Of a stretch of 64,000 bases of DNA, positions 1-64,000 are shown one piece after another. The stretch is taken from assembly GCA_965662775.1 (NCBI GenBank), contig CBFIIW010000001.1, positions 10,515-74,514 of the forward strand. Reading direction: 5' to 3'. Every line of letters starts with the position of its first letter. The stretch's first letter is position 1. Under the pieces are notes generated by a model. It did not search any database and was not told where the DNA came from. It saw only the letters and a list, made by a program, of their open reading frames with translations. The position numbers were made by a program, and so were the translations under genes. The DNA is from Alphaproteobacteria bacterium. GTDB lineage: Bacteria; Pseudomonadota; Alphaproteobacteria; UBA7985.

Positions 1-772
1 CTTCTGGCGTGGTGTCGCGGGAGGCATCAAAGGTAAAGTCAACCATCGACACGTCGGCGGTCGGAACCCGGATCGCGCTGCCGTCGAGCTTGCCCTTCAT
101 GTGCGGGAGTACCAGCCCGACTGCGCGTGCCGCGCCCGTCGAGGTTGGGATCAACGATAGGCCTGCAGAACGCGCTCGACGCCAGTCCTTGTGTGAGGTG
201 TCAACCAGCCGCTGGTCTCCGGTATAGGCGTGACAGGTGGTCATGTAGCCACGTTCAATGCCGATGGCTTCATGCAACACGTGGACCACGGGTGCGAGGC
301 AGTTGGTGGTACAAGAAGCGTTGGAGACGATCAGATCCTCCGCAGACAGGCCGTCGTGGTTCACACCATAGACAATGGTGCGGTCGGCATCGCCACAAGG
401 CGCGGAGATCAACACCTTTTTGGCTCCTGCGACGAGGTGCTGGCTCGCGCTTTCCTTTTTGGTGAAGCGCCCCGTGCACTCCATGACCACGTCCACACCT
501 AGTTCACCCCAGGGCAGCTTGACCGGGTCGGGTTGAGTCAGCAGTTTCACCCGACGACCACCGACAACCAAAACGTCTTCGCCCTCTACGGTGACATCCA
601 TGGGAAGCTGACGGTGCACCGAGTCCCACTTTAGCAGGTAGGCCATCTCAGCAGCATCGGAGAGGTCGTTAATTGCGACGAACTCGAGGTCTTCGCGACC
701 GCTTTCCAGCGCTGCGCGAAAGGTGAGGCGTCCGATGCGGCCGAAACCATTGATTGCGACTTTGGTGGTCAT
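1..772 (-). CDS. gap: glyceraldehyde-3-phosphate dehydrogenase, 5' part only (C-terminus lies beyond the window's left edge)
   Basis: Reverse-strand translation starts [15 protein letters not shown]... and continues ...[13 protein letters not shown]..., the canonical GAPDH NAD-binding and catalytic Cys motifs. The start ATG is the complement of positions 770-772. There is no stop codon inside the window. Confidence 0.9.
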
Positions 773-1121
773 GGGTCTTTCCTGTTCAGGCTTTATGCCC
801 CGGTTGGGTCTGTCACTCGTTCGGGGGATCGCCCTGTGGTGTGGGCGTTAGTGCGTGGGTTTGGACAAGGGCGCGGACCGACGCGCGGTCGATTGCCTTC
901 TTCTATAAACCCCAATATCGAGGCTTCTCAAATGCTATAGCACAGTTGTGTAAGAGAAATTTCATGCGGGTGCTGAAAATGAAACAAAGCAGCCACCGGC
1001 TTTTGTTGGAGCGCTTTATCGACAGACTTGGCATAATGCTTACTGAACCTGCCTAATTGATATTTGCTCAACGCCGCGCTGTTTCACGCTAAGGCGGTGA
1101 GCGCCAGAGGAATTTACCAGC

Positions 1122-2528
1122 ATGCGCCGAAACCGGAATGCAAAAGTCGTGACCACCATTGGTCCAGCCAGTCGTGAACTCGGTATGCTGGAAGCACTGT
1201 TTCAGCAGGGTGCGGACGTCTTCCGCCTGAACTTTTCACATGGAAACCACGAGGATCATCGTCTGTCCTACGAGCGCATTCGTTCCATGGAGGCGAAGTT
1301 CCGGCGCTCGACCTGTATTCTGGCCGATATCCAGGGGCCCAAGTTGCGGCTTGGGGCCTTTATCGACGGTGGGGTTGCCGTCGAGCCCGGCGATTTAGTG
1401 ACGCTGACGCTGGAGGAGGTTGCAGGTACAGGTGAGCGAGTCACGCTGCCTCATCCAGAGATTTTCGCAGCGATGCAAATCGGTGGCCGGCTCCTGGTGG
1501 ACGACGGCAAAGTACGTCTGCGGATCATTGACGTGCGAGAGGGAGAAGCGGACTGCCGAGTAGAAGCCGGTCGGAGGCTGTCTGATCGCAAAGGTGTGAA
1601 CGTCCCAGACGCGGTTTTACCCCTGTCTGCTCTGACAGAGAAAGACCGCGCCGACTTGGACTTCGCACTGAAGCTCGGCGTTGATTGGATCGCACTTTCA
1701 TTTGTGCAGCAACCCAGTGACGTGATTGAAGCACGGCGGATTGTCGGTGATAAGGCACAGTTGATGGTAAAAATGGAAAAGCCATCGGCTGTTCACCATC
1801 TCGAAGAATTGGTGATGCTGGCCGATGGCATGATGGTCGCGCGGGGCGATCTTGGGGTGGAAATGCAGCCCGAGGAAGTGCCACCGATCCAGCGGCGGAT
1901 TGTCAGCGCCTGCCGCCGTGTGGGTAAGCCAGTGGTGGTTGCCACTCAGATGCTGGAGTCGATGATTTCAAATCCTGTGCCGACGCGCGCAGAATCGGCC
2001 GATGTAGCCCGTGCGGTCTTCGATGGCGCGGATGCGGTCATGCTTTCGGCGGAGAGTGCAGCGGGTCAGTACCCGCGAGAGGCAGTCGCGATGATGGACC
2101 GTATCCTTCGAGAGACCGAGCAGTCATCGCACTATCACCAATCCGTTGCGACCGGAGACCGAGAGGCCACCGGCTCAGATGCGATATCTGCCGCAGCGCG
2201 ACAGGTGGCGGAAACCGTTGATGCACGGGCAATCATCACCCACACACGCTCGGGTCGGACAGCGCAACGCGCCAGCCGTGAGAGACCGCAGGTGCCGATC
2301 ATCATGATTACACCGGAGGTCGATATCGCCCGCCAGTATACCATTGTCTGGGGTCTGCACTGTGTCGTCGCACCAGATATGGAAACACTTGATGCGGTCT
2401 TTGCCGAGGGCGGGCGGATTGCCGTCGATGAGGGTTTTGCCCAGAACGGGGATCAGGTCGTGCTCACAGCCGGCGTCCCCTTCGGGCAGGTAGGACAGAC
2501 CAATCTTCTCCGTCTGCTGCGGGTTTAG
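1122..2528 (+). CDS. pyk: pyruvate kinase
   Basis: 468 aa ORF. It contains RLNFSHG, ...MVARGDLGVE..., ...ESMISNPVPTRAE.DVA..., all typical pyruvate kinase motifs. Confidence 0.9.
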   Translation: MRRNRNAKVVTTIGPASRELGMLEALFQQGADVFRLNFSHGNHEDHRLSYERIRSMEAKFRRSTCILADIQGPKLRLGAFIDGGVAVEPGDLVTLTLEEVAGTGERVTLPHPEIFAAMQIGGRLLVDDGKVRLRIIDVREGEADCRVEAGRRLSDRKGVNVPDAVLPLSALTEKDRADLDFALKLGVDWIALSFVQQPSDVIEARRIVGDKAQLMVKMEKPSAVHHLEELVMLADGMMVARGDLGVEMQPEEVPPIQRRIVSACRRVGKPVVVATQMLESMISNPVPTRAESADVARAVFDGADAVMLSAESAAGQYPREAVAMMDRILRETEQSSHYHQSVATGDREATGSDAISAAARQVAETVDARAIITHTRSGRTAQRASRERPQVPIIMITPEVDIARQYTIVWGLHCVVAPDMETLDAVFAEGGRIAVDEGFAQNGDQVVLTAGVPFGQVGQTNLLRLLRV

Positions 2529-2549
2529 CGTACAGGCAACTGGCCGCAC

Positions 2550-4898
2550 TCACAGCGCTGTATCGTCATAGAAAATCTGAGAGGTGTTGCCACCGACGAG
2601 CAGGTCATCGGCTAGATTGCCTTGCTCCACAGAGGCAAGTTCAGTCCACGCAGGTAGATTCAGAAGCATTTGGGCATCGTCCGTAGCCTCCATAGTAAAT
2701 AGCAATGTCGCAGCGGAAAAATCGTCCGTCAGATCATAAATTCGAACCAGGTCCAGACCACTGTCGAGTACGGCCAATTCGCGGTCGGGGTTATCGTCGA
2801 AGTCACCAACAATCAGGTCGGTGATGTTGTCCGCTCCTGTGACCAGGCCTGTCGTTTCAAGATCCAGGCTATTCCCGTCCGCTTCAAAGACATCAACCCG
2901 GTCATCGCGCGCAGCAAGGACAATATCACGGTGGCTGGTGAGCGCCTGATAGCTGCCGGCCTGCAGTTCGACTTGGTTTGCGGACCTTGGGTCAATGTAG
3001 GTTAGATCGCCGTCCGCCAGACCAACAACAAAGTCTGTGCTGACCGAGATATAGGCTTCATCAATCAGCACGCTGTCTTGCGCGCCGTCGAACAGGGACG
3101 TGCTAGAAATATTGGCCGCAAAACTCCCGGAAAGAGAGATTACGCTATCGCGTCCACCGTCGCTGCCGACAAACAGATCAAGGTGCCCATGGCCGTCAAA
3201 CTCGCCGATGATGATCTGTGTCAGTTCACCTGATGCATCCAGGCTGGACTCAGTGGGGCTGCTAGATGAACCTTCGACAAGGTTGAGTTTGCGGCTAAAC
3301 TGACCCTTTCCGTCGCTGCTCCAGATTTCGAGGATATTGGCACCGGTGGAATCGGTTTCGCCGACCAGCGCAACATCCAACCGGCCGTCGCGGTCAAGGT
3401 CATCCACGGCAAGGTCGTGGTAGGTCGTGCCTGCGGTGCCGAATGTTGCGCCCGAGGCACCACCCTGTCCGTCCAAATCAGTAACCCGGACGTTTGCTGT
3501 GCCGTCGATACTGACCAGCAAAGCCTCACCGTTTCCATCGGCGCCAAGCCCTGCGTAGGTGATGGCGTGCATGCCGTCTGTTTCATTATGGGGTAGGCGA
3601 GTGAGATTGCGGGCCAACTCATAGCTCAGAACCACATCATCACTGACATCATTGCGTAGGGCGAAGACCAAATGCTGCAGACTGCTGTTACTCGCCGGAT
3701 CAGCGGCTTTGATCTGTAGGCGCAGGCTGTTATCGCCGTGCGCGGGCAGGGTGCCGTCTGCGTCACCTGTTTGGGCTGAGAAATCGGGACGGCTGTCAGC
3801 GGCCGAGCCCGCCTTCGCCGGCGCGCCACCGACGAAGAATAATGCACCGCTGGCCTCATCGATGCTGAACCGATTGGCGTCTGAGCCGCCGGAGATGGTG
3901 TAAGTGACGGTATCGCTCTGAGGATCCTGTGCCCCAACGGTGAAAAATGCGCCGATCGACCCTTCGTCGATTGAGACCAGATTACTGCTGGTAAAGCGAG
4001 GTGCATTGAGGTCTGCGAGGAAGCTATCGTCATCAACACGGCGGATACTATAACCCGTGCCTACAAAGCCGTTACCCGGTTGCGGTACGTTGATCCCATC
4101 AAGGCGAGGCAGCAAGGACATGGCGCCCCCCAGCCCGGCGAGACCACCCACACTAAGAGCCAGCAGGCCGTGACCAGCAGAAGGGTTCGGCGCGCTTGTC
4201 ATCGGGCTGTATGACAACGGGCCGTGACCAGCGATAAGGATCGGCTCTCCAGCTAGCGTAGCAGGTGTCGGTGTAACGGCCGTTGGCTGTGGTGGGACGA
4301 GTATAGCCTGCGACTGAGACAGCGCAGGTGTAGGAGCAAGAGCTGGCACGTGCACCGGTGCCTGCTCGGGAGTGGTCGTAGTTACGGGCATTTGCATCGT
4401 TACGGATGAAATGGCCGCGGGCGCAGAGGCCGACACAGACAGCGTGCCAGGCGCATTGAGGGGCGCAGGGAAGGCTGCATTGTTTGTTGCAGCAATAGCA
4501 AATGGGCCGGGCACGGCCATTGCTTCTGCCATGCCGGAAACCAGTGGTGCTGGGACCGTGTGCGCGTGGTTGGGGCCGAGGGGCGATTGGGTTAACGGCT
4601 GGTGGCTGTGCGTGAGACCACTCTGATGCCCATGGATCGCGCCAAGAAGGGTTTGCCCGATGATGATACCGGATCCATCGCCACCGAAATCTAAATCAGT
4701 CTGCGATTGGGCCGACGCGGACACGGCTGCGGTGAGCCCTGCACTCAGCCCGGCGAGACTGCCTGAGGCGGTTAGCGCCCGGCGACGGCCGGAGCGGTTG
4801 TTGCGATGATGGTCCGGACCGTGCGGCGGCTTATTGGACAGGCCTGCGGCTGCGGACACGATGGTGGCGACAGGGGACAAAGGACGGGCGGAACGCAT
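2550..4898 (-). CDS. large secreted repeat protein (FG-GAP/VCBS-like and cadherin-like repeats, Pro/Thr/Ala-rich linker); putative adhesin
   Basis: 782 aa. The N-terminus has an RRR..A-rich, Tat/Sec-like signal (SGRRRALTASGSLAGLSAGLTAAVSASAQS). A low-complexity P/T/A region follows. Then come repeated D-x-D-x-DG calcium-binding-like FG-GAP motifs (GDFDDNPDRELAV, DLDRDGRLDVAL, GEFDGHGHLDLFVG) and a cadherin-like stretch (YTISGGSDANRFSIDEASGALFF). Confidence 0.6.
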   Translation of the reverse strand: MRSARPLSPVATIVSAAAGLSNKPPHGPDHHRNNRSGRRRALTASGSLAGLSAGLTAAVSASAQSQTDLDFGGDGSGIIIGQTLLGAIHGHQSGLTHSHQPLTQSPLGPNHAHTVPAPLVSGMAEAMAVPGPFAIAATNNAAFPAPLNAPGTLSVSASAPAAISSVTMQMPVTTTTPEQAPVHVPALAPTPALSQSQAILVPPQPTAVTPTPATLAGEPILIAGHGPLSYSPMTSAPNPSAGHGLLALSVGGLAGLGGAMSLLPRLDGINVPQPGNGFVGTGYSIRRVDDDSFLADLNAPRFTSSNLVSIDEGSIGAFFTVGAQDPQSDTVTYTISGGSDANRFSIDEASGALFFVGGAPAKAGSAADSRPDFSAQTGDADGTLPAHGDNSLRLQIKAADPASNSSLQHLVFALRNDVSDDVVLSYELARNLTRLPHNETDGMHAITYAGLGADGNGEALLVSIDGTANVRVTDLDGQGGASGATFGTAGTTYHDLAVDDLDRDGRLDVALVGETDSTGANILEIWSSDGKGQFSRKLNLVEGSSSSPTESSLDASGELTQIIIGEFDGHGHLDLFVGSDGGRDSVISLSGSFAANISSTSLFDGAQDSVLIDEAYISVSTDFVVGLADGDLTYIDPRSANQVELQAGSYQALTSHRDIVLAARDDRVDVFEADGNSLDLETTGLVTGADNITDLIVGDFDDNPDRELAVLDSGLDLVRIYDLTDDFSAATLLFTMEATDDAQMLLNLPAWTELASVEQGNLADDLLVGGNTSQIFYDDTAL

Positions 4899-5159
4899 GG
4901 GCCGTCTCCGAAAATTCTGGCGGCGCAGCGAAAGGGCGTTCTTTTAAATTCGCCAAACAGGCAACGCGCGCAATGAAATGGTGGCCCCCAAAACGAGGAA
5001 TGTTCAAAATCAGGGCCGTCTGAATAAGTCGTGCAAATGTCGTGGTCGGTTTGCATCAGATCGGAAAAACCCGGATTCTAAGGCACAATAATGCTATTTT
5101 GCACGACTTTTAATCAATTTCCACGAAAAAATGCGCCGCAAACCTGCCGGTTCCATCGG

Positions 5160-6304
5160 TCACTGTAGGATACGGCCCGCTTCGACAAAGGCTGAGTAAA
5201 CAAAGGCAAAAGTAACGTCGTGCACAGCGTCGCGGCGGTTTCCGTTGGCCTCAACGAACTGAACGACAATGTTGCCGACATCGCGACCGGCGGCAATCTC
5301 GCTGGTATCGAGCGCGGAGTTTTGCCCGGCGGTCCAGCTGATTTCGATCGCGCCATCGCGCGGAATGCCTTCTTGGGCAATAAGGCTCATTGCGTAAGCC
5401 TGTTCTTCATGCCCCTCAACGACGATAACACGCGCCATGGGCGGGATGCCTTTGGGAAGAGTACCACGGTAGAGGAAGGAGCGACCGTCTTCAGCATCAT
5501 AAGATCGGTAAGGATTCCGCCCATATTTGCGCTGATTTTCCCGTTTGGGAACCAGAACACGGCCATCGGAGAAACGTTGGGCAAAGCGCTCGAAACTCTC
5601 AATGCGGGAGGGCAGCTTGACCAGGGTGTGGCCCACATGATCACCGATAAGGGCTTCGCCACTAAACTGCTGCCACCAGCTTTCTGTCTGACGGTCATAC
5701 ATGATCATATCGGATTTTCGCAGTCGTCCTGATACGCCAAATGTATGCGCCGTTCCTGCAATGCGGGTGTCAAAGACGATCGCGGCGTTACACAGGGGCA
5801 GTAGGTAACCGCTACGGGAACACCACCGATGATGTCGTTGGCGATTTCATGCCAGGTCAGGATTTGAAGCGGGTAGGCCTTGGCTTCGCCGTTCACCTGC
5901 AGTCCGATCACCGGCTCGGTGGCGGCATAGCGCGTTGTGGCTTCTGCGAGGGAAATAAACTTTGGTGCGTCGATGGCTGGAATACCGTCCCGTGGTGGGC
6001 CACCGGAGAGTATTTCGTCATAGTCAACAATCGAGCGGTTAAAGTCACCAAGAGGAAACTCCCGGCCCCACGACGGCGAATACTCTTGGGGTGGGAGCAG
6101 AGTCTGCGCATTCGCACCATCAATGAAGGGGACACCCAACAGGCCCCAGCTCAACACTAATGCACCGATGGTCGCGAAGCAGCACCTTAGCACCCTTAGC
6201 ACTTGCCGGAAAACGGGCCGGAAAACGGGCCGGAAACCGGGCCGGAATAAGGGCCGGGATAAGGGTCGGGATGGGTGCAGAGACAAAGTGGCGGTCCTCT
6301 CCAA
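5160..6304 (-). pseudogene. DUF3179-family protein split by a 1-nt frameshift in a G4 run (plus-strand 5795-5798); either a pseudogene or a homopolymer sequencing error
   Basis: The upstream ORF (5705..6304) ends ...GGVPVAVTYCPCVTPRSS.... The downstream ORF (5160..5708) starts MIMYDRQTESWWQQ.... Adding one C to the coding-strand run restores ...VTYCPLCNAAIVFDTRIAGTAHTFGVSGRLRKSDMIMYDRQTESWW..., the conserved DUF3179 core. Confidence 0.55.
6205..6276. repeat. imperfect 12-bp tandem repeat x6 (gccggaaaacgg-like)
   Basis: Six consecutive 12-mers: gccggaaaacgg, gccggaaaacgg, gccggaaaccgg, gccggaataagg, gccgggataagg, gtcgggatgggt. In the minus frame they encode RPxFRP-type repeats at the extreme N-terminus, or the leader, of the DUF3179 ORF. 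Confidence 0.8.
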
Positions 6305-6438
6305 CGATGATGGTCTCGTCCACGCCTAGGCGTCTAGCGCGCTGTTTGTCTGCAAAACTCTACTCACAAATGCGTGCCTGCGCCGGCCTGCAGGCAGAAG
6401 CCCGCTGGGTTGAATTGGTCTGATCCACACGTGAACGC

Positions 6439-7044
6439 TTGAAAATGGCGCGGAGATTGCTGAACAGTGCTCAGGAACACCGTGCGTTGCAAAAAGCAAT
6501 TCAGCGCGAATTTACGCGGGTAGATGAACGCCTTATGGGTTTGGTTCGACGCAGTTGGATACAGGACGTGAAGCTGGCGCTTGTCGTTTCGGCCATAGTG
6601 CTGCTGCTTACCGGATCTGTCGTGCTTGGCTTGCGCTGGGACCTGGCTGTTGAGCGGACCAGTTTACCGCCGGAGTCATCGAGCGGGTCGAGTGACCAAT
6701 ATCCCGCGGGTGGGGTGACCATTTTGCGCGATGATCTTGCGGCAAAATCCGGTCATCCGGATGAGACTGAGTGGTACCAGTTGCTCTATCGCATCACGGT
6801 TGTGGATTTCTGTGGTCAACAGACGTGGCACGTGCGCGCAGGCTACCAGATCAATCGAAACCGTTTGCAGTTGGATCGACCCATTTCGATCGCCCGCGCC
6901 GCCAAAATCCGGAGTGCTGCCATCTCTCTGGTCGAGCAGGAGATGCGCCACGGCGGGGTCCAGAACTACGCTTACTGGTGCTCGGTCAGGGGAGACGCAG
7001 CGGCCAGTCACTTCCGCTCGGTTTGGTCGCAGTCGCTGGGCTGA
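6439..7044 (+). CDS. hypothetical single-pass membrane protein
   Basis: 201 aa ORF with one hydrophobic segment (LALVVSAIVLLLTGSVVLGL). No recognisable motif. Confidence 0.4.
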   Translation: MKMARRLLNSAQEHRALQKAIQREFTRVDERLMGLVRRSWIQDVKLALVVSAIVLLLTGSVVLGLRWDLAVERTSLPPESSSGSSDQYPAGGVTILRDDLAAKSGHPDETEWYQLLYRITVVDFCGQQTWHVRAGYQINRNRLQLDRPISIARAAKIRSAAISLVEQEMRHGGVQNYAYWCSVRGDAAASHFRSVWSQSLG

Positions 7045-7055
7045 AATCCGCCCGT

Positions 7056-9164
7056 TTATCCCGCTTCGAGAAATGCTATCGCTTGTTCCCGCTCAAACAA
7101 ATATAGCAGCGTGCGCAGGGCTTGCCCCCTCGATCCAGCAAGGTTGGGGATCTTGTTCAGTGTCAATTGCGCATCGCGCTGCGCGGTTTCTAACAGATCA
7201 TTGTGCTCTGGCAGGTTGGCAAAGCTCATATCAGGCAAACCTGACTGACGTGTACCCATCACGTCGCCGGTGCCGCGGAGGCGCAAATCTTCTTCAGCGA
7301 TGACAAAGCCATCGTTGCTTTCACGCATGATCGACAGACGCGAGCGGGCCGTTTCCCCCAGCGGGGCCGTGTAAAGCAGTAGGCAGGTCGAGGCCTTCAC
7401 GCCGCGCCCGATCCGGCCACGCAGCTGATGGAGTTGTGCGAGGCCGAAGCGCTCTGCATGTTCGATGACCATAACCGTCGCGTTCGGCACATCGACACCG
7501 ACTTCGACCACCGTTGTCGCGACCAGAATATCCAGCTCATGTGCCTTGAAACGGCGCATGACCGCGTCTTTTTCTTCGCCTTTCATTCGGCCATGAACGA
7601 GACCAACCCTTGGCCCAAACATTTCTTGAAGCATTGCATGGCGTTCTTCGGCGGCTGTCAGGCGCGTGACTTCTGTTTCCTCGACCAATGGACAGATCCA
7701 GTAGGACTGATCGCCGGCTTCGATTGCGCGGCGTAGCGCGAGCGCAACATCGCCCCATTGATCTTGGGGCTTTACGATCGTCTTGATAGGCTGGCGTCCA
7801 GCAGGTTTATGCAGCAATTTGGAGATATCAAGGTCGCCATAAAGCGCCAGAACCAGCGAGCGTGGGATGGGCGTGGCCGACATCAGGAGCATGTGCGGTG
7901 CTTCACCCTTTTGTCCCAGCGCAAGTCGCTGATGCACACCAAAACGGTGCTGCTCATCAATGATCACCAGCCCGAGATTACGGAAAGCAACGCCTTCTTG
8001 AAATAGCGCGTGCGTACCGATGAGAATCTTGATCGCGCCCTCGGCACAACCAGCCAGTACTGGCTTGCGGGCTGCGGCCTTGTCCCGTCCAGTGAGAATG
8101 TCGATGCGCACGCCGACTTTATTGAGCGCATCGAATAGGTTGGCATGCAATTGCCGGGCGAGAATCTCGGTGGGCGCCATGATCGCCACCTGGGCGCCAG
8201 CCTCAACCGCAACGAGCGCCGAGAACAAAGCAACCATCGTCTTGCCGCTACCCACATCCCCCATAATCAGCCGCATCATCCGCTGTGCACGACCCATGTC
8301 TGAGCGGACCGCTTCGATAGCCTCATTCTGACTGTCTGTGAGGGTGAAGGGCAGTGCTGCGCGCACTCTCGCGCTCAGGCTATCATCACCTTTCAGCGCC
8401 GTTCCGCCGCGGCGGCGGCCACGTTCGCGCACAATCATGAGCGAGAGTTGCTGAGCGAGCAGCTCATCATAGGCCAGTCGGCGCAGCGCGTCGGTCCGTA
8501 CCCGGTGATCCGGTGCTGGAGCCGTTTCGCCATCTTCTACGCCATCGGTGCGGAAGTGCAGGGCGTTGACGGCCTGCCGCCAGCCTGGCCAACTCTGCTG
8601 CTGCAGTAGGCTGGTGTCCGTCCATTCGGGCAGTGTGGGGGCTTCTTCCAGCGCTGCGTTGAGCGCTTTGTTCCAAACCCGACCCGTGAGCCCCTGTGTC
8701 AGCGGATAGATCGGCTCAGTCTTCGGGATACTGTCAATTTCCTCTGGTGGCACCATGTAGTCGGGGTGGGTAATTTGCCAGGTGCTGTTAAAGCGCGCGA
8801 GTTTGCCCGAGACGACCCGGTCTGAACGCGGGGGCAATTGGCCCGCTAACCAGTCACCTCGGGCGTTGAAAAACACGAGTTGAACAGGGATGTCGCCGGC
8901 CAGCGCATTGACGCGGTAGGGGGCTTTTGGGTTGCGCGGCGCTGAGTGTTGAAGGATCAGCAGTGGCAGCGTGACCAACTGGTCTTCATAGAGATCACTT
9001 GGCGCGACGATGCGGGTGCGCTGCTGAACGCGGTGGGGCTGCGCGCGCAGGATGTCCCACAGGTTCGCACCGGCGATGCGCTCGATCAGCGCGGCCGACT
9101 TTGGACCGATCCCCGCTAAGTCGGTCACAGGGGAAAACAAGGGATTGAGGATTGCTGGCCGCAC
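7056..9164 (-). CDS. recG: ATP-dependent DNA helicase RecG
   Basis: 702 aa. Contains Walker A GDVGSGKT, DEQHRFGV, and the ...MSATPIPRSL... helicase motifs. N-terminal wedge domain is present. Confidence 0.9.
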   Translation of the reverse strand: MRPAILNPLFSPVTDLAGIGPKSAALIERIAGANLWDILRAQPHRVQQRTRIVAPSDLYEDQLVTLPLLILQHSAPRNPKAPYRVNALAGDIPVQLVFFNARGDWLAGQLPPRSDRVVSGKLARFNSTWQITHPDYMVPPEEIDSIPKTEPIYPLTQGLTGRVWNKALNAALEEAPTLPEWTDTSLLQQQSWPGWRQAVNALHFRTDGVEDGETAPAPDHRVRTDALRRLAYDELLAQQLSLMIVRERGRRRGGTALKGDDSLSARVRAALPFTLTDSQNEAIEAVRSDMGRAQRMMRLIMGDVGSGKTMVALFSALVAVEAGAQVAIMAPTEILARQLHANLFDALNKVGVRIDILTGRDKAAARKPVLAGCAEGAIKILIGTHALFQEGVAFRNLGLVIIDEQHRFGVHQRLALGQKGEAPHMLLMSATPIPRSLVLALYGDLDISKLLHKPAGRQPIKTIVKPQDQWGDVALALRRAIEAGDQSYWICPLVEETEVTRLTAAEERHAMLQEMFGPRVGLVHGRMKGEEKDAVMRRFKAHELDILVATTVVEVGVDVPNATVMVIEHAERFGLAQLHQLRGRIGRGVKASTCLLLYTAPLGETARSRLSIMRESNDGFVIAEEDLRLRGTGDVMGTRQSGLPDMSFANLPEHNDLLETAQRDAQLTLNKIPNLAGSRGQALRTLLYLFEREQAIAFLEAG

Positions 9165-9214
9165 GCTAGCTTTCCGATCAATGGAAACACAATGTCCGGG
9201 ACTTTAGAACCAGC

Positions 9215-9505
9215 ATGGAATACGAGCAACGTCGCAAGCGAGCGCTTTGGCGCGCGGGACATCGCGGGACACGGGAGCTGGATCTGTTAATGAGTCAGTT
9301 TGTTCATGATTTCCTGCCTGAACACAGCGCACAGGATGACACGGCTGCATGGGCTGACGCTTTAGACCGGATGGCCCAGATCGAGCAATTGCAGATGGTC
9401 AACGATCCGGAAGTGCAGGAATGGCTCCAACGCCCGGACAGCATTCCAGCCGAGCTTCCCGAGCCCTTGCTTTCTGCGCTGCGATCGTTTGAGTACCGGC
9501 TTTAA
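9215..9505 (+). CDS. sdhE: succinate dehydrogenase FAD assembly factor SdhE (DUF339)
   Basis: 96 aa with a RGTRELDLLM motif. It sits between recG and mfd, the usual alphaproteobacterial position. Confidence 0.75.
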   Translation: MEYEQRRKRALWRAGHRGTRELDLLMSQFVHDFLPEHSAQDDTAAWADALDRMAQIEQLQMVNDPEVQEWLQRPDSIPAELPEPLLSALRSFEYRL

Positions 9506-9508
9506 TCT

Positions 9509-12500
9509 TTGGATCTCAGCGCCGGGCAGAGGATGAGCGGAACAGAAGAACAAAACGCTAACGCAACCTCATCAAATCGAGGGTTCGATGGTGCGCCCCC
9601 CATCCTGATCGGTGACGTGCCGGACGGGGCTGAGGCGTTCCTCGCTGCTGATATTGCTGGTAAAACCGGAAAACCGGTGATCTTTATTGCCCGCGATGAC
9701 AAGCGACTGGCGCGAACAGTTTCATTGTTACGCTTCCGGCTGCCCGAGGCCGAACTGTTGCGTTTCCCGGCGTGGGATTGCTTGCCGTATGATCGTGTAT
9801 CGCCAAAGGCGGACCTTGTGGCGACCCGGTTGGCGACGCTGGCTCGCCTGCTACGCAAGCCTCGCGATGGTGTTCAGCGCATTGTTATTACCAGCATCAA
9901 CGCCTTCATGCAGCGCGTGCCGCATCCCAACTTCATCCGCGATCTGTCCTTGCCTTTGCGCCCCGGGCAGGAGATCGGCTTTGAGTCCGTACAGACCCGG
10001 TTGGTGGATCTCGGATTCGAGCGCGTCTCGACCGTGACCGAGCCAGGTGAATTTGCCCCACGAGGCGGTATTCTCGATTTCTTCCCTGCCGGGCGGAGCA
10101 CACCAGTGCGGCTGGACTTTTTCGGTGATGAGATTGAGAGCATCAAAGCCTTTGACCCGCTGACCCAGCGCTCAGACGAAGTCATTAAAGGTGTGGTGCT
10201 CGGCCCCGTGCATGAATTTGTGCTCAGCGAAGACAGCATCGAGCGCTTTAGAACGGAATACCGTGAGTCTTTTGGTCGGGTGAAGGGGGAAGACCCGCTG
10301 TACGAGAGCGTGTCTGCAGGACGGCTTTACGCGGGGCTGGACCACTGGCTGCCTTTGTTCCACGAGCGCCTTGCGCTGTTGACGGACTTCGTGCCCGGTG
10401 CCGAGCTGGTGTTCGAGCCTGAAGTTGGTGCCGCTAAGGACGCTCGACTGGAAACCATCAATGATTTCTATCAGGCACGAAGGTCGGTGTTCGAGGCGGA
10501 GAAGAAGGATCATTCCTACAAGCCGATCGCACCAGACCGATTGTACGCAGATGAGTCTGATTGGATGGCGTTTCCGGCGCAGGGGCGATGTTGGCAGTTG
10601 ACCAGCTTTTCCGCACCGATCCAAGCTGATTTACCGCTTGCTGAGCATCAGTACCGCAGTGTTACGACGTTCGCCGAAGCGCGGCAGAATCCCGACCGTA
10701 GCATTTACAGTGCGGTGCGTGACCGGGCTGATAAAGTCCTAGGCGCGGAACGATCGGTGATTATCGCTGGTTTGTCTGCTGGTTCGGCCAACCGGCTGGG
10801 TCAGAACCTCGGCGAAGCGGGGTTGGAGGGCATCAAACCTCTGCGCCGCTGGGATTCGGCGCTCAGTGAAGAAGGGGACGATAGCCCCCGCCGTGTTTAT
10901 AATGCTGTACTGCCGCTGGAGCGTGGCTTCGAAGGCCCTGGTTTCGTGTTCTATACAGAGCAGGATATTTTGGGCGAACGGATCAGCCGTCCACGCCGCC
11001 GCCGCCGTTCAGAGAACTTTCTCACCGAAGTCAGCGGTCTGGCCACTAGTGATCTTGTGGTGCACGTCGAGCACGGCATTGGCCGCTATATCGGCCTGTT
11101 GACCATTGACCTTGCCGGCGCAGCGCATGACGTACTGCACATTGAGTACAGCGGCGGGGACAAGCTGTACGTGCCGGTCGAGAACATCGAGGTTCTGAGC
11201 CGCTTTGGAGATGCGCAGGGCGTAGCGCTGGACAAGCTCGGTGGTGCGGCTTGGCAGGCTCGGAAGGCGCGGGTGAAGGAGCGGATCACCCGAACAGCCC
11301 GCGATCTCATGCGCATCGCCGCAGAGCGCAAGCTGCGCAAGGCTGAAGTACTGGACGTGCCAGAGAGTGTGCTGGAAGAGTTCAGCCAAACCTTCCCTTA
11401 CAGCGAAACAGACGATCAACTTCACGCTATTGAAGACGTGATTGAAGATCTCGCGTCCGGTCGACCCATGGACCGACTAGTATGCGGTGATGTCGGCTTC
11501 GGCAAAACCGAAGTTGCCATTCGAGCGGCATTTGTTGCTGCTATGGCAGGGCAGCAAGTTGCGATTGTTGCGCCAACGACGTTGCTGGCGCGTCAGCATT
11601 TCCTGACCTTTCAAGAACGCTTCAAGGGGCTGAACCTTTCGATGGCGCAGGTCTCCCGACTGGTTCCCGCCAAGGCGCTCAACGCGACCAAGGAGGCGCT
11701 GGCAAAGGGCGAACTTGATATTGTCATCGGTACCCACGCTTTGCTTGCCGAGAGCATGAAGTTTGCCAACCTCGGTCTATTGGTGATCGACGAAGAACAG
11801 CGTTTTGGCGTCCGTCAAAAGGAGCGACTTAAGACATTGCGCCAAACCGTCCATGTCCTGACGCTGACGGCAACGCCGATCCCAAGGACGCTGCAATTGG
11901 CTCTAACCGGGGTTAAGGATCTTTCCCTGATCGCAACCGCGCCGGTCGACAGGCTTGCCGTGCGCACATTCATTATGCCGTGGGACGGTGTCATTCTGCG
12001 TGAAGCGCTGATGCGGGAGCAATTTCGCGGGGGGCAGAGTTACGTCGTCTGCCCACGGGTTCGAGACCTTGGAGACATGCGTGAACGACTGGCGCGTATC
12101 GCGCCCGAGCTCAAGGTGACGACGGCGCATGGACAGATGAGTCCGGGCGAACTCGAAGACGTTATGAACGCATTCTACGACCGCAAGTTCGATATTCTGC
12201 TGGCCACAAACATTATCGAAAGCGGTATCGATATCCCTTCGGTGAACACCATCATCATCCACCGCGCCGATATGTTCGGCCTGTCTGCGCTCTATCAGTT
12301 GCGCGGGCGAGTGGGGCGTTCCAAGCTTCGTGGTTATGGCTATCTGACTTTTGATGGCCAGCGCCGACTGACGTCCGATGCCCATCGACGGCTTGAGGTT
12401 ATGAAGACGCTCGACAGCCTTGGTGCGGGCTTTACCCTGGCCAGCCACGACCTCGATATTCGCGGTGCAGGTAATCTGGTTGGCGAGGAACAGTCCGGGC

Positions 12501-13078
12501 ATATCAAGGAAGTTGGTATTGAGCTTTACCAACAGATGCTGGAAGAGGCTGTGAGCGAAGTGCAGCTGGCTGAGGAACTTGGTGTCGATCTGGCGACTGG
12601 CGAGCTGCGCCAGCGCACTGACGATGATTGGGTGCCGTCGCTGAACACCGGGATTGCCGTCTACATTCCCGAGGAATACGTGGAAGCGCTCGATGTTCGT
12701 CTGGGGCTTTACCGCCGCGTGGGGATGTTACGCAGCAAGCCGGATATTGATGCCTTCCTCGTTGAAGTCGAAGACCGCTTCGGCCCCATCCCCGAACCGG
12801 TGCTGAACCTCCTGAAGACCGTAGAGTTTAAGATTAAAGCCCGTGCAGCCCGTGTGGAAAAGCTGGACGTGGGGCCTAAGGGTATCGTTGTCGGTTTCCG
12901 CGAGGATCGGTTCGCCCGGCCTGAGAAGCTGATCGCCTGGATCCGTGCCAATTCGCAGACCCTGTCGATCCGTCCAGATCAACGACTGGTGTTTAAGCGC
13001 CGTATCGAGAACGACGATGATCGCAAGAAAGCCATCTTGTCCGTGCTCAATAACCTCGAAAAGCTTGGAGTGAAGTAA
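9509..13078 (+). CDS. mfd: transcription-repair coupling factor Mfd
   Basis: 1189 aa. Contains the Walker A motif GDVGFGKTEVA, DEEQRFGV, ...LTLTATPIPRTL..., and the C-terminal TRCF domain. Confidence 0.95.
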   Translation: MDLSAGQRMSGTEEQNANATSSNRGFDGAPPILIGDVPDGAEAFLAADIAGKTGKPVIFIARDDKRLARTVSLLRFRLPEAELLRFPAWDCLPYDRVSPKADLVATRLATLARLLRKPRDGVQRIVITSINAFMQRVPHPNFIRDLSLPLRPGQEIGFESVQTRLVDLGFERVSTVTEPGEFAPRGGILDFFPAGRSTPVRLDFFGDEIESIKAFDPLTQRSDEVIKGVVLGPVHEFVLSEDSIERFRTEYRESFGRVKGEDPLYESVSAGRLYAGLDHWLPLFHERLALLTDFVPGAELVFEPEVGAAKDARLETINDFYQARRSVFEAEKKDHSYKPIAPDRLYADESDWMAFPAQGRCWQLTSFSAPIQADLPLAEHQYRSVTTFAEARQNPDRSIYSAVRDRADKVLGAERSVIIAGLSAGSANRLGQNLGEAGLEGIKPLRRWDSALSEEGDDSPRRVYNAVLPLERGFEGPGFVFYTEQDILGERISRPRRRRRSENFLTEVSGLATSDLVVHVEHGIGRYIGLLTIDLAGAAHDVLHIEYSGGDKLYVPVENIEVLSRFGDAQGVALDKLGGAAWQARKARVKERITRTARDLMRIAAERKLRKAEVLDVPESVLEEFSQTFPYSETDDQLHAIEDVIEDLASGRPMDRLVCGDVGFGKTEVAIRAAFVAAMAGQQVAIVAPTTLLARQHFLTFQERFKGLNLSMAQVSRLVPAKALNATKEALAKGELDIVIGTHALLAESMKFANLGLLVIDEEQRFGVRQKERLKTLRQTVHVLTLTATPIPRTLQLALTGVKDLSLIATAPVDRLAVRTFIMPWDGVILREALMREQFRGGQSYVVCPRVRDLGDMRERLARIAPELKVTTAHGQMSPGELEDVMNAFYDRKFDILLATNIIESGIDIPSVNTIIIHRADMFGLSALYQLRGRVGRSKLRGYGYLTFDGQRRLTSDAHRRLEVMKTLDSLGAGFTLASHDLDIRGAGNLVGEEQSGHIKEVGIELYQQMLEEAVSEVQLAEELGVDLATGELRQRTDDDWVPSLNTGIAVYIPEEYVEALDVRLGLYRRVGMLRSKPDIDAFLVEVEDRFGPIPEPVLNLLKTVEFKIKARAARVEKLDVGPKGIVVGFREDRFARPEKLIAWIRANSQTLSIRPDQRLVFKRRIENDDDRKKAILSVLNNLEKLGVK

Positions 13079-13160
13079 ACCTCCCCTCCGCAAAACGGGT
13101 TCCAATCTAGCCGATGAAAGCCGCGGATTGTATATTATGCGCGCTTGGCAGGAGGACAGC

Positions 13161-13682
13161 ATGATTCGTTTTCGTTCCCTTCTCAATTCGCTTGTGGCGC
13201 TGATAACCGCGTTTGTTGTGTTGGCGATCGCGCCCATACAGCGTGCGGTAGCGCAGGAAACGTTCATCACTGGTGAAGCGGGGGCAGCGTGGTTGGGGCT
13301 GCCTGTCATCGGAATGAGTTACGGTGAGCCCGCCATCACTACGCGTGTGGGCGTTGGAAACGCCTTCGATCACTTTGAAGTTGAATTCGATGTCGGTGCC
13401 GTGACCGGGTTGGACACAATTTTCACTGATGGTGTTCTGGTCGTGCCATCGATGGATATGCGCTATCTGTTTCGGCAGCCAGACCGGTCGGTCCGACCCT
13501 ACGTCGGTGGCGGGTTGGATGCCGTTTTCGTGGTGAGCCAGGGTATGGCCTTTGGGCTGCCGTGGGCCCATCTGACGCTGGGTGTCGATACAGCGGTGTC
13601 TGAGGATGCGTCGATCTACCTCGAAGCGCGGACCTACGCGCTTGAGTCCCAGCTCAGCTTGGGAACGAAGCTGACTTTCTGA
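13161..13682 (+). CDS. small outer-membrane beta-barrel-like protein
   Basis: Signal peptide MIRFRSLLNSLVALITAFVVLAIAPIQRAVA|QE. The sequence has alternating amphipathic stretches and a C-terminal ...GTKLTF aromatic end, typical of OMPs. Confidence 0.5.
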   Translation: MIRFRSLLNSLVALITAFVVLAIAPIQRAVAQETFITGEAGAAWLGLPVIGMSYGEPAITTRVGVGNAFDHFEVEFDVGAVTGLDTIFTDGVLVVPSMDMRYLFRQPDRSVRPYVGGGLDAVFVVSQGMAFGLPWAHLTLGVDTAVSEDASIYLEARTYALESQLSLGTKLTF

Positions 13683-13716
13683 ACGCGGTCTTCAGGTTCA
13701 CTGGCCAGTCAAGGCG

Positions 13717-14199
13717 TCACCATTTAGCCGCAGCCTTGTCGTCACTGTCCCGTGCTTCGACCCATTCGGCTGATCCGGTTCCATCGTCTTCAAGCTTCCA
13801 AAATGGCGCACGGGTCTTGAGGTAGTCCATGGTAAAGGCCGCGGCATCGAAAGCCGCCTGCCGATGGGCTGAGACTGCAATCACACTGACAATCCGTTCC
13901 CCCGGCACCATGGGGCCAACGCGATGCAGAATAGTGAGTCCCAGCAGCGGCCACCGCTGGGCTGCTTCCTGCCGGATTTCATGCAACGCGCGTTCTGTCA
14001 TGCCGGGATAGTGTTCCAGCGTCAGGCTGTCGTGCTCACCGTCCGAGATTGCTCGGACAAGCCCATCAAAGCAACAGACCGCGCCAATGTCAGTGTTGCC
14101 GGCGGTAATGCGGTCTTGCTCGGCGCCGGGGTCCAGCGGTTCAGGCGTGACCAGCACCCTGCCCAGAAGAACGCCGGCATGGGGGGCGCTATCCACCAT
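13717..14199 (-). CDS. moaE: molybdopterin synthase catalytic subunit MoaE
   Basis: Contains ...LEHYPGMTE..., ...ILHRVGPMVPGERIVSVIAVSAHRQAAFDAAAFTMDYLKTRAPFWK.... The start is at MVDSAP (or MERNM at 14211). Confidence 0.8.
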   Translation of the reverse strand: MVDSAPHAGVLLGRVLVTPEPLDPGAEQDRITAGNTDIGAVCCFDGLVRAISDGEHDSLTLEHYPGMTERALHEIRQEAAQRWPLLGLTILHRVGPMVPGERIVSVIAVSAHRQAAFDAAAFTMDYLKTRAPFWKLEDDGTGSAEWVEARDSDDKAAAKW

Positions 14200-15523
14200 G
14201 TTCCGCTCCATCCTGCATCTGGTCGGTTCCATCAGCAGAAGCCTGTGCGCTGAAGGTCCAGTCAAAGGCGGTATACAGCCCAATCTCGCCAGGATGAACA
14301 GCCAGGCGATCCGCCTCCAGCGCGATATAGCCCGTTGCCCAAGCGATTGAAGACAGAATGCCAGCGCCTTCGCGTGGGAACTTTTCGGCCCGCAACTGTC
14401 CCTGCGCATCAGGGCTGACACGAACACGAACGAACTCGATACGCTCTGGTTTTTTGCGATGAGCAAAGTCGAGGACCACAGGCACGGCGAGGGGCGCGGG
14501 CAAGGCTTCCCCCTGCAGCACCCGGATCAGGGGCAGGCCCGCAACGTGGAACATCATCACCGCTGCCGCGGGATTGCCCGGCAGCCCAACTACCGGACAG
14601 TCTCCAAATCGCCCCAACGCCAGCGGTCGACCCGGCTTCACGGCCAGCCGCCAGAACAGGATTTCTCCCCGGCGCTCTAAAACGTGCCGGACGATATCAT
14701 GATCGCCCGCTGAAACCCCGCCCGAGGTCAGGATTACATCGGCGTTCTTGCTGGCCAGCGAGAGCGCTTCCTCCACCTGTAACGCGTCATCGGGTAGAAT
14801 GCCGAGGTCTTGGACAACGCACCCGGCTCGCTCCAGCAGGCCGCGCAGGGTAAAGCGGTTGCTGTCGTAGATTGCCCCATCGCCTCGCTGTGAGCCGGGA
14901 TCGCGGACTTCATTGCCGGTGGAGAATAGCGCAACCACCAAGCGGCAATAAACCGAAACCTCTGCGACGCCGACACTGGCGAGACGGCCCACATCCGCCG
15001 GTGACAGGCGCTGACCCCGATGCAGGAGTTGGTCCCCGCGGGCAATGTCTTCACCTTGTTTCCGGGCGTTGGCCCCCTGCCGCAGACCGGCAGGCAGGCG
15101 CACTGATGCTGCACTGTCTGCTGATTGGATCTCTACAAGCGTGGCGTCTTCATCCATGAAGATCGTATCGGCGCCCGGTGGCAGAACCGCGCCGGTTAGA
15201 ATCCTGCGCGCGTGTCCAGCGAGGAGGGGAACGGGCGCGTCACCAGCGGTGGCGTAGCCTGAGAGCGGGAGCAGCGTCTCTGCTTCAGGGCGCAAGTCGG
15301 CAAATCGAACGGCGTAGCCGTCAACCGCTGAGTTGGGATGGGGTGGCACGTCGCCATCCGATTCGACCTTATGCGCAGAAACCCGCCCCGCTGCGTCGGA
15401 TAATGGGACAGTGTCGCGCCCAGGCAGCGCACGCGAAAATTGCAAGGCCGCCTTGGAAAGAGCCTCATCAAGCGGGATCAATCTCCCGCCAAAGGCGAAA
15501 CAGTCGTCACGCAGCTGAGCCAT
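14189..15523 (-). CDS. moeA: molybdopterin molybdenumtransferase MoeA
   Basis: Contains ...SGGVSAGDHD..., ...GLPGNPAAAVMMFHVAGLPLIR..., and the MoeA_C fold. The start MAQLRDD lies directly after the stop of the upstream desulfurase. The longer 483-aa ORF would overlap that gene. Confidence 0.85.
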   Translation of the reverse strand: MAQLRDDCFAFGGRLIPLDEALSKAALQFSRALPGRDTVPLSDAAGRVSAHKVESDGDVPPHPNSAVDGYAVRFADLRPEAETLLPLSGYATAGDAPVPLLAGHARRILTGAVLPPGADTIFMDEDATLVEIQSADSAASVRLPAGLRQGANARKQGEDIARGDQLLHRGQRLSPADVGRLASVGVAEVSVYCRLVVALFSTGNEVRDPGSQRGDGAIYDSNRFTLRGLLERAGCVVQDLGILPDDALQVEEALSLASKNADVILTSGGVSAGDHDIVRHVLERRGEILFWRLAVKPGRPLALGRFGDCPVVGLPGNPAAAVMMFHVAGLPLIRVLQGEALPAPLAVPVVLDFAHRKKPERIEFVRVRVSPDAQGQLRAEKFPREGAGILSSIAWATGYIALEADRLAVHPGEIGLYTAFDWTFSAQASADGTDQMQDGAEHGG

Positions 15524-15524
15524 A

Positions 15525-16679
15525 TCAGGTGACCCGCTGGTGCGCTGCCACCAGTGCCATTTCGAGGGCTGCCAAATTGGCTTTCGTGGTGTCTCGGCCG
15601 AGGCCGATGCGGAGGGTCTGCTGCGCAACTCGGGCATCAATCCCCATGGCGGTGAGCACGTGACTGGGTGCTACGTCGTGGCTTGAGCAAGCTGACCCGC
15701 TGGAAACCGCGATGCCGAAGTCAGCCATGGAAGCGAATAGCGTGTCTCGGGGTATCTCAGGGAAGCTCAAAGACAGGTTCCCCGGCAATCGCAGGGCTTC
15801 GTCGACCGGCCCGTTGAGGACGTAAGTGAGACTGCTGGTTTCTAAGCGATCTAGGAACGCCTGCTTGAGCTGGCGGTGTCGCGTCGCAAGATCAGTCTGC
15901 TCGCTAACAGCCCACCCGATGGCCTCACCCAGACCTACAATCAAGGGGGTGGGAAGTGTCCCGGCCCGGATGCCGCGCTCTTGACCACCGCCGTGCATCA
16001 GAGGTGAGAGGCGCACGCGGGGACGCCGGCGGACATAGAGCGCTCCAACACCCATGGGCCCGTAGATCTTATGTCCAGAGAGCGAGAGGAGGTCGACCTC
16101 TAGCGTCCGAACATCGAGGTCTACCTTGCCCACAGCCTGAGCTGCATCGCTGTGTAACCATGCGCCATGAGCGTGGGCGAGGGCGGCCGCTTTCGCGATT
16201 GGCTGGATGGTACCAACTTCGTTGTTGGCGGCCATGAGGCAAACAAGAGCCGTTTGATTATCGAGGGCGTCCGCGAGCGCCGCCAGATCAGCAAAGCCTT
16301 CGGCGTCAACAGGTAGAAAACAGACATCAAAGCCCTCCTCAACCAAGGCATTGGCCGCGCCAAGTACGCAGGAATGCTCGGTTTCAAACACCAGTACACG
16401 GCGCCGACCCTCATGTTTTGACCGAAATCGGGCCGCACCCAGTACAGCTATGTTGTTGGCCTCCGTTGCCCCAGACGTAAAAATTATCTCACGACTTTCG
16501 GCCCCGATTGCGTGGGCTGTTTGCTGGCGTGCAACGTCCACCCGATCCGCGGCGGCCAAACCACGATGGTGCTCAACCGAGGCCGGATTGCCGAAGCTTT
16601 CAGTCCACAGCGGCTGCATGGTTTGTGCAACCTCCGGTAGGAGCGGCGTGGTTGCGTGATGGTCCAGATAGTGTTTCAT
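15525..16679 (-). CDS. cysteine desulfurase (class V aminotransferase, NifS/IscS family)
   Basis: 384 aa with the PLP-lysine motif ...SLSGHKIYGPMGVGALY and the active-site region ...SSGSACSS.... It heads the moeA-moaE operon. Confidence 0.85.
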   Translation of the reverse strand: MKHYLDHHATTPLLPEVAQTMQPLWTESFGNPASVEHHRGLAAADRVDVARQQTAHAIGAESREIIFTSGATEANNIAVLGAARFRSKHEGRRRVLVFETEHSCVLGAANALVEEGFDVCFLPVDAEGFADLAALADALDNQTALVCLMAANNEVGTIQPIAKAAALAHAHGAWLHSDAAQAVGKVDLDVRTLEVDLLSLSGHKIYGPMGVGALYVRRRPRVRLSPLMHGGGQERGIRAGTLPTPLIVGLGEAIGWAVSEQTDLATRHRQLKQAFLDRLETSSLTYVLNGPVDEALRLPGNLSLSFPEIPRDTLFASMADFGIAVSSGSACSSHDVAPSHVLTAMGIDARVAQQTLRIGLGRDTTKANLAALEMALVAAHQRVT

Positions 16680-16779
16680 TGAGGTGATAACAATTCACTC
16701 AGTCTAACAACCGACGTATTTATCGGCGGAGATTAGGCCGAAGCTTGAGCTTAGGCTAGCGAGTAGAAAGAGGCGATCA

Positions 16780-17928
16780 GTGATACGTCGGGCAAGTTTA
16801 GTGGGAATGGCGCTTTTTGCCACCCTTCTGGCAGGCGAGTCAGGTGCTCAGTCGTCGGTCGATGCCGCGATTGCAGCATCGAACACTCATCTGGCGGACG
16901 GTAGTTTTGATAAGGCCCGCCGCGAGGTTTTTCAATCGCTGCGACGAAACCCGTCTGTGGCTGATCGCGACCGCTTGGTCGCTCAGTTGGACCGGATCAA
17001 CGCCAACGTGCCTTACTTTTTCTCACTGGGTTTTCACTCAGAGTTTACCACGGGTACTCGGCAGGATCTTTGGGACCACCGTCTGAATTGGCAGGGCGTG
17101 CCGCACTATACTGACGATACGCTGTCTGTCGTGGCGTCTGAGGCTTCGCTGCGCAATACCTTTGATCTGGGTTTTGGTTACACTTGGGAGCTGACCCCAG
17201 ACGTGGCTCTGATCGGTGGTGCAGATGCCTCGATCTACTACTTCGATGAGACCAACTTCATGCAGGCATGGATGCTGGAGCCCTACATCGAGCTCGATGT
17301 CAGTCTTGGTCCGTTGTTGGCTAACACGCATTTGGGCTACGGCTTTTCGTCGAAGAGCCGTGATAAGGTAGACTTTAACCCGAACTTTCCGCGGGTGACT
17401 GGTGCCTATCACATGAGCGCCGAGCAGGATGTTGGCTTTAAGTTTGCAAAAGATCAGATCGTTGGAACTGAGATAACCGTGCATCTGGGCGACGCCACTG
17501 ACAACGTGCAGGAGCCGGGCACTCGGTACGAGCACCTGACGCTTGAAACCTACTATGACGCGGGGTGGGGCGGCAGCCTCGATACCCGGCTCTTCGGCTA
17601 CGCACAGGTGTCATCTACGGATCCCGCCTATCCGGGCTTCCAGGCCTTTGGTGGCGGTGTCGAGATGGATCTGGGCCTGCCGCTTGGCTTTGGCCTTGTG
17701 GGGGACCTGCAGTACCGGATGCAGTCTGGTTTCGAGCCCTATCCTGACCGAAGCGAAGACCTTGACGTTACCAGTGTGTCCGGTGGGGTCGAACTGTCCA
17801 ACAGTCACTATAGCCTGCGTGGCTTTAAGCCGTTCTTGAATGCGGCTTTCGAGGACAGCAGCGCCACTTACGATGAATACACCGAGAGTAACATCGACAT
17901 CGGTGCTGGATTGCGTTTCTCCTTCTAA
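16780..17928 (+). CDS. outer-membrane beta-barrel protein of unknown function (possibly DUF560/Slam-like)
   Basis: Signal peptide MIRRASLVGMALFATLLAGESGAQS. A short helical N-domain is followed by a long beta-rich region ending ...GAGLRFSF with a terminal Phe. Confidence 0.45.
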   Translation: MIRRASLVGMALFATLLAGESGAQSSVDAAIAASNTHLADGSFDKARREVFQSLRRNPSVADRDRLVAQLDRINANVPYFFSLGFHSEFTTGTRQDLWDHRLNWQGVPHYTDDTLSVVASEASLRNTFDLGFGYTWELTPDVALIGGADASIYYFDETNFMQAWMLEPYIELDVSLGPLLANTHLGYGFSSKSRDKVDFNPNFPRVTGAYHMSAEQDVGFKFAKDQIVGTEITVHLGDATDNVQEPGTRYEHLTLETYYDAGWGGSLDTRLFGYAQVSSTDPAYPGFQAFGGGVEMDLGLPLGFGLVGDLQYRMQSGFEPYPDRSEDLDVTSVSGGVELSNSHYSLRGFKPFLNAAFEDSSATYDEYTESNIDIGAGLRFSF

Positions 17929-17965
17929 GCGCTAGAGTCCGGACTGTCGCTGTTGGAGACTTTCT

Positions 17966-19138
17966 GTGCTCATCCATTTTTTTGAAAAAATCCGTGCCTA
18001 CGGCGTGCCAGTCACCATTCGCGAGTTGCTGGACCTGATCAGAGCGCTGGAAGCTGGTGTGGTCCACGCCAACCTTGATGATTTTTATGCCCTTTCCCGC
18101 GCGACGTTGGTCAAGAATGAAGCCCACTTCGACCGCTTCGATCGGGCATTTGCCGACTTCTGGGACGGTGTTGCGAGCCTTGATGCGATATTTGGCGAAA
18201 TTCCTGAGGATTGGCTGCGAAAGATCGCTGAGAAGACCCTGAGCGACCAGGAGAAGGCGCAGATTGAAGCCTTGGGTGGCTTTGAAGCGGTGATGGAAGC
18301 CCTGCGCGAACGGTTGGAAAATCAGGAAAAGCGTCATCAAGGCGGATCGAAGAATATTGGCACCGCTGGCACCAGCCCCTTTGGTGCCTATGGCTATAAC
18401 CCGGAAGGCGTTCGTATAGGCCAGCGAGAAAGCCGTAATCAGCGAGCGATCAAGGTCTGGGACCGGCGAGAATTCCAAGACTTGGATTCGGACCGCGAGG
18501 TCGGCACCCGGAACATAAAGGTTGCACTGCGCCGCTTGCGCCGGTTTGCCCGCGAAGGCGCGGCAGATGAGTTGGATATTGACGATACAATTTCCAGCAC
18601 GGCACAGAATGCCGGCTTCCTCGATATCAAGTTGCGGCCGGAGCGACGCAATGCCGTCAAACTACTGATGTTCTTTGATATTGGCGGGTCTATGGATCCC
18701 TACATCGCACAGGTGGAGGAGCTCTTCAGCGCGGCCGCCAGTGAATTCAAAAACCTCGAATACTTCTATTTCCACAATTGCTTGTATGAGAGCGTGTGGA
18801 AGGACAACAGTCGCCGCAATCAGGAGCGTATGTCGACGTTTCAGGTCTTGAACACCTATCCGACCGACTATCGGGCGATTTTCGTCGGTGATGCAACCAT
18901 GTCTCCCTATGAGATTGCCTATGCCGGGGGCAGTGTCGAGCACTGGAATGCAGAGCCTGGGGCGCTTTGGATGCAGCGGGTTCTGCGAACCTATCAGAAC
19001 GCGGTTTGGATAAACCCGCAGGCTGAGGACACCTGGCAGTGGCACCAGTCAATCGAGATGATCCATGAAATTATGGAAGGGCGCATGTTCCCGCTTACGC
19101 TGGGCGGGCTGACCGACGCCATGCGCAGCCTGAGCTGA
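17966..19138 (+). CDS. VWA domain protein, CoxE-like (GTG start)
   Basis: The N-terminus MLIHFFEKIRAYGVPVTIRELLDL is typical of the VWA_CoxE family. A MIDAS-like motif FFDIGGSMDPY is present. Confidence 0.6.
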   Translation: MLIHFFEKIRAYGVPVTIRELLDLIRALEAGVVHANLDDFYALSRATLVKNEAHFDRFDRAFADFWDGVASLDAIFGEIPEDWLRKIAEKTLSDQEKAQIEALGGFEAVMEALRERLENQEKRHQGGSKNIGTAGTSPFGAYGYNPEGVRIGQRESRNQRAIKVWDRREFQDLDSDREVGTRNIKVALRRLRRFAREGAADELDIDDTISSTAQNAGFLDIKLRPERRNAVKLLMFFDIGGSMDPYIAQVEELFSAAASEFKNLEYFYFHNCLYESVWKDNSRRNQERMSTFQVLNTYPTDYRAIFVGDATMSPYEIAYAGGSVEHWNAEPGALWMQRVLRTYQNAVWINPQAEDTWQWHQSIEMIHEIMEGRMFPLTLGGLTDAMRSLS

Positions 19139-19144
19139 GGGAGA

Positions 19145-20080
19145 CTAGGACGCCCGGCGGCGGGTTACCAGCGAGATACCGCTACCGATAATGACCAGCC
19201 CCACCAGATGATACCAGGCGAACACCTCCCCCAGCACCAACCAAGCAATCCCGCCTGAGAAAATGGGCATGAGATTGATAAAGACGCCTGCGCGATTGGA
19301 ACCGAGCAGTTTCACCCCTCTGTTCCAGAAATAAGCTGCAGCCAGCCCCGGACCCAGCGTAATGTAGGTTACGGCGGCGATCACCCCCGGTGTCAGATCG
19401 GTCAGCCCATTCTGTGTTACGTTCCAGATGAAGAAGGGTGAGAGAAACACAACACTGGCCGTCACGAGCACCCACAGAAACCCAAGGTCGGACAGCCCTT
19501 CGGGCCGCAATCGGATCAGTACGGTGAAGACCCCGTACATTACCACAGCGCCGAGCATCCAAAGTACGGACTCGGTCAGGTCCAACCCGAGGAGATGAGC
19601 CGGTTGCCCGGCGGCGACCACCAGCAGCGCGCCAACGATGCAAACGCCGGTGCCCAGCGCCTGAAGCCAGCTTAATCGGTCGCGAAAGAGGATGAACCCC
19701 GCCGTCACCACCACTGCAGGCATCGTGGTTTGCAACACGGCCACTGTTGGCACAGGTCCGGCGGCAAGCGAGAAGTAAACAAAGCTAACGAACAAAGCAT
19801 GGCCCAGTATCCCGATCGCGGCCAGTGGCAGCCAGTGCCGACGCAAAAGCGTGAAGTCAGCGCGAATGGTTTCGCGCCGACCGGTGTGCCAGCTTATGGC
19901 AAAAAAGGCAGTGAGGATCAGAGTAGCGCTGAAGAACCGGAAAAATGATAGCTGAAATGGCGGGATATCCAGCTCACCGCCCGCAATACGGGCTGCCACA
20001 AAGTGGCCCGACCACAAAAGGACGGTCATCACACACAGCAAGGCACCATTCGACCAAATTAACCGTCCTATCTGCGTCAT
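19145..20080 (-). CDS. DMT-superfamily (EamA-like) transporter
   Basis: 311 aa with 10 predicted TM segments and duplicated EamA-like halves. Confidence 0.75.
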   Translation of the reverse strand: MTQIGRLIWSNGALLCVMTVLLWSGHFVAARIAGGELDIPPFQLSFFRFFSATLILTAFFAISWHTGRRETIRADFTLLRRHWLPLAAIGILGHALFVSFVYFSLAAGPVPTVAVLQTTMPAVVVTAGFILFRDRLSWLQALGTGVCIVGALLVVAAGQPAHLLGLDLTESVLWMLGAVVMYGVFTVLIRLRPEGLSDLGFLWVLVTASVVFLSPFFIWNVTQNGLTDLTPGVIAAVTYITLGPGLAAAYFWNRGVKLLGSNRAGVFINLMPIFSGGIAWLVLGEVFAWYHLVGLVIIGSGISLVTRRRAS

Positions 20081-20160
20081 CTAAGCCTACCTGGTCCCCT
20101 ACGTTTACAGTACATCCAGGCTGACATAGCTTGAGACGTAGCGAAAGAAAGCATCGACAC

Positions 20161-20880
20161 ATGACAGCGCCCCTCCGTCTTACCCTCGACCTGTTTGCAG
20201 ATCCAATCTGCCCCTGGTGCTTTATTGGCAAGCGAAATCTTGAGCGGGCGCTTGCCACCTATGAGGGCCCGAAACTGGACTGCAAAATCAGCTGGCGGAC
20301 GTTCATGCTCAATCCTGGAATGCCGCCCGAGGGCATGAATCGAGGAGCCTATCTGGAGGCCAAATTCGGTGGGGCGGAGAATGCCGGAGCTGTTTATGGT
20401 CGCATCCGGCAGGCGGGACTGGCGGCCGGGCTCGAATTCAGCTTTGAAAAGATCACGCGGACGCCGTCGACTCGCGCAGCTCACCGGGCGGTAAGGTACG
20501 TTCAGGAAACCGGCAAATACGCGCAGACCGCGGCTTATGTCGAAGCCCTGTTCTGCGCTTATTTCTTCGATGGTCAGGATATCGGTCGCCTCGAAGTGCT
20601 TGCTGATGTCGGTGCCAGTGTGGGGGTCGGTGCAGGCGATCTGTGGACCATGTTCGATTCTGAGGCCTACATTCAGGAGATTAATGCCGAAGACGTTCAT
20701 GCGCGGGAGATGGGGATGGGCGGCGTCCCGGGGTTTATCCTGAACCGGCAGTTCTTCCTCTCCGGTGCTCAGCCGGTTGCGGCGTTTCACAAGTTGTTTG
20801 ACCTGATACAAACCGGCGAGCACCTGGCGCCGCAGACCGGTGATGGGGCGGCTGTCGCGACGGGTGTGGCGCGCGACTGA
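20161..20880 (+). CDS. DsbA-family dithiol oxidoreductase (FrnE-like)
   Basis: The N-terminus LTLDLFADPICPWCFIGKRNLE carries a CPWC thioredoxin-fold motif and resembles FrnE/2-hydroxychromene-2-carboxylate isomerase. Confidence 0.75.
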   Translation: MTAPLRLTLDLFADPICPWCFIGKRNLERALATYEGPKLDCKISWRTFMLNPGMPPEGMNRGAYLEAKFGGAENAGAVYGRIRQAGLAAGLEFSFEKITRTPSTRAAHRAVRYVQETGKYAQTAAYVEALFCAYFFDGQDIGRLEVLADVGASVGVGAGDLWTMFDSEAYIQEINAEDVHAREMGMGGVPGFILNRQFFLSGAQPVAAFHKLFDLIQTGEHLAPQTGDGAAVATGVARD

Positions 20881-21510
20881 AAGAGCCGTGTTCATGGTCA
20901 ATAGAGCAGGGACTCGAGTTCAAAGCCGACGGTCTAAGCTCATTTATCTGATGATTCTACGCTTCGTTCGTTGCATTATCCGCCGTGAGTGTACGTTTCC
21001 AAACGGTGGTTCGGGATCAAATTATTGGCGCGAAAGCGGAAATTGCGACGAGACCCGATCTCTGGACCGGCGCGTTTTGTCTGCCGACACACGGCGGGCA
21101 GAGGCTTCGACTTTCTTGGCTTTCAGTCCAGTGGGATCCCTGTCTGATTGGGAAAAGCTTACCGCTGGAGCTCGTGTCTGTGGATATGTGGACTGATATT
21201 CAGGGCTTTCAGCGCCTGCCTTTCCACCCCAAATCACGGGATGCTAGTCGAATGAAGATACTGCCTCTCTATGCAAGTCCCTGAAAGGGCGCATAATTTT
21301 GCCACAGGTTGTGCACGATTTTGGTGTTTAAGCGGCGTTGACGCAAAGTTGTGAAAAACAGTTTGGTTGCGGCAATCCGGACTTGCGAGCCGATGGTTCG
21401 CTTCGTACATCAAAAGAAACAGGGTTGCCTGGTTGGTCCGGCAAAGCGCAGTTGCGCTAATCGATTTGCTATTGCCAGCGTGCTGACCCGACTGGGCTTG
21501 GAGAGCGAAC

Positions 21511-22146
21511 ATGATGAAAACTGCTGGAATTGCGCTGGTCTGCGCTGTGGCGCTGAGTGGCTGTGCGGCCCTCGACACCAGCGAACTTGAAGCCGCGGGA
21601 TTTGATGTGACCGCCTCTGCTGAAAGTATCGCGAAGGAAGAAAAGTGCGCCTACCTGCATGAGTCTACCCCCGTGGTCGTTCGGGATAGTTCGGGAGACC
21701 CGATCTTTGCAGGCAGTGCAAGCTGTGAAGGAGCATTGGCTGTCGCAGAAGAACGCTCGACAGTGACCTACACAGGGTCAACATATACCTCGAGGGCGCC
21801 GGTTCAGGTGGCAAGCATTTCCGGGGACGTTGCCTTTGATGTCGATAGTGCAGTGATCAAGCCGTCATTCTACACCACGTTGGACAAAATGGCAGAGCAG
21901 ATCAATCAACGCTCCGCCGATGCGCGCTATACCATTGTTGGTCATACGGATTCCGATGCCAGTAACGAATATAACCAGGCCCTTTCTGAGCGCCGGGCGC
22001 GAGCAGTTGCTGGGTATCTGATTTCCAAAGGGGTGGCGTCGGCTCAGCTATCAGTACTGGGGCTGGGTGAAACGCGTCCAATCGCTTCCAACAACACTGA
22101 GGAAGGCAAGGCTCAGAACCGGCGAGTGGAAATCTATCAGTCCTGA
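21511..22146 (+). CDS. OmpA-family lipoprotein
   Basis: Lipobox ALSGC. The C-terminal OmpA domain reads ...YTIVGHTDSDASNEYNQALSERRARAVAGYL...NRRVEI. Confidence 0.8.
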   Translation: MMKTAGIALVCAVALSGCAALDTSELEAAGFDVTASAESIAKEEKCAYLHESTPVVVRDSSGDPIFAGSASCEGALAVAEERSTVTYTGSTYTSRAPVQVASISGDVAFDVDSAVIKPSFYTTLDKMAEQINQRSADARYTIVGHTDSDASNEYNQALSERRARAVAGYLISKGVASAQLSVLGLGETRPIASNNTEEGKAQNRRVEIYQS

Positions 22147-22179
22147 TCGACGCGCCTTTTGGGGCGGATCATTGGAACA

Positions 22180-23220
22180 CTAAGTGAAGCGGTCCAGGGT
22201 CTCCTGGGCCGCTTTTTTCATGGTGGCAGCGCTGAGGTCGTCCAGCGCCAACGGTTCCCCCTGATCCCAACCATAAGCAGAGGCCGAGCCAGCGTAGGCG
22301 GGGTCATAGTGCTGTTCCAGTAAGACGCGGATCAGACCTGGCCAGTCACGCTCGTCCAACAGCTCCAACCAACACCGAATGATACGATGACCATGACGAT
22401 AGGCCAGACGTTCTAAACGATCACGGATGGCTTCGGGGTGATCAAACCAGGGCGCATAGTCAGACAGCGAGTGCGCCACGCGGGCCTCCAGCGGCACGTG
22501 CAGCCGGATGCATTCCGACCCTCGCAGGGCTTGATGCAAATGCTGCGGGACAAACAGTTCGCCGATCTTGGGCGATTCCGATTCAACCCAAACCGGTTGT
22601 TCGGGGTCAAAGCTGCGTAAGGCATCGGCAAGCCGACTATCGAACTCACGCGGCGAGGGCTGGCTCTCGCCCGGTGTTAGGCCGAACATAGAGCCCTTAT
22701 GGTTGGCCAGCCCTTCAAGGTCGAGCACCTGTCCGCCAGCCTCAGCTAGTGCCGTCAGAAAGCGCGTCTTTCCCGTCCCGGTCTGGCCAGCGACAATCCG
22801 AAACCGAAAGCGTGCCGGATCGGTCTGCAATTGGGCCAACACGTCCCTGCGATAACGTTTGTAGCCACCATCGAGTGTGTGAGGCCGAAAGCCGATCTCT
22901 GCCAGTACAAGCGCGACGGACCCCGAACGCTGACCGCCACGCCAGCAGTATACCAGCGGACGGAAACCGCCGGGTTTGTCCATGAAAAATGTCTCTATGT
23001 GTGCGGCTAGATTGCGTGAAATCAGGGCCGCCCCGACCTTCCGTGCTTCGAAGGCGGAGTGTTGCTTATACAGCGTACCAACATGAGCACGCTCTTTGTC
23101 GCTGAGCGCAGGCAGAGAGACAGCACCCGGGATGTGGTCGTCCGCGTACTCGGCCGGTGATCGGACATCGACCACGGCATCAAAGGACTGACGCCAGTCA
23201 GTGATGCGGGTCACGCCCAT
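22180..23220 (-). CDS. mnmH: tRNA 2-selenouridine synthase (rhodanese + P-loop domains)
   Basis: Rhodanese active-site motif CWRGGQRSGS and P-loop GQTGTGKT. Length 346 aa. Confidence 0.85.
   Translation of the reverse strand: MGVTRITDWRQSFDAVVDVRSPAEYADDHIPGAVSLPALSDKERAHVGTLYKQHSAFEARKVGAALISRNLAAHIETFFMDKPGGFRPLVYCWRGGQRSGSVALVLAEIGFRPHTLDGGYKRYRRDVLAQLQTDPARFRFRIVAGQTGTGKTRFLTALAEAGGQVLDLEGLANHKGSMFGLTPGESQPSPREFDSRLADALRSFDPEQPVWVESESPKIGELFVPQHLHQALRGSECIRLHVPLEARVAHSLSDYAPWFDHPEAIRDRLERLAYRHGHRIIRCWLELLDERDWPGLIRVLLEQHYDPAYAGSASAYGWDQGEPLALDDLSAATMKKAAQETLDRFT
22190..22219 (+). terminator. rho-independent terminator for ompA-family gene, embedded in the 3' coding end of the convergent mnmH
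   Basis: A 10-bp stem gcggtccagg/cctgggccgc with one G:U pair and loop gtct, followed by tttttt. Confidence 0.6.
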
Positions 23221-25466
23221 GGACCGGATACCTCCACCTGTGCGCCGTCCGGGAGGACTGAAGCGGGGATGAGGGTTCCAATATGTGCCGCTTTGACGAC
23301 ACCGGCAGCGCGCAAGGCCGTGAGCGCTGCCTCTCCCTGTTCAGGTGGCAGAGAGACAAGCAGTCCACCGCTGGTTTGTGGATCGTGCAGAATCGCGCTC
23401 AAAGTATCGGGGAGATATCTGGCAGCCCGAGCCTGCATTGTGACCTTGCCTTCGGTCGCGCGCTGATTGCCTGCAAGGATGCTGGGCCGAACGCCAGCTG
23501 TGAAGGCGTCCTGAGCACCGTCAAGCAGCGGGAGAGCTGAGGTAAAGAGCCTCGCCGCGAGCTTGCTCGACGGCTCTTCGTGCTGGGTGGCGCTCAATTC
23601 GGCGAGCAAGTGTCCGAGTAGGCCAAACCCCGTTACGTCTGTGCGCAGTCCAGAAGCGAAGTCAGCGAGCACGCTGGCGGCAGCGGCATTGTCCTGCTGG
23701 CAATGATCGAAGGCGTCCTGCACGGCCTGTGGTGATACTCGACCGAGCATTCTACCCGCCAGGATTAACCCGACCCCGAGCGGCTTGGTCAGTATCAAGC
23801 TGTCACCGATTTGGGGCGGCCGCGAGGTGGGGTTGGTTGCTGTCTTTGCAAAGGCCGGTATTTCGCCGACCACGGTGACGGCGGCACTGAGTTCAGCGCC
23901 TTCGGCCGTGTGACCACCGACAACCGGCACCCCGAGACTTTCCAGCCCGGCTTGCACCTGTTCCAGATCCCGTCCCAACGGTGCCTGTTGGGCGAAGGGC
24001 AGGGTAAGGGCGGCGAGCATGCGCGGTTTGATGGCGCCGGCTGCGTGAAGGTCAGAGAGCGCGTGGATTCCCGCGACCCGCCCGAATAGGTACGGGTCGT
24101 CAAAGCCATCACGCAGCAAGTCGACGCTGGCCACATCGGTCCGGTTGAGCAACGCGACGTCACCGGCCGTGCTGCGTTGTCCGAGTTTTGCTTGGAGCAC
24201 GTCAGGGCCGACTTTGCCGCCACAGCCCGCACAGCGCTGCGTGTCCGGCGAAGCTTCCATCTTTGCGACCATCGCCTTGCCAAATTCGTTGTAAGTCTCC
24301 AGCCAGCGCCGGTCGATCCGGTCCTTGAGCCTGTACAACCCGCGGGCTGGAAAGCCGAGACTGAGCCTGCCCCAGATCGCCAGCGCTCTTCCAGTGCCAT
24401 CACCGATGAGCTGCAGTCCACGCTGCTGCATCCGAATCCGCCTTAGGGGGCGACGCTCCACCACGCGGCGCAGATTTTCAGCAAGACCCGGCCCAGCCCG
24501 GACGGAAAAAACGCCAGCCTTTTCTCGTGGGAAGGCAGCGTAGTCGGCACAGTCGCCGGCGGCGAAAACAGCTGGATGTGAGGTGGAGCGCAAATTAGCA
24601 TCAACGGTGACAAACCCACTGCTATCGGTTGCAAGGCCACTGCGTGCAAGCCAGTCGGGCGCGCGCGCTGGGGTCACGGCAAGCACTGAACTGGCTTCGA
24701 TAAACCCGCTTCGGGTTACGACGCCGGTTGCGGTCACTTCCAGCGCGGGTTGTTGCAGATGCAGGCGCACGCCGCGTGCGCGAAGTTCGGCTTGTGCCCA
24801 CCTTGCAGCGGCCGTGGGAAAGCGTGGGAGGAGCCGCGTTCCGCGGTGTAGCAGATCAATGCTGAGTTTTGGAAAGCGGGCAGAAAGCGCCATTGCCAGC
24901 TCGACTCCACCCGCGCCACCACCGATGATACACAGGCGCGCAGTGGGATCACCGGGGCCATCAAAGGAGCGCACGAAGCCCTCTAGCGGCTTCACCGGGG
25001 TGGCGAATGCTGCAGCCCCGGGGATGGTGTCCAGGTCAGGGGTGACACCGACGTTGACCGAAGCGCTGTCAAATCCAACCGGGGGCCGACCCCTCAAGCG
25101 AAAGGTGCCACCGATTGGGTCCAACCCCTCGATCTCAGCAACCAGCAGTCGATGTCCGCCGAGCGCGCACAAACGGTCCAGATTGACGGAGATGTCGGAG
25201 AGGCTGTAGCGACCGGCGATGTGACCCGGCATCATGCCAGAATAAATGGCTGTTCTGGTGCGGGAGATCAGTGTTACCCGAAGGCCGCGGACCGGGCGCA
25301 TGGCTAGCTTTCGCAGTACTTCCACGTGCGCATGTCCGCCTCCGGCGAGGACAAGATCGTGAACAATGGGTTGAATGGGCTGCAAAGGCTGGGCTACTTC
25401 GGATCGAACTGACTGCCCGGATCCTTGGCGCTCCATCGGAACAGGGGCGGGAGGAAGAAGGCCCAC
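23211..25466 (-). CDS. selD: fusion protein: FAD/NAD(P)-dependent pyridine nucleotide-disulfide oxidoreductase (N-terminal) :: selenide, water dikinase SelD (C-terminal, Cys-type)
   Basis: N-terminal VLAGGGHAHVEVL (Rossmann GxGxxH) and a second ...IIGGGAGGVE.... The C-terminal half carries the SelD/PurM-like motifs ...RCAGCGGKVGPDVL... (Cys, not Sec). There is a 10-bp overlap with mnmH. Confidence 0.85.
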   Translation of the reverse strand: MGLLPPAPVPMERQGSGQSVRSEVAQPLQPIQPIVHDLVLAGGGHAHVEVLRKLAMRPVRGLRVTLISRTRTAIYSGMMPGHIAGRYSLSDISVNLDRLCALGGHRLLVAEIEGLDPIGGTFRLRGRPPVGFDSASVNVGVTPDLDTIPGAAAFATPVKPLEGFVRSFDGPGDPTARLCIIGGGAGGVELAMALSARFPKLSIDLLHRGTRLLPRFPTAAARWAQAELRARGVRLHLQQPALEVTATGVVTRSGFIEASSVLAVTPARAPDWLARSGLATDSSGFVTVDANLRSTSHPAVFAAGDCADYAAFPREKAGVFSVRAGPGLAENLRRVVERRPLRRIRMQQRGLQLIGDGTGRALAIWGRLSLGFPARGLYRLKDRIDRRWLETYNEFGKAMVAKMEASPDTQRCAGCGGKVGPDVLQAKLGQRSTAGDVALLNRTDVASVDLLRDGFDDPYLFGRVAGIHALSDLHAAGAIKPRMLAALTLPFAQQAPLGRDLEQVQAGLESLGVPVVGGHTAEGAELSAAVTVVGEIPAFAKTATNPTSRPPQIGDSLILTKPLGVGLILAGRMLGRVSPQAVQDAFDHCQQDNAAAASVLADFASGLRTDVTGFGLLGHLLAELSATQHEEPSSKLAARLFTSALPLLDGAQDAFTAGVRPSILAGNQRATEGKVTMQARAARYLPDTLSAILHDPQTSGGLLVSLPPEQGEAALTALRAAGVVKAAHIGTLIPASVLPDGAQVEVSGPWA

Positions 25467-25612
25467 AGGATACCGGCGAGGAGGTAGAATGGGGTTTTAG
25501 CCAGCACCGGCCAGCCTGCTGGGATCAGCGACAGGGCCGTGAGCCCGGCCCAAATATAAAGGGGCAGACCGATCAGGATGATCAGGACGAGTATGATGGT
25601 TCTCCAACGCAT
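25394..25612 (-). CDS. possible small membrane protein (2 TM)
   Basis: 72 aa, MRWRTIILVLIILIGLPLYIWAGLTALSLIPAGWPVLAKTPFYLLAGILWAFFL.... It overlaps the most upstream possible selD start. It may be real if selD starts at an internal GTG or ATG. Confidence 0.3.
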   Translation of the reverse strand: MRWRTIILVLIILIGLPLYIWAGLTALSLIPAGWPVLAKTPFYLLAGILWAFFLPPLFRWSAKDPGSQFDPK

Positions 25613-25627
25613 AGGAGTGAATTAGCC

Positions 25628-26617
25628 TTGGACGCTAGTGCTGCCAAGCCGTTTGACGCGGAAGCAGACATCATTGCCTGGTGCGCCGACCGTGGTTTGC
25701 CGGTGCAGGTGCTGGAATCGATGCCTGATGGCGCGCTCAACCTGCATTGGTTACTGCGGCACACCGGAACAGGGGAGGAGCTTGTTTTTCGCTGCCGGGC
25801 CAAAGGTCACTGGCTCACTGAAGGCTTCGACGCTGAAGCACGCGCGATGGTGCTTGCCGCACGGGCGGGCTTGATGGTGGCTGAGGTTCGCGCGGTTGGT
25901 GCGCGAGCGATGGTAACCACCAAGGTGAAGGGCACGGCCGATCGGCAGGTGGTCATCGGCGCAGCAAGGGAGGAGGCTAAGGCTAAGGCTAAGGCTAAGG
26001 CTAAGGCTAAGGCAGGGGCAGGGATGCGTACCGAGGTAGAGGGCAGCTTTAGCGGGAGCGTGGTCTATCAACTACAGTGCCTTCGGCAGAACACGGTAGT
26101 TAGCGACACAGCACAGCTGGGTCCAGGCTGGCTGACAGCGGTGATTGACCGCTATATTGCGGCCCCGCAGGGCGGGCTTAGCCTGCTCGATGCGCCAAAC
26201 CGCGCGCGGGGCATAGCCCGTGCGGCCGAAGCGGCAGGATTGGGACGCGTCTGCCTGAACCACGGTGATTTTCGCACGGGAAACCTACTGGTTAGCGGCG
26301 GTCGATTGTGCGGTGTGCTCGACTGGGAATTTGCGGGCTATAGGCCGGAAGAAGCGGACATTGGTTGGATGCTGTCATCACCTTGGCGCTATGACCGTCC
26401 TGATCTCGAAGCTAGCGGGCTGATGAATCGACAGGCACTGATGTCCGCCGTGGGGCAGGCTCCCACGGCACGGCTGGCGAGGTGGGAGGGGCTGGCGCTT
26501 GTGCGATGGGCCGTGATTGCACGCCGGCAGGATCAGCGTCAGCAGGTGCCGCCGGGCACCAATGCGGATGAAGTGGCCCTGCTGGACGAAGCCGAGGCGC
26601 TTGTTAGTGCTGCCTAG
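25628..26617 (+). CDS. phosphotransferase-family kinase (APH-like); start codon uncertain
   Basis: Brenner/APH motif ...CLNHGDFRTGNLLV...GVLDWEFAGY.... The longer ORF from 25271 would run antisense through selD, so a downstream start (TTG at 25628 or later) is assumed. Confidence 0.65.
   Translation: MDASAAKPFDAEADIIAWCADRGLPVQVLESMPDGALNLHWLLRHTGTGEELVFRCRAKGHWLTEGFDAEARAMVLAARAGLMVAEVRAVGARAMVTTKVKGTADRQVVIGAAREEAKAKAKAKAKAKAGAGMRTEVEGSFSGSVVYQLQCLRQNTVVSDTAQLGPGWLTAVIDRYIAAPQGGLSLLDAPNRARGIARAAEAAGLGRVCLNHGDFRTGNLLVSGGRLCGVLDWEFAGYRPEEADIGWMLSSPWRYDRPDLEASGLMNRQALMSAVGQAPTARLARWEGLALVRWAVIARRQDQRQQVPPGTNADEVALLDEAEALVSAA
25975..26010. repeat. (GCTAAG)6 perfect hexanucleotide microsatellite inside the kinase CDS, encoding (AK)6
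   Basis: Six exact gctaag units. They translate to AKAKAKAKAKAK in frame. Confidence 0.9.
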
Positions 26618-27234
26618 CTCTTGCCCTGGCTTCCCTCTTGGCTTTCAGCAAGGTAGCGTCCGAGTGGGAGGGCGGAGATGACCGACAACACCATGACGCC
26701 GACCACAATGAACAGCTTCAGTCGGCCATAGGGATCAAGCATTTCGTTTGCCGGGATACCAAGACTGTTGATGTAGAACCGCAATCCTTCATTCGCGACA
26801 GCGCCGATCACGAAGATACCGACATAGCGCCATGCCATGCTGTTCCAGGCCGTATCAGGGATCTCTCCGGGCATACGCTCAGCCAGTAGCAACTGGAATA
26901 GATTGCGCCCAGCGAGCAGAAATCCGCCAAAGACCCCGGCCAGACCAATCCACATGATGGTCGGCTTGGCCATGATGAAGTTTGGATCACCAGTGATGAT
27001 GGTGAGCACACCAAAAAAGGTAATCAGGATCGCAGAGACCAGTGGCAACCAGGGGGTTTTACGCTCTGCCAACCAAAGCCAGGCGACCGATACCACGCTG
27101 AGGACGATAAAAATCAGTAGCGCAAGCGTCTGGCCGCTGCCAAAGGAGGTTTCAACACCCTTTAGTAACCAGTTCAGGACAACCCAAATTAAGATGGGAC
27201 CGAGTTCAAGGGCGTTTTTCAGCATGGGGTTCAT
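26614..27234 (-). CDS. yciB: inner-membrane protein YciB (intracellular septation protein A family)
   Basis: The N-terminus MNPMLKNALELGPILIWVVLN matches the conserved YciB start. Five TM segments, 206 aa. Confidence 0.7.
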   Translation of the reverse strand: MNPMLKNALELGPILIWVVLNWLLKGVETSFGSGQTLALLIFIVLSVVSVAWLWLAERKTPWLPLVSAILITFFGVLTIITGDPNFIMAKPTIMWIGLAGVFGGFLLAGRNLFQLLLAERMPGEIPDTAWNSMAWRYVGIFVIGAVANEGLRFYINSLGIPANEMLDPYGRLKLFIVVGVMVLSVISALPLGRYLAESQEGSQGKS

Positions 27235-27318
27235 GAAGACACTGGCCTTATTTCGATGAGATTGTTAAGCGATCGCTGATGTCTAAAGTACGGACCGTCG
27301 CTGGTAGGATCAAGGTAC

Positions 27319-28305
27319 ATGCACACAAACCAACGAAGGATTACAGGCGTTGACGGTATATCGCTCTTTCTTTGTGTCTGGTCACCGGATGACATTGGCG
27401 AAAGGGCCGCGCCAAAAGGCGTGATCCAGTTTTTGCACGGGCAGGGTGAGTACGGGGGTCGCTATGCCCATCTGGCGGAGTTTTTGACCCGGCAAGGCTA
27501 TGTGCTCTATGTCGGTGATCACCGTGGCCATGGAAAGACGGTATATGAGCAGCCCGAGGGCGCCCGTGAAGAACACTGCATTCCCGGCCACATGGCCGAT
27601 GTCGACGGGTGGCAGAAGTGTCTGAATGACCATGAAATTGTTCGTCAGCTGATCCTCAACGAATACCCGGGTGTGCCGCTGATCATTGCCGGTCACTCAT
27701 TGGGTTCGATGATGGTTCAGGATATGCTGATCCAGGACAGTTCGCGCTGGGATCTGGCGATAATGATGTCCTCCCGCGGGGGGCGCCCAAACCTGTCTGA
27801 ACGGGCGCTTGAGCTGGTGGTCCTGTTTCAGTTTCTGATCAAAGGTGGGCGAAGCCCGGCAACTTGGACCGATTATCTGATTATGCAGTCCTTTGCGCGA
27901 CTTATTGGTGAGGGCGAGAACCGATCTGCCTGGACCAGCCGCGATCTGGAAGCAATTGCCGCTTACAACAATGATCCCATGATGAATTTCACCCCATCGG
28001 CCCGACACTGGTTCGATCATGCCAAGTTTCTCAAATCGCGCGCGAGGGTGACTAATATTGCGCGCGTTCGGGCCGACTTGCCAATCTTGCTGGTTGCGGG
28101 CTCTGATGATGCCATGGGCAAGAACGGGGATGCCGTGCGTGCGTTGGAGGCTGACTACCGCACCACCGGTAAGACTGATGTTAGCTGCATCATCTATCCG
28201 GGCATGCGTCACGAGTTGGTCAATGATCTGGGAAAAGAAGCGGTCTTCGATGACCTTCTCGATTGGCTCAATCGCAAGGTCGGGGAACTGTCGTCTGCGG
28301 TCTAA
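27319..28305 (+). CDS. alpha/beta hydrolase (lysophospholipase/monoacylglycerol lipase-like)
   Basis: Contains the HGxGE-like FLHGQGEYGGRY and the nucleophile elbow IAGHSLGSMM. Confidence 0.75.
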   Translation: MHTNQRRITGVDGISLFLCVWSPDDIGERAAPKGVIQFLHGQGEYGGRYAHLAEFLTRQGYVLYVGDHRGHGKTVYEQPEGAREEHCIPGHMADVDGWQKCLNDHEIVRQLILNEYPGVPLIIAGHSLGSMMVQDMLIQDSSRWDLAIMMSSRGGRPNLSERALELVVLFQFLIKGGRSPATWTDYLIMQSFARLIGEGENRSAWTSRDLEAIAAYNNDPMMNFTPSARHWFDHAKFLKSRARVTNIARVRADLPILLVAGSDDAMGKNGDAVRALEADYRTTGKTDVSCIIYPGMRHELVNDLGKEAVFDDLLDWLNRKVGELSSAV

Positions 28306-28428
28306 TCGCCCCATGCAAGCGACTAGCATTCAGTCGCTGTCAGCCTTGCGATGTTGCAATATTGGCAAGCCATCGAAATAGACCTATCCTTACTCGGTAT
28401 CTGATTTCAAAATGATTGGTGAAGCCCG

Positions 28429-28830
28429 ATGGCCCGCGTCACTGTTGAAGATTGCATCGAAGAAATTCCGAACCGATTTGAGCTTGTCATGTTGGCGGCC
28501 CAGCGCGCGCGCCAGCTCGCTGGCGGAGTGACGCCGGAAGTCAGCCGTGACAACGACAAGAATTCCGTGATTGCGCTGCGTGAGCTCGCTGGCCGTCATG
28601 TGGATCAGGACGACATGCGCGAAGCTTATGTTCGCACGCTGCAGCGGTACGTCGAGGTCGAGGAACTGACCGAGCTGCCTGATTTCTCTGCTCAGCGCCG
28701 GCAGCACCATCATCAGACATCGGCCAATCCGATGTTGCAGGACTTCTCTCCCTTCGGCGCCCGTCCTGCGTCAGCACCCGTTCTCGACGGCGGTATGCGC
28801 TTCGAGAACGTTGTGGTCGAGGAAGACTAG
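28429..28830 (+). CDS. rpoZ: DNA-directed RNA polymerase subunit omega
   Basis: [30 protein letters not shown]... is the canonical RpoZ N-terminus. It lies directly upstream of spoT. Confidence 0.9.
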
Positions 28831-28919
28831 CCGCGGTTCAGACACAGCCCCATAGCCACGAGCCAAGCCCAGACACGGGGCTATCTGAACCGGGCCTGAT
28901 ACCGGCAACCAAGGCCCAG

Positions 28920-31073
28920 TTGCTCGGTAGCGTGCAGCTTGCGCATCCTGAATTCGATGCCTCTGTTGTCTCTGCTGCTTATGACTATGCTGAACTCAAG
29001 CACGCCAGCCAGACCCGCGCTTCGGGCGATCCGTATTTCACCCATCCCGTCCGCGTTGCCACTTATCTCGCCGAGAAGCGGCTGGATCCGGCGACCGTAG
29101 CGACAGCACTTCTGCATGATGTCGTTGAGGATACGGACGCGACAAACGGTGATATTTGCAAACGGTTCGGCTCGACGGTTGGGGAATTGGTCGAGGGCGT
29201 AACAAAACTAACCAGTCTCGAAGACACCAGTCGGGAACTCAAGCAGGCTGAGAATTTCCGGAAACTGTTGCTGGCGCTGTCCCGGGATATTCGCGTTCTG
29301 CTGGTCAAGCTTTCTGACCGTCTCGATAACATGCGCACGCTACACTTCATCCCCAAGCCCGAGCGGCGTGCGCGGATTGCCACCGAGACTCTGGAAATCT
29401 ATGCGCCGCTGGCCGGCCGTATCGGGATGATCGATCTCAAAGAAGAGCTCGAAGACCTCGCATTTCTCGAGCTCATGCCCGAGGCGCGTCAGTCGATCAT
29501 GCAGCGAACTGCGTTTCTGCGTGAGGCTGGTGATGCCATGACCGTGGCCATTATCCAGCAGCTGCGATCAGACATGAAGGGCGCGGGACTAAGCAACGTG
29601 GAGATTAACGGCCGGATCAAGACACCATATTCGATCTGGAAAAAGATGCAGACCAAGGACCTCGACCTGGGTCAGCTCTCCGATATTGTCGCCTTTCGTG
29701 TCATCGTTGAAGACATTGGCGATTGTTATGCTGCGCTTGGCGCGCTGCACGGCAACTACTCTCACCGGATGGGTCGCTACAAAGACTATATCTCAACACC
29801 AAAGCCCAATGGCTATCAGTCAATCCACACCGTTGTCATCGGACCCGAGAACCAATCGATTGAGGTGCAGATCCGTAGCCATGATATGCACCAGACGGCC
29901 GAGCTTGGTTTGGCTGCGCACTGGGCCTACAAGGATGGCACGGTTTCGGCCGATCAAGCAGCCGGTGATAACTACAACTGGGTTAAACAGCTCGTCGATA
30001 TTCTGGAGTATTCTAAGGACCCGCAGGAGTTTCTTGACAACACTAAGCTCGACCTGTTCCAGAATCAGGTTTTCTGTTTCACGCCCCAGGGCCACCTGAT
30101 CTCGCTGTCAAATGACGCGACAGTGGTGGATTTCGCCTACGCGGTGCACTCTGATGTCGGCAACACCTGCGTCGGTGCAAGGATCAACGGCAAGATCCGG
30201 CCCCTGCATACCGTGCTGCGAAATGGCGATCAGGTCGAAATCCTGCGGTCCAAAAATGCGGCACCCAACCCCGAATGGCTCAATATCGTTGTATCGGCCA
30301 AGGCCCGTGCCTCGATCCGTCGGTATATCCGCAACGCCGAGCGTGATCAGCACGTCGCGTTGGGGCGGCAGATCCTGGCACGGGCCTATCGAATGAATGA
30401 GGTTGAAGCGAAGGAAAAGGCACTCGATGATATTGCCTCAAAGTGGCGTCTCGAAGACGGCGAGGACGTGCTTGCCCAGGTGGGCGCGGGACTGATCCCA
30501 GCCGGCGATGTGGTGCGGACATTGTTCCCCGGCATTGCGCGGGAGAACAGTGCGCGATCCAAGGAACAGCGCGTTCTGGAACGGCTGAGATCGGGTGAGA
30601 CCATCGACCGCGGCCAGGCAGATTCGTCCAAGGTTGAACTCAAGGGTCTGATCAAGGGCATGGCAGTGCATTTTGCCCGCTGCTGCCATCCACTGCCTGG
30701 TGAACGAATTGTTGGCATTGTGGCTACCGGAAAGGGCATAACCATTCATACGATCGACTGCGACAATCTCGTTAACTTCTATGACCAGCCCGAGCGCTGG
30801 TTGGAGGTGGGTTGGGAAAGTAGCAGTGAAGCCCCGCATGTCGGGCGTCTGCGGGTGATTTTGAGCAACGAGCCCGGGGCTCTGGGTACGCTGACGACAC
30901 TGATCGGCCGGACGGGCGGCAATATCCTGAATTTCAAGTTCCTTAACCGCCAGTCAGATTTCTTTGAGACCCTTGTAGATGTCGAGGTTGGCGATTTACG
31001 GCAGTTGAACGTCATCATCGCCACACTCCGCTCTGCGCCTTCTATCGAAAGTGTTGAGCGCCAGCGCGGCTGA
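28920..31073 (+). CDS. spoT: bifunctional (p)ppGpp synthetase/hydrolase (RelA/SpoT homologue)
   Basis: HD-domain motif ...HDVVEDT..., synthetase motif ...RIKTPYSIWKKM..., plus TGS and ACT regions. Uses a TTG start; the exact start is uncertain by a few codons. Confidence 0.9.
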   Translation: MLGSVQLAHPEFDASVVSAAYDYAELKHASQTRASGDPYFTHPVRVATYLAEKRLDPATVATALLHDVVEDTDATNGDICKRFGSTVGELVEGVTKLTSLEDTSRELKQAENFRKLLLALSRDIRVLLVKLSDRLDNMRTLHFIPKPERRARIATETLEIYAPLAGRIGMIDLKEELEDLAFLELMPEARQSIMQRTAFLREAGDAMTVAIIQQLRSDMKGAGLSNVEINGRIKTPYSIWKKMQTKDLDLGQLSDIVAFRVIVEDIGDCYAALGALHGNYSHRMGRYKDYISTPKPNGYQSIHTVVIGPENQSIEVQIRSHDMHQTAELGLAAHWAYKDGTVSADQAAGDNYNWVKQLVDILEYSKDPQEFLDNTKLDLFQNQVFCFTPQGHLISLSNDATVVDFAYAVHSDVGNTCVGARINGKIRPLHTVLRNGDQVEILRSKNAAPNPEWLNIVVSAKARASIRRYIRNAERDQHVALGRQILARAYRMNEVEAKEKALDDIASKWRLEDGEDVLAQVGAGLIPAGDVVRTLFPGIARENSARSKEQRVLERLRSGETIDRGQADSSKVELKGLIKGMAVHFARCCHPLPGERIVGIVATGKGITIHTIDCDNLVNFYDQPERWLEVGWESSSEAPHVGRLRVILSNEPGALGTLTTLIGRTGGNILNFKFLNRQSDFFETLVDVEVGDLRQLNVIIATLRSAPSIESVERQRG

Positions 31074-31174
31074 CCCGTTGCGTGTTTGGTGCAATCGACC
31101 AGCTTGACTTTCGTTTCCGTTGGGATCGTTCCGCCTATCCACGTCGCAGGAGAGATCGGGTTTCAGCGCAGAAG

Positions 31175-31214
31175 AAAGGCCCGACCCGCGCTGTTTAGCG
31201 CCAATCGGGCCTTT
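31175..31214. terminator. bidirectional hairpin terminator between spoT and the convergent hypothetical gene
   Basis: A 10-bp stem aaaggcccga/tcgggccttt with a 20-nt loop. The minus-strand side has the better T-rich tail. Confidence 0.45.
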
Positions 31215-31258
31215 ATCGATCAGGCTATTGTTCGCTTAAGTGCAGGCTAAGGTTATCT

Positions 31259-31723
31259 TCAGAACCCACAAATGCCAGATGTGTCACCGGACATGTCGTA
31301 TTCAAGCTGCGTGTAGTGGTCACAGAATCCTGTGGCCTCCTCTGTCCGCCAGCTGCCATCATAGGGCCTGACGGTGATTTTGCCGCGGTGGAGGTAGTTT
31401 TTGAAAACCGCCATGTATCCATCACGGCTCCAGCATGCTTGATGCTCGTAGGCATGAGCCGTAAAGCACCATCCGTGGATCGACCACCATTGGTGCTCAA
31501 GGGCGCCGTGACTGTCCCGGATCTGAATCAGTTCACCGACAAAAAAACCGCGCATATGGGTGTTTGTGACGGAGTACAGTTCACCATCAATTTCAATTTC
31601 TGCCACAACTTCTGGCTCCAACTGCTTCCAGCCTACGGGTCCGTGGTTGGGGTGAGCATGCGCCTGAGCGCCAACCAACAGTGTCGCAACGAGGGCGATG
31701 ACGATCGTGGAAAGGGCTTTCAT
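31259..31723 (-). CDS. hypothetical secreted protein
   Basis: Signal peptide MKALSTIVIALVATLLVGAQAHA. Six Cys and several His/Trp in the mature region. No known motif. Confidence 0.5.
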   Translation of the reverse strand: MKALSTIVIALVATLLVGAQAHAHPNHGPVGWKQLEPEVVAEIEIDGELYSVTNTHMRGFFVGELIQIRDSHGALEHQWWSIHGWCFTAHAYEHQACWSRDGYMAVFKNYLHRGKITVRPYDGSWRTEEATGFCDHYTQLEYDMSGDTSGICGF

Positions 31724-31846
31724 TGAAGGTCTCCTGAAGTGTCCATAATGTTGTTTACACCATTGGTGCGCTGGTTTGTAGTGGGCTTAGAGCGCGGACT
31801 GCTGAAACACCCTGAATTCCGCTAGGTGCCCATCGTCTACGTCTGG

Positions 31847-31865
31847 TTTGCATAAAAAATATGCA
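31847..31865. promoter_or_regulatory. perfect inverted repeat TTGCATA-N5-TATGCAA (candidate operator)
   Basis: 7-bp palindromic half-sites separated by AAAAA, about 125 bp upstream of the 31723 start codon. Confidence 0.3.
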
Positions 31866-32088
31866 ATACGGCAGAAGTCGGATGGGTGTGATTAATTGTT
31901 GTGCCAATGGGCGGCCAGTCGCCTTGGCCCCATGAAGGCGATGGTCAACGGCAGTGTTGCCGGGATCTGGGGTACACTGGCGCTTCCATTCCTGGAAGCC
32001 GTGTCGCTCGGCAACAAAGACCAGTGATGCCATTCTGACTCACGAATGATGCCAAAGGCTGTCTCCACGTGCCGGCGGCAGCCTTCCT

Positions 32089-33015
32089 TCAATCTGCGTT
32101 GCTGTTCCCCCGATTGACCTTGGCGGGCGCGCGAGGCAGGCCGGCAGCCTCGAGATAGGTCATAACCAGTGATGAATCATCCTGGTGAGCGCGGCCGTCA
32201 TCGATCGCCTGCTGGTAGCGGTCGAGCGCGGCTTCTGTAATCGGAGCATCAAGCCCGAGCTGCCGGCAGATGCCAAGAATGATCCCTAGATCCTTGGGCC
32301 AGATGCTAAGGTGTGTATGGGCGGGCTCATAGTCCTGTGCGATCAGACGCGGTGCACGGTTTTCAAACATCCAACTTGTTCCGGCACTTTGCGAAACGAC
32401 GTCCAGTACGCGCTCGGGCTCAAGGCCCTGCGCCATTCCAAAGGCCATAGCCTCGCTGGTCATGGCGGCGTGCACGCCGGCCAGCATCTGATTCACAGCC
32501 TTCATCACCGAACCTGCTCCGGCTCGGTCGCCCATGTGAAACACCGTTCCAGCCATAGCTTCAAGAAACGGCTCAGCAGCCGTAAAGGCTTCGGGCCGTC
32601 CCGAGGCTATGAAGGACAGCGCACCGGTTTCAGCCTTGAGAGCGCCGCCAGAGATTGGCGCGTCGAGATACAGTAGCCCATGGGCTGTACACGCTGCCTC
32701 GAACTGGCGCGCATCAGCGGGATCGATGGTCGGGCAGGCAATGATGACACAGCCTTCTGACAGCCGTTCAGCAAGCCTGTCCCGACCGAAGAGAATGTCT
32801 TCAGTCTGGGCGGCGTTCACAACCGCAATCACAACGGCCTTTGCCCGTGGGGCAAAGGTGTCCAGATCATCCGCTACTCCACCTGCGTCGATGAAGGCCT
32901 GGCGGACCGCTGGCTTATTGGTGAAAGCGTTTACCTCAAAACCAGCTCGGCGCAGGCAGGACGCCATGCCCGAACCCATACTGCCCAAGCCAAAGAACGC
33001 AACCGCATCGCTCAC
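32089..33015 (-). CDS. NAD(P)-dependent oxidoreductase, 3-hydroxyisobutyrate dehydrogenase family
   Basis: N-terminal Rossmann motif VAFFGLGSMGSGMA and the HIBADH-like catalytic region. Confidence 0.8.
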   Translation of the reverse strand: MSDAVAFFGLGSMGSGMASCLRRAGFEVNAFTNKPAVRQAFIDAGGVADDLDTFAPRAKAVVIAVVNAAQTEDILFGRDRLAERLSEGCVIIACPTIDPADARQFEAACTAHGLLYLDAPISGGALKAETGALSFIASGRPEAFTAAEPFLEAMAGTVFHMGDRAGAGSVMKAVNQMLAGVHAAMTSEAMAFGMAQGLEPERVLDVVSQSAGTSWMFENRAPRLIAQDYEPAHTHLSIWPKDLGIILGICRQLGLDAPITEAALDRYQQAIDDGRAHQDDSSLVMTYLEAAGLPRAPAKVNRGNSNAD

Positions 33016-33031
33016 AAGATCAATCCCTTGC

Positions 33032-33727
33032 TCAAGTTAACATTTCCGCCACAGCCGCTCTGCAGTGTATCGCCGTCGTGTCAAAGACGGGCATGTCGAT
33101 CATCGACTGGTCGAGCAATAGGCCGACTTCGGTGCAGCCGAAAATAACGCCATCTACGTTCTGTGTTCGGCGATAGTGGTCAATGATCGCCAGATAGCGC
33201 TGACGGCTACTGGCTTGTATCTTTCCCTGGACCAGCTCCTCATAGATGACTTGGTGAACCGCACTGCGGTGCATGTCTTCTGGGACAATCACCTGACAGT
33301 CGGAGGCGGCCTCGACGTGCGAGCGGTAGAAGGGCTTTTCCATAGTAAATTGGGTAGCGAGCAGGAGTGGGCGTCGAACCCCGCTCGAATAGACCGCATT
33401 GGCCGTTGCGTCGGCTATGTGGATCAGCGGAAGGCCGGAAGCCACTGCAACCTGGTCAGCCATCAAATGCATGGTGTTGGTGGCAATGATGATGAGCTCG
33501 GCGCCGCCTGCGCGCAAACCCCGCGCCGCGTTTTCCATCTGCCCTGTGAGCGTGTCCCAATCGCCCTCCGCCTGAAGCGCAGCGATGGGCGCAAAGTCCA
33601 TATTCCATAGCAGCATAGGGGCGGAATGCAGGGGCCCGCACGCGGATTTAATTTCTTCATTCAGTAGTCGGTAGTAGGTTTGGGTGCTTTCCCAGCTCAT
33701 GCCACCGATCACGCCAAGCCGTTTCAT
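33032..33727 (-). CDS. aspartate/glutamate racemase-family protein
   Basis: MKRLGVIGGMSWESTQTYYRLLNEEI... and the ...CTE/GCTE... catalytic Cys motif FGCTEVGLL. Confidence 0.8.
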   Translation of the reverse strand: MKRLGVIGGMSWESTQTYYRLLNEEIKSACGPLHSAPMLLWNMDFAPIAALQAEGDWDTLTGQMENAARGLRAGGAELIIIATNTMHLMADQVAVASGLPLIHIADATANAVYSSGVRRPLLLATQFTMEKPFYRSHVEAASDCQVIVPEDMHRSAVHQVIYEELVQGKIQASSRQRYLAIIDHYRRTQNVDGVIFGCTEVGLLLDQSMIDMPVFDTTAIHCRAAVAEMLT

Positions 33728-33883
33728 CGCGCCTCCCGAAATGCTGTTCTTTTCACCCCTTTCACCTTAGTCCCGACCTCAAGTCACACAAGGGCATAGA
33801 TGGGTGGCGAAGCGTTGGCTTGTTGCCACCGGCATATCGGCGATAGAACGCTTCCCACCCACCAAGCACTGAGGCGATGATCC

Positions 33884-34489
33884 ATGAGCCAATCCAAGAC
33901 CATCGAGTTCTACTTCGACTTCGGGAGCCCAGCGACGTTCCTGGCCTATACGCAGATCGAAGCTATTGCTGAGCGTACAGGTGCTGAACTTGTGTGGAAG
34001 CCGATGCTGTTGGGCGGTGTATTTAAAGCGACCGGTAATGCCAGCCCTGTCCTCATCCCGGCCAAAGGTCGCTGGATGATGGGAGATATCATGCGATGGG
34101 CAGAACGCTATGGAACCCATATTCGTTACCCGGAGGGATTTCCATTGAATACGCTGGCGTTGATGCGCGGGGTGATTGGCTTTCAGCAAACGCAAAGTGC
34201 GGCAACGGCCCGGCGTTTCATCGACGTGATGTTTCGCGCGATTTGGCAGCAGCAGCAGGATCTGCGCGATAGCGAGACCTTGGCGCAGGTTCTCACAGAG
34301 AACGACTTCGACCCTGATGCGTTTTTGGTCATGGTCTCCGACCCGGAAATCAAGCAAGCCCTAATCCATCAAACCACCACAGCGGTCGAACGCGGTGTCT
34401 TCGGGGCTCCAACGTTCTTTGTCGGCGGCGAGATGCACTTTGGTCAGGACCGGCTGGATTGGGTTGAGGCAGCGGCCTCGTCTACCTAG
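33884..34489 (+). CDS. 2-hydroxychromene-2-carboxylate isomerase-family protein (DsbA-like)
   Basis: N-terminus MSQSKTIEFYFDFGSPATFLAY...; 201 aa, typical HCCA-isomerase/DsbA-like length and start. Confidence 0.75.
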   Translation: MSQSKTIEFYFDFGSPATFLAYTQIEAIAERTGAELVWKPMLLGGVFKATGNASPVLIPAKGRWMMGDIMRWAERYGTHIRYPEGFPLNTLALMRGVIGFQQTQSAATARRFIDVMFRAIWQQQQDLRDSETLAQVLTENDFDPDAFLVMVSDPEIKQALIHQTTTAVERGVFGAPTFFVGGEMHFGQDRLDWVEAAASST

Positions 34490-34512
34490 AAACAGGGCGC
34501 GCGAGCCTCTGC

Positions 34513-34989
34513 CTAGTTTCTGCTACGTTCAGCCTGGTCACTCATTGAGGCGTCAGGCGCTGACTGCGCCGTCACGTTGCCATCAACCCGTATTGCTTTG
34601 CACTCCGCTAGCGACGTGTGATCGTGCCGGAAACTCCAGACCTGCGCCGCCAGCGCGTAAGCCGATAGTGTCGCCAGTGCGCGCTCGACGTGCGTGTCGC
34701 ATGTCTTTAGCTGTCGGTCCGGGTGACAAACCAGAATGATACCCGGCTCGCGACCGTGCAAATGAGCGTAGAACAGGGCCTGTCCGAGACCTTCAGCCCA
34801 TTTTTGGGTGTAATCGACTTCGACGGCATGCTGAGCATTCAAACAGTCTGTGCGTGTACCATCGCTGTTTCGGAATTCGATTTTGTCGAAACCCGAACAG
34901 AGCGCGTTGGCGTGCTCCTTTTCAGGGTGAGCGCGCGCCAGCATGGGCAATAGCAGAAGTGCTGTGATCAGGGATAGCCAACGAACCAT
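34513..34989 (-). CDS. hypothetical secreted protein
   Basis: Signal peptide MVRWLSLITALLLLPMLARA; Cys-containing mature part. No known motif. Confidence 0.4.
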   Translation of the reverse strand: MVRWLSLITALLLLPMLARAHPEKEHANALCSGFDKIEFRNSDGTRTDCLNAQHAVEVDYTQKWAEGLGQALFYAHLHGREPGIILVCHPDRQLKTCDTHVERALATLSAYALAAQVWSFRHDHTSLAECKAIRVDGNVTAQSAPDASMSDQAERSRN

Positions 34990-35286
34990 GCCAGGAAATA
35001 AGCATAAGAATTACTATAAATGAAGATATTTCTTTTTTCGGTAACTACAACAGTAGGCTAGCCCCATTTCGGGCCGAATTTAGGCAAAATCGAAACGGGA
35101 AATAATGAGCCTGAAACATACTGAAATACTGCGTGTCTGACCGCAACAGGGGTCCTCGGTAGGGTGAAGGTGTTGAAAGCGCAATGGTGGTTCCGCCGCG
35201 AAGCGGCAGGGTCTCAAACCTCCGCAAAGCGGGGCCGACAAAGCAGTTTCACGCTAAATCCAATGCAACCATAAAGGACACCAAAC

Positions 35287-36138
35287 ATGAAAGCCTTCAG
35301 CTCAAGACTTGCCTCAATTTCCATTGCTGCTGCTGGTGTCTTCGCTGCAGCAGGGGCAGCGCAGGCTGACAATCGTCATCACCGCGCCTACGCACACCTT
35401 CCCCACACCCATACCTACAACCATAGTCACGGTTCATTCCACTCCAATGCTCAGGGGCTGGGCAACGCCATTATCGTAGGCGGCCTGCTGCTCGGTGGCA
35501 TTGCGCTGCTCGATGCCCTCAGTGACGGGAACGGGCAGGTTAATGTAACCACAACAACCAACTTACCGACGTCCAATGGCCCGGTAGTTACTTGGACACC
35601 CCCATCGCATCGGCCGCCGGTGGTCTTTCACCCGACCAACAAGCCTGATCCAGCCTATACGACGCGCTGCCGCGATCACGGCCACATCAGCGTGCAGCGG
35701 GATGCGAAGAAGAGGTTTTCACTGCGCCGTCCGGACGGAAGCGTGCTGGAGCATATCCGCGGCGGTCGTCCGCTGCAGCGGCGCATTGCAAACGCCCTGG
35801 ATGCCTTTGGCATCGACACCACGTGTGTGATCCAGACTGATGCGCGCCGCGGTAAAGAGAAAACCCGCCTCTTCCTCGCAAATGGTCGCCTACCGCGCGT
35901 CCCGATGGGTTGGACCGGTGCTGATGCCGTTGGGCGGATTAACCCGGATAACCTGACCATCGCCCGCACTGGGGAAGGTTTTGCTGTTCAACGCCGTAGC
36001 GGCTCGACCCTTGCCAAATTTGACACCCGCGCAGGCGCACGCGCTTTCATCGACTACCTTGATCGGATGAACGCTCGAAAGCGTGTGGTGTTCAAGCATG
36101 CAAGTGGTGACACGCGCTTCGTGTTCTACGCGCGCTGA
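35287..36138 (+). CDS. hypothetical secreted protein with His-rich N-terminal segment
   Basis: Signal peptide MKAFSSRLASISIAAAGVFAAAGAAQA, followed by DNRHHRAYAHLPHTHTYNHSHGSFHSNAQ, then a GG-rich hydrophobic stretch and a globular C-domain. Confidence 0.5.
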   Translation: MKAFSSRLASISIAAAGVFAAAGAAQADNRHHRAYAHLPHTHTYNHSHGSFHSNAQGLGNAIIVGGLLLGGIALLDALSDGNGQVNVTTTTNLPTSNGPVVTWTPPSHRPPVVFHPTNKPDPAYTTRCRDHGHISVQRDAKKRFSLRRPDGSVLEHIRGGRPLQRRIANALDAFGIDTTCVIQTDARRGKEKTRLFLANGRLPRVPMGWTGADAVGRINPDNLTIARTGEGFAVQRRSGSTLAKFDTRAGARAFIDYLDRMNARKRVVFKHASGDTRFVFYAR

Positions 36139-36195
36139 TCTGTACGAGTTGACGCGCGGGCCTGTCTCTCCCTTGTATCACCCCCGCGCGCCAAT

Positions 36196-36232
36196 GCCCG
36201 CCCGTCCCTCATCCAGGGGCGGGCGGGTTTTG
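36196..36232 (+). terminator. rho-independent terminator after the 35287..36138 gene
   Basis: A 13-bp GC stem gcccgcccgtccct/aggggcgggcggg with one G:U pair, loop catcc, followed by tttt. Confidence 0.6.
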
Positions 36233-36296
36233 GTTGAATGGAGCGACGGAGCGTATCGGGGACCGGGCAGAAGGCAGCATGCCGGAAAAAGAACGA

Positions 36297-39200
36297 TCAG
36301 ACCGCCGCGGCCTTGGCAACCGTTGTTGAGGGTGTTTGCGTTTCCGTGTCGGTCCCGTCCAGATCTCGCTCCAGCGCTGGCAGTTGCGCTTCAAACTCGG
36401 CTAGGTTTCGGGCCTTCACCGGACCAAAACCACGAACATGAAGGGTACTGTCAATCAGCGCCTGAGCGGCCGATACTTTTCCTGCTTCAGCCGCGTTTGC
36501 AACCCGATCCAAAATCGCCTCAACGGTCCCGATAAAGGCGCGTTCGCCGCGCCGTTCTTCGGTGCGACCAAAGGGGTCCAGCACTGTCCCACGCAGGACC
36601 TTCAAGCCCTTGAGTATCGAGAGCAGTGGCCAGATCCAACGGCCAGAGAATGCGATTTTCCGCGGTTCGCCGGTATTGGGGTCTCGCCCGGCGATCAGAG
36701 GCGGCGATAGGTGGAAGGTCAGATTGTATTGCGGCCCAAACTTGGCCCTTAACTCAGCCTGATAGCGACCATTGGTGTAAAGTCGTGCGACTTCATATTC
36801 GTCTTTGTAGGACATGGCCCGATGGAGAGCTGCCTCTGCGCTGGCAGTCAGACGGCGGGCAGCAGATGGTTCGAGCTTTTCACTGATGCGGGCTTCGAAG
36901 GCTTCGACTGATGCGGTAAATCGCGCCGCGTAAGCGCGATTTTGATATGCGGTTAGCATCTCGACGCGCTCGGTCCGGGTTGGTGGCACCACCCGCCCGT
37001 GCAGCGCGTCATCTGCGGCTTCAGTCTGCTCAGTTCCCGCGGCCACTTCACCCAGCGCCAGTTGTGTGACCATGCCGGGGTCAATCGCCATCCAGCGCCC
37101 CCAAGCCAACGCTTGTTTATTGAATGGCACCGCCACGCCGTTGAGTTCAATGGCACGCTCCAGCGATGCGATAGACAGGGGAACCAGACCAAGTTGTACG
37201 GCAACACCAACAAGGAACAGGTTGGCGGCAATGCTGTCACCAAGCAGTTTTGTGGCAATTGCGGTTGCATTGACCAGCGTCATGTCCTCGGTGCGTATTG
37301 ATCCGGCGATGCGCTTGGTTAGCGGCGCCGCTTGCATAGGCATATCGGGCTGGCGAGTGAACAGGGCGATCGGAACCACATGGTCATTGACCACGGCCTT
37401 AGTCCGGCCTTCCATAAAGGTCGCCATGATCGGTGGCGCAGTGCTAACAACGAGGTCACAGCCCAAGAGCAGATCAAGGCTTCCAGGTGCAACCTTGGAC
37501 GCACCAGCGTCTCCGCCCTTGGGCAACAGGCGGACGTGGCTGGAAACGGCGCCGTTCTTTTGGCTTAACCCGGTCTGGTCGAGCAGGGCCGACCCCAGGC
37601 CATCAAGATGCGCAGCCATCCCTAGCAGCGCGGAGACCGTTGTTACACCGGTGCCACCGATACCAGTGACCAGCATGTTGTATTCCCCTTCCCAGTTTGC
37701 CGGTTCGGGCGCGGGCAGGGCGGTTTCAGGCAGGCTTGCCTGTGAGCCGGTTTGAGCGGGTTTGATAGCGGCCTGATTGGCTTCTTCACCAGATACGGTG
37801 ACGAACGAAGGGCAAAAGCCCTTGAGGCAGGAATAGTCTTTGTTACAGACACTCTGGTCGATTTCACGCTTTCGCCCAAGCGGGGTCTCTATGGGCTTTA
37901 TGGCGACGCAGTTTGACTTCACGCCGCAGTCTCCGCAGCCTTCACACACAGCGGAATTGATGTGCAGGCGCTTGGGCGGGTCATCCATTTTGCCGCGCTT
38001 TCGTCTGCGGCGCTTTTCGGCGGCACAAACCTGATCATACAGCAAGATGGTGATGCCTTTGACCTCTCGCAGCTCCAGCTGCACAGCCTCCATTTCCTCA
38101 CGCGGGCGAATGGTAACGCCCTTGGCCCATGGCGTGCCGCGCGCATACTTTTCTGGATCATCGGCGACAACAACGATCTGGGACACCCCTTCGCCCGCCA
38201 GTTGCTGGGTCATCGCCCAGGGGGTCAGCCCACCGTCGTGGCTTTGTCCGCCAGTGAGTGCCACCGCATCGTTGAAGAGCAGCTTGTAGGTCATGTTTAC
38301 GCCCGACGCGACAGCCGCGCGGATCGCAAGCAGACCTGAATGATTATAGGTGCCGTCGCCCATGTTTTGGAACATGTGCGGGGTCTCGACAAAGGGACTC
38401 ATCCCTATCCAAGGCGAGCCCTCCGCACCCATGTGGGTGTAGGCAATTGTTCGCTCAGGGTAGATGTAGAGCGCCAGTGTGTGACACCCGATCCCTGAGC
38501 CGGCTTTTGAGCCCTCAGGGACTTTGGTCGAGGTGTTGTGCGGGCAACCCGCGCAGTACCAGGGAACGCGGGCGGGCGCGGGCTTGTTGTCGCGGTCGAT
38601 TGTCGGGGCAGGCAGAAGCCGACCTACGCGGTCTGGATTGGCATCGAGGATACTGTGGGCGACCAGACGCTGGTCGATCGCCTTGGCCACATCCAGGGCA
38701 CCAAACTCACCATGGCGTGGGAGTAGGGGGAGGCCCGCAGGATCGGTCTTTCCCACCAGTTGTGGTGGGCGCCGGGTGGTTCGCGCGTTGACGATCAGGC
38801 GGGCGGCCTGATCCTCCACAAGCGGTCGCTTTTCTTCGATGATCAGCAGTTCATCACAGCGTAGCGCAAAATCGGTAAAGGACTGCGGTTCTAACGGCCA
38901 GACCTGCGCAACTTTGAAAACGCCGATGCCGAGGTCGCCAAGGTCGGCTTCAGAAATCCCAAGCATGCGCAGCGCGTCGAGTGTCTCCAGATACCCCTTT
39001 CCAACACCGACGATACCGAGCCGGATGACGCCGGTGCGGTCACCATGGCTCTGAAAGTTGACGCGGTTGGCGCGGGTGAAAGCCTGAAACGCGGGCAGTT
39101 TGAGGTTCCAAAGCCGCTCTTCCTGCGCAAGCATGGCGTCAGGGTGGCGAATATTCAGCCCTTCGGGCGGCAAGTCGAAATCCGTCGGTGTGACGAAGCT

Positions 39201-39896
39201 CATTTCGCTTAGGCCCAGTCCTACGGCTCCCGAGCTTTCAACGGTATCGGTGACGCATTTCAGGCCAGCCCACGTCCCGGCATAGCGGCTGGCCGCATAG
39301 GCGAACAGGCCAAGCGGCAGAAAGTCGTGGATCGAAGCAGGATTGAGTACCGGGATGCCCATGCCGATGAGCATCGGTTCGGACTGGTGCGCGGTTGTCG
39401 ATGACTTTGAGGTGTGATCATCGCCGAAGGCCATGACTACGCCGCCGTGTTGTGACGATCCGGCAAGGTTACCGTGTTTCAGCGCGTCACCCGAGCGATC
39501 GACCCCCGGACCCTTGCCATACCAGAGCGAAAACACACCGTCGTATTCGGTTTTGTCACCGAACAGGCCGATTTGCTGCGTGCCCCATATTGCGGTTGCG
39601 GCCAGGTCCTCGTTCAGACCTTCCTGAAATTTCACCTCTGCCGAATTGAGGTAAGCCTGTGCCCGGTGCGCCGTTAAATCGACCCCGCCCAGCGGTGATC
39701 CGCGATAGCCAGAAACATAGCCGCCCGTTCGCAGTCCGGCGGCGCGGTCGCGTCGGGATTGCTCCAGCGTCAGGCGGATAAGCGCCTGGGTGCCCGTCAT
39801 AAAGGCAACGCCATCTTCGAGCGCGTATTTGTCGTCTAGCGTCACTGAAGCCAGTCGGTCGCTCGTCTCCGCAGTCAAAGGTGTACCGTCAGCCAT
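36297..39896 (-). CDS. indolepyruvate ferredoxin oxidoreductase family protein (fused alpha/beta)
   Basis: 1199 aa with TPP-binding and ferredoxin-type Cys clusters (...CAGCPHNTSTK..., ...CEGCGDCG...). Confidence 0.9.
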   Translation of the reverse strand: MADGTPLTAETSDRLASVTLDDKYALEDGVAFMTGTQALIRLTLEQSRRDRAAGLRTGGYVSGYRGSPLGGVDLTAHRAQAYLNSAEVKFQEGLNEDLAATAIWGTQQIGLFGDKTEYDGVFSLWYGKGPGVDRSGDALKHGNLAGSSQHGGVVMAFGDDHTSKSSTTAHQSEPMLIGMGIPVLNPASIHDFLPLGLFAYAASRYAGTWAGLKCVTDTVESSGAVGLGLSEMSFVTPTDFDLPPEGLNIRHPDAMLAQEERLWNLKLPAFQAFTRANRVNFQSHGDRTGVIRLGIVGVGKGYLETLDALRMLGISEADLGDLGIGVFKVAQVWPLEPQSFTDFALRCDELLIIEEKRPLVEDQAARLIVNARTTRRPPQLVGKTDPAGLPLLPRHGEFGALDVAKAIDQRLVAHSILDANPDRVGRLLPAPTIDRDNKPAPARVPWYCAGCPHNTSTKVPEGSKAGSGIGCHTLALYIYPERTIAYTHMGAEGSPWIGMSPFVETPHMFQNMGDGTYNHSGLLAIRAAVASGVNMTYKLLFNDAVALTGGQSHDGGLTPWAMTQQLAGEGVSQIVVVADDPEKYARGTPWAKGVTIRPREEMEAVQLELREVKGITILLYDQVCAAEKRRRRKRGKMDDPPKRLHINSAVCEGCGDCGVKSNCVAIKPIETPLGRKREIDQSVCNKDYSCLKGFCPSFVTVSGEEANQAAIKPAQTGSQASLPETALPAPEPANWEGEYNMLVTGIGGTGVTTVSALLGMAAHLDGLGSALLDQTGLSQKNGAVSSHVRLLPKGGDAGASKVAPGSLDLLLGCDLVVSTAPPIMATFMEGRTKAVVNDHVVPIALFTRQPDMPMQAAPLTKRIAGSIRTEDMTLVNATAIATKLLGDSIAANLFLVGVAVQLGLVPLSIASLERAIELNGVAVPFNKQALAWGRWMAIDPGMVTQLALGEVAAGTEQTEAADDALHGRVVPPTRTERVEMLTAYQNRAYAARFTASVEAFEARISEKLEPSAARRLTASAEAALHRAMSYKDEYEVARLYTNGRYQAELRAKFGPQYNLTFHLSPPLIAGRDPNTGEPRKIAFSGRWIWPLLSILKGLKVLRGTVLDPFGRTEERRGERAFIGTVEAILDRVANAAEAGKVSAAQALIDSTLHVRGFGPVKARNLAEFEAQLPALERDLDGTDTETQTPSTTVAKAAAV

Positions 39897-40884
39897 CTGC
39901 AGTCTCCCGTAATACCGTTAAGACTGCCTGAGATCGGTCCGCCAGTCCATAGGCCCGGCTTGCCGCACCCACGCGAACGTTGTGCTGCTCGTCAGCGCTC
40001 AGCGGACTGAGCCATTCATCCCAGATTCCAACCACTTCAGCGTATGTTTTGAACAATTTATCGACAGGGAAATTGCTGCCCAGCATGACCCGTTCTGGAC
40101 CGAAGGCATCGAGGATTGTCTGGAAGATCACGCGACAATTCTGGGCGCTCCAATGAGGATGATACATGCCAAGTCCTGAGAGCTTGATCGAGACGTTTGG
40201 CAGGCGGGAAAGCCGCCACACGCCTTCTGCCCAGTGCGCCAGCTCAGGTTCCGCCGCTGGGATCGCATTGCGGCGGTGCGCATCGAGCAGAAAATATGGT
40301 CCCGCGCAATGATCGACAATGATGGTCGTGTCTTCATGTTGGCTGATGAGCGCCACTGCATCATCGACCTGATCAGGATAGAGCTGCAGATCAAAGCGCG
40401 CGCCAAGCCCTGCCAGCAGCCCAAAATTTCGCTGCCAGCGGGAATCCTGCATCAACTCGGAAGGCACAAAGGACAGCTTAGGCGCCGTGGCAGTCCGCGC
40501 GACTATGTGCCGGATCCCTGCAAAACCGGGGACCGCCGCGTGCGCTTCGAGAACCGCTTGAGCGTCTTCACCAAGCAGGTTAACGAATCCGACCCACTTG
40601 CCCGGCTGGCCTGCGCCCGGGTCTCTTGCTGCCTGTTCCGCGATCCAGCGGCTTTCACTCACCGGATCGGGCAGGGCGCCGTCTGCCTGAACGTGCACGC
40701 TGGCCACCACGCCGCAGGCTGAGGCTTCAGCCCAGAACTCATCCTTGATGTAGTCGCGTTGAATCGGCGTGGGGTCTCCAAAGGGTTTTGGTGCACCGAT
40801 ATCGCGCAGCCAACTGTATTCGAGTGTTTGCGGTTCCCAGAGGTGATGGTGTGCATCGATAAATGGAGCGGGGTCGGTGGTCAT
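39889..40884 (-). CDS. amidohydrolase-2 family protein
   Basis: MTTDPAPFIDAHHHLWEP... is the metal-binding HxH start of the amidohydrolase_2 family. The SD aaggaa precedes the ATG at 40884. Confidence 0.75.
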   Translation of the reverse strand: MTTDPAPFIDAHHHLWEPQTLEYSWLRDIGAPKPFGDPTPIQRDYIKDEFWAEASACGVVASVHVQADGALPDPVSESRWIAEQAARDPGAGQPGKWVGFVNLLGEDAQAVLEAHAAVPGFAGIRHIVARTATAPKLSFVPSELMQDSRWQRNFGLLAGLGARFDLQLYPDQVDDAVALISQHEDTTIIVDHCAGPYFLLDAHRRNAIPAAEPELAHWAEGVWRLSRLPNVSIKLSGLGMYHPHWSAQNCRVIFQTILDAFGPERVMLGSNFPVDKLFKTYAEVVGIWDEWLSPLSADEQHNVRVGAASRAYGLADRSQAVLTVLRETADG

Positions 40885-41021
40885 GGCTCGATCATTCCTT
40901 GAGTGCAGCCTTGCAGGCGCGTGTCTTGTCAGGCTTCTGACACCTTTGTAGGGATGAAAGTCAAGGTGAGACGGACGTTTTACCTTAACGAAGCAGAGCA
41001 TGAACAAAGAGGTTGCAGCCG

Positions 41022-41648
41022 ATGGTGCGGATCTACGGCGATTGCTTGTCGGGCAACTGTTATAAATTGAAGCTCGTGGTCGAGCTGCTTGGCACCCCGC
41101 ATGTCTGGAAGTTCACAACGTGGACCGATGGATCAACACGGTCGGATGCGTTTCGCGCGATCAATCCGGCGGGCAAGGTTCCGGTCCTCGAAACATCCAA
41201 AGGCGAGATGATCCCTGAGAGCGGTGCGGCGCTGTACTACCTCGCGCGGGATAGTCACCTTTGGCCGGCTGCGGAAGTCGACCGGGCACAGGTCCTGCGC
41301 TGGATGTTCTTTGAGCAGTACAGCCACGAACCGAATATCGCGGTATCCCATTCCATCCGAACCGGGATTTACCAGTTTGACAACGCCGAAGAACGTCTTG
41401 CAGCTCTGCAGCCCAAGGGGCTCGATGCTCTTGCGACTATGGAGCAGCACCTGAAAACCAACGATTGGTTCGTCGCCGGGGCGCCGACCATCGCCGACAT
41501 CGCGCTTTACCCTTATACATCAAAGGCTCGTGTTGCCGGCTTTGACCTCGATGCCTTTCCGGCCGTCGTTGCTTGGCTGGCCCGGCTCGAGCGGTTGCTG
41601 GGCTTCATTTCCTTTGACGAAGCTATCGCTCAGACAAGTCCGGCGTGA
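41022..41648 (+). CDS. glutathione S-transferase
   Basis: MVRIYGDCLSGNCYKLKLVVELLG... thioredoxin-like N-domain, then ...GKVPVLE... and a GST C-domain. Confidence 0.8.
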   Translation: MVRIYGDCLSGNCYKLKLVVELLGTPHVWKFTTWTDGSTRSDAFRAINPAGKVPVLETSKGEMIPESGAALYYLARDSHLWPAAEVDRAQVLRWMFFEQYSHEPNIAVSHSIRTGIYQFDNAEERLAALQPKGLDALATMEQHLKTNDWFVAGAPTIADIALYPYTSKARVAGFDLDAFPAVVAWLARLERLLGFISFDEAIAQTSPA

Positions 41649-41768
41649 TATCGCATGGGTCAGTCTGAAGGCACTGGCATTTCGCGCTGCCCATCGACAT
41701 CCATTGATAACGACGCGCACGCACGGACAACAACCCTGCGACGACGCGGCGATTAGGGAGACTATGCC

Positions 41769-42476
41769 ATGACCCCCCACATCGAGGCCACCAAGGGCGA
41801 CTATGCTGAAGACATTCTCCTTCCCGGTGATCCAGCGAGGGCGGAGTGGATTGCAGAAACCTTCCTCTCTGACGTGCGGGTGGTCAATCGAGTCCGCGGT
41901 GCCATCGGGTTGACAGGCACCTATCAGGGTCGACCGGTCTCCGTACAGGCGACGGGCATGGGAATGCCCTCGGCTGCGATCTATCTCAATGAGCTTTTGA
42001 TGGAATACGGGGTAAAACGCATGATCCGCGTTGGCACCTGTGGCGGTCTCAATGCAGACTATCACGTGCGAGACATGGTGCTGGCACAGGCAGCCTCGAC
42101 CAATTCTAATCAGAACGCGTCTCTGTTCGCGCCCTATCAATTTGCCGCTGTTGCAGACTACGGTTTGCTGAGCACTGCGGCGCGACTGGCGGAGAAAGCT
42201 GGGCTGCGCACCGTTGTGGGTGGCATTGTCACCGACGACAACTTCTATGACCCCATGGGCGGCGCGCCTTATGAAGTGCTCAAGAAGCACGGCACCGTTG
42301 CAGTCGAAATGGAAACCGCGGCTGTCTATACCATCGCAGCCCGCTTTGGTGCCAAGGCCCTGACCATTGCTACAATTTCGGATTGCCTCATCACCCATGA
42401 GCAGTTGTCACCCGACGCGCGGCAGGAGAGCTTGGTCGAGATGGTGCAGCTTGCGCTCGATACGCTCGCGTCCTGA
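41769..42476 (+). CDS. deoD: purine nucleoside phosphorylase, DeoD type
   Basis: MTPHIEATKGDYAEDILLPGDPARAEWIAE...GMGMPSAAIY...RVGTCGG..., the hexameric PNP family. Confidence 0.9.
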   Translation: MTPHIEATKGDYAEDILLPGDPARAEWIAETFLSDVRVVNRVRGAIGLTGTYQGRPVSVQATGMGMPSAAIYLNELLMEYGVKRMIRVGTCGGLNADYHVRDMVLAQAASTNSNQNASLFAPYQFAAVADYGLLSTAARLAEKAGLRTVVGGIVTDDNFYDPMGGAPYEVLKKHGTVAVEMETAAVYTIAARFGAKALTIATISDCLITHEQLSPDARQESLVEMVQLALDTLAS

Positions 42477-42514
42477 CCCCGGCCAGCGCGCGTGCTCAGG
42501 TTTCGGCTTACCCC

Positions 42515-43435
42515 ATGAAGACTCCGCTGCCCCTGGTATATGCCAGCGCCTATCAGGCCGACATCCCCATCGATCATCGCTTTCCCATGGGCAAATATAG
42601 CGCAGTTTTCGCGCTGCTGTCCAAGCGGTCATGGTTTGCTGACGTCTCCTCACATCAGGCAATTCCCGCAACGGTTCAACAGGCAAGCCTCGCCCACGAC
42701 CCAGACTACGTTCGACGCGTGGCATCGGGGCAGCTCACCCCCGACGAAGTGCGGGTGATCGGGCTACCTCAGAACCCAACGGTGCGGGAGCGCTCATTTG
42801 CTTCTGCGGGCGGCACTATGCTGGCCTGCCGACTGGCGTTGCGCGCGGGGTGGGCCGGGTCGCTTGCGGGTGGCTCACACCACGCGGGCCCGCACGGGGG
42901 CCGCGGCTTTTGCGTGATGAACGACGTGGGGATTGCGCTTTCCTGGCTGCTCGCAGATGAAACGCTCAGTCGTGCGTTGGTGCTGGATTTGGACGTGCAT
43001 CAAGGTGATGGGACGGCGGAGATTTTTGCGTCCGAAAGCCGAGTTCATACGGTCAGCCTGCACTGCGAGGACAATTTTCCTTTCCGAAAAGCCCGATCTG
43101 ACGTCGACGTTGGCGTGCCAGCCGGGACCGGGAACCGTGGCTATCTGCGAGCACTGGACGGGTTGCTGTCTGCAATCGAGCCACAGGCTCGACGGGCCGA
43201 TTTGATTGTTGTCAATGCCGGTGTTGACCCACATGGGGGTGACCGCCTCGGGCGGCTGGATTTGAGCGATGAGGGACTGGCTCAGCGCGATGCTACGGTC
43301 TTTGACTGGGCGCGGGGCCTGGGAAAGCCCCTTTGCGTCGTCATGGGCGGGGGTTACGATCATCGCATAGAGGTCATTGCTGAGCGTCACGCTCAGGTCT
43401 ACGACCGCCTGTTTAGCGCCGCCAGCAGAGGTTAG
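42515..43435 (+). CDS. histone deacetylase-family protein (AcuC/HDAC-like)
   Basis: ...GFCVMNDVGIA..., ...LDLDVHQGDGT..., the HDAC zinc-binding motifs. Confidence 0.8.
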   Translation: MKTPLPLVYASAYQADIPIDHRFPMGKYSAVFALLSKRSWFADVSSHQAIPATVQQASLAHDPDYVRRVASGQLTPDEVRVIGLPQNPTVRERSFASAGGTMLACRLALRAGWAGSLAGGSHHAGPHGGRGFCVMNDVGIALSWLLADETLSRALVLDLDVHQGDGTAEIFASESRVHTVSLHCEDNFPFRKARSDVDVGVPAGTGNRGYLRALDGLLSAIEPQARRADLIVVNAGVDPHGGDRLGRLDLSDEGLAQRDATVFDWARGLGKPLCVVMGGGYDHRIEVIAERHAQVYDRLFSAASRG

Positions 43436-43440
43436 AACCC

Positions 43441-43965
43441 ATGCCCCGTATTTTTGAACTTGATGGCGTTGCGCCTCAAATCGACCCCGGAGCCTATATC
43501 GCGCCGGGTGCTGTTATCATCGGCAACGTACGGATCGCAGCAGGTGCATCAGTATGGTTCAACGCCGTGCTTCGTGGCGACAACGAGATCATCGATATCG
43601 GTAAAAATGCCAACGTGCAGGATGGTGCCGTGGTTCACACCGACATTGGATATCCGGTCTTGATTGAAGCAGATGTAACCGTGGGCCATTCGGTCATTCT
43701 CCATGGCTGTCATCTCAAGCATGGCTGCCTGATTGGCATGGGTGCAACGGTTCTGAACGGTGCGGTGATTTCTGAAGGCTCTCTGGTCGGTGCCGGCGCA
43801 CTGGTCACGGAGGGCAAGAGCTTCGAGCCCGGACAGTTGATTGTCGGCAGCCCGGCACGGGCAATCCGCGCGCTGGATGAGGGTGGCCGAGCCATGGCAG
43901 TAGGCGGCAGCCGCTTCTACACTGCAAACAGCCAACGCTTTGCCAAGTCGCTCAAACCGGTCTAA
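43441..43965 (+). CDS. gamma-carbonic anhydrase-family (hexapeptide repeat) protein
   Basis: Left-handed beta-helix hexapeptide repeats with the His motifs (...VGHSVILHGC...) of the gamma-CA/YrdA family. Confidence 0.8.
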   Translation: MPRIFELDGVAPQIDPGAYIAPGAVIIGNVRIAAGASVWFNAVLRGDNEIIDIGKNANVQDGAVVHTDIGYPVLIEADVTVGHSVILHGCHLKHGCLIGMGATVLNGAVISEGSLVGAGALVTEGKSFEPGQLIVGSPARAIRALDEGGRAMAVGGSRFYTANSQRFAKSLKPV

Positions 43966-44015
43966 CTCACACCTACAGGAACCACTCTGCGGGCAGCATT
44001 GATAGGAAATTCAGC

Positions 44016-44894
44016 ATGGCAAAAGTCGCCTTCCTTGGCCTTGGGGTCATGGGGTATCCCATGGCTGGCCACCTCGCCAGCGCGGGGCACAGCGTAACCG
44101 TCTATAATCGAAGTTTCCCCAAGGCCGAGGCTTGGAGCGGACAACACAAGGGTGTGAGCCAGCCGACCCCACGCGAGGCCGCTGCCGGTCAGAGCCTCGT
44201 GTTTGCCTGCGTCGGCAATGATGACGACCTTCGCGAGGTCTGCCTAGCGCCCGATGGAGCTTTTGCCGGAATGGACCCGGGCGCGCTGTTCGTCGATCAC
44301 ACTACCGTATCGCCAACCGTCACACGCGAGCTTGCGCAGGCTGCTGCTGCGAAGAGACTGCGCTACGTCGACGCGCCAATCTCAGGCGGACAGGCGGGGG
44401 CTGAAAACGCTGTCCTCACAGTCATGTGTGGCGGTGATCAGGCAGATTTCGATGAAGCCTTCCCGGCGATCGACGCTTACGCCAAGAAGTGCATCCTTAT
44501 TGGGCCGGTCGGCGCAGGGCAGCAGACGAAGATGCTGAACCAGATTTGTATTGCCGGGCTGGTGCAGGGTTTGTCGGAAGCCGTAGCGCTGGGGCAGGCG
44601 CTGGAGCTGGATATGGAGGCTGTACTGGACGTGATTTCCGGCGGCGCGGCACAGAGCTGGCAGATGGAAAACCGGGGCAAGACCATGGTCGCCGACCAGT
44701 TTGATTTCGGTTTTGCCGTGGACTGGATGCGGAAAGACTTGAGCATCTGCCTTGATGAGGCCCGCGCCAATGGGATGACCCTGCCTGTGACGGCGCTGGT
44801 GGATCAATTCTACGGTGACGTTCAAAAGATGGGCGGCGGACGCTGGGACACCTCCAGCCTCTTGCGGCGGTTGACCAAAACGCCAGAGGTCTGA
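44016..44894 (+). CDS. NAD(P)-dependent oxidoreductase, 3-hydroxyisobutyrate dehydrogenase family
   Basis: MAKVAFLGLGVMGYPMAGHL Rossmann start, then the HIBADH-like C-terminal region. Confidence 0.8.
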   Translation: MAKVAFLGLGVMGYPMAGHLASAGHSVTVYNRSFPKAEAWSGQHKGVSQPTPREAAAGQSLVFACVGNDDDLREVCLAPDGAFAGMDPGALFVDHTTVSPTVTRELAQAAAAKRLRYVDAPISGGQAGAENAVLTVMCGGDQADFDEAFPAIDAYAKKCILIGPVGAGQQTKMLNQICIAGLVQGLSEAVALGQALELDMEAVLDVISGGAAQSWQMENRGKTMVADQFDFGFAVDWMRKDLSICLDEARANGMTLPVTALVDQFYGDVQKMGGGRWDTSSLLRRLTKTPEV

Positions 44895-44984
44895 TCGATG
44901 CGAGAGGCGTGGACGAGGGCGCTTTGGCCCTTACAACTGTTTCCAAGGTTCGCTTTAAGGGCGCACCCAGCTACGGCTGGTGCA

Positions 44985-45446
44985 ATGCTACTGCTGCTAC
45001 TGCTACTGCTGCTGCTGCCGTTGCCCTTACCTGCCTTAGCCTCAGGGACGGGCGAGGGGACAGGAGACGGCGTTCAGTGGTTGCGTATGACCCATGCGGA
45101 TTTTCTGGCGATACTCGACGCCAATCCCGAAGGGTTCACGCTGGTTTTTACCGATGCTGAAGGCCAGTGGCTTGGGCGCGAGTATCATAGCCCAGATTTG
45201 CGGGTTTATCTGGAGTTTGGCTCGGATCGAGAACGGATCACCGGCCAGTTAGCTTTGGCTGAGGGCGATCAGTTCTGCTACCGATACCCCAGCTACTCAC
45301 AGGAATTTTGCTGGCTGTATTTCCAGTCAGAACAGGGGTTTATGGAAGAAAGTACAACAACTGACGAAGTTGACTTCTTTGCGGTCGTACCGGGTAACGT
45401 CTTTGTCGAGGATTTTGGAACAAGATGGTCACAACGCTTTGATTGA
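44985..45446 (+). CDS. hypothetical secreted protein with poly-Leu signal peptide
   Basis: MLLLLLLLLLLPLPLPALASGTGEG.... The signal peptide is encoded by a CTG/CTA-rich run at 44988-45017. The 182-aa ORF from 44898 is the alternative. Confidence 0.45.
   Translation: MLLLLLLLLLLPLPLPALASGTGEGTGDGVQWLRMTHADFLAILDANPEGFTLVFTDAEGQWLGREYHSPDLRVYLEFGSDRERITGQLALAEGDQFCYRYPSYSQEFCWLYFQSEQGFMEESTTTDEVDFFAVVPGNVFVEDFGTRWSQRFD
44988..45017. repeat. CTG/CTA-rich trinucleotide run encoding poly-Leu
   Basis: cta ctg ctg cta ctg cta ctg ctg ctg ctg, i.e. 10 consecutive Leu codons. Confidence 0.8.
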
Positions 45447-45622
45447 AGGGCCGAATTTTGGTTTAATGCAGTCTTTCCTCCTATCAGGCCGTTGTGCTAC
45501 CTTTTATGCGACTACAGGGGTTTCTCGCTGCAGTCATCTGGGTGATGCCGGGCTAAGGATCAGCAAGATATCGTGTTCTGTTTCAGGTACCTGGCGGAAT
45601 AAGTTCAACCGCGAGGCGTATA

Positions 45623-46468
45623 ATGAGCTTCCTCTTTTCAGTGCCTGATGGGCGGGTAGTGACCGTTGCTCGCTACCTGGTACTGTTGCTGATTGTGGTG
45701 CCTGCGTTTTGCGTGATAGGCGTTCACGTCGCACAGGCGCAGACACAACCCCTGTTTCGCTCCAGCGTGACGTCTACCTCGGTTGAGAGTATTTACAGCG
45801 TACCTTTCGAGGCGTTCGCTGGACAATGGCTGGGCGGTGTTCCCACCTCACCAGTGGATGCGGCTTCGCTGGAAATCCTGCAGTCGTTCGGCTTCAGGGG
45901 GTGGCTACGCAGCCAGAACCACCGGGCCTTCGCCATTGGTGCGCCGGAGAGTTGCCCTTATAGCTGGCGTTCTTCTGGGTACCCGAACCGAGAAATGGCG
46001 GTTGAAGCTGCGCTGACGGCGTGCGTTCGGGGGGCGCTTAAATTCAACGGGCATCAGCCCGAGCAGTGCGGTTGCCGGGTGGCTGTGGTGGATAACCAGT
46101 TGTATGTAGATTCAGCCGCCCTAAAAGTTCCAAAAATTGTGCCGGCGCTTTGGGATTTTGGCAACGGTAATTTGATTGTTGGTGTGCTTCAGTACGATCA
46201 ACTGTTCGGGCGGGATAATGCCGTACAGTTCAGAGACAATCAGGGAAATCTGCGATGTCAGGGGTCATTTTCAGCCTCACTAGCGCTGATCGATAACAGC
46301 TTTCGGCTCAACTGTGACTTCGCGACGGGTGTTTTGCGGGGTAGTCTTGGTTTGCGCAATCTGCAGAGTTTTAACCCGCATGGCGAAACGGTAGTCCGGA
46401 CGGATGACGATCGGCGTATTCGTTTCGTTGTCGCGCAATCCATCGTCGATTATGTCCAGGGCCAGTAG
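45623..46468 (+). CDS. hypothetical secreted Cys-containing protein
   Basis: Signal anchor VARYLVLLLIVVPAFCVIGVHVAQAQ. 281 aa, no known motif. Confidence 0.45.
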   Translation: MSFLFSVPDGRVVTVARYLVLLLIVVPAFCVIGVHVAQAQTQPLFRSSVTSTSVESIYSVPFEAFAGQWLGGVPTSPVDAASLEILQSFGFRGWLRSQNHRAFAIGAPESCPYSWRSSGYPNREMAVEAALTACVRGALKFNGHQPEQCGCRVAVVDNQLYVDSAALKVPKIVPALWDFGNGNLIVGVLQYDQLFGRDNAVQFRDNQGNLRCQGSFSASLALIDNSFRLNCDFATGVLRGSLGLRNLQSFNPHGETVVRTDDDRRIRFVVAQSIVDYVQGQ

Positions 46469-46680
46469 CAATTCGGTCCACGACACTCGCGTAGCTGGAA
46501 TGAATAGGGCTTGGCTGCCACCACTACCGGGATCAGACCTGCGCCACGCGGTCTGCTGCTTGGGTTGATCTTCGCCCCCTGATCCCGCAAAAGCATCGCG
46601 ATTGCCTGGGTTTGCTTGCATTTGCGTCTGGTGCCCCGTGGCGATGTCCAGAATACATGCCGATGAGAAGGATTCCCAGG

Positions 46681-48387
46681 ATGGCATTTGAGCGCGTTCC
46701 TGAACTTTATGCTGCCCCCAATGAGCGGGCGGAGTTGCTCGATAAAATTAAGGACATGCCGTCGATCGATCTGAGCCCACGTCAGCTCTGCGATCTGGAA
46801 CTCATGATGAACGGTGGCTTTGCGCCACTCACTGGATTCCTCGGCAAAGAGGATTATGAAAGCGTGCTCGAAAACATGCGTCTGAGTTCTGGCGCGCTTT
46901 GGCCAATTCCTATCAACCTCGATGTCAGCGAAGCCGTCGCTGAGAGCCTGGAACTCGGTAGCCAAGCTGTGTTGCGCGATTTGGAAGGCGTGCCGCTTGC
47001 CGTCATCGACGTTGAAGAGATGTATCGACCGGATAAGCACCGTGAAGCGGAACTGGTTTTTGGCGCTGATGACAGCGCGCACCCTGCGGTACGGTACCTG
47101 CACAATCAAACCGGACCTGTTTACATCGGTGGTGCTGTCACCGGTATCGACGAACCGGTGCACTATGACTATCGCCAGCACCGACACACTCCGAACGATT
47201 TGCGGCGTATGTTCCACAAATGGGGCTGGCGCAAGGTGGTGGCCTTCCAAACCCGTAACCCGTTGCACCGTGCCCACGTGGAACTGACAGTTCGAGCCTC
47301 GCAACTGACAGAAGCAAATCTGCTCATCCATCCTGTGGTCGGTATGACAAAGCCGGGTGATGTCGATCACTTCACCCGCGTGCGCTGCTACGAAGCCATA
47401 ATGCGGCACTATCCCGATCAAACGACGTCTATGGCCCTGCTGCACCTTGCTATGCGGATGGCCGGCCCGCGCGAAGCGCTATGGCACGCATTGATTCGTC
47501 GGAATCACGGGTGCACTCACTTTATCGTCGGGCGGGACCACGCTGGACCGGGCAAGAACTCGCAAGGTGAGGATTTTTATGGCCCGTACGACGCTCAGGA
47601 GCTGGTCACCCAGTATGCGGAAGAAATCGGTATCGAAATGGTGCCGTTTCAGGCCATGGTATTCGTGCAGGAACGTGCCCAGTATGTACCGATCAACGAG
47701 GTTGGCCCAGACGAGACCCAGCTGAATATCTCCGGTACCGAGCTGCGCCGTCGACTGCGCGAGGGTCTGGAAATTGACGAGTGGTTCTCTTACCCTGACG
47801 TTGTGCAGGAACTGCGCAAGACTCACCCGCCGCGTAACCAGCAGGGTTTTACGCTTTTCTTCACAGGTCTTTCAGGATCGGGGAAGTCGACCATCGCGAA
47901 TGCCGTGATGACCAAACTGCTGGAGGCAGGGGGGCGTCCTGTGACGTTGCTCGATGGCGACGTGGTGCGTAAGAATCTCTCGTCCGAGCTGACCTTTTCA
48001 AAGGAACACCGCGACCTGAACATTCAGCGGATCGGTTATGTCGCCTCCGAGATTACCAAGAATGGCGGTATCGCCATCTGTGCACCAATCGCCCCCTATA
48101 AGGCGACCCGTGATCAGGTCCGCGACATGATTGAGCCTCTGGGCGGTTTCCTTGAAATACACGTGGCAACCAGTCTTGAGGTTTGTGAAGGTCGCGACCG
48201 CAAAGGATTGTATGCGAAGGCCCGTGCGGGTTTGATTAAGGAATTCACCGGGATTGATGACCCCTATGAAACCCCGGTCAATGCCGAGCTGGTGCTCGAT
48301 ACTGACGACACGACGCCGGATGAGTCGGCACACAAGATCCTGCTCAAGCTAGAGTCTATGGGGCTGCTCTCGGGTCGTACCGGTTAA
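46681..48387 (+). CDS. sat: bifunctional sulfate adenylyltransferase (Sat type) / adenylylsulfate kinase
   Basis: ATP-sulfurylase motifs ...QTRNPLHRAHVEL... and ...GRDHAGPG.... The C-terminal APS kinase has P-loop FTGLSGSGKSTIANAV. Confidence 0.9.
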   Translation: MAFERVPELYAAPNERAELLDKIKDMPSIDLSPRQLCDLELMMNGGFAPLTGFLGKEDYESVLENMRLSSGALWPIPINLDVSEAVAESLELGSQAVLRDLEGVPLAVIDVEEMYRPDKHREAELVFGADDSAHPAVRYLHNQTGPVYIGGAVTGIDEPVHYDYRQHRHTPNDLRRMFHKWGWRKVVAFQTRNPLHRAHVELTVRASQLTEANLLIHPVVGMTKPGDVDHFTRVRCYEAIMRHYPDQTTSMALLHLAMRMAGPREALWHALIRRNHGCTHFIVGRDHAGPGKNSQGEDFYGPYDAQELVTQYAEEIGIEMVPFQAMVFVQERAQYVPINEVGPDETQLNISGTELRRRLREGLEIDEWFSYPDVVQELRKTHPPRNQQGFTLFFTGLSGSGKSTIANAVMTKLLEAGGRPVTLLDGDVVRKNLSSELTFSKEHRDLNIQRIGYVASEITKNGGIAICAPIAPYKATRDQVRDMIEPLGGFLEIHVATSLEVCEGRDRKGLYAKARAGLIKEFTGIDDPYETPVNAELVLDTDDTTPDESAHKILLKLESMGLLSGRTG

Positions 48388-48421
48388 TAGGCGCCGAACC
48401 TGCATCCAGGCCAGAAGAACA

Positions 48422-48459
48422 AGGGCCGGGTTCAGAGGCTGAGCCCGGCCCTATTGTTG
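48422..48459 (+). terminator. rho-independent terminator after sat/cysC
   Basis: A 9-bp stem agggccggg/cccggccct and a 13-nt loop, followed by attgttg. Confidence 0.55.
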
Positions 48460-48615
48460 CCAAAAAGTCGCTTTCCAAGAGATGCAGTCGCTATAATCAC
48501 CTCACCACAAGCCTTTACACGACACAGGCGTCCCGCTCCGCTATACTTTTATTGTATTTTATTTGTTGATTTCAATTCGTCCGAGGCGTGACCCACCAGA
48601 TTTCAAGGGTCGTCG

Positions 48616-48942
48616 ATGGAGGCTGTCACCATGATCCGATTGTTGCTGTGCGTGCCGCTGTTCGGTCTCGGGGCCTGTGATTTCGCAGCACCCACCATCA
48701 AGGCGCGAAACCCGGAAATATCATTGGTCCCGCGAGATGGTGAAGTCAGGTTAATCGACATCCGTCGGGGTGTTGCACACTTGGAAGCCACATGTAATCC
48801 CGGCATCAGTGCGATTTGTGGCGTCTATGCGGCCCGTTGGTGCGAAGATGTGCCCAAGGTCTACGACCAGCAAAAGTACCTGACCAGTGCTGGAGGACGA
48901 GAGCGGACCGTTTACCTGGCGAGCTGTGATCCCCGAGTTTAA
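48616..48942 (+). CDS. hypothetical lipoprotein
   Basis: Lipobox LFGLGAC. The mature part has 5 Cys. An AT-rich promoter-like region lies upstream (48530-48590). Confidence 0.5.
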   Translation: MEAVTMIRLLLCVPLFGLGACDFAAPTIKARNPEISLVPRDGEVRLIDIRRGVAHLEATCNPGISAICGVYAARWCEDVPKVYDQQKYLTSAGGRERTVYLASCDPRV

Positions 48943-49071
48943 CTTGCGGGTGACGTAGCACTTTCCTTTACAAACAAGGGTGAACGCAGCCTAAATCCTA
49001 ACGTTCGAATTCAGGGAACCTCAGCTTTGGCCAATCGGAACATCAAGATCGAAAATCATTCCGGACTGGGT

Positions 49072-49188
49072 ATGGCCTGGCTGGTGGGCTGGCTTTTCAC
49101 GGTGGGTTTTCTCAGTAAGGGCTTTTGGGGTGGACTACTTGCCCTGATCATTTGGCCTTATATGCTGGGCGGCTACTTTCAGCCCTGA
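49072..49188 (+). CDS. possible small membrane protein (38 aa; 53 aa if it uses a TTG at 49027)
   Basis: MAWLVGWLFTVGFLSKGFWGGLLALIIWPYMLGGYFQP is strongly hydrophobic and Gly/Trp-rich. It sits in the spacer next to the tRNA-Arg 3' end. Confidence 0.25.
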   Translation: MAWLVGWLFTVGFLSKGFWGGLLALIIWPYMLGGYFQP

Positions 49189-49224
49189 TCGACCCTCACC
49201 GCTCAACAGAACGGGGGAGACCGG

Positions 49225-49301
49225 TGGCCCGCCCTGCAGGACTCGAACCTGCAACCTATCGCTTAGAAGGCGAGTGCTCTATCCGGTTGAGCTAAGGGCG
49301 G
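49225..49301 (-). tRNA. tRNA-Arg (anticodon TCT), CCA encoded
   Basis: The reverse complement reads CCGCCCTTAGCTCAACCGGATAGAGCACTCGCCTTCTAAGCGATAGGTTGCAGGTTCGAGTCCTGCAGGGCGGGCCA. It is near-identical in architecture to E. coli argU. The anticodon loop CTTCTAA gives anticodon UCU. Confidence 0.9.
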
Positions 49302-49387
49302 GTGTGACGCTGGTGATTACTCGTGATCGAAAATCGTGCTCGCGTCGCATTGCGTAAAAAGGGTGCTAACACGCGACCCTCTGAGGC

Positions 49388-52120
49388 TCAACTGCGCAAG
49401 AAAGGCGGTGGCCGTCCTTGCTCTGATTCTGGTTCGGTTTTCAGGCCGCTGGCCCAGTCTTCAAGCACAGCTCGGCTGAGCTGCCATTGCCTGCTCAGTT
49501 CAGGCAGTGCGGCTTGGAGCGTTTCTGGCCGAGCTTCGATTACTGCGGCTTGCGCTGACAGCACGGTTAGACCATAGGACGCGGCCGCCCCCTTGATGGC
49601 GTGAGCTTCCCTTATCACTGGGTTGGCAGTATCGCTGCCACCGCCATGCCTGTCGAGCGTGAGTGCTTCTTCGAGCCTGGTCAGCCTCTGCTGGATCTCA
49701 GTGCAAAAAATCTCTATCGACGAAACAAGGAAACGTGTCCCCATTCGCTTGGCAAACTCATCAAGCATGGAAAGGTCAACGTTGATGGTTTCAGGCTCGC
49801 CGGTCGCGTTCTTAGCAACGGGTATGTCTGCCACCGGGGCGGCGTCGGGGCCGTACGTGCGGATTGCGTCGAGTAGCTCATGCTCCTCAAAGGGCTTGGA
49901 GATGACCGCTGTGAAGCCGTCTGCGAGAAAACTCTCCCGATCACCCGACATTACGTTGGCCGTCAGAGCGATGATCGGCAATGGGGCGATATCTGAATCT
50001 GTGAATTGGCGCGCAAGCCTCCCACGGCTCTGACGCGATAGTACCTCCGCCAGCGCTTCACGTCCGTCCATCTCAGGCATAGAGATATCAAAGAATGCGA
50101 GATCGTAAGGCAGTGTTTCCAGGGCACGTACGGCCTCCAACCCATTAAAGACGATATCAACCTGATGACCTGTGGGTTGAAGCATGGCGCGAATGAGTAA
50201 CTGGTTTGATGGACTGTCGTCTGCAAAAAGTAGACGCAGAGGCGCATCGTCTCCGACGTTGGTTATGTCTGTGCGAGCCAGCGCCGAAGCGTCATCACGA
50301 GGCGGGTGTTCCGCGCCCACTGTTTTCAGTTCTACTTCAAGCCAAAAAGTGGATCCGAGGCCCGGCTGAGATTGGATACCAACCTCTCCTCCCATGGCTT
50401 CAGCGATACGCCGACAGATATTTAGACCTAGCCCGGTCCCACCCTGACGCTTTTCGACCCCGACACCCAGCTGTTCGAACGGTTCGAACAATCGAAGTTG
50501 TGCGTTTGCCGAGATGCCCGGACCGGTATCTGCGACTTCGAAGCGTAGTATCGCGCGATCATTCGCGCCCGGGTCACGTGCGGAGAGCGTGACGTTAAGG
50601 TCGATGCGCCCGGAGTTGGTGAACTTTATGGCGTTGGAGGTAAAATTAATCAGCACTTGCCGCAGGCGTCCGGCGTCCGCATGAACGGCGTGGGGCAGGG
50701 CATGGTCTAGGGTCCAATTCAGAGCCAGTTGACGGGCCTCGGCTGGCTTTTTGTAAAGTCGCATCACCTCTTGCAGCAGTTGTTCCAATACAACGTGCTG
50801 ATCCTCTAGCGTGATCTTGCCAGCTTCCATTTTGGACACGTCAAGGATGTCGTTGAGCAGGATAAGCAGATTGCGCGCTGAGGTATCTGCCACCCCGATA
50901 TATTCGCGCTGGCTGTCCGACAGACTCTCGCGCTGAATCAGACCAAGCATGCCGAGGATTGCATTCAAAGGGGTGCGGATCTCGTGGCTGACGGTCGCGA
51001 GGAACTCCGACTTTACTGCATTGGCGGCCTCGGCTTCGTTCCGGGCGAGGGTAAGATCCTGCTCTTTCTGTGCCAGCTCTGAGATGTCGAAACGCACGCC
51101 GACTGTCCAGCCGTTTGGCAGGCGACGGTCCGTCGCCCGAATAGTGCGACCATCGCGGAGCCGTTGCCGTCGGGTGCGGATGGTTCGTGCCCAGCTGGAG
51201 GGGTCCATTTCGGCAGCCACGAGTGACTGAAGATCGCCTGAGTTCGTTGGCGAAGAGGGGTTGGCGCCGGTGTTGGCATTTGCGCCGTCATCCCTGCCGG
51301 TTCCGGCGTCGGCAATGAACCCGCATTTATATTCCTCCCGCCAGACTGACTTGATATCGATGCCCGGAACATAGAGGTCAGCGAACGCGTAGTAGATCTG
51401 TCGATAGCGCTCGTTTGTCACCACGATGCGGTCATGCTCGTCGACGACGTAGACCCCTTCTCCCAGAGAATCCACGGCAGCCAGAATAAAGTCGGTCTGG
51501 TCACGTTCGGCCTGAGACGACAGACGCACGAGCGCTGATTGAAGCTCATCCTCCCGCACACGCGTCATCCGCAGCGCCTGTGACACCAGCAGGCCGAAGC
51601 GTTGCACGGCCGTCGAAGAGACGGTGTTGAACCCTCCCTTATCCGGACTGGTACACACGATCGCCACCATTCCGGTTTCTTGGGGGACAGAGATTGTCAG
51701 AGTGGAGACAACACCGGCGCGCATGGCCGCAGGCTGTGATGTCCAGTCTGTGACAGCAGCAATGTTAAAGATGGGGACCACCGTGCCCGATTTCACGCGT
51801 TTGAAATGAGGGCTCATTTCAAAACGCGCGAGGTCAAACCGTGGATCGGTGCTGGCCACGACATGGAGTGGTTCACCGCCGAAGGGCTGCCGCAGGATGA
51901 AGGCATCGGCGAACGCGACGCTTTCTCCAAGAATAGCGAGCGATTTCTGATAGACCTGCTCAGCGCGTTCAGAGAAGCCCAAGTCGCGAAGGCTTTCTAA
52001 AAGGAACTCTGTTTCCAGACGCGTCTGTCGTTCCCGGACCGTGGCCTGTTTGAGGGAGACGAGAGCTTCGCGCAGCCGCTCTTCGAGCAGTTCAGGCTGT
52101 GAGGGTGAGTCTACCTTCAT
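49388..52120 (-). CDS. cytoplasmic hybrid sensor histidine kinase (N-terminal sensory region + PAS, HisKA, HATPase_c, REC, HPt)
   Basis: H-box ...VSHEIRTPLNAILGM..., G-boxes ...VADTGPGI..., ...GGTGLGLNI.... Receiver ...LLFADDSPSNQ...FFDISMPEMDG.... C-terminal HPt ...REAHAIKGAAASYGL.... No TM segments. Confidence 0.85.
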   Translation of the reverse strand: MKVDSPSQPELLEERLREALVSLKQATVRERQTRLETEFLLESLRDLGFSERAEQVYQKSLAILGESVAFADAFILRQPFGGEPLHVVASTDPRFDLARFEMSPHFKRVKSGTVVPIFNIAAVTDWTSQPAAMRAGVVSTLTISVPQETGMVAIVCTSPDKGGFNTVSSTAVQRFGLLVSQALRMTRVREDELQSALVRLSSQAERDQTDFILAAVDSLGEGVYVVDEHDRIVVTNERYRQIYYAFADLYVPGIDIKSVWREEYKCGFIADAGTGRDDGANANTGANPSSPTNSGDLQSLVAAEMDPSSWARTIRTRRQRLRDGRTIRATDRRLPNGWTVGVRFDISELAQKEQDLTLARNEAEAANAVKSEFLATVSHEIRTPLNAILGMLGLIQRESLSDSQREYIGVADTSARNLLILLNDILDVSKMEAGKITLEDQHVVLEQLLQEVMRLYKKPAEARQLALNWTLDHALPHAVHADAGRLRQVLINFTSNAIKFTNSGRIDLNVTLSARDPGANDRAILRFEVADTGPGISANAQLRLFEPFEQLGVGVEKRQGGTGLGLNICRRIAEAMGGEVGIQSQPGLGSTFWLEVELKTVGAEHPPRDDASALARTDITNVGDDAPLRLLFADDSPSNQLLIRAMLQPTGHQVDIVFNGLEAVRALETLPYDLAFFDISMPEMDGREALAEVLSRQSRGRLARQFTDSDIAPLPIIALTANVMSGDRESFLADGFTAVISKPFEEHELLDAIRTYGPDAAPVADIPVAKNATGEPETINVDLSMLDEFAKRMGTRFLVSSIEIFCTEIQQRLTRLEEALTLDRHGGGSDTANPVIREAHAIKGAAASYGLTVLSAQAAVIEARPETLQAALPELSRQWQLSRAVLEDWASGLKTEPESEQGRPPPFLRS

Positions 52121-52129
52121 CGCAGCGGG

Positions 52130-53317
52130 CTAGTGCGGCGTCGTCCCAAACACGACGACCGAAATCATCAAGTTACCGTGGTGATTTGTACCACCGATGA
52201 AGCATCCCTGTTCACCAAAGGTGAAGTTGCCCAGAAACGGCCGATGTCCCAGCGAGGCCGAAAGCCCGGCGGACACCTCGTCCATGCGGTCGCGGACGGT
52301 CAGCATGCATCCTGCGCAATAGATCACCAGCGCACCGGCAATTTCATCTGGCTGCAAGCGTGCCATATCCAAGGCATTCTCGGCGACGGCTCCCGCCCGT
52401 TGGACCAGATTGTCACTTGAACCAATCATCATGGTTACTTCGTCACCGACTTCGATGTTGGAGAACAGCGACAAGGCCCGATTTGAGGTGACAGCATTGG
52501 GATGAGAGAGCAAAAAGTAGTCGAACCCGGCAACGGCATCCCGTCGGCGTCCCAGTGGGTTATGGGTGGTATCAAAAAGGACGTTTCCGCCGTCGTCCAT
52601 GGCGTGACTAACGACCCCTTCGGTCCAGTCATTGTAGACTTCAGCCCCTGGCCGGCCGTCGATTTCGATGATGTTACGGCCCTCAGCACGGGTTACAAAC
52701 CCCTTGGTCGCCGTCGGTTGATAACCGGATTGAAACGCGTATCCCAAGGGAACCGAGGGAAACATTACCGTGATTGCTACAGCCGTGGCGTGGGCGACGC
52801 GCTGATTGAAGACGACCCAGTTTCCCGCAACCTCATTGTCCGCCGCAGTTCCACCGCAGATCGGAACCCCGGGACCGATCACATCCTGCAGTCCCTCGAT
52901 GACATCTTCTTCTTGCCCGGGTGTTGCAGTCAACCATACCAGTTCCGGCGACTCACCCGGGCGCCCAGCACGCTCAAGCGCTTCAACCAACGCCTCTGCG
53001 GCGGCACCCGCAGCATTTCCGTCAACCACCTGAGCAATCGCTGATCCATAATCCCCGTCAGGGTCCGATATTGCCAGAAAGCCGCAATTGCTTTCGCCTT
53101 CGGTAAAGGAACCGGTCTGCGTCATAACCCCGGCGCAGGAGGTCGAGCCATGGAAGGCCACGTCAGGACTGATCGAGGCGAGCATGCCCTCTCGCGGCGT
53201 ATCCGTCGAAACGCCGCCGACGATTAGTGAAACGGGGCCATCAAGCTGCGCGAGTGCCTCCGCCAACGTTGCCTTGGGGTCCGACGCAAGTGCGCCACTG
53301 CTGGCCATGGAAAACAT
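52130..53317 (-). CDS. FIST-domain sensory protein (FIST_N + FIST_C)
   Basis: 395 aa, Gly-rich. It matches the FIST architecture (about 400 aa, two-lobed). It lies immediately upstream of, and co-oriented with, the hybrid kinase. Confidence 0.7.
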   Translation of the reverse strand: MFSMASSGALASDPKATLAEALAQLDGPVSLIVGGVSTDTPREGMLASISPDVAFHGSTSCAGVMTQTGSFTEGESNCGFLAISDPDGDYGSAIAQVVDGNAAGAAAEALVEALERAGRPGESPELVWLTATPGQEEDVIEGLQDVIGPGVPICGGTAADNEVAGNWVVFNQRVAHATAVAITVMFPSVPLGYAFQSGYQPTATKGFVTRAEGRNIIEIDGRPGAEVYNDWTEGVVSHAMDDGGNVLFDTTHNPLGRRRDAVAGFDYFLLSHPNAVTSNRALSLFSNIEVGDEVTMMIGSSDNLVQRAGAVAENALDMARLQPDEIAGALVIYCAGCMLTVRDRMDEVSAGLSASLGHRPFLGNFTFGEQGCFIGGTNHHGNLMISVVVFGTTPH

Positions 53318-53616
53318 AAATCAAAGCCCTTTATTGCCGGTTACAGATTGATGGCGCCTCGTACACCCTGTGCTCTTGGTGCTCTGAGCATTGCCATGAC
53401 TGACATACTCCCTTAAATAGTTAAGCGATAGGTGGTTTAAAGTATACGGATATTAAGTCGGCTGTTTTCTACCCGGAGACGGGTACGTGGCAGCAGACCG
53501 CGGTCAGACCCTGTAAGCTGCAATCCGCCATTGGCAGCGGATCAGTTTGCACAGTACCCACAGAGCAGGCCGCGCGCTGCTAGACCAATGGCGCTACAAG
53601 ACATGAAGGTTTTCCC

Positions 53617-55089
53617 ATGCTGCCCTCGCTGCTGATAATTGAAGACTCGCCGTCGATGCTGCACATGTATCAGGGGTTTCTCGCGCATGAGCGGCTGGAA
53701 ATCTTTGTGGCCGATACGGGGGCTGAGGGTTTGCGGCTGCTGCGTCAGCAAAAACCGAACCTCCTGCTGCTCGACCTAAAGCTCCCCGACATGGACGGGC
53801 AGCAGATCCTCGAGGCAATGACCGAAGAAGGCTTGGAAACTGTCGCGGTGGTGATGACAGCGCACGGCTCTGTCAATGTTGCGGTTGAGGCAATGCGGCT
53901 GGGGGCAGCAGACTTTCTGGTGAAACCCTTTACTCAGGAACGGCTTATAAAGACCCTGAACACCGTCACAGAGTTGCATCAGCTCAAGCACCAGGTTGCC
54001 GTTTATCGAGAACTCGATCGCCCGTCGTATGATGAGATGATCGGCAGTTCGCTGCCGATGCAGGCGGTTTATCGCACCATCGATTCTGCCGCTCCTACGG
54101 ATGCCACCGTTTTCATTGTGGGAGAAACCGGCACGGGGAAGGAACTGGTCGCGCAGGCGTTGCATCGCGGCTCACGAAGGGCAGGGGGAGAATTGGTGGT
54201 TCTGAACTGTGCCGCTATTCCGAAAGACCTGATCGAATCCGAACTCTTCGGGCACGTCAAAGGTGCCTTCACTGGCGCGACCGGAGATCGAGACGGCGCT
54301 GCGCACCTCGCCGCGGAGGGGACGCTGTTCCTCGACGAAATCGGGGAGATGGACATCAGCCTGCAGTCCAAATTATTGCGGTTTCTGCAATCTGGCACAT
54401 TTCAGCGGGTAGGATCGTCCCGCACCGAGAGCTCTAACGCCCGCATCATATGCGCCACCAACCGGGATGCCTGGGGCGCGGTGCAGGCCGGAACCTTTCG
54501 CGAAGACCTCTACTACCGCCTGAACGTTATCCCGATCGTTCTGCCGACACTGCGTCAACGCGGTGATGATGTGATCGAGATTGCGCGACATTTCCTACAC
54601 GTCTTTGCCCGCCATGATGGCAAGGCCTTCACCGATTTTGATGACGCAGTGCGGAGCTTACTATTGAACTACAATTGGCCTGGAAACATTCGTCAGCTCC
54701 AGAACGTGGTGCGAAACATCGTCGTCCTGCACGACGGCGACCAAGTCACGCAAGACATGTTCCCGCCCCTGGAGCAGGTGGCACTCGATAAGGGCGCAGC
54801 AGGAACTGGATCGGCCAGCACTGGCTTCGAAACGGGGAGCGTCGCGGCCGTCCCACTGCACGCCGGTGAGATGTCGAGAGTTGGGCAGATGGGGGCAGGG
54901 CCGTCGACTGCAGGACGTACATATCCTCCTTTGCCTATGAGCGAAGCTGACCTGCGCCCCATGTGGCTGATCGAGCAAGAAATGATCGATCGAGCGCTCG
55001 AATTGACGAGTGGGAACGTAAATCGTGCGGCGGCACTACTAGAAATTTCGCCCTCAAGTGTCTACCGCAAGCGTTCGCGTAACACCTGA
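53617..55089 (+). CDS. sigma-54-dependent response regulator (NtrC family enhancer-binding protein)
   Basis: REC domain (LLLLDLKLPDMDG), AAA+ sigma-54 interaction domain (VFIVGETGTGKE, GAFTGA, ...ESELFGH...), and a C-terminal Fis-type HTH. Confidence 0.9.
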   Translation: MLPSLLIIEDSPSMLHMYQGFLAHERLEIFVADTGAEGLRLLRQQKPNLLLLDLKLPDMDGQQILEAMTEEGLETVAVVMTAHGSVNVAVEAMRLGAADFLVKPFTQERLIKTLNTVTELHQLKHQVAVYRELDRPSYDEMIGSSLPMQAVYRTIDSAAPTDATVFIVGETGTGKELVAQALHRGSRRAGGELVVLNCAAIPKDLIESELFGHVKGAFTGATGDRDGAAHLAAEGTLFLDEIGEMDISLQSKLLRFLQSGTFQRVGSSRTESSNARIICATNRDAWGAVQAGTFREDLYYRLNVIPIVLPTLRQRGDDVIEIARHFLHVFARHDGKAFTDFDDAVRSLLLNYNWPGNIRQLQNVVRNIVVLHDGDQVTQDMFPPLEQVALDKGAAGTGSASTGFETGSVAAVPLHAGEMSRVGQMGAGPSTAGRTYPPLPMSEADLRPMWLIEQEMIDRALELTSGNVNRAAALLEISPSSVYRKRSRNT

Positions 55090-55284
55090 TGCAGCCCAAG
55101 CGACTCGTCAGAGAAGAATAGGCGAATAGCTTACGCGCCTAAAGCTGTGAATCCCGTGGATGTGGTGCGCAAAAACCACGAACCCCCTGATCGAAGGGAC
55201 ATATTGCTCGTTTCCGATGGAGTCGTTCTAAAGAAGCGTCCACATCAGCGAACAACAAAAAAGTGCGGACTAAGAGGGATGAGC

Positions 55285-55701
55285 ATGGCCTGGACAGAAG
55301 AGCAGATTGACCAGCTCAAAGAGCTGTGGGGCGAGGGACTATCGACGTCCGAAATCGGCCGAAAACTGGGTGTGACGAAAAACGCTGTAGTGGGCAAGGC
55401 GCACCGTTTGGGTCTGCCGCCACGCCCGAGCCCGATTAAGCGGGCAGTGGGTGCCAAGCGCCCAGTGCGTTCCAAGGTCATGGCGGTAAAATCAGCATCC
55501 CGAGGACCGACCTGCATGTGGCCCATTGGCCATCCGAATGAGCCCGGCTTTCGATTCTGCGGTAAGCCCGCACTGGCTGGTAAGCCATACTGTCAGGAAC
55601 ACTACGATATCGCCTATATTCCGGCTGGGCGCCGGGATCGCGATCGCTCCGCTGCATCGCGGAGTGCCGCGCCGACAAACAACAATAATAACCGCCGATA
55701 G
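55285..55701 (+). CDS. gcrA: cell-cycle transcriptional regulator GcrA
   Basis: MAWTEEQIDQLKELWGEGLSTSEIGRKLGVTKNAVVGKAHRLGL... and C-terminal ...CMWPIGHP...FRFCG...PYCQEHY.... The SD aagaggg precedes it. Confidence 0.85.
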   Translation: MAWTEEQIDQLKELWGEGLSTSEIGRKLGVTKNAVVGKAHRLGLPPRPSPIKRAVGAKRPVRSKVMAVKSASRGPTCMWPIGHPNEPGFRFCGKPALAGKPYCQEHYDIAYIPAGRRDRDRSAASRSAAPTNNNNNRR

Positions 55702-55738
55702 GCGCCGCCGGTAACGGCAAACTTCTTAGGGAACGAGT

Positions 55739-55766
55739 AGGGCGCTTTCGGGCGCCCTTTTTTTTG
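55739..55766 (+). terminator. rho-independent terminator after gcrA
   Basis: gggcgc-tttcgg-gcgccc hairpin followed by T9. Confidence 0.85.
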
Positions 55767-55782
55767 CCCACGGCGCGGCTGG

Positions 55783-56106
55783 TTAGTCGAGGTTGTTCTG
55801 AAAATCCAGGCACCAATCCAGCCAGAGATCGAGCCGATTACCAGCGACCGCACCCGATGCCACCCACACAAACCCGGTCATCGGAGCGCGAGCCCCAAGT
55901 CTGATAGGCCGCGCGCCACCTTGCCGAAGTGCTTCATCCATTCTTTCAGCGCCCGCACGAAACATGAAATCATCGTTTGATGTTCCACAGAGCATGCTGC
56001 CGCGTAGCAGAAAGATCAGCCCACCGAACATTCGGCGTTCTTGCAGCGCGAGCGTTGGGTCCAGAGCAATGCGCAGGCGGTCGGCCAGTTGCTCCCGATA
56101 AGCCAT
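55783..56106 (-). CDS. TfoX N-terminal domain protein (Sxy N-domain only)
   Basis: ...RRMFGGLIFLLRGSMLCG...DDFMFRAG... matches the TfoX_N signature. 107 aa, with no C-terminal TfoX domain. Confidence 0.55.
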   Translation of the reverse strand: MAYREQLADRLRIALDPTLALQERRMFGGLIFLLRGSMLCGTSNDDFMFRAGAERMDEALRQGGARPIRLGARAPMTGFVWVASGAVAGNRLDLWLDWCLDFQNNLD

Positions 56107-56190
56107 GCTGGTTTCCTCCTTCGTCCTATAAAGTGCATGTGTCTGACATCACCTGGTACGCCGGGAAAGAAACCAACGGGGCAACGCTGC

Positions 56191-56976
56191 ATGAAATGGT
56201 CACAACTGGTCACCGAGATCATCGAAATCGCTGAGGGCGCAGGCGCTGAGACACTGAAGCATTATCGCAGCGACAGCCTGGGTGTCGATCAGAAGTCTGA
56301 CAACAGTCCCGTAACCGCCGCTGACCTCGCCGCGCATCACTTTATTGTCGATCGGCTGGAAGCCGTGCTTGAAGATGTCGAAGTCATCTCAGAGGAAAGC
56401 GCCGAGGCGCGTGGGTTCGCCGCGCCTTCTGGAGACCGGTTCTGGTTGGTCGACCCCCTCGACGGCACAAAAGAATTCATCAACCAGCGGGACGAATTTA
56501 CCGTCAACATAGCTCTGATCGAGCGTGGAAAACCGGTCATGGGCGTTGTTGTGGCACCAGCGCTCGGGCTGACGTGGGCTGGCTCTCCCGATGGAGCCTT
56601 TCGCCAGTCAATAGGGAGTAAGGACCGAAAGACCATCGCCTTACGCCAGGTTCCAGCTGAAGGTCTGACGGTTACGGCTAGCCGCAGTCACGCTGATCCA
56701 GCAGCGCTGGAAGCACTCTTGCAGGGCCAGCGCGTGGCTGAGGTCATCAATGCCGGCTCCAGTCTAAAGTTCTGTCGGATTGCCGAGGGCGCTGCCGATC
56801 TCTATCCGCGTCAAGGCCGGACAATGGAGTGGGATACAGCGGCTGGGCAGGCGGTGGCCGAAGCGGCTGGGGCCGTCGTTCTGCGTGTTGAGGACCGCGC
56901 GCCACTGACCTACGGCAAACAAGGGCTTGATAACCCACACTTTATTGTTGGTCTCCCGCTGGTAGTCTCATCCTGA
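56191..56976 (+). CDS. cysQ: 3'(2'),5'-bisphosphate nucleotidase CysQ (inositol monophosphatase family)
   Basis: ...EESAE...WLVDPLDGTKEFI... and ...WDTAAGQAV... metal-binding motifs. Start MKWSQLV at 56191; the longer ORF would overlap the TfoX gene. Confidence 0.8.
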   Translation: MKWSQLVTEIIEIAEGAGAETLKHYRSDSLGVDQKSDNSPVTAADLAAHHFIVDRLEAVLEDVEVISEESAEARGFAAPSGDRFWLVDPLDGTKEFINQRDEFTVNIALIERGKPVMGVVVAPALGLTWAGSPDGAFRQSIGSKDRKTIALRQVPAEGLTVTASRSHADPAALEALLQGQRVAEVINAGSSLKFCRIAEGAADLYPRQGRTMEWDTAAGQAVAEAAGAVVLRVEDRAPLTYGKQGLDNPHFIVGLPLVVSS

Positions 56977-57148
56977 GGGTTTGCCAGACAGTCCCCAGTC
57001 GTCCTGCTCATTCACGGCCTAGTGACACGTCTCATACGGGTTTAAACGCGACAGGTTTCCCTTAATAGAATATTCTGCTACCTGCCTTTTCGGTGGGCTG
57101 GCCGTGATGTGGCATCGTCCAACGCCGGGACTTTCCTCGAAACAAAGG

Positions 57149-57568
57149 ATGCCATTGATGAATGGAATTCTCTTCGCCGCGTTTCTAGCGGCTCTGTTGG
57201 CCCTGGTGAACACAACAACAAGTGCAGGGCATCATTCGCCAATTTATCCGGTGCTGTACGGCGGCGAGCCAGACTATGACGCTTGCTTTGGGACTGCGAC
57301 AGTTGGTGGATTGCGTGCCGATGGCGACGGATTTCTTGCGGTTCGCACTGGACCGGGCGTTGGCTATCCCATGATCGACAAACTCATCAACGGTCAGCCC
57401 GTGTCGTTGTGCTGGGCGACCGATGACGTGGACTGGTATGGCGTGGTCTACACCCGAGAGGATCAGGACTGCGGAACCGGTTCCAACATCCCGCTGGTCC
57501 AAGCCTATCCCGGACCGTGTTTGTCAGGCTGGGTACACCGAAATTGGCTGCGTAGCTTCGCTGACTGA
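57149..57568 (+). CDS. small secreted protein with bacterial SH3-like segment
   Basis: Signal peptide MPLMNGILFAAFLAALLALVNTTTSAG. ...GFLAVRTGPGVGYPMIDKLINGQPV... resembles SH3b (LNVRSGPGTNYPVIGKL). Confidence 0.45.
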   Translation: MPLMNGILFAAFLAALLALVNTTTSAGHHSPIYPVLYGGEPDYDACFGTATVGGLRADGDGFLAVRTGPGVGYPMIDKLINGQPVSLCWATDDVDWYGVVYTREDQDCGTGSNIPLVQAYPGPCLSGWVHRNWLRSFAD

Positions 57569-57728
57569 AGCCTGGACCGCAGATCCTTTGCTGCTCCTCG
57601 CTGACTTTGCGCTGAAACCCGGGATCACGCGGCGCAACAGACGCCCATTTTCCATAATATTCATTATACGACTTTTAAGTTGGCTTTCACCGAACTGGCC
57701 GCGGGCACGCGCGGCTTCTTGCTGCCAA

Positions 57729-59270
57729 TCAGCCCTTTTGATCGCTATCGTCAGTTAAGGACTTTTCATCGCTGGTCGCGCTGTCCGAGGTGGTTGTTCG
57801 CTTTGTGTCGCTATTGGTGTTCGACAAAGTGGTGAATGTTGTCGTGGACGTGCGTGTTGGCTGGGTTGTGATATCGGATGTCGACGTGCTCAAAGTCCCG
57901 AAACTCGATGTCGTGCTGATCGATGGTGAAGACGTGATGGTGCTTATCGTCGTTCGGGTCGATAGTGTCGTTGTGTTCACCGTCGGCGTGCGCAACGTTG
58001 TGGTGCCGATGGTGTTGCTGGCTGCGGCCGTCGTTGTGTTGCTTGAGGTGGTATCGCTGGTCTTGGTATCGGTTGTGTTGGCAGTATTTGTGGTCGCGGT
58101 TGTGGTTGCTGCTGTCGTTCCGGCGGCGCCCGCTGTGTCGGAATTCGCTCGGCGATTGTTGGTGCGATCTGAATTGTCGTCGCGATCGTTACTGCCCGTA
58201 TTCAGGAGCGCCCTGGCGGCTGAGGCTCGATCCGCTGCTTCATTCTCGGACTGCCTGCTTGTGCTGGCATTGGTTGTCTGGGTGTCTTGCGTGGTAAAGC
58301 TAGAACCGGCGTATTGATCTGGAAAGGCATCAACCCGCGCTTGAAGTGCGCTCCGGGCCTCAAAGAACAGCTCACTGGTTTTACCCTGAAGACTGTCTTC
58401 TCCCTCTTGATCGGCCATTGTATCAGCTATCTTGTCCAGGCTGCCCTCTGCGTCCTGCTGCAACGAACCGAGCGCAGAAAGCCGCTCAAAGTGGTTCTCG
58501 ACCTCTGCGAGACAGGAATTCGCGGTTTCACAGTTTTCGAGCGAGCCCAGCAACAGATACGTGGTCATGTATTCAGCCACGCCACCGGAATAGAAAAACG
58601 GGTTGTCAAACGCTTCACCAAGCTCATTCAACAGCGCTAGCAGGATTCCGTCTGGGTCTGTGAAAGCCTCAAACCCCTCTGCCCCAACAGACAAAAAACG
58701 GCGTCCACCGGCTGCCGTGTCGAGATCAAGCGTCTCGCCGTTAGCCAGTTCCATGGTCAGGGCGCCGTCATGCAGCCCAAGGTGAACCACGCCTGATGGT
58801 TCTACCAAAACGGTAAAGCGCGTGCCCCGAATGGACAAGCTGCCTACAGGCGTATCAATGCTATACGCCGCCTTATCCATTCGGCCGGTTGTGAAACGCG
58901 TTAAACCATTGACCAGCCTCAGCGCTAGATTTTGCCGCGCTCGGCCCGGGTCGTAGACGAAGGAATCTAGCAAAATCTCGGAATTCGGACCGATGCGCAA
59001 CTCGGTGCTGTCATCGAAGCGAATATCGGCGCTGGATGCCGCCAAGGCCCACACGGATTCATTGGCAAAGGTGCGCCCGCCTGATCGACCCCAGGCAAAG
59101 GCTTCGTCGAGATAGCGACGTTGTACGGCATTATTCACGGCCGTAAATGCGCCGATTTCTGGCTCTGTCGGCAGACTACCGCTGACTGCAGCAACCTGAT
59201 CTTGAGCCAGCGCAGCAGTTCCCGCTAGAGTAAACAGGGAAGCCACAACCAGTCGACCGAGGCAGTCCAT
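57729..59270 (-). CDS. secreted FecR-domain protein with CxxxxC segment and about 200-aa Thr/Ser-rich mucin-like C-terminal tail (paralog A)
   Basis: SD ggaaaggag then MDCLGRLVVASLFTLAGTAALA signal. FecR-like beta-sandwich (...IDTPVGSLSIRGTRFTVLVEPSGVVHLGL...), then CETANSC, then a tail with more than 55% Thr/Ser (TTAATTTATTNTANTTDTKTSDTTSSNTTT...). Confidence 0.6.
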   Translation of the reverse strand: MDCLGRLVVASLFTLAGTAALAQDQVAAVSGSLPTEPEIGAFTAVNNAVQRRYLDEAFAWGRSGGRTFANESVWALAASSADIRFDDSTELRIGPNSEILLDSFVYDPGRARQNLALRLVNGLTRFTTGRMDKAAYSIDTPVGSLSIRGTRFTVLVEPSGVVHLGLHDGALTMELANGETLDLDTAAGGRRFLSVGAEGFEAFTDPDGILLALLNELGEAFDNPFFYSGGVAEYMTTYLLLGSLENCETANSCLAEVENHFERLSALGSLQQDAEGSLDKIADTMADQEGEDSLQGKTSELFFEARSALQARVDAFPDQYAGSSFTTQDTQTTNASTSRQSENEAADRASAARALLNTGSNDRDDNSDRTNNRRANSDTAGAAGTTAATTTATTNTANTTDTKTSDTTSSNTTTAAASNTIGTTTLRTPTVNTTTLSTRTTISTITSSPSISTTSSFGTLSTSTSDITTQPTRTSTTTFTTLSNTNSDTKRTTTSDSATSDEKSLTDDSDQKG

Positions 59271-59481
59271 GTTCTCACGCTCCTTTCCAGACACGTATGC
59301 CTTATTTTAAATGCAAAACCCTTAAGACACAAATTTCAATGGATGCCATCTTGTTACATATTGTTTCAATTGACTGCAGGTGGTCAGGCCGTCAGACGCT
59401 GGCAACACTTCGGTTCAAATACGCCAGGTGGGATCGATCGAGCGTGGTCTTTAAGCTTCAAATGGGTCATTCAGGACAGCG

Positions 59482-60594
59482 ATGACTGATCCCATGCCCC
59501 CTGCCCCACGGAACACAAAGGCTTCGGTCCGCCTTTCGGATACCGCGCCCACAGCGCCCTCACCCGCTCACAGGTCTCCAGGCCCGAAGTTGGCGCTGGT
59601 TGTGCCTTGCTTCAACGAGGCTGCACAATTGCCCACAACCTTTCGGGCTTTGTCAGCCAAGCTGTCAAAGCTGGTAGCCGACGGTAGTATCCATTCGGAT
59701 AGCTTTGTGCTGTTCGTCGACGATGGCTCTTCGGATGAAACCTGGGACCAAATCACAGCACAGACCGCCAGCGATCCACGCTGTCAGGGCCTGCGGTTGG
59801 TGGTGAACGTAGGTCAGCAGACCGCAATTTTTGCCGGCTTACAGGCGGTCGCACTGCGTTGTGACGCAGCCCTTAGTCTTGATGCCGATCTGCAGGACGA
59901 CCTCAATGCGATAGAAGCTATGCTGGCGCATTTGGCCAAAGGTGCCGAAATCGTACTTGGCGTGCGCAGCGATCGGGACAGCGACAGCTGGTTTAAGCGC
60001 AGCAGTGCCCGGATGTTTTACCGGTTTGCACGCACGCTCGATGTGCGTTTGACCGCTGACCATGCCGACTATCGCTTAATGGCGCGGCCTGTGTTGCTGC
60101 GGCTGATGCAGTTTGGCGAACAGGATCTGTTTCTCCGGGCGACGCCGGGACTGCTGAGCGGTAACGTCGCTGTGGTGCGCTACCGGCGCTTACCTCGGGC
60201 TGAAGGCCAGTCTCACTATCCACTCTCCCGCATGCTGGGCCTGGGCTGGACGGGGATCAGTTCTTTTTCTCTCTGGCCGCTGCGGTTGATAACCCTGGTC
60301 GGCTTGCTGACTTCCGCGCTGTCTGTTCTGCTGACAGTTTACGCCGTGCTGTCCTGGGCGAGCGGCAACGCGATCGCGGGATGGACGTCAATTTTTGTCG
60401 CGCTGACGCTGTTTTCCGGGCTGACGCTTCTAGCGCTGGGAATCATCGGCGAGTACGTCGCCAAGATTTACCGCGAAGTCGTCCGTCGTCCTCGCTACTT
60501 CGTCGAGCAGAGCACGTGGCATGATGAAGAGAATGCAGCCGACGCCTCGTCCAAGCCTCAATCAACAGGCTCTTCGCTACCACGACGATCTTAA
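59482..60594 (+). CDS. family-2 glycosyltransferase, polyprenyl-phosphate sugar transferase type (GtrB/ArnC/DPM1-like) with C-terminal TM helices
   Basis: ...LALVVPCFNEA..., ...VLFVDDGSSDET..., DAD motif LDADLQDD, and two C-terminal TM segments. The true start may be an internal TTG/GTG near 59586. Confidence 0.8.
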   Translation: MTDPMPPAPRNTKASVRLSDTAPTAPSPAHRSPGPKLALVVPCFNEAAQLPTTFRALSAKLSKLVADGSIHSDSFVLFVDDGSSDETWDQITAQTASDPRCQGLRLVVNVGQQTAIFAGLQAVALRCDAALSLDADLQDDLNAIEAMLAHLAKGAEIVLGVRSDRDSDSWFKRSSARMFYRFARTLDVRLTADHADYRLMARPVLLRLMQFGEQDLFLRATPGLLSGNVAVVRYRRLPRAEGQSHYPLSRMLGLGWTGISSFSLWPLRLITLVGLLTSALSVLLTVYAVLSWASGNAIAGWTSIFVALTLFSGLTLLALGIIGEYVAKIYREVVRRPRYFVEQSTWHDEENAADASSKPQSTGSSLPRRS

Positions 60595-60621
60595 AGGCGG
60601 GTAGCCCCGCATGCGATCTAC

Positions 60622-62984
60622 TTAAATCAGTGCGGCCATGAGGTCGGCGGTCGATACCCCTGCCCCGGCAACGGCGCCGAAGGTCAACTGTATACTTAGC
60701 GTGCCAAGGTCTGTGTATTGATAGTCCGCTCCTGCGACCGACAGATTTGAAGTATTTGCCGCGCCGGGAATATCGACCGTGTCGCCGTCGGTGACATCAA
60801 AATTCGAAATGGTGAGACCAGCCGCGCCGTTCGGAATGACCAGTGAATCTGCCGCAACATCGCTCCCAAAATCGATGGTGCCCGTCAGCGCTGATTGGAG
60901 CGAAAGACTGTCTGGGCCACTTCCGCCAACGTAAGCGAACGTAGCTGAGCTTGCCGTACCAACTGACACGCTATTGCTGCCGTCACCCAGACGGAAGGTC
61001 AGCGTACCCCCGGCCTGATTGCCGACCGTCACCTGATCCGTACCTGAACCGCCATCCAGTGTAATGCTGCTGCCAAACGAGCCAGAGCCAATTGTTACGC
61101 CAGCTTGGTTGCTTATGCTAACGCTGTTGATTCCATTGCCGAGTGTTGCACTCAGATTGCCTGAATTGGCTGCGAGGCTGTTACCGAAGGTGAGCGTATC
61201 ATTTCCTGTTCCTCCAATATAGTTGATCGAAGCACCACTCGCCGCACTATCGCCAACCAACAGGTGATTGTTCCCATTCTGTAAGTCAATCACATGGGGT
61301 CTGGAGACCGCACCTTTACCAAGATTAGAAAGCGGTGAGGGTGAGGACAGGTTTGTGGCCGAGTAGCCGGCAAAAAAGTGTCAAAATTGGTTCCAGTCAG
61401 GCTGAAGTTGGCTGAGTCTGCCACCATAGCGTCCGACCAATAGGTTCCTGTGTCCAGCACGTCACCGACGGTTACGGTCAAGGTTTCGGTATAAGCGTTG
61501 CCTCCTTCGTCCGTCACTCGAACATCAAAGGTATAGCTTGTTTGAACTTCATAATCCGGCTGATTGATGAACGATAACGCCCCGGTGGTATCGTCAATAC
61601 TGAAAGCGAGGTGGTCATTGGTTATGCCATTGCTCACAAGTGCGAAAACGAAATTCGGGTTGGTGGTCTGGTCGTCGACGACCTGCAAAAGACCGACCTG
61701 AAGGGACGTTGCGTTTTCAGCGATGGAGGTGTTTGAGAGTGTAATGGCCGTGGGCGCAGCATCGCCAGTGGGTGGCGTTAGGCTGTTGGGCCCAAGTCCG
61801 GCTCCCGCCCCAGCGCCGAGACCGGTCAGCGCTTCCTCGGTGCCATCGTCCCCGTCACTGTCACCATCCTCGATTGTGCCCGGCGGAAACTTGACATTCG
61901 GCTCATAGGTTTCCTCAACCAGCCCCAGAATCGTGTTGATCTCGATGATCCCCTGATCAACCTGCGCCGTATTTCCACCGGCCTGCTGAATCTGTCCACG
62001 AATGTCAATCAAGGCCTGCTGCGCGTCCTGTAATTCGACAAAGTTTTCGCTCAACTCGGCGAGGAACTCTTGGGCAAGGGGACCACACTCGCCGCCGTTC
62101 AGACAGGCCTCAATAATCTCTGGTCCAAAGATCTCCGACTTGTACGCGACGATAAAATTCGGGTGAGCACTGGGGGTATCCGACGGCACCTGTATGCTGT
62201 TGAAGGCGGGCGTGATCCCGCGCTGCTGCACTTCAATTGTGCCGCCCTCGGATTTGGTTGCAAATAGAAAGTTCGCCAGAGGGCTATCGCCACGGGCCGT
62301 CGCCGTTAGTCGGCCTGTGGCATCGAGCATGCCAACTTCACCTGTCAGTACGGCAATGGATACTCCATCGAACGGCTCAACGAAAAATACAACCTCGCTC
62401 CCGCGGATTGCGGCTGTCCCAACCGGTGTATCGACCTTGTAAGACCCGTCAGGCATAGAACCTGTCGTCAGTTTCGCCATGCCTGAAAGGATATTGATGG
62501 ACAGGCTGCCTTCGCTGGTGCCCGGCTCGTATATGTATTCATCAAGCGAAATCTCTGAATAAGGCCCCACCGTCAGAGTTGACCAATCGTCAAAGGTCAG
62601 CACCGCTAGGCCATTTTCGTAGGAGCTCACGATTTCGTTGGAGATCAGACGGTCCCCCGCCCTGCCCTCACCGAACTTCTGATCGCGGTAAAATCGATCG
62701 ACCTGCGACTGCACCTGCTCGAACGCGCCGATCTCCACTTCGCCACGCTCCATGACTTGCTCAGCGGTCAACTCGACCAGCCCTTGCCCATGGGCCAGCG
62801 TGAGACCAAAGCCACCGGCAAAGGCCACGGATGACAAAAGCGTTCGACGATGACCTCGTCGGCCAGGCACCAGCTGACGGCCAAAGCACGAAGGTGCCAA
62901 CGGGACCCCAGCAATAGAGATCACTGGTGCGGAAGAAAGTTGATCTGTGTCGAATAAGAAGCGCATTTTACCGAAGTTTTCCAA
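60622..62984 (-). pseudogene. secreted FecR-domain / cadherin-like / Gly-Ser-rich repeat protein (paralog B), split by a -1 frameshift at a T6 run (plus-strand A6 at 61372-61377); either a pseudogene, a sequencing error or a slippage site
   Basis: The upstream ORF (61290..62984) has a signal-like RRTLLSSVAFAGGFGL, then a FecR-like domain paralogous to 57729..59270 (...VDTPVGTAAIRGSEVVFFVEPFDGVSIAVL...), then CLNGGEC, then a cadherin-like repeat (NPNFVFAL...LSFINQPDYE...VRVTDEGGNAYTETLTVTVGDV). The downstream ORF (60622..61293) is Gly/Ser-rich. Its frame is open back to 61380 and joins cleanly at T_TTT_TTG (...TNFDTF|FAGYSATNLSSPSPLSNLGKGAVSRPHVIDLQ...). Confidence 0.55.
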
Positions 62985-63079
62985 GCATTCGATAGACTTA
63001 CCTCAAAGCCGTGAATGTGCCACTGCTCTCTTACGGTTTGGTTGAATTGAAGCTGTCCAGCCGTGCCAGTTCCGCAACG

Positions 63080-63910
63080 TCAAAGACGGATTACTACGCC
63101 TTCCCGCGCAAACTCAGTCGAAACGTCCGCCTTGCCCTGTGCCGATTCTTGATTCTGCGCCTCAAGCTCCGTATCCGTCAGGCGGGGATCGTAGTGTGTT
63201 GGAATCAGCAGCGGCACGTTCGCTGCTCGACACAGGCTCTGGCCTGCCTGCCAGTGAGAATGACCCCAGCCGTGATGCTTCGGCCAGGCTTCGGGGCTGT
63301 ACATGCAGTCATAGATCACAGCATCACAGCCGGACACGAAGGCAATCAGGTCCGGGTCGGCGTCCACGTGTGTTGAATGCTCGACATCGGGGATGAAGGC
63401 AAGGCTGCGTGCCTGCTCACCCGTCCCGCCGTCAAGGCGATAAGCCAGAGCCCCACCAGGGTGATTGACCATCAATGTCTGAACTCCCACGCCACCGATG
63501 GAAAAACAAGTACCCGGCGTGAAGGCATGGAAGTTGAAAGGTTCAAGCACATCCAGACCTATGGGGGTCAATGGCGGCGCCATCAGGTAGCGCAAGGCCT
63601 GCTCTGGTCCCCGCCCGTCGAGTACAGGACCGTAGACGGGGAGCGGGTCTTTGCTTCCATGCCGGAAGAAAGGAAAGCCCAGAAGATGATCAAGGTGATA
63701 ATGCGTGAATAACAGGGCGAGGCTATCCCGCTCCACCGTTTTCATTATGCTCGAATCCAGCCGTGTCAGCCCGGAGCCGGCGTCAAGAATCAGCCCCTGA
63801 CCCTCGATCATAACAAAGAAGCACGTGGTGTCCGTGCCAAAGGACGACGGCCGTGTTGCGCTGCCCGGGTAGGAGCCGCGTACGCCCAGTGGAAGGATCT
63901 CAAAAGTCAT
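63080..63910 (-). CDS. MBL-fold metallo-hydrolase
   Basis: HxHxDH motif ...LLFTHYHLDHLLG.... 276 aa. Confidence 0.8.
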   Translation of the reverse strand: MTFEILPLGVRGSYPGSATRPSSFGTDTTCFFVMIEGQGLILDAGSGLTRLDSSIMKTVERDSLALLFTHYHLDHLLGFPFFRHGSKDPLPVYGPVLDGRGPEQALRYLMAPPLTPIGLDVLEPFNFHAFTPGTCFSIGGVGVQTLMVNHPGGALAYRLDGGTGEQARSLAFIPDVEHSTHVDADPDLIAFVSGCDAVIYDCMYSPEAWPKHHGWGHSHWQAGQSLCRAANVPLLIPTHYDPRLTDTELEAQNQESAQGKADVSTEFAREGVVIRL

Positions 63911-63952
63911 AGTCTGGCTCCAGCATCGAGGATGTGCTCCATTTCGGCCGCA

Positions 63953-64000
63953 TCACTTCTCAAGCGCCTCCCAAACGCCGGACCAGTCCTGCGTCTGATC
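63953..64000 (-). CDS. 3' end of an unidentified CDS that continues beyond the window's right edge
   Basis: An open frame enters from the right edge and ends ...DQTQDWSGVWEALEK*, with the stop at 63953-63955. Confidence 0.3.
   Translation of the reverse strand, partial: DQTQDWSGVWEALEK

Follow-up and report, generated by a model that had tools for sequence, protein, structure and literature searches.

The window, a stretch of 64,000 nucleotides from an alphaproteobacterial contig, carries towards its end two genes for FecR-domain proteins, here called A and B, which flank a gene for a GtrB/ArnC-type GT2 glycosyltransferase. A small secreted protein is encoded on one side of this group and an MBL-fold hydrolase on the other. 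The positions of all features are compiled in Table 1.

Table 1. Features of the locus, with positions in the window.
Feature	Position	Strand	Description
Small secreted protein, 136 aa as called	57158..57568	+	ORF open from 57104; weak SH3_3 match
Paralog A, 513 aa	57729..59270	-	Signal peptide, FecR, 5-helix bundle with C-x5-C, Thr/Ser-rich disordered tail
Conserved spacer block, ~70 nt	59300..59368	-	TGAAACAnTnTGyAACA ... TTGTGTC ... ATTTAmA
GtrB/ArnC-type GT2, 370 aa	59482..60594	+	Glycos_transf_2, 67.3 bits
B, detached C-terminal ORF, 223 aa	60622..61293	-	Gly/Ser-rich repeats; three-frame translation
B, frameshift lesion	61369..61382	-	2-nt insertion and substitutions relative to the intact allele
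B, N-terminal ORF, 558 aa from ATG	61290..62966	-	FecR, 34.8 bits; Cadherin, 36.9 bits
MBL-fold hydrolase, 276 aa	63080..63910	-	Lactamase_B_2, 55.5 bits; last gene of the window

Both A and B exceed the gathering cutoff of the Pfam FecR family (PF04773; 44.8 bits for A), and they are 40% identical over 143 aa (BLASTP, E 6e-31), which identifies them as paralogs. Their common layout is a FecR beta-sandwich followed by a helical bundle with a C-x5-C motif, both Cys of which are conserved without exception across alignments of 5 and of 9 family members. An earlier note on this DNA, made from the sequence alone, had proposed the FecR domains, the paralogy, the shared C-x5-C and, more generally, secreted-type FecR-domain proteins fused to low-complexity or adhesin-like tails, and all of this holds. 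The combination of FecR with a Cys-stapled helical bundle is found in only about 13 protein clusters (50% identity, E<=1e-30). Part of the FecR-like sandwich also resembles the cell-surface anchoring domain 5IX9.

In the AF2 model of A, residues 25-330 have a pLDDT of 92.4, and the beta-sandwich matches the FecR-type domains of PupR (6ovk) and BDI_1681 (4m0n). The bundle consists of five helices, and its invariant Cys pair is C247 and C253. The tail of ~190 aa (aa 321-513) is indeed Thr/Ser-rich, as had been noted: it contains 32% Thr and 17% Ser (48% for both together), with 58% Ser+Thr over its last 113 aa (aa 401-513). Orthologs of A, 48-51% identical, are present in all relatives, but the Ser+Thr share of their tails is just 23-32%, while the GT2 is equally conserved there. 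The extreme Ser/Thr richness of the tail is specific to this lineage.

B had been taken as a single ORF spanning 60622..62984; this is not the case in the window, where the frame changes at 61369-61382. The N-terminal ORF, open from a TTG at 62984 (564 aa), encodes a signal-like N-terminus, the FecR sandwich, the C-x5-C helical bundle, an acidic Gly/Ala linker and a cadherin domain, and closes with 22 out-of-frame residues. The GTG start of the 223-aa ORF overlaps its stop codon (ATGTGA). At the lesion, the window and contigs L001, L002 and L004 read GACACTTTTTTGCC, while L003, with the intact allele, reads GACGATTTTGCC. An intact B of 780 aa is encoded in L003 and L024, and the contigs carrying these alleles (L001-L004 and L024) are 99.6-99.95% identical to the window. 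The "DDFAGY" of the intact frame matches "DSFVGY" and "DDFIGY" of distant homologues. The 558-aa form occurs on at least 18 contigs, and one population holds intact, singly broken and doubly broken alleles side by side, so that B is decaying. Since B is frameshifted and decaying in this strain, A would be the functional copy.

The cadherin-like repeat that the earlier note saw in B is confirmed by its Pfam score (cutoff 28.8 bits) and by an AF2 model of the intact allele, in which Foldseek finds matches to cadherin folds and to BDI_1681. The 223-aa part is predicted as a Gly/Ser-rich short-strand beta-solenoid with three GGxGxD motifs (pLDDT 70-88 over residues 557-720 in the model of the intact protein), and it matches no Pfam or NCBIfam family, HemolysinCabind included.

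The GT2 combines a GT-A domain and a DADLQD motif with two C-terminal hydrophobic/TM helices, and alignments with GtrB sll0501 (5ekp, E 4e-41) and with ArnC span its entire length, in line with its first description. It is a true polyprenyl-phosphate sugar synthase of the GtrB type. Outside the clade, its closest homologues (50-58% identity) lie in gtrA/GtrII and GDP-sugar clusters of the kind usual in polysaccharide modification, next to genes for GtrA, GtrII, ManC, GDP-mannose dehydratase, CmcI methyltransferase and Hexapep acetyltransferase. By analogy with these homologues, the product of the GT2 most likely feeds envelope-glycan modification. The earlier note had named membership of a well-characterised LPS or O-antigen pathway as a point against its own model, and the context of the homologues bears this out in part. 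Neither a GtrA flippase nor a GT-C transferase was found, either in the window or in the roughly 20 kb by which the locus was extended.

The GT2 and A are divergently transcribed. The length of 188 bp first given for their shared promoter region is approximately correct only if A starts at GTG 59294, but for ATG 59270 the spacer measures 211 bp; the latter codon is preceded at 8 nt by an AAGGAG and coincides with the starts of the orthologs in the alignment. Across 8 lineages, runs of invariant columns occur in the block at 59300..59368, about 30-100 nt upstream of the ATG of A, and the remaining spacer is poorly alignable. The block has no Rfam match and is a candidate promoter or operator.

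The hydrolase that closes the window is at the same time the first gene of the conserved cyclase block. It gives a weak full-length match to NF041851, a cyclic-nucleotide-degrading phosphodiesterase family (32.6 bits against a cutoff of 400), and may be a cyclic-nucleotide phosphodiesterase. It lies directly downstream of a CHASE2 cyclase in L001 and in all relatives. In L001, the genes directly past the end of the window encode a protein with CHASE2 and Guanylate_cyc domains (177 and 75 bits), a small TM protein and a membrane protein with a cNMP_binding domain; in full, the cyclase module is made up of the CHASE2 cyclase, the hydrolase, a cNMP-binding membrane effector and two small TM proteins. 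The earlier note was right that there is neither a sigma factor nor a TonB receptor here, but the cyclase context beyond position 64000 was outside its view.

The order cNMP-binder, CHASE2 cyclase, hydrolase, (B), GT2, A is kept in related marine alphaproteobacterial MAGs (loci L008-L012, L016-L018 and L022-L023), with identities of 88% for the cNMP-binder, 72% for the cyclase, 60% for the hydrolase, 67-70% for the GT2 and 48-51% for A. Where present, B directly follows the hydrolase and is co-directional with the cyclase operon. The GT2 occupies the same position in all relatives, adjacent to A and divergent from it in every one found. The right flank of A is of three kinds, namely CysQ-TfoX-GcrA, p133-p173-Wzy_C-GT4-Wzm/Wzt, or FG-GAP/cadherin proteins. 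The clade is narrow, and in part of it housekeeping neighbours such as GcrA and CysQ keep their synteny too; synteny alone is therefore weak evidence. The region had been called the most accessory-looking part of the window, which suits B and the small upstream gene but not the GT2 and A, which belong to a conserved block. The SH3b-like assignment of that small gene is sub-threshold (SH3_3, 20.5 bits against 27). The gene is called as 136 aa in L001-L006, its protein cluster contains near-identical members only, and no homologue was found by tblastn in L007-L018 or in any relative outside the species. The protein is lineage-specific and probably does not belong to the module.

Among more distant FecR relatives, CHASE2-cyclase homologues are encoded nearby in 5 of 40 loci, all 5 of them among the 21 that span at least 5 kb, and a homologue of the hydrolase occurs in a sixth. 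None of the 40 loci contains a GT2 homologue; the co-occurrence of GT2 and FecR proteins is limited to one clade, in which the whole region is syntenic. In a Pfam census of 117 flanking ORFs, TPR families were the commonest; SlipAM and OMP beta-barrel had 3 matches each, and CHASE2 and Guanylate_cyc 2 each. FecR proteins of this kind repeatedly have a CHASE2 sensor or cyclase as their partner. Similar associations have been published: Campylobacterota clusters in which a CHASE2 adenylate cyclase and a PDE accompany FecR-domain and TPR proteins (PMC9239204); the Burkholderia "BiofilmReg" operon of a response regulator, a LysM/FecR protein, a CHASE2 histidine kinase and a DUF4136 protein (PMC5192318); and the S. 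meliloti CHASE2 cyclases CyaD1/D2/K, which act via Clr on SMc02177, a FecR-domain protein (PMC5498481). In all three, the tie between FecR and CHASE2 goes no further than co-localisation or co-regulation.

The way in which A and B are built from their domains, the conservation of the gene block and the FecR-CHASE2 adjacency in unrelated lineages point to a reading to which we give about an even chance, that A and B are exported standalone FecR-domain input or partner subunits of a CHASE2 class-III nucleotidyl cyclase module. The FecR sandwich, possibly together with the Cys-stapled bundle, would touch the periplasmic CHASE2 domain much as the FecR/PupR periplasmic domain touches its transducer. 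The variable tails, which are Thr/Ser-rich in A and in B consist of a cadherin domain with a Gly-rich solenoid of the Ca type, would set the input as "antennae" directed towards the envelope or surface, and the hydrolase may be the phosphodiesterase of the module. Within the block, the GT2 gene stands on the opposite strand, and glycosylation of the tails is no more than a possible role for it. Several observations weigh against this reading: the opposite-strand GT2, and sometimes also B, lies between A and the cyclase operon; a cyclase is present in just 5 of the 21 distant loci of at least 5 kb; and the locus lacks the TPR partner of the published clusters. Moreover, A is the first gene of a co-directional string in five sister lineages that ends in Wzy_C, WecA-like and Wzm/Wzt genes, and it could therefore belong to envelope-glycan biology instead.

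It is also conceivable, though rather unlikely, that the genes are merely juxtaposed by inherited synteny, the GT2 being a gtr-type enzyme for O-antigen or capsule side-chain modification and A and B independent adhesin-like proteins with no tie to the cyclase. The neighbours of the GT2 homologues fit this explanation, as does an ABC-transporter-type O-antigen cluster (Wzy_C, GT4, PglF-like, Wzm, Wzt) that abuts A in L016, L017 and L022 (the shorter L007 and L023 contigs end inside the Wzy_C gene). The cadherin and GGxGxD repeats of B are typical of adhesins, its recurrent inactivation is often seen in surface proteins, and the sub-fold shared with 5ix9 occurs in cell-surface anchoring. However, the block from cyclase to A is intact across all three right-flank contexts, unrelated FecR relatives independently adjoin CHASE2 cyclases, in agreement with the literature, and no T1SS, TPS or autotransporter genes for adhesin delivery lie nearby.

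Protein O-glycosylation, suggested at the outset as a dedicated system, has a similarly low probability. The GT2 would make a polyprenyl-phosphate sugar; once flipped, this would be placed on the tail of A and on B by a GT-C enzyme encoded elsewhere, with the glycan protecting or functionalising these surface proteins. The composition of the A tail and the constant pairing of A and GT2 across a conserved spacer block favour it. Wzy_C-family proteins comprise O-oligosaccharyltransferases as well as O-antigen ligases, and in the sister lineages one is encoded three genes downstream of A. Among the NCBIfam models the GT2 scores best with PgfS, which in S. mutans is the synthase for protein glycosylation, but at 175 bits the match falls far below the cutoff of 500, and GtrB and ArnC (122 bits for the latter) score similarly. 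As a dedicated system it is not supported, given the lack of a nearby GtrA/GT-C gene, a Ser/Thr-rich tail that is lineage-specific while the GT2 is conserved, the absence of the GT2 from the distant loci and the polysaccharide context of its nearest homologues.

Least probable is that A, with the small secreted p133 and p173 of the sister lineages, is a periplasmic accessory of the adjacent Wzy_C ligase and Wzm/Wzt machinery, regulated by the cNMP module and with the GT2 as one enzyme: A-p133-p173-Wzy_C-GT4 are co-directional with short gaps in five lineages and the divergent GT2 lies immediately upstream, but in the window lineage and L012, which keep GT2 and A, none of p133, p173, Wzy_C, GT4, Wzm and Wzt occurs within 64 kb, the flank in L008 is different again, and p133 shows no significant similarity to A.

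Compared with known systems, the GT2 resembles GtrB (Synechocystis sll0501, PDB 5EKP; PMC4728340) and ArnC over the DADLQD motif, the juxtamembrane region and both TM helices, but lacks their adjacent canonical partners (GtrA flippase; GtrC/GtrII or ArnT GT-C transferase). In streptococci, GtrB/PgtC2 and Pgf (PgfS/M1/E/M2) O-glycosylate Ser/Thr-rich disordered regions, a precedent for a GtrB-type synthase and a GT-C enzyme acting on extracytoplasmic targets (PMC12041528, PMC5856776). Here too a GtrB-like synthase adjoins the gene of an exported protein with a Thr/Ser-rich disordered tail, but the organism is Gram-negative, no GT-C partner was found, the GT2 falls short of PgfS equivalog status, and glycosylation is putative here. 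B combines an Ig/cadherin-like domain, a GGxGxD predicted beta-solenoid and a disordered C-terminus, as do RTX and LapA-like type-I-secreted adhesins, but differs in its N-terminal signal-like sequence, its single cadherin repeat, its small size (780 aa) and the absence of a HemolysinCabind match and of a nearby T1SS ABC/MFP pair.

With the FecR/PupR anti-sigma regulators (PupR C-terminal domain, PDB 6OVK; BDI_1681, PDB 4M0N), A and B have the fold of the FecR beta-sandwich in common (rmsd 2.6 Å across about 134 columns, at a Foldseek probability of 1.00). Unlike these regulators, they have no cytoplasmic anti-sigma domain, no TM anchor and no ECF sigma factor or TonB-dependent transducer nearby, and their FecR domain is N-terminal instead of following a TM helix. 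Like the published CHASE2-FecR clusters, the block places an exported FecR-domain protein without an anti-sigma module close to a CHASE2 class-III cyclase, together with a candidate-PDE hydrolase and a cNMP-binding effector. It has no TPR or LysM partner, and its effector is a membrane protein, not a CRP-type regulator. The block further differs from these clusters in the Cys-stapled helical bundle and long tails that follow the FecR domain, and in combining two FecR paralogs with an embedded GtrB-type GT2.

The window ends inside the gene block that contains two FecR-domain proteins, paralog A with its Thr/Ser-rich tail and paralog B with its cadherin and Gly/Ser-rich segments (A and B hereafter), together with the glycosyltransferase gene GT2 that lies between them. 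The order past the window end was read from contigs carrying an identical A protein. The block encodes, in order, a small transmembrane (TM) protein (75 aa), a cNMP-binding protein (459 aa), a second small TM protein (101 aa), a CHASE2 cyclase, an MBL protein, B, GT2 on the opposite strand, and A. The cyclase (763 aa) joins a CHASE2 domain (177 bits) to a class-III cyclase domain (Guanylate_cyc, 75 bits). The MBL protein matches the cyclic-nucleotide PDE model NF041851 over the full length but weakly, at 32.6 bits (cutoff 400), and scores higher with RNase Z models (48 bits). The cNMP-binding protein, encoded just past the window end (L001:1309-2688 on a contig of the same population), has at least three hydrophobic segments and a C-terminal cNMP-binding domain; no recognisable output domain was found in it, and its sequence marks it as a putative, uncharacterised membrane effector of cyclic nucleotides.

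Features of the block and of its surroundings in the window
Feature	Coordinates	Strand	Length	Source or remark
Hybrid histidine kinase with Hpt	49388-52120			adjoining cluster
FIST-domain protein	52130-53317			adjoining cluster
Sigma-54-dependent NtrC-type response regulator	53617-55089			adjoining cluster
Paralog A	57729-59270	minus	513 aa	ORF list, family scans
Conserved spacer block	59300-59368	minus	~70 nt	candidate promoter/operator
GT2	59482-60594	plus	370 aa	Glycos_transf_2, 67 bits
B, detached C-terminal ORF	60622-61293	minus	223 aa	other frame than N-terminal ORF
B, N-terminal ORF	61290-62984	minus	558 aa from ATG at 62966	ORF list, frame translation
MBL hydrolase	63080-63910			last window gene

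The cNMP-binding protein is the most conserved member of the block, with 88% identity across lineages; the corresponding identities to the window are 72% for the cyclase, 67-70% for GT2, 60% for the MBL protein and 48-51% for A. Metagenome contigs, together with three MAGs labelled Alphaproteobacteria bacterium, 'Geminicoccus sp.' SP156 and Rhodospirillaceae bacterium, place the closest homologues of GT2 (67-71%) and those of A (48-52%) within this same block. Only some lineages have B, namely the window species, L018, L022 and L023. To the right of A, the window, L012 and L018 carry CysQ-TfoX-GcrA-NtrC, while L008 carries FG-GAP/cadherin proteins. The third flank is a string co-directional with A (L016:11451-20721, L017:11433-16750, L022:14912-21605), which begins with two small secreted proteins of 133 aa and ~173 aa and continues with a Wzy_C-family protein of 11-12 TM segments, a WecA/MraY-like GT4, a PglF/PseB-like dehydratase, Wzm, Wzt (Wzt_C) and an FkbM methyltransferase; in L007 and L023 the beginning of this string is visible, and the contigs break off inside Wzy_C. 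Since three different right flanks occur, the constant unit runs from the cyclase through A. No genes of the Wzy_C cluster were found in the 64-kb window.

Several further observations concern these flanks. Paralogy of the 133-aa protein with the C-x5-C helix was considered and rejected, the similarity not being significant (BLASTP E 1.8, hhalign probability 0.3%). In the window, a separate signalling cluster (49388-55089) adjoins GcrA and is syntenic in L012 and L018. A 782-aa ORF at 2550-4898 (minus strand) is weakly similar (27% identity, E ~5e-9) to the cadherin/FG-GAP protein found beside A in L008, and may encode another cadherin-like secreted protein.

The analysis of A indicates an exported protein with a signal-peptide-like N-terminus (MDCLGRLVVASLFTLAGTAALA/QDQ), a FecR domain (PF04773, 44.8 bits against the Pfam cutoff of 24) and a tail (aa 321-513) with 32% Thr and 17% Ser, Ser and Thr together making up 58% of the final 113 aa. 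In A and B, the FecR domain begins ~40 to 70 residues past the signal-peptide-like N-terminus and no internal TM segment was found; Pfam recognised no other domain in A. No tandem DNA repeats were detected beneath the Thr/Ser tail. The tails of the A orthologs contain just 23-32% Ser+Thr and share a conserved Pro/Ile/Thr-rich ending, '...TPISPP..IGN', so the extreme composition of the tail of A is lineage-specific. Elsewhere in the window, simple-repeat runs in the translations at ~25751-26071 (LSLSLSLSLSLSL) and ~44898-45446 (LLLLLLLLLLPLPLP) suggest that these ORFs contain or adjoin short DNA repeats.

The AF2 model of A residues 25-330, built from 45 sequences (pLDDT 92.4, pTM 0.89), predicts a beta-sandwich and, after it, a bundle of five helices; the Cys pair sits where a loop meets a helix. 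According to Foldseek, the sandwich matches PupR (6OVK, 6ovk_R, E 8.9e-7) and BDI_1681 (4M0N, E 3e-5), with a 62-column sub-match to the 'cell surface anchoring domain' of 5IX9, and the sequence-profile search of the PDB returned 5ix9 as its sole match (32 bits). The five-helix bundle has no match in the PDB; the helical C-x5-C domain of A and B is new. Both of its cysteines are invariant in alignments of five and of nine family members, and A and B share 40% identity across 143 aa (E 6e-31), which bears out the paralogy proposed in the earlier note.

B has a FecR domain (34.8 bits, Pfam cutoff 24) and a single Cadherin domain (36.9 bits against 28.8), the latter matched in Foldseek by many cadherin EC domains (E ~1e-4, probability 1.00). 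The ORF list and the family scans bear out most of the domain calls in the earlier note. The model of intact B (overall pLDDT 70) places, in order, the sandwich, the helical bundle, a disordered acidic/Gly-Ala linker, the cadherin-fold domain, a predicted short-strand beta-solenoid (residues 557-720, pLDDT 70-88) with three GGxGxD strings, and a disordered C-terminus. Neither RTX (PF00353) nor a T1SS C-terminal or any other family was recognised in the solenoid by Pfam, even at E<=10, or by NCBIfam. At the distal end of the cyclase block, ~6 kb from B, there is an ABC_membrane+ABC_tran gene, which lacks an HlyD-type partner. With no family match and no T1SS partners nearby, the reading of B as a type-I-secreted protein was rejected, and B is not a recognised RTX protein.

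What the earlier note, otherwise largely correct in its observations, overlooked is a frameshift: the single ORF that it assigned to B (60622..62984) is actually two ORFs in different frames. The junction in the window (61369-61382) reads GACACTTTTTTGCC, and L003 has GACGATTTTGCC at the same site; L003 and L024, both from the same population, encode an uninterrupted B of 780 aa. The intact reading, '...YWSDAM...DDFAGY...', agrees with '...FWSDAM...DSFVGY...' in homologues that are only ~35% identical, which indicates that the window allele is the derived one. The identical lesion is present in the independent assemblies L001, L002 and L004. All these contigs are 99.6-99.95% identical to the window. 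In the 90%-identity protein cluster, at least 12 contigs carry the intact 780-aa form, at least 18 the 558-aa frameshift form and 7-9 a doubly broken form (285 aa ending '...GPEII' plus 254 aa with the same frameshifted end). Other frameshifts fall in a G6 run in L022 (~11560-11575) and at residue 104/105 in L023 (~504), so that, with the T-run indel of the window, B has been interrupted independently in three lineages. The coexistence of intact and broken alleles, with different frameshifts elsewhere, means that B is recurrently inactivated and suggests repeated loss of this cadherin/solenoid protein; in the window strain it is probably a decaying pseudogene. At the T-run, neither a sequencing error nor programmed -1 frameshifting is a likely cause, given that the lesion is a complex 2-nt indel, recurs in independent assemblies, coexists with intact alleles and is joined by second lesions on some contigs. 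A sigma-54-like site (TGGCAC-N5-xxGC; TGGCACATTCACGGC, 63008-63022, minus strand) ~40 nt upstream of the B ATG was also discarded as probably a chance match: neither L022 nor L018 conserves it, and the six relaxed matches in the window are at chance level.

GT2 finds its best NCBIfam matches in PgfS (NF047588, 175.4 bits, cutoff 500) and ArnC (122 bits). Its residues 36-343 align to residues 27-328 of the GtrB protein sll0501 (5EKP, E 4e-41) with DADLQD conserved, and two hydrophobic helices follow at the C-terminus; on this alignment, we assign GT2 to the GtrB/ArnC family as a predicted true GtrB-type synthase. No candidate for a GtrA flippase or a GT-C transferase was found near GT2 in the window or the extended locus, where the sole window protein with at least eight TM segments is a 311-aa protein (~9 TM, 19145-20080) and the extended locus has none. 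GtrA and GtrII do accompany those GT2 homologues that are 50-52% identical. More broadly, the neighbours of homologues at 50-58% are GtrA, GtrII (PF14264), ManC, GDP-mannose dehydratase, CmcI methyltransferase and Hexapep acetyltransferase, and no FecR protein was found in these loci. The most economical assignment for the GT2 product is envelope-glycan modification.

In every relative, GT2 and A are neighbours with divergent orientation. The 211-bp spacer upstream of A contains a ~70-nt block (TGAAACAnTnTGyAACA ... TTGTGTC ... ATTTAmA) with columns invariant across eight lineages, while the remaining spacer has diverged; this block is a candidate promoter/operator for A, possibly shared with GT2. 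No structured RNA was found in the region (no Rfam match at E<=1), and scanning for promoter/terminator consensus sites was uninformative, shuffled sequence yielding more of them. The small gene that the earlier note called SH3b-like scores 20.5 bits, below the cutoff of 27, and is found only in the window species.

To place A and B among other FecR proteins, a profile search of 1.84 billion representatives gave 12,516 FecR-domain matches, mostly of ~250 aa. Only 13 clusters reach E<=1e-30, and most of these match across the 'FecR + C-x5-C bundle + variable tail' arrangement; they measure 444-856 aa where full length, and four are shorter fragments. Among 40 loci of distant FecR relatives from the metagenome scan, tblastn detects homologues of the CHASE2 cyclase in five, all within the 21 loci of at least 5 kb, and an MBL homologue in a sixth; GT2 homologues were found in none of the 40. 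A Pfam census of 117 flanking ORFs has TPR families as the commonest (8 members) and also contains SlipAM (3), OMP beta-barrel (3), CHASE2 (2) and Guanylate_cyc (2), with GT2 outside the top 25 families. Counting from the CHASE2 cyclase in L001, B is the second gene and A the fourth, an arrangement kept in 10 related loci. FecR-domain proteins of other bacteria, either large (~900-1300 aa) or small, often have TPR and Slam-like (SlipAM, TPR_Slam) outer-membrane proteins as neighbours (L020:9788-15137, L021:590-2942, L029-L068), which hints that some of them may be exported to the cell surface.

Similar associations have been reported. Campylobacterota have clusters of a CHASE2 cyclase, a PDE, a FecR protein and a TPR protein (PMC9239204); a Burkholderia operon combines a response regulator, a LysM/FecR protein and a CHASE2 histidine kinase (PMC5192318); and in S. 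meliloti the FecR-domain protein SMc02177 belongs to the cAMP/Clr regulon driven by CHASE2 cyclases (PMC5498481). For secreted FecR proteins beside CHASE2 sensors only co-localisation has been reported. The input sensed by CHASE2 domains is not known (PMC5192318), although CHASE2 is the leading domain of many cyclases, histidine kinases and diguanylate cyclases.

Taken together, we favour the reading, to which we give an even chance, that the CHASE2 cyclase/cNMP module has A and B as its extracytoplasmic partners or inputs; the variable tails would then serve as sensing or anchoring extensions. The earlier note proposed instead a dedicated system for O-glycosylation of the tails through GT2, a reading that the evidence bears out in part. 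The GtrB type of the enzyme and the precedent stand: there is the pair of GtrB and a GT-C enzyme, whose substrates are Ser/Thr-rich disordered regions (PMC12041528), and there is the Pgf system (PMC5856776). The constant divergent pairing of GT2 with A and their conserved spacer block also link the two genes. On the other side, the required transferase is missing from the window and the extended locus, GT2 and FecR proteins do not co-occur beyond one syntenic clade, the GT2 homologues at 50-58% sit in gtr-type or sugar-nucleotide contexts lacking FecR, and GT2 is equally conserved where the ortholog tails lack extreme Thr/Ser richness; we regard this proposal as unlikely. Pure juxtaposition of GT2, A/B and the cyclase is improbable to the same degree. 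A combined scheme, still less probable, would make A and B ligand- or contact-sensing inputs of the CHASE2 receptor, with the tail O-glycosylated by a GT2-supplied sugar and with glycan status or contact tuning cNMP synthesis; the FecR sandwich and the Cys-stapled helical bundle would dock on the periplasmic CHASE2 domain, and the long tail, Thr/Ser-rich in A or cadherin plus Ca-binding solenoid in B, would reach into or through the envelope. That A is an accessory of envelope-glycan machinery, as the Wzy_C flank of some lineages might suggest, is very improbable, with no such cluster in the window.

The locus is a compact, conserved marine alphaproteobacterial version of the CHASE2/FecR association, with clearly modular partners: FecR, helical C-x5-C and exchangeable tails. 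B being intact in some members of a single population and broken in others, this natural polymorphism could serve for testing partner function; should the contact-sensing scheme hold, the recurrent loss of B would be a population-level rewiring of sensor input. If GT2 does glycosylate the tails, a Gram-negative signalling protein would join the streptococcal cases of GtrB-dependent glycosylation of disordered regions; otherwise, this is ordinary conserved synteny of a signalling module and a glycan-modification gene.

Compared with known systems, GT2 shares with the GtrB/ArnC family the GT-A domain with its DxD, the juxtamembrane helices and the two C-terminal TM helices over a full-length alignment, but the canonical operon partners of GtrB, the GtrA flippase and the GT-C transferase, are missing beside it. 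It also falls short of the PgfS equivalog score, and neither the PgfM1/PgfM2 membrane transferases nor the PgfE epimerase of the Pgf system were found at the locus. A and B have in common with the FecR/PupR anti-sigma regulators the periplasmic FecR beta-sandwich (Pfam, Foldseek), whereas the N-terminal cytoplasmic anti-sigma domain and the single TM helix of those regulators are absent from both. Neither an ECF sigma factor nor a TonB-dependent transducer was found among the called genes in ~20 kb of L001 (Pfam). Lacking the anti-sigma domain, the TM anchor, the sigma factor and the transducer, A and B do not belong to the FecR-type anti-sigma factors. The closest counterpart is the CHASE2/FecR pairing, a genomic association and not a curated family, in which, as here, an exported FecR protein lies a few genes from a CHASE2 sensor; the published clusters include a TPR protein, and TPR proteins flank the distant relatives, but the block has none. 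The locus is thus a new variant of this known, mechanistically uncharacterised pairing of a CHASE2 sensor with a FecR-domain protein.

Follow-up and report, generated by a model that had tools for sequence, protein, structure and literature searches.

At one locus of an uncultured marine alphaproteobacterium, an open reading frame (ORF) for a protein with a FecR and a cadherin domain ends shortly after a run of six T residues, and a second ORF, which lies in the -1 frame, carries on from there. The run forms a T_TTT_TTG heptamer in the X_XXY_YYZ phase, and the locus therefore raises the question of whether ribosomes are meant to slip there or whether one gene has been broken in two. The first-pass annotation of the window (the whole stretch of DNA that was analysed, 64,000 nucleotides) offered three explanations for this junction: a homopolymer sequencing error, a pseudogene or phase-variable switch, and programmed -1 frameshifting.

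Architecture of the disrupted gene

The gene adjoins the genes for a cNMP-binding protein and a CHASE2 nucleotide cyclase, and the coordinates of its parts are collected in Table 1. The product of the first ORF (ORF1, 558 codons) is identical to P0006, a protein recorded from NCBI and Logan contigs, and both of its domains, FecR (E 2.3e-8; 34.8-42.9 bits, cut-off 24) and cadherin (E 4.8e-9; 36.4-36.9 bits, cut-off 28.8), score above the cut-offs used, which are the Pfam gathering thresholds. ORF1 ends with ...TGTNFDTF, followed by LPATRPQTCPHPHRFLILVKVRSPDPM and the stop codon. Frame 0 had been described as implausible after the run; this 27-codon tail has no counterpart in any homologue, and the other elements of the initial description (the ORFs in frames 0 and -1, the TGA 5' of the run, the T6 run, the T_TTT_TTG heptamer and the ATGTGA-type overlap) are all present. 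From 61380 to 60622, the -1 frame reads HFFAGYSATNLSS...MAALI and a stop codon; the ORF annotated in it, ORF2, has no match in Pfam. Paralog A (57729..59294) has only the FecR half in common with this gene and is uninformative for the junction.

Table 1. Features of the disrupted gene and its junction, in coordinates of the window
Feature	Coordinates	Strand	Remark
Whole disrupted gene	60622..62966	-	ancestral form is one 780-codon ORF
ORF1, truncated 558-aa product	61290..62966 from ATG, or to 62984 from TTG	-	stop codon included
FecR domain, PF04773	62334..62618	-	residues 117-211, Pfam
Codon 128, TGG (Trp)	62583..62585	-	Gly in all homologues
Codon 140, TCG (Ser)	62547..62549	-	Leu in all homologues
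Cadherin domain, PF00028	61467..61730	-	residues 413-500, Pfam
TGA closing the -1 frame just 5' of the T run	61381..61383	-	within aat ttt gac of the intact gene
Mutation, coding strand ACTT in place of intact GA	61376..61379	-	net +2 nt
T_TTT_TTG heptamer	61371..61377	-	created by the mutation
Out-of-frame tail, LPATRPQTCPHPHRFLILVKVRSPDPM	61293..61373	-	27 codons, without counterpart in any homologue
Stranded C-terminal module	60622..61380	-	252 codons open in the -1 frame
Annotated ORF2	60622..61293	-	223 aa
GTGA overlap	61290..61293	-	ORF1 stop TGA (61292..61290) overlaps GTG (61293..61291)

Many large secreted proteins share an unclassified C-terminal repeat module, of which the stranded ORF is an example. 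GGxGxD motifs recur in the module every ~42-54 residues, and a QNFD-type motif is found ~65 residues before the end. The AF2 model of the full protein has a pLDDT of 40.6 and is poor outside the C-terminal module; for residues ~560-730, which contain short repeated strands, the pLDDT is 70-86. A sequence search of the PDB with the module gave no match, and the top Foldseek matches are Ca-dependent beta-helices and RTX blocks, with E values of at least 0.2 that are not significant. An identity as an RTX/type-1-secreted beta-roll was rejected, as no HemolysinCabind match is obtained from Pfam even at E<=10 and the GGxGxD motifs are not in tandem. Homologous modules form the C-terminus of other signal-peptide proteins, some of which carry cadherin or Big_9 domains. 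The module is the conserved C-terminal end of a wider family, and its combination with cadherin is therefore the native architecture. The ancestral protein is best explained as an exported protein of ~780 aa composed of a signal peptide, FecR, a helical linker, a Gly/Ala linker, cadherin and a C-terminal beta-solenoid-like repeat module.

Intact relatives and the mutation at the junction

Near-identical relatives (99.6-99.8% DNA identity) read through the junction as one ~780-aa protein, and P0001 (780 aa) aligns with 100% of the repaired query at 99% identity. P0002 (774 aa), P0003 and P0004 read ...LTG..DDYAG[YF]... across the junction. The contiguous ORF of roughly 790 aa for which the first-pass annotation had suggested searching orthologues is thus found, at a length of 774-780 aa. 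At the site itself, the near-identical contigs L001, L006, L021 and L022 have GAC GAT TTT GCC (..NFDDFAGYS..), and L002, L003 and L004, in which the gene is ~68% identical in DNA, have GAT GAC TAT GCC; the homologue on L005 passes over it as ...LDDYAGYG... in one frame. The distant homologues all keep one frame through the junction, and no T tract is found at this site in them. These intact codons in the relatives mean that the allele of the window is derived and not a tract-length variant. The homologues on L002 and L004 are broken elsewhere by 1-nt deletions of their own, which are independent. Among JGI metagenome contigs, a protein-pattern scan found no relatives and a DNA-pattern scan found one contig, L006, with the intact allele. 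From GTDB genomes, a scan recovered just a single homologue, which is distant and scrambled and comes from a Rhodospirillaceae MAG.

Both the mutation and its derived state can be read directly from these alignments: GAC GAT TTT GCC has become GAC ACT TTT TTG CC, a complex GA>ACTT delins. The in-frame state is therefore neither T7 nor T5, as had been anticipated, but T4 with other flanking bases. In the window, the run comprises exactly six bases (61372..61377, A6 on the + strand) and is read in frame 0 as gac act ttt ttg, that is, T_TTT_TTG (61377..61371), placed in such a way that a -1 slip enters the downstream ORF, the -1 frame being open from 61380. The heptamer coincides with the frame change because the T run belongs to the causative indel. 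The TTTTTTG motif by itself is not rare in the window, where it occurs 10 times on the two strands together, and there are 16 A/T runs of at least 6 bases. GA>ACTT is the sole indel in the 8379 bp aligned between the window and L001 (99.65% identity). Further large genes in the window have their full length, which shows that the assembly as a whole is not riddled with errors. No sequence that could have served as donor or template for the mutant 16-mer was found elsewhere in the window, so that neither gene conversion nor template switching inside it is supported.

The explanation that we hold with good confidence is that the locus carries a genuine, naturally segregating frameshift loss-of-function (pseudogene) allele of one gene. 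On this reading, one lineage within an uncultured marine Rhodospirillaceae-like alphaproteobacterium acquired a single complex GA>ACTT mutation in codons 530-531, with a net gain of 2 nt. Ribosomes would lose the native frame behind Phe531 and reach a stop codon after 27 further, meaningless residues; the product would be a 558-aa protein that lacks the C-terminal module, and the last 252 codons would be left stranded in the -1 frame. Both the T6 run and the X_XXY_YYZ phase in which it is read would be by-products of the mutation and not an evolved recoding signal, and the allele would since have spread widely while decaying further. As it has lost the conserved C-terminal module of the family, the truncated product is probably non-functional or impaired; it keeps the signal peptide, FecR and cadherin and could have partial function. 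We infer that carriers do not produce full-length protein in meaningful quantity. The forms would differ in their peptides, which are NFDTFFAGYSATNLSSPSPLSNLGK for a rescued product, NFDTFLPATRPQTCPHPHR for the truncated one and NFDDFAGYSATNLSSPSPLSNLGK for the intact allele.

Spread and further decay of the frameshift allele

The recurrence of the allele in independent assemblies is a direct observation. The same allele, always with T6, is present in 14 of 14 fetched split-gene contigs, which come from at least 14 runs or assemblies, and is therefore not a sequencing error; a homopolymer error, the first of the initial explanations, is excluded by this identity across many assemblies from several projects. 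The sources of the carriers include ERR9649xxx, ERR12652123, ERR12177239 and ERR13954xxx runs, ERZ27286xxx, TARA and KOPF15. Among the proteins, P0007 is read on 24 contigs and indexed in 31 blocks, P0009 is found on 15 contigs, P0006 on 4, and P0014, P0015 and P0016 on 2 each.

Only two states are seen at the site, GATTTT (4 contigs) and ACTTTTTT (the 14 fetched contigs and the window). The frameshift allele is perfectly linked to C at 61410, which indicates a single origin, and the other SNPs are mosaic. Intact and frameshift alleles co-exist in the same marine population, with ~50 frameshift and ~14 intact contigs on record, and such commonness could mean that the frameshift allele is neutral or even favoured, not deleterious. 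No T7 (781-aa) or T4 (780-aa) revertants were found for three haplotypes in an exact look-up, which has little power since it requires the exact full-length sequence. No contig seen has a stop codon within the stranded 252 codons, as expected if the event is recent, and diversity within the frameshift clade (0-3 differences per 2.3 kb) is too low for an estimate of constraint.

Additional lesions are directly visible in the carriers. A GAG>TAG nonsense mutation at codon 286 (E286*) is shared by L018, L019 and L020, a sub-lineage of the frameshift clade. Trp128 is a derived, radical replacement present in most of the fetched frameshift contigs, and Ser140 is private to the window, L007, L008 and L009. 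The window and L001 differ at 29 positions in 8.4 kb; 15 of these lie inside the 2.3-kb gene, in which 6 differences are nonsynonymous and 5 synonymous. E286*, W128, S140 and the 6:5 ratio are suggestive of relaxed constraint or further inactivation, as small counts that are not statistical.

Programmed frameshifting and residual slippage

The junction resembles the sites of programmed -1 frameshifting in bacteria, such as dnaX (A_AAA_AAG) and orfAB of IS3/IS911, in that an X_XXY_YYZ heptamer lies in frame 0, the ORF downstream of it is in the -1 frame and the two overlap in a window. Unlike in those systems, the heptamer is not conserved, being absent from every relative with an intact gene, and the 'trans-frame' product would be nothing other than the ancestral single-frame protein. 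Stimulators of the kind found in dnaX and IS3/IS911 are missing as well. The downstream hairpin or pseudoknot that the first-pass annotation had advised looking for did not appear, as the RNA 3' of the heptamer folds no better than shuffles (z = -0.28 for 61 nt and +0.29 for 121 nt) and forms only a 4-bp hairpin 2 nt after the site; no GGAGG-like, Shine-Dalgarno (SD)-like element lies 8-14 nt upstream of the heptamer. The slip motif is itself poor: in the available portion of the E. coli data, the U_UU.G tetramer gave just 1.8-3.6x background even with the strong IS3 pseudoknot, and the A-site re-pairing of UUG to UUU is non-cognate and inefficient (PMC4066793). Together with the upstream nonsense codon in one sub-lineage, these features leave programmed -1 frameshifting unsupported.

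A milder form of slippage has to be weighed separately. The mutation would be real, and U_UUU_UUG would let a small fraction of ribosomes slip by -1 ('savior' slippage), giving a strongly attenuated allele and not a null one; in a variant of this, RNA polymerase would add a U on the T6 run, and carriers would make a little 781-aa protein (DTFF for DDF). A T6 run is shorter than the runs known to give appreciable transcriptional slippage. The phase of the heptamer is correct for the shift that is needed, -1, and would restore the frame, so some leaky rescue may occur: the -1 frame opens just 5' of the run, the slip product would be the native protein plus one residue, and the allele is common with its downstream frame intact. 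About 61% of X_XXZ_ZZN heptamers are measurably shift-prone in E. coli without stimulators (PMC4066793), and the 'correction' of indels in translation is a recognised phenomenon (PMC5009743). Against this stand the low yield of U_UU.G even with the IS3 pseudoknot, the lack of structure above shuffles downstream and of an SD-like element upstream, and a sub-lineage that tolerates a nonsense codon upstream; moreover, the right phasing arises by chance in one case out of three and is unremarkable. Leaky rescue of this kind is thus considered unlikely.

An extension of this idea, which we regard as quite unlikely, would make the GA>ACTT allele an expression 'dimmer' that leaves traces of full-length protein and would take it, together with the frameshifts of the sister lineages, as a sign of recurrent selection in the open ocean for the reduction or loss of an exposed FecR-cadherin surface protein. 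If that were true, the losses might reflect, for example, escape from a phage or grazer that uses the protein as a receptor.

Split gene, phase switch and artefact

It is very unlikely that the locus is a functional split gene, in which a 223-aa protein with its own initiation (GTG 61293, coupled to the TGA) would be made and would work together with the 558-aa FecR-cadherin protein. The GTGA stop/start overlap, the annotation of the 223-aa ORF by gene callers in many contigs and its intactness in all carriers speak for such an arrangement. However, the GTG at 61293, the first of the -1 frame, is an ordinary internal Val codon that is unchanged in the intact allele, where GTGA is part of His-Val-Ile (CAT GTG ATT), and the GTGA is therefore not an evolved coupling signal. 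There is no SD within 5-12 nt of it, the nearest purine-rich stretch being AAAGGTG, 17 nt upstream, and a promoter/terminator scan of 60300..63300 had no hits, which leaves an internal promoter for ORF2 without evidence. The overlap described in the first-pass annotation is real; the translational coupling that it was said to permit is not upheld. The fragment would also lack the N-terminal signal peptide that is present in every family member, 30 conserved residues (FAGYSATNLSSPSPLSNLGKGAVSRPH) are missing from both products, and no homologue has two genes at this point.

A phase-variable ON/OFF switch of the surface protein, driven by slipped-strand changes in T-tract length, is highly improbable. 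The locus is similar to the homopolymeric-tract contingency genes of host-associated bacteria in that an exported, adhesin-like protein (here a predicted one) has in-frame and out-of-frame forms with the break at a mononucleotide run, and the 'ON' (780-aa) and 'OFF' (558-aa) forms occur within the same marine population. Contingency tracts typically have 7-8 or more bases, and the T6 run is shorter. In contrast to contingency genes, the difference between the two alleles consists of substitutions and 2 extra nt (GA>ACTT) and not of a change in tract length, and no intermediate lengths are seen, only T4 or T6, with T6 in 14 of 14 fetched OFF contigs and GATTTT in 4 of 4 ON contigs. The full linkage of OFF to a SNP 30 nt away points to one historical event and not to frequent switching, the distant homologues have no tract here, and the look-up of T7/T4 revertant proteins on three haplotypes, with its limited power, found none. 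Of the second initial explanation, the pseudogene is upheld by the derived lesion and the contiguous homologues, whereas the phase-variable switch is not supported, given the delins, the constant T6 and the absence of revertants for the three haplotypes tested.

An artefact of sequencing or assembly in the source record of the window, to which a frame break at a homopolymer and a source resembling a metagenome-derived contig (P0006: source NCBI, longest contig 244,530 nt) might point, is scarcely credible, given that the change includes substitutions and not a length error alone, is the sole indel in 8.4 kb, and recurs as an identical complex allele in dozens of contigs assembled independently (ENA submitters, Logan) from many runs and projects on several SNP backgrounds.

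Comparison with known systems and significance

As a loss-of-function allele, the locus is comparable to other frameshift pseudogenes and segregating loss-of-function alleles of bacterial surface proteins, in which a small indel at a short homopolymer yields two adjacent ORFs, close relatives are intact, and a nonsense codon and radical substitutions pile up. It differs from ordinary cases in three respects: the lesion is a complex delins, GA>ACTT, and not a simple +1/-1 change, the broken allele predominates in ocean samples from around the globe, and homologues in sister lineages are independently broken.

The surroundings of the gene recall FecR proteins encoded beside CHASE2 sensors, since an exported FecR protein is found here in a locus with a CHASE2 cyclase and a cNMP-binding protein. 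In S. meliloti, the CyaD1/Clr target SMc02177 is a FecR-domain periplasmic protein encoded near a CHASE2 sensor (PMC5498481), and a Burkholderia operon combines a LysM-FecR protein with a CHASE2 histidine kinase (PMC5192318). In contrast to these systems, the FecR domain is fused here to cadherin and the unclassified C-terminal repeat module, and its association with CHASE2 is one of gene neighbourhood only.

The outcome is mostly a clean negative, in which a textbook-looking slippery heptamer at a frame junction is the scar of an indel. It is also a caution for recoding scans, as indels arise at homopolymers or create them and one third of the phasings will look 'canonical'. Annotations should treat the ORFs of 558 aa and 223 aa as a single frameshifted gene. 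For the organism itself, an uncultured marine alphaproteobacterium, the locus documents a globally distributed and still-decaying loss-of-function allele of an exported FecR-cadherin protein in a CHASE2 cyclase/cNMP locus.

Junction and ancestral state

The FecR-cadherin gene of the window very probably carries a real frameshift allele, of single origin and wide distribution, that truncates an exported protein; further decay of the gene is under way. On the coding strand the junction reads aat ttt gac act ttt ttg ccg gct, with a run of exactly six T (61372..61377) phased as T_TTT_TTG, and past this run frame 0 continues for 27 residues that have a counterpart in none of the homologues. Re-reading of the sequence bore out what the first-pass annotation had described of the frames, the closing TGA, the T6 run and the phasing of the heptamer. 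Because T6/A6 runs are common in the window (16 A/T runs of at least six bases, 10 occurrences of TTTTTTG), the slippery motif by itself carries little weight, and its coincidence with the frame change is what counts. The longest homopolymer of the window is a T8 run at 55758-55765, at which L001, the contig of the intact relative P0001, has no indel in the 8.4-kb alignment.

Features of the FecR-cadherin gene and its neighbours
Feature	Position	Strand	Remarks
ORF1	ATG 62966 to TGA 61292..61290	minus	558 codons; 564 if from TTG 62984
FecR domain PF04773	ORF1 residues 117-211	minus	Pfam
Cadherin domain PF00028	ORF1 residues 413-500	minus	Pfam
Second ORF	open from 61380 to 60622	minus	-1 frame
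TGA closing -1 frame	61383..61381	minus	
Codon 128, Trp	62583-62585	minus	all homologues Gly; most fetched frameshift contigs
Codon 140, Ser	62547-62549	minus	all homologues Leu; window sub-haplotype
MBL-fold gene	63080-63910		cyclase and cNMP genes of relatives lie just past the window's right end
CHASE2-guanylate/adenylate cyclase (763 aa) and cNMP-binding protein (459 aa)	L001 1-4900, L010 1-2900		directly upstream of MBL-fold gene
GT2 glycosyltransferase	59482-60594		opposed; separates the two paralogues in all relatives
Paralog A	57729-59294	minus	only N-terminal FecR half in common (33% identity, E 2e-32)

The protein repaired by adding one T, used as the homology query, matches P0001 (780 aa, 99% identity, full length) and three homologues at 56-70% identity. 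The proposed check of orthologues for a contiguous ORF is borne out at the junction, which all four proteins cross in a single frame, P0001 as ...LTGTNFDDFAGYSATNLSS... and P0002, P0003 and P0004 as ...LTG..DDYAG[YF].... L001 is 99.65% identical to the window over 8379 bp, and the sole indel of the alignment is the junction site, where L001 reads GAC GAT TTT GCC and the window GAC ACT TTT TTG CC. The L001-type allele also occurs in L006 (a GenBank metagenome contig), L021 and L022, and three contigs in which the gene is ~68% identical in DNA read GAT GAC TAT GCC. These are the natural in-frame alleles, not the T7 or T5 run that had been expected. Since the DNA of the relatives is in frame at this site with other bases, the in-frame state is ancestral and the window allele is derived from it by a complex replacement, GA>ACTT (net +2 nt), through which the T6 run and the heptamer themselves arose.

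Alternative explanations

The best surviving alternative, though an unlikely one, is a leaky -1 rescue at this accidental heptamer. According to a systematic study in E. coli, stimulator-free heptamers reach 2.1-10 times a background of 0.055%, efficient slip motifs permit cognate re-pairing in the A site, and U_UU.G, even beside a strong pseudoknot, rises no higher than 1.8-3.6 times background (PMC4066793). Programmed -1 frameshifting, as the first-pass annotation had suggested, finds no support: the motif is poor, the heptamer is absent in every relative with an intact gene, and no SD-like element was found upstream of it. The proposed search for a downstream hairpin or pseudoknot yielded only a 4-bp hairpin, 2 nt past the slippery site, and folds of the 61 nt and 121 nt that follow are no more stable than those of shuffled sequence (z = -0.28 and +0.29).

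Somewhat less probable is a functional split gene. The GTG overlapping the ORF1 stop, at which translational coupling had been envisaged, corresponds to an internal Val of the intact protein (...RPHVIDLQ...), no SD was found for it, and the resulting fragment would have no signal peptide. Phase variation is slightly less probable again. The site occurs in just two states, separated by a delins rather than by tract length; none of 18 contigs has an intermediate tract length, and no T7/T4 revertant proteins were found for three haplotypes, a test with limited power. Of the suggested pseudogene or phase switch, it is the pseudogene that is supported, by the derived frameshift, by a nonsense codon 286 in one sub-lineage and by changes at invariant sites, and the switch is not.

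An artefact, such as the sequencing error also considered at first, is hardly credible, given that 14 of 14 frameshift contigs fetched read ACTTTTTT exactly and that the 90%-identity cluster of P0001 has many 558-aa members with exactly identical out-of-frame tails, on several SNP backgrounds. The window's own 558-aa product (P0006) occurs on four contigs; of the other frameshift products, P0007 is read on 24 contigs and indexed in 31 blocks, and P0016 comes from TARA and KOPF15 scaffolds. The intact 780-aa form is found on about 14 contigs (P0001, P0010, P0011, P0012, L006). The frameshift is completely linked to C at 61410, and at the remaining SNPs the two allele classes share variants in a mosaic, which indicates a single origin and later recombination, or else mixing of strains in assembly. 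Full-length large genes elsewhere in the window include Mfd, RecG, SpoT, a hybrid kinase, an NtrC-like activator and MoeA.

Further decay of the gene

In the frameshift sub-lineage L018-L020, codon 286 is changed from GAG to TAG (L018 3001-3858; window equivalent 62111, where the window has G and no nonsense codon), dividing the gene into ORFs of 285, 254 and 223 aa. The 285-aa product, P0009, is present on at least 15 contigs, one of them a 270.8-kb scaffold. Trp128 and Ser140, radical changes in or next to the FecR domain at positions invariant even in homologues at 61-70% identity, are consistent with relaxed constraint. Between the window and L001, 15 of the 29 differing positions of the 8.4-kb alignment fall inside the gene, with 6 nonsynonymous and 5 synonymous differences.

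In sister marine lineages, the homologue on L002 (~7560-7620) has lost 1 nt after a G5 run, in GGGGGTGCG (~codon 577), that on L004 (~480-520) has lost 1 nt from a G run, in GTCGGGGA (~codon 110), and the copy on L005 (6000-8425; Rhodospirillaceae MAG JAYQIC010000010) is scrambled; that on L003 is intact. These independent breaks, each on a single contig, may reflect either genuine repeated loss or errors of assembly.

Locus and neighbours

In relatives, the locus comprises in order a cNMP-binding protein, a CHASE2 nucleotide cyclase, an MBL-fold protein, the FecR-cadherin gene, the opposed GT2 glycosyltransferase and the FecR paralogue. It is similar to published FecR-CHASE2 neighbourhoods (PMC5498481, PMC5192318), and the FecR/CHASE2/cNMP arrangement resembles the cyaD1-clr-smc02177 locus of S. 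meliloti; from this neighbourhood, the FecR-cadherin protein may have a role in CHASE2/cNMP signalling. Paralog A ends in a ~180-residue low-complexity tail rich in Thr, Ser and Asn in place of the cadherin and repeat module.

Inside the MBL-fold ORF, ARAGORN reports a 92-nt "tRNA-His (anticodon atg)" (63756-63847, minus), which is probably a false positive; the Rfam tRNA model at gathering threshold gives no tRNA-His there. A tRNA-Arg(tct) at 49225-49301 is backed by both. A 751-aa ORF (23211-25466, minus) combines a pyridine-nucleotide-disulphide oxidoreductase with AIRS/AIRS_C domains, as a SelD-like fusion.

The intact protein and its C-terminal module

From N- to C-terminus, the intact protein consists of an RR-containing hydrophobic leader, the FecR domain, a helical segment, a GAGAGAG linker, the cadherin domain and a C-terminal module of ~250 residues. 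AF2 models it poorly as a whole (pLDDT 40.6); in the C-terminal module, pLDDT is 70-86 and short, regularly spaced strands suggest a beta-solenoid. Foldseek gave no significant match, the best, all at E>=0.2, being to Ca-dependent beta-helices and RTX blocks, and Pfam and PDB sequence searches with the module were both negative.

With ORF2 as the query, a full HMMER scan gives 67 representatives, most of the longer ones matching toward the C-terminus. All ten longer module proteins with inspected N-termini have a signal-peptide-like leader, and Pfam detects cadherin in three of ten module proteins and Big_9 in one (examples are P0031, P0038, P0041, P0046 and P0054). The module is marked by a QNFD-type motif (...QNFD...D..D) ~65 residues from the end and by GGxGxD every 42-54 residues. 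The stranded region at 60622-61380 (minus) belongs to this module, which is unclassified and has no model in Pfam. Its C-terminal position and its cadherin or Big_9 partners in relatives argue that cadherin followed by the module is the native architecture, and the frameshift deletes the conserved terminus of this family. The phenomenon itself is ordinary, and it affects a gene and a C-terminal module that are both uncharacterised.
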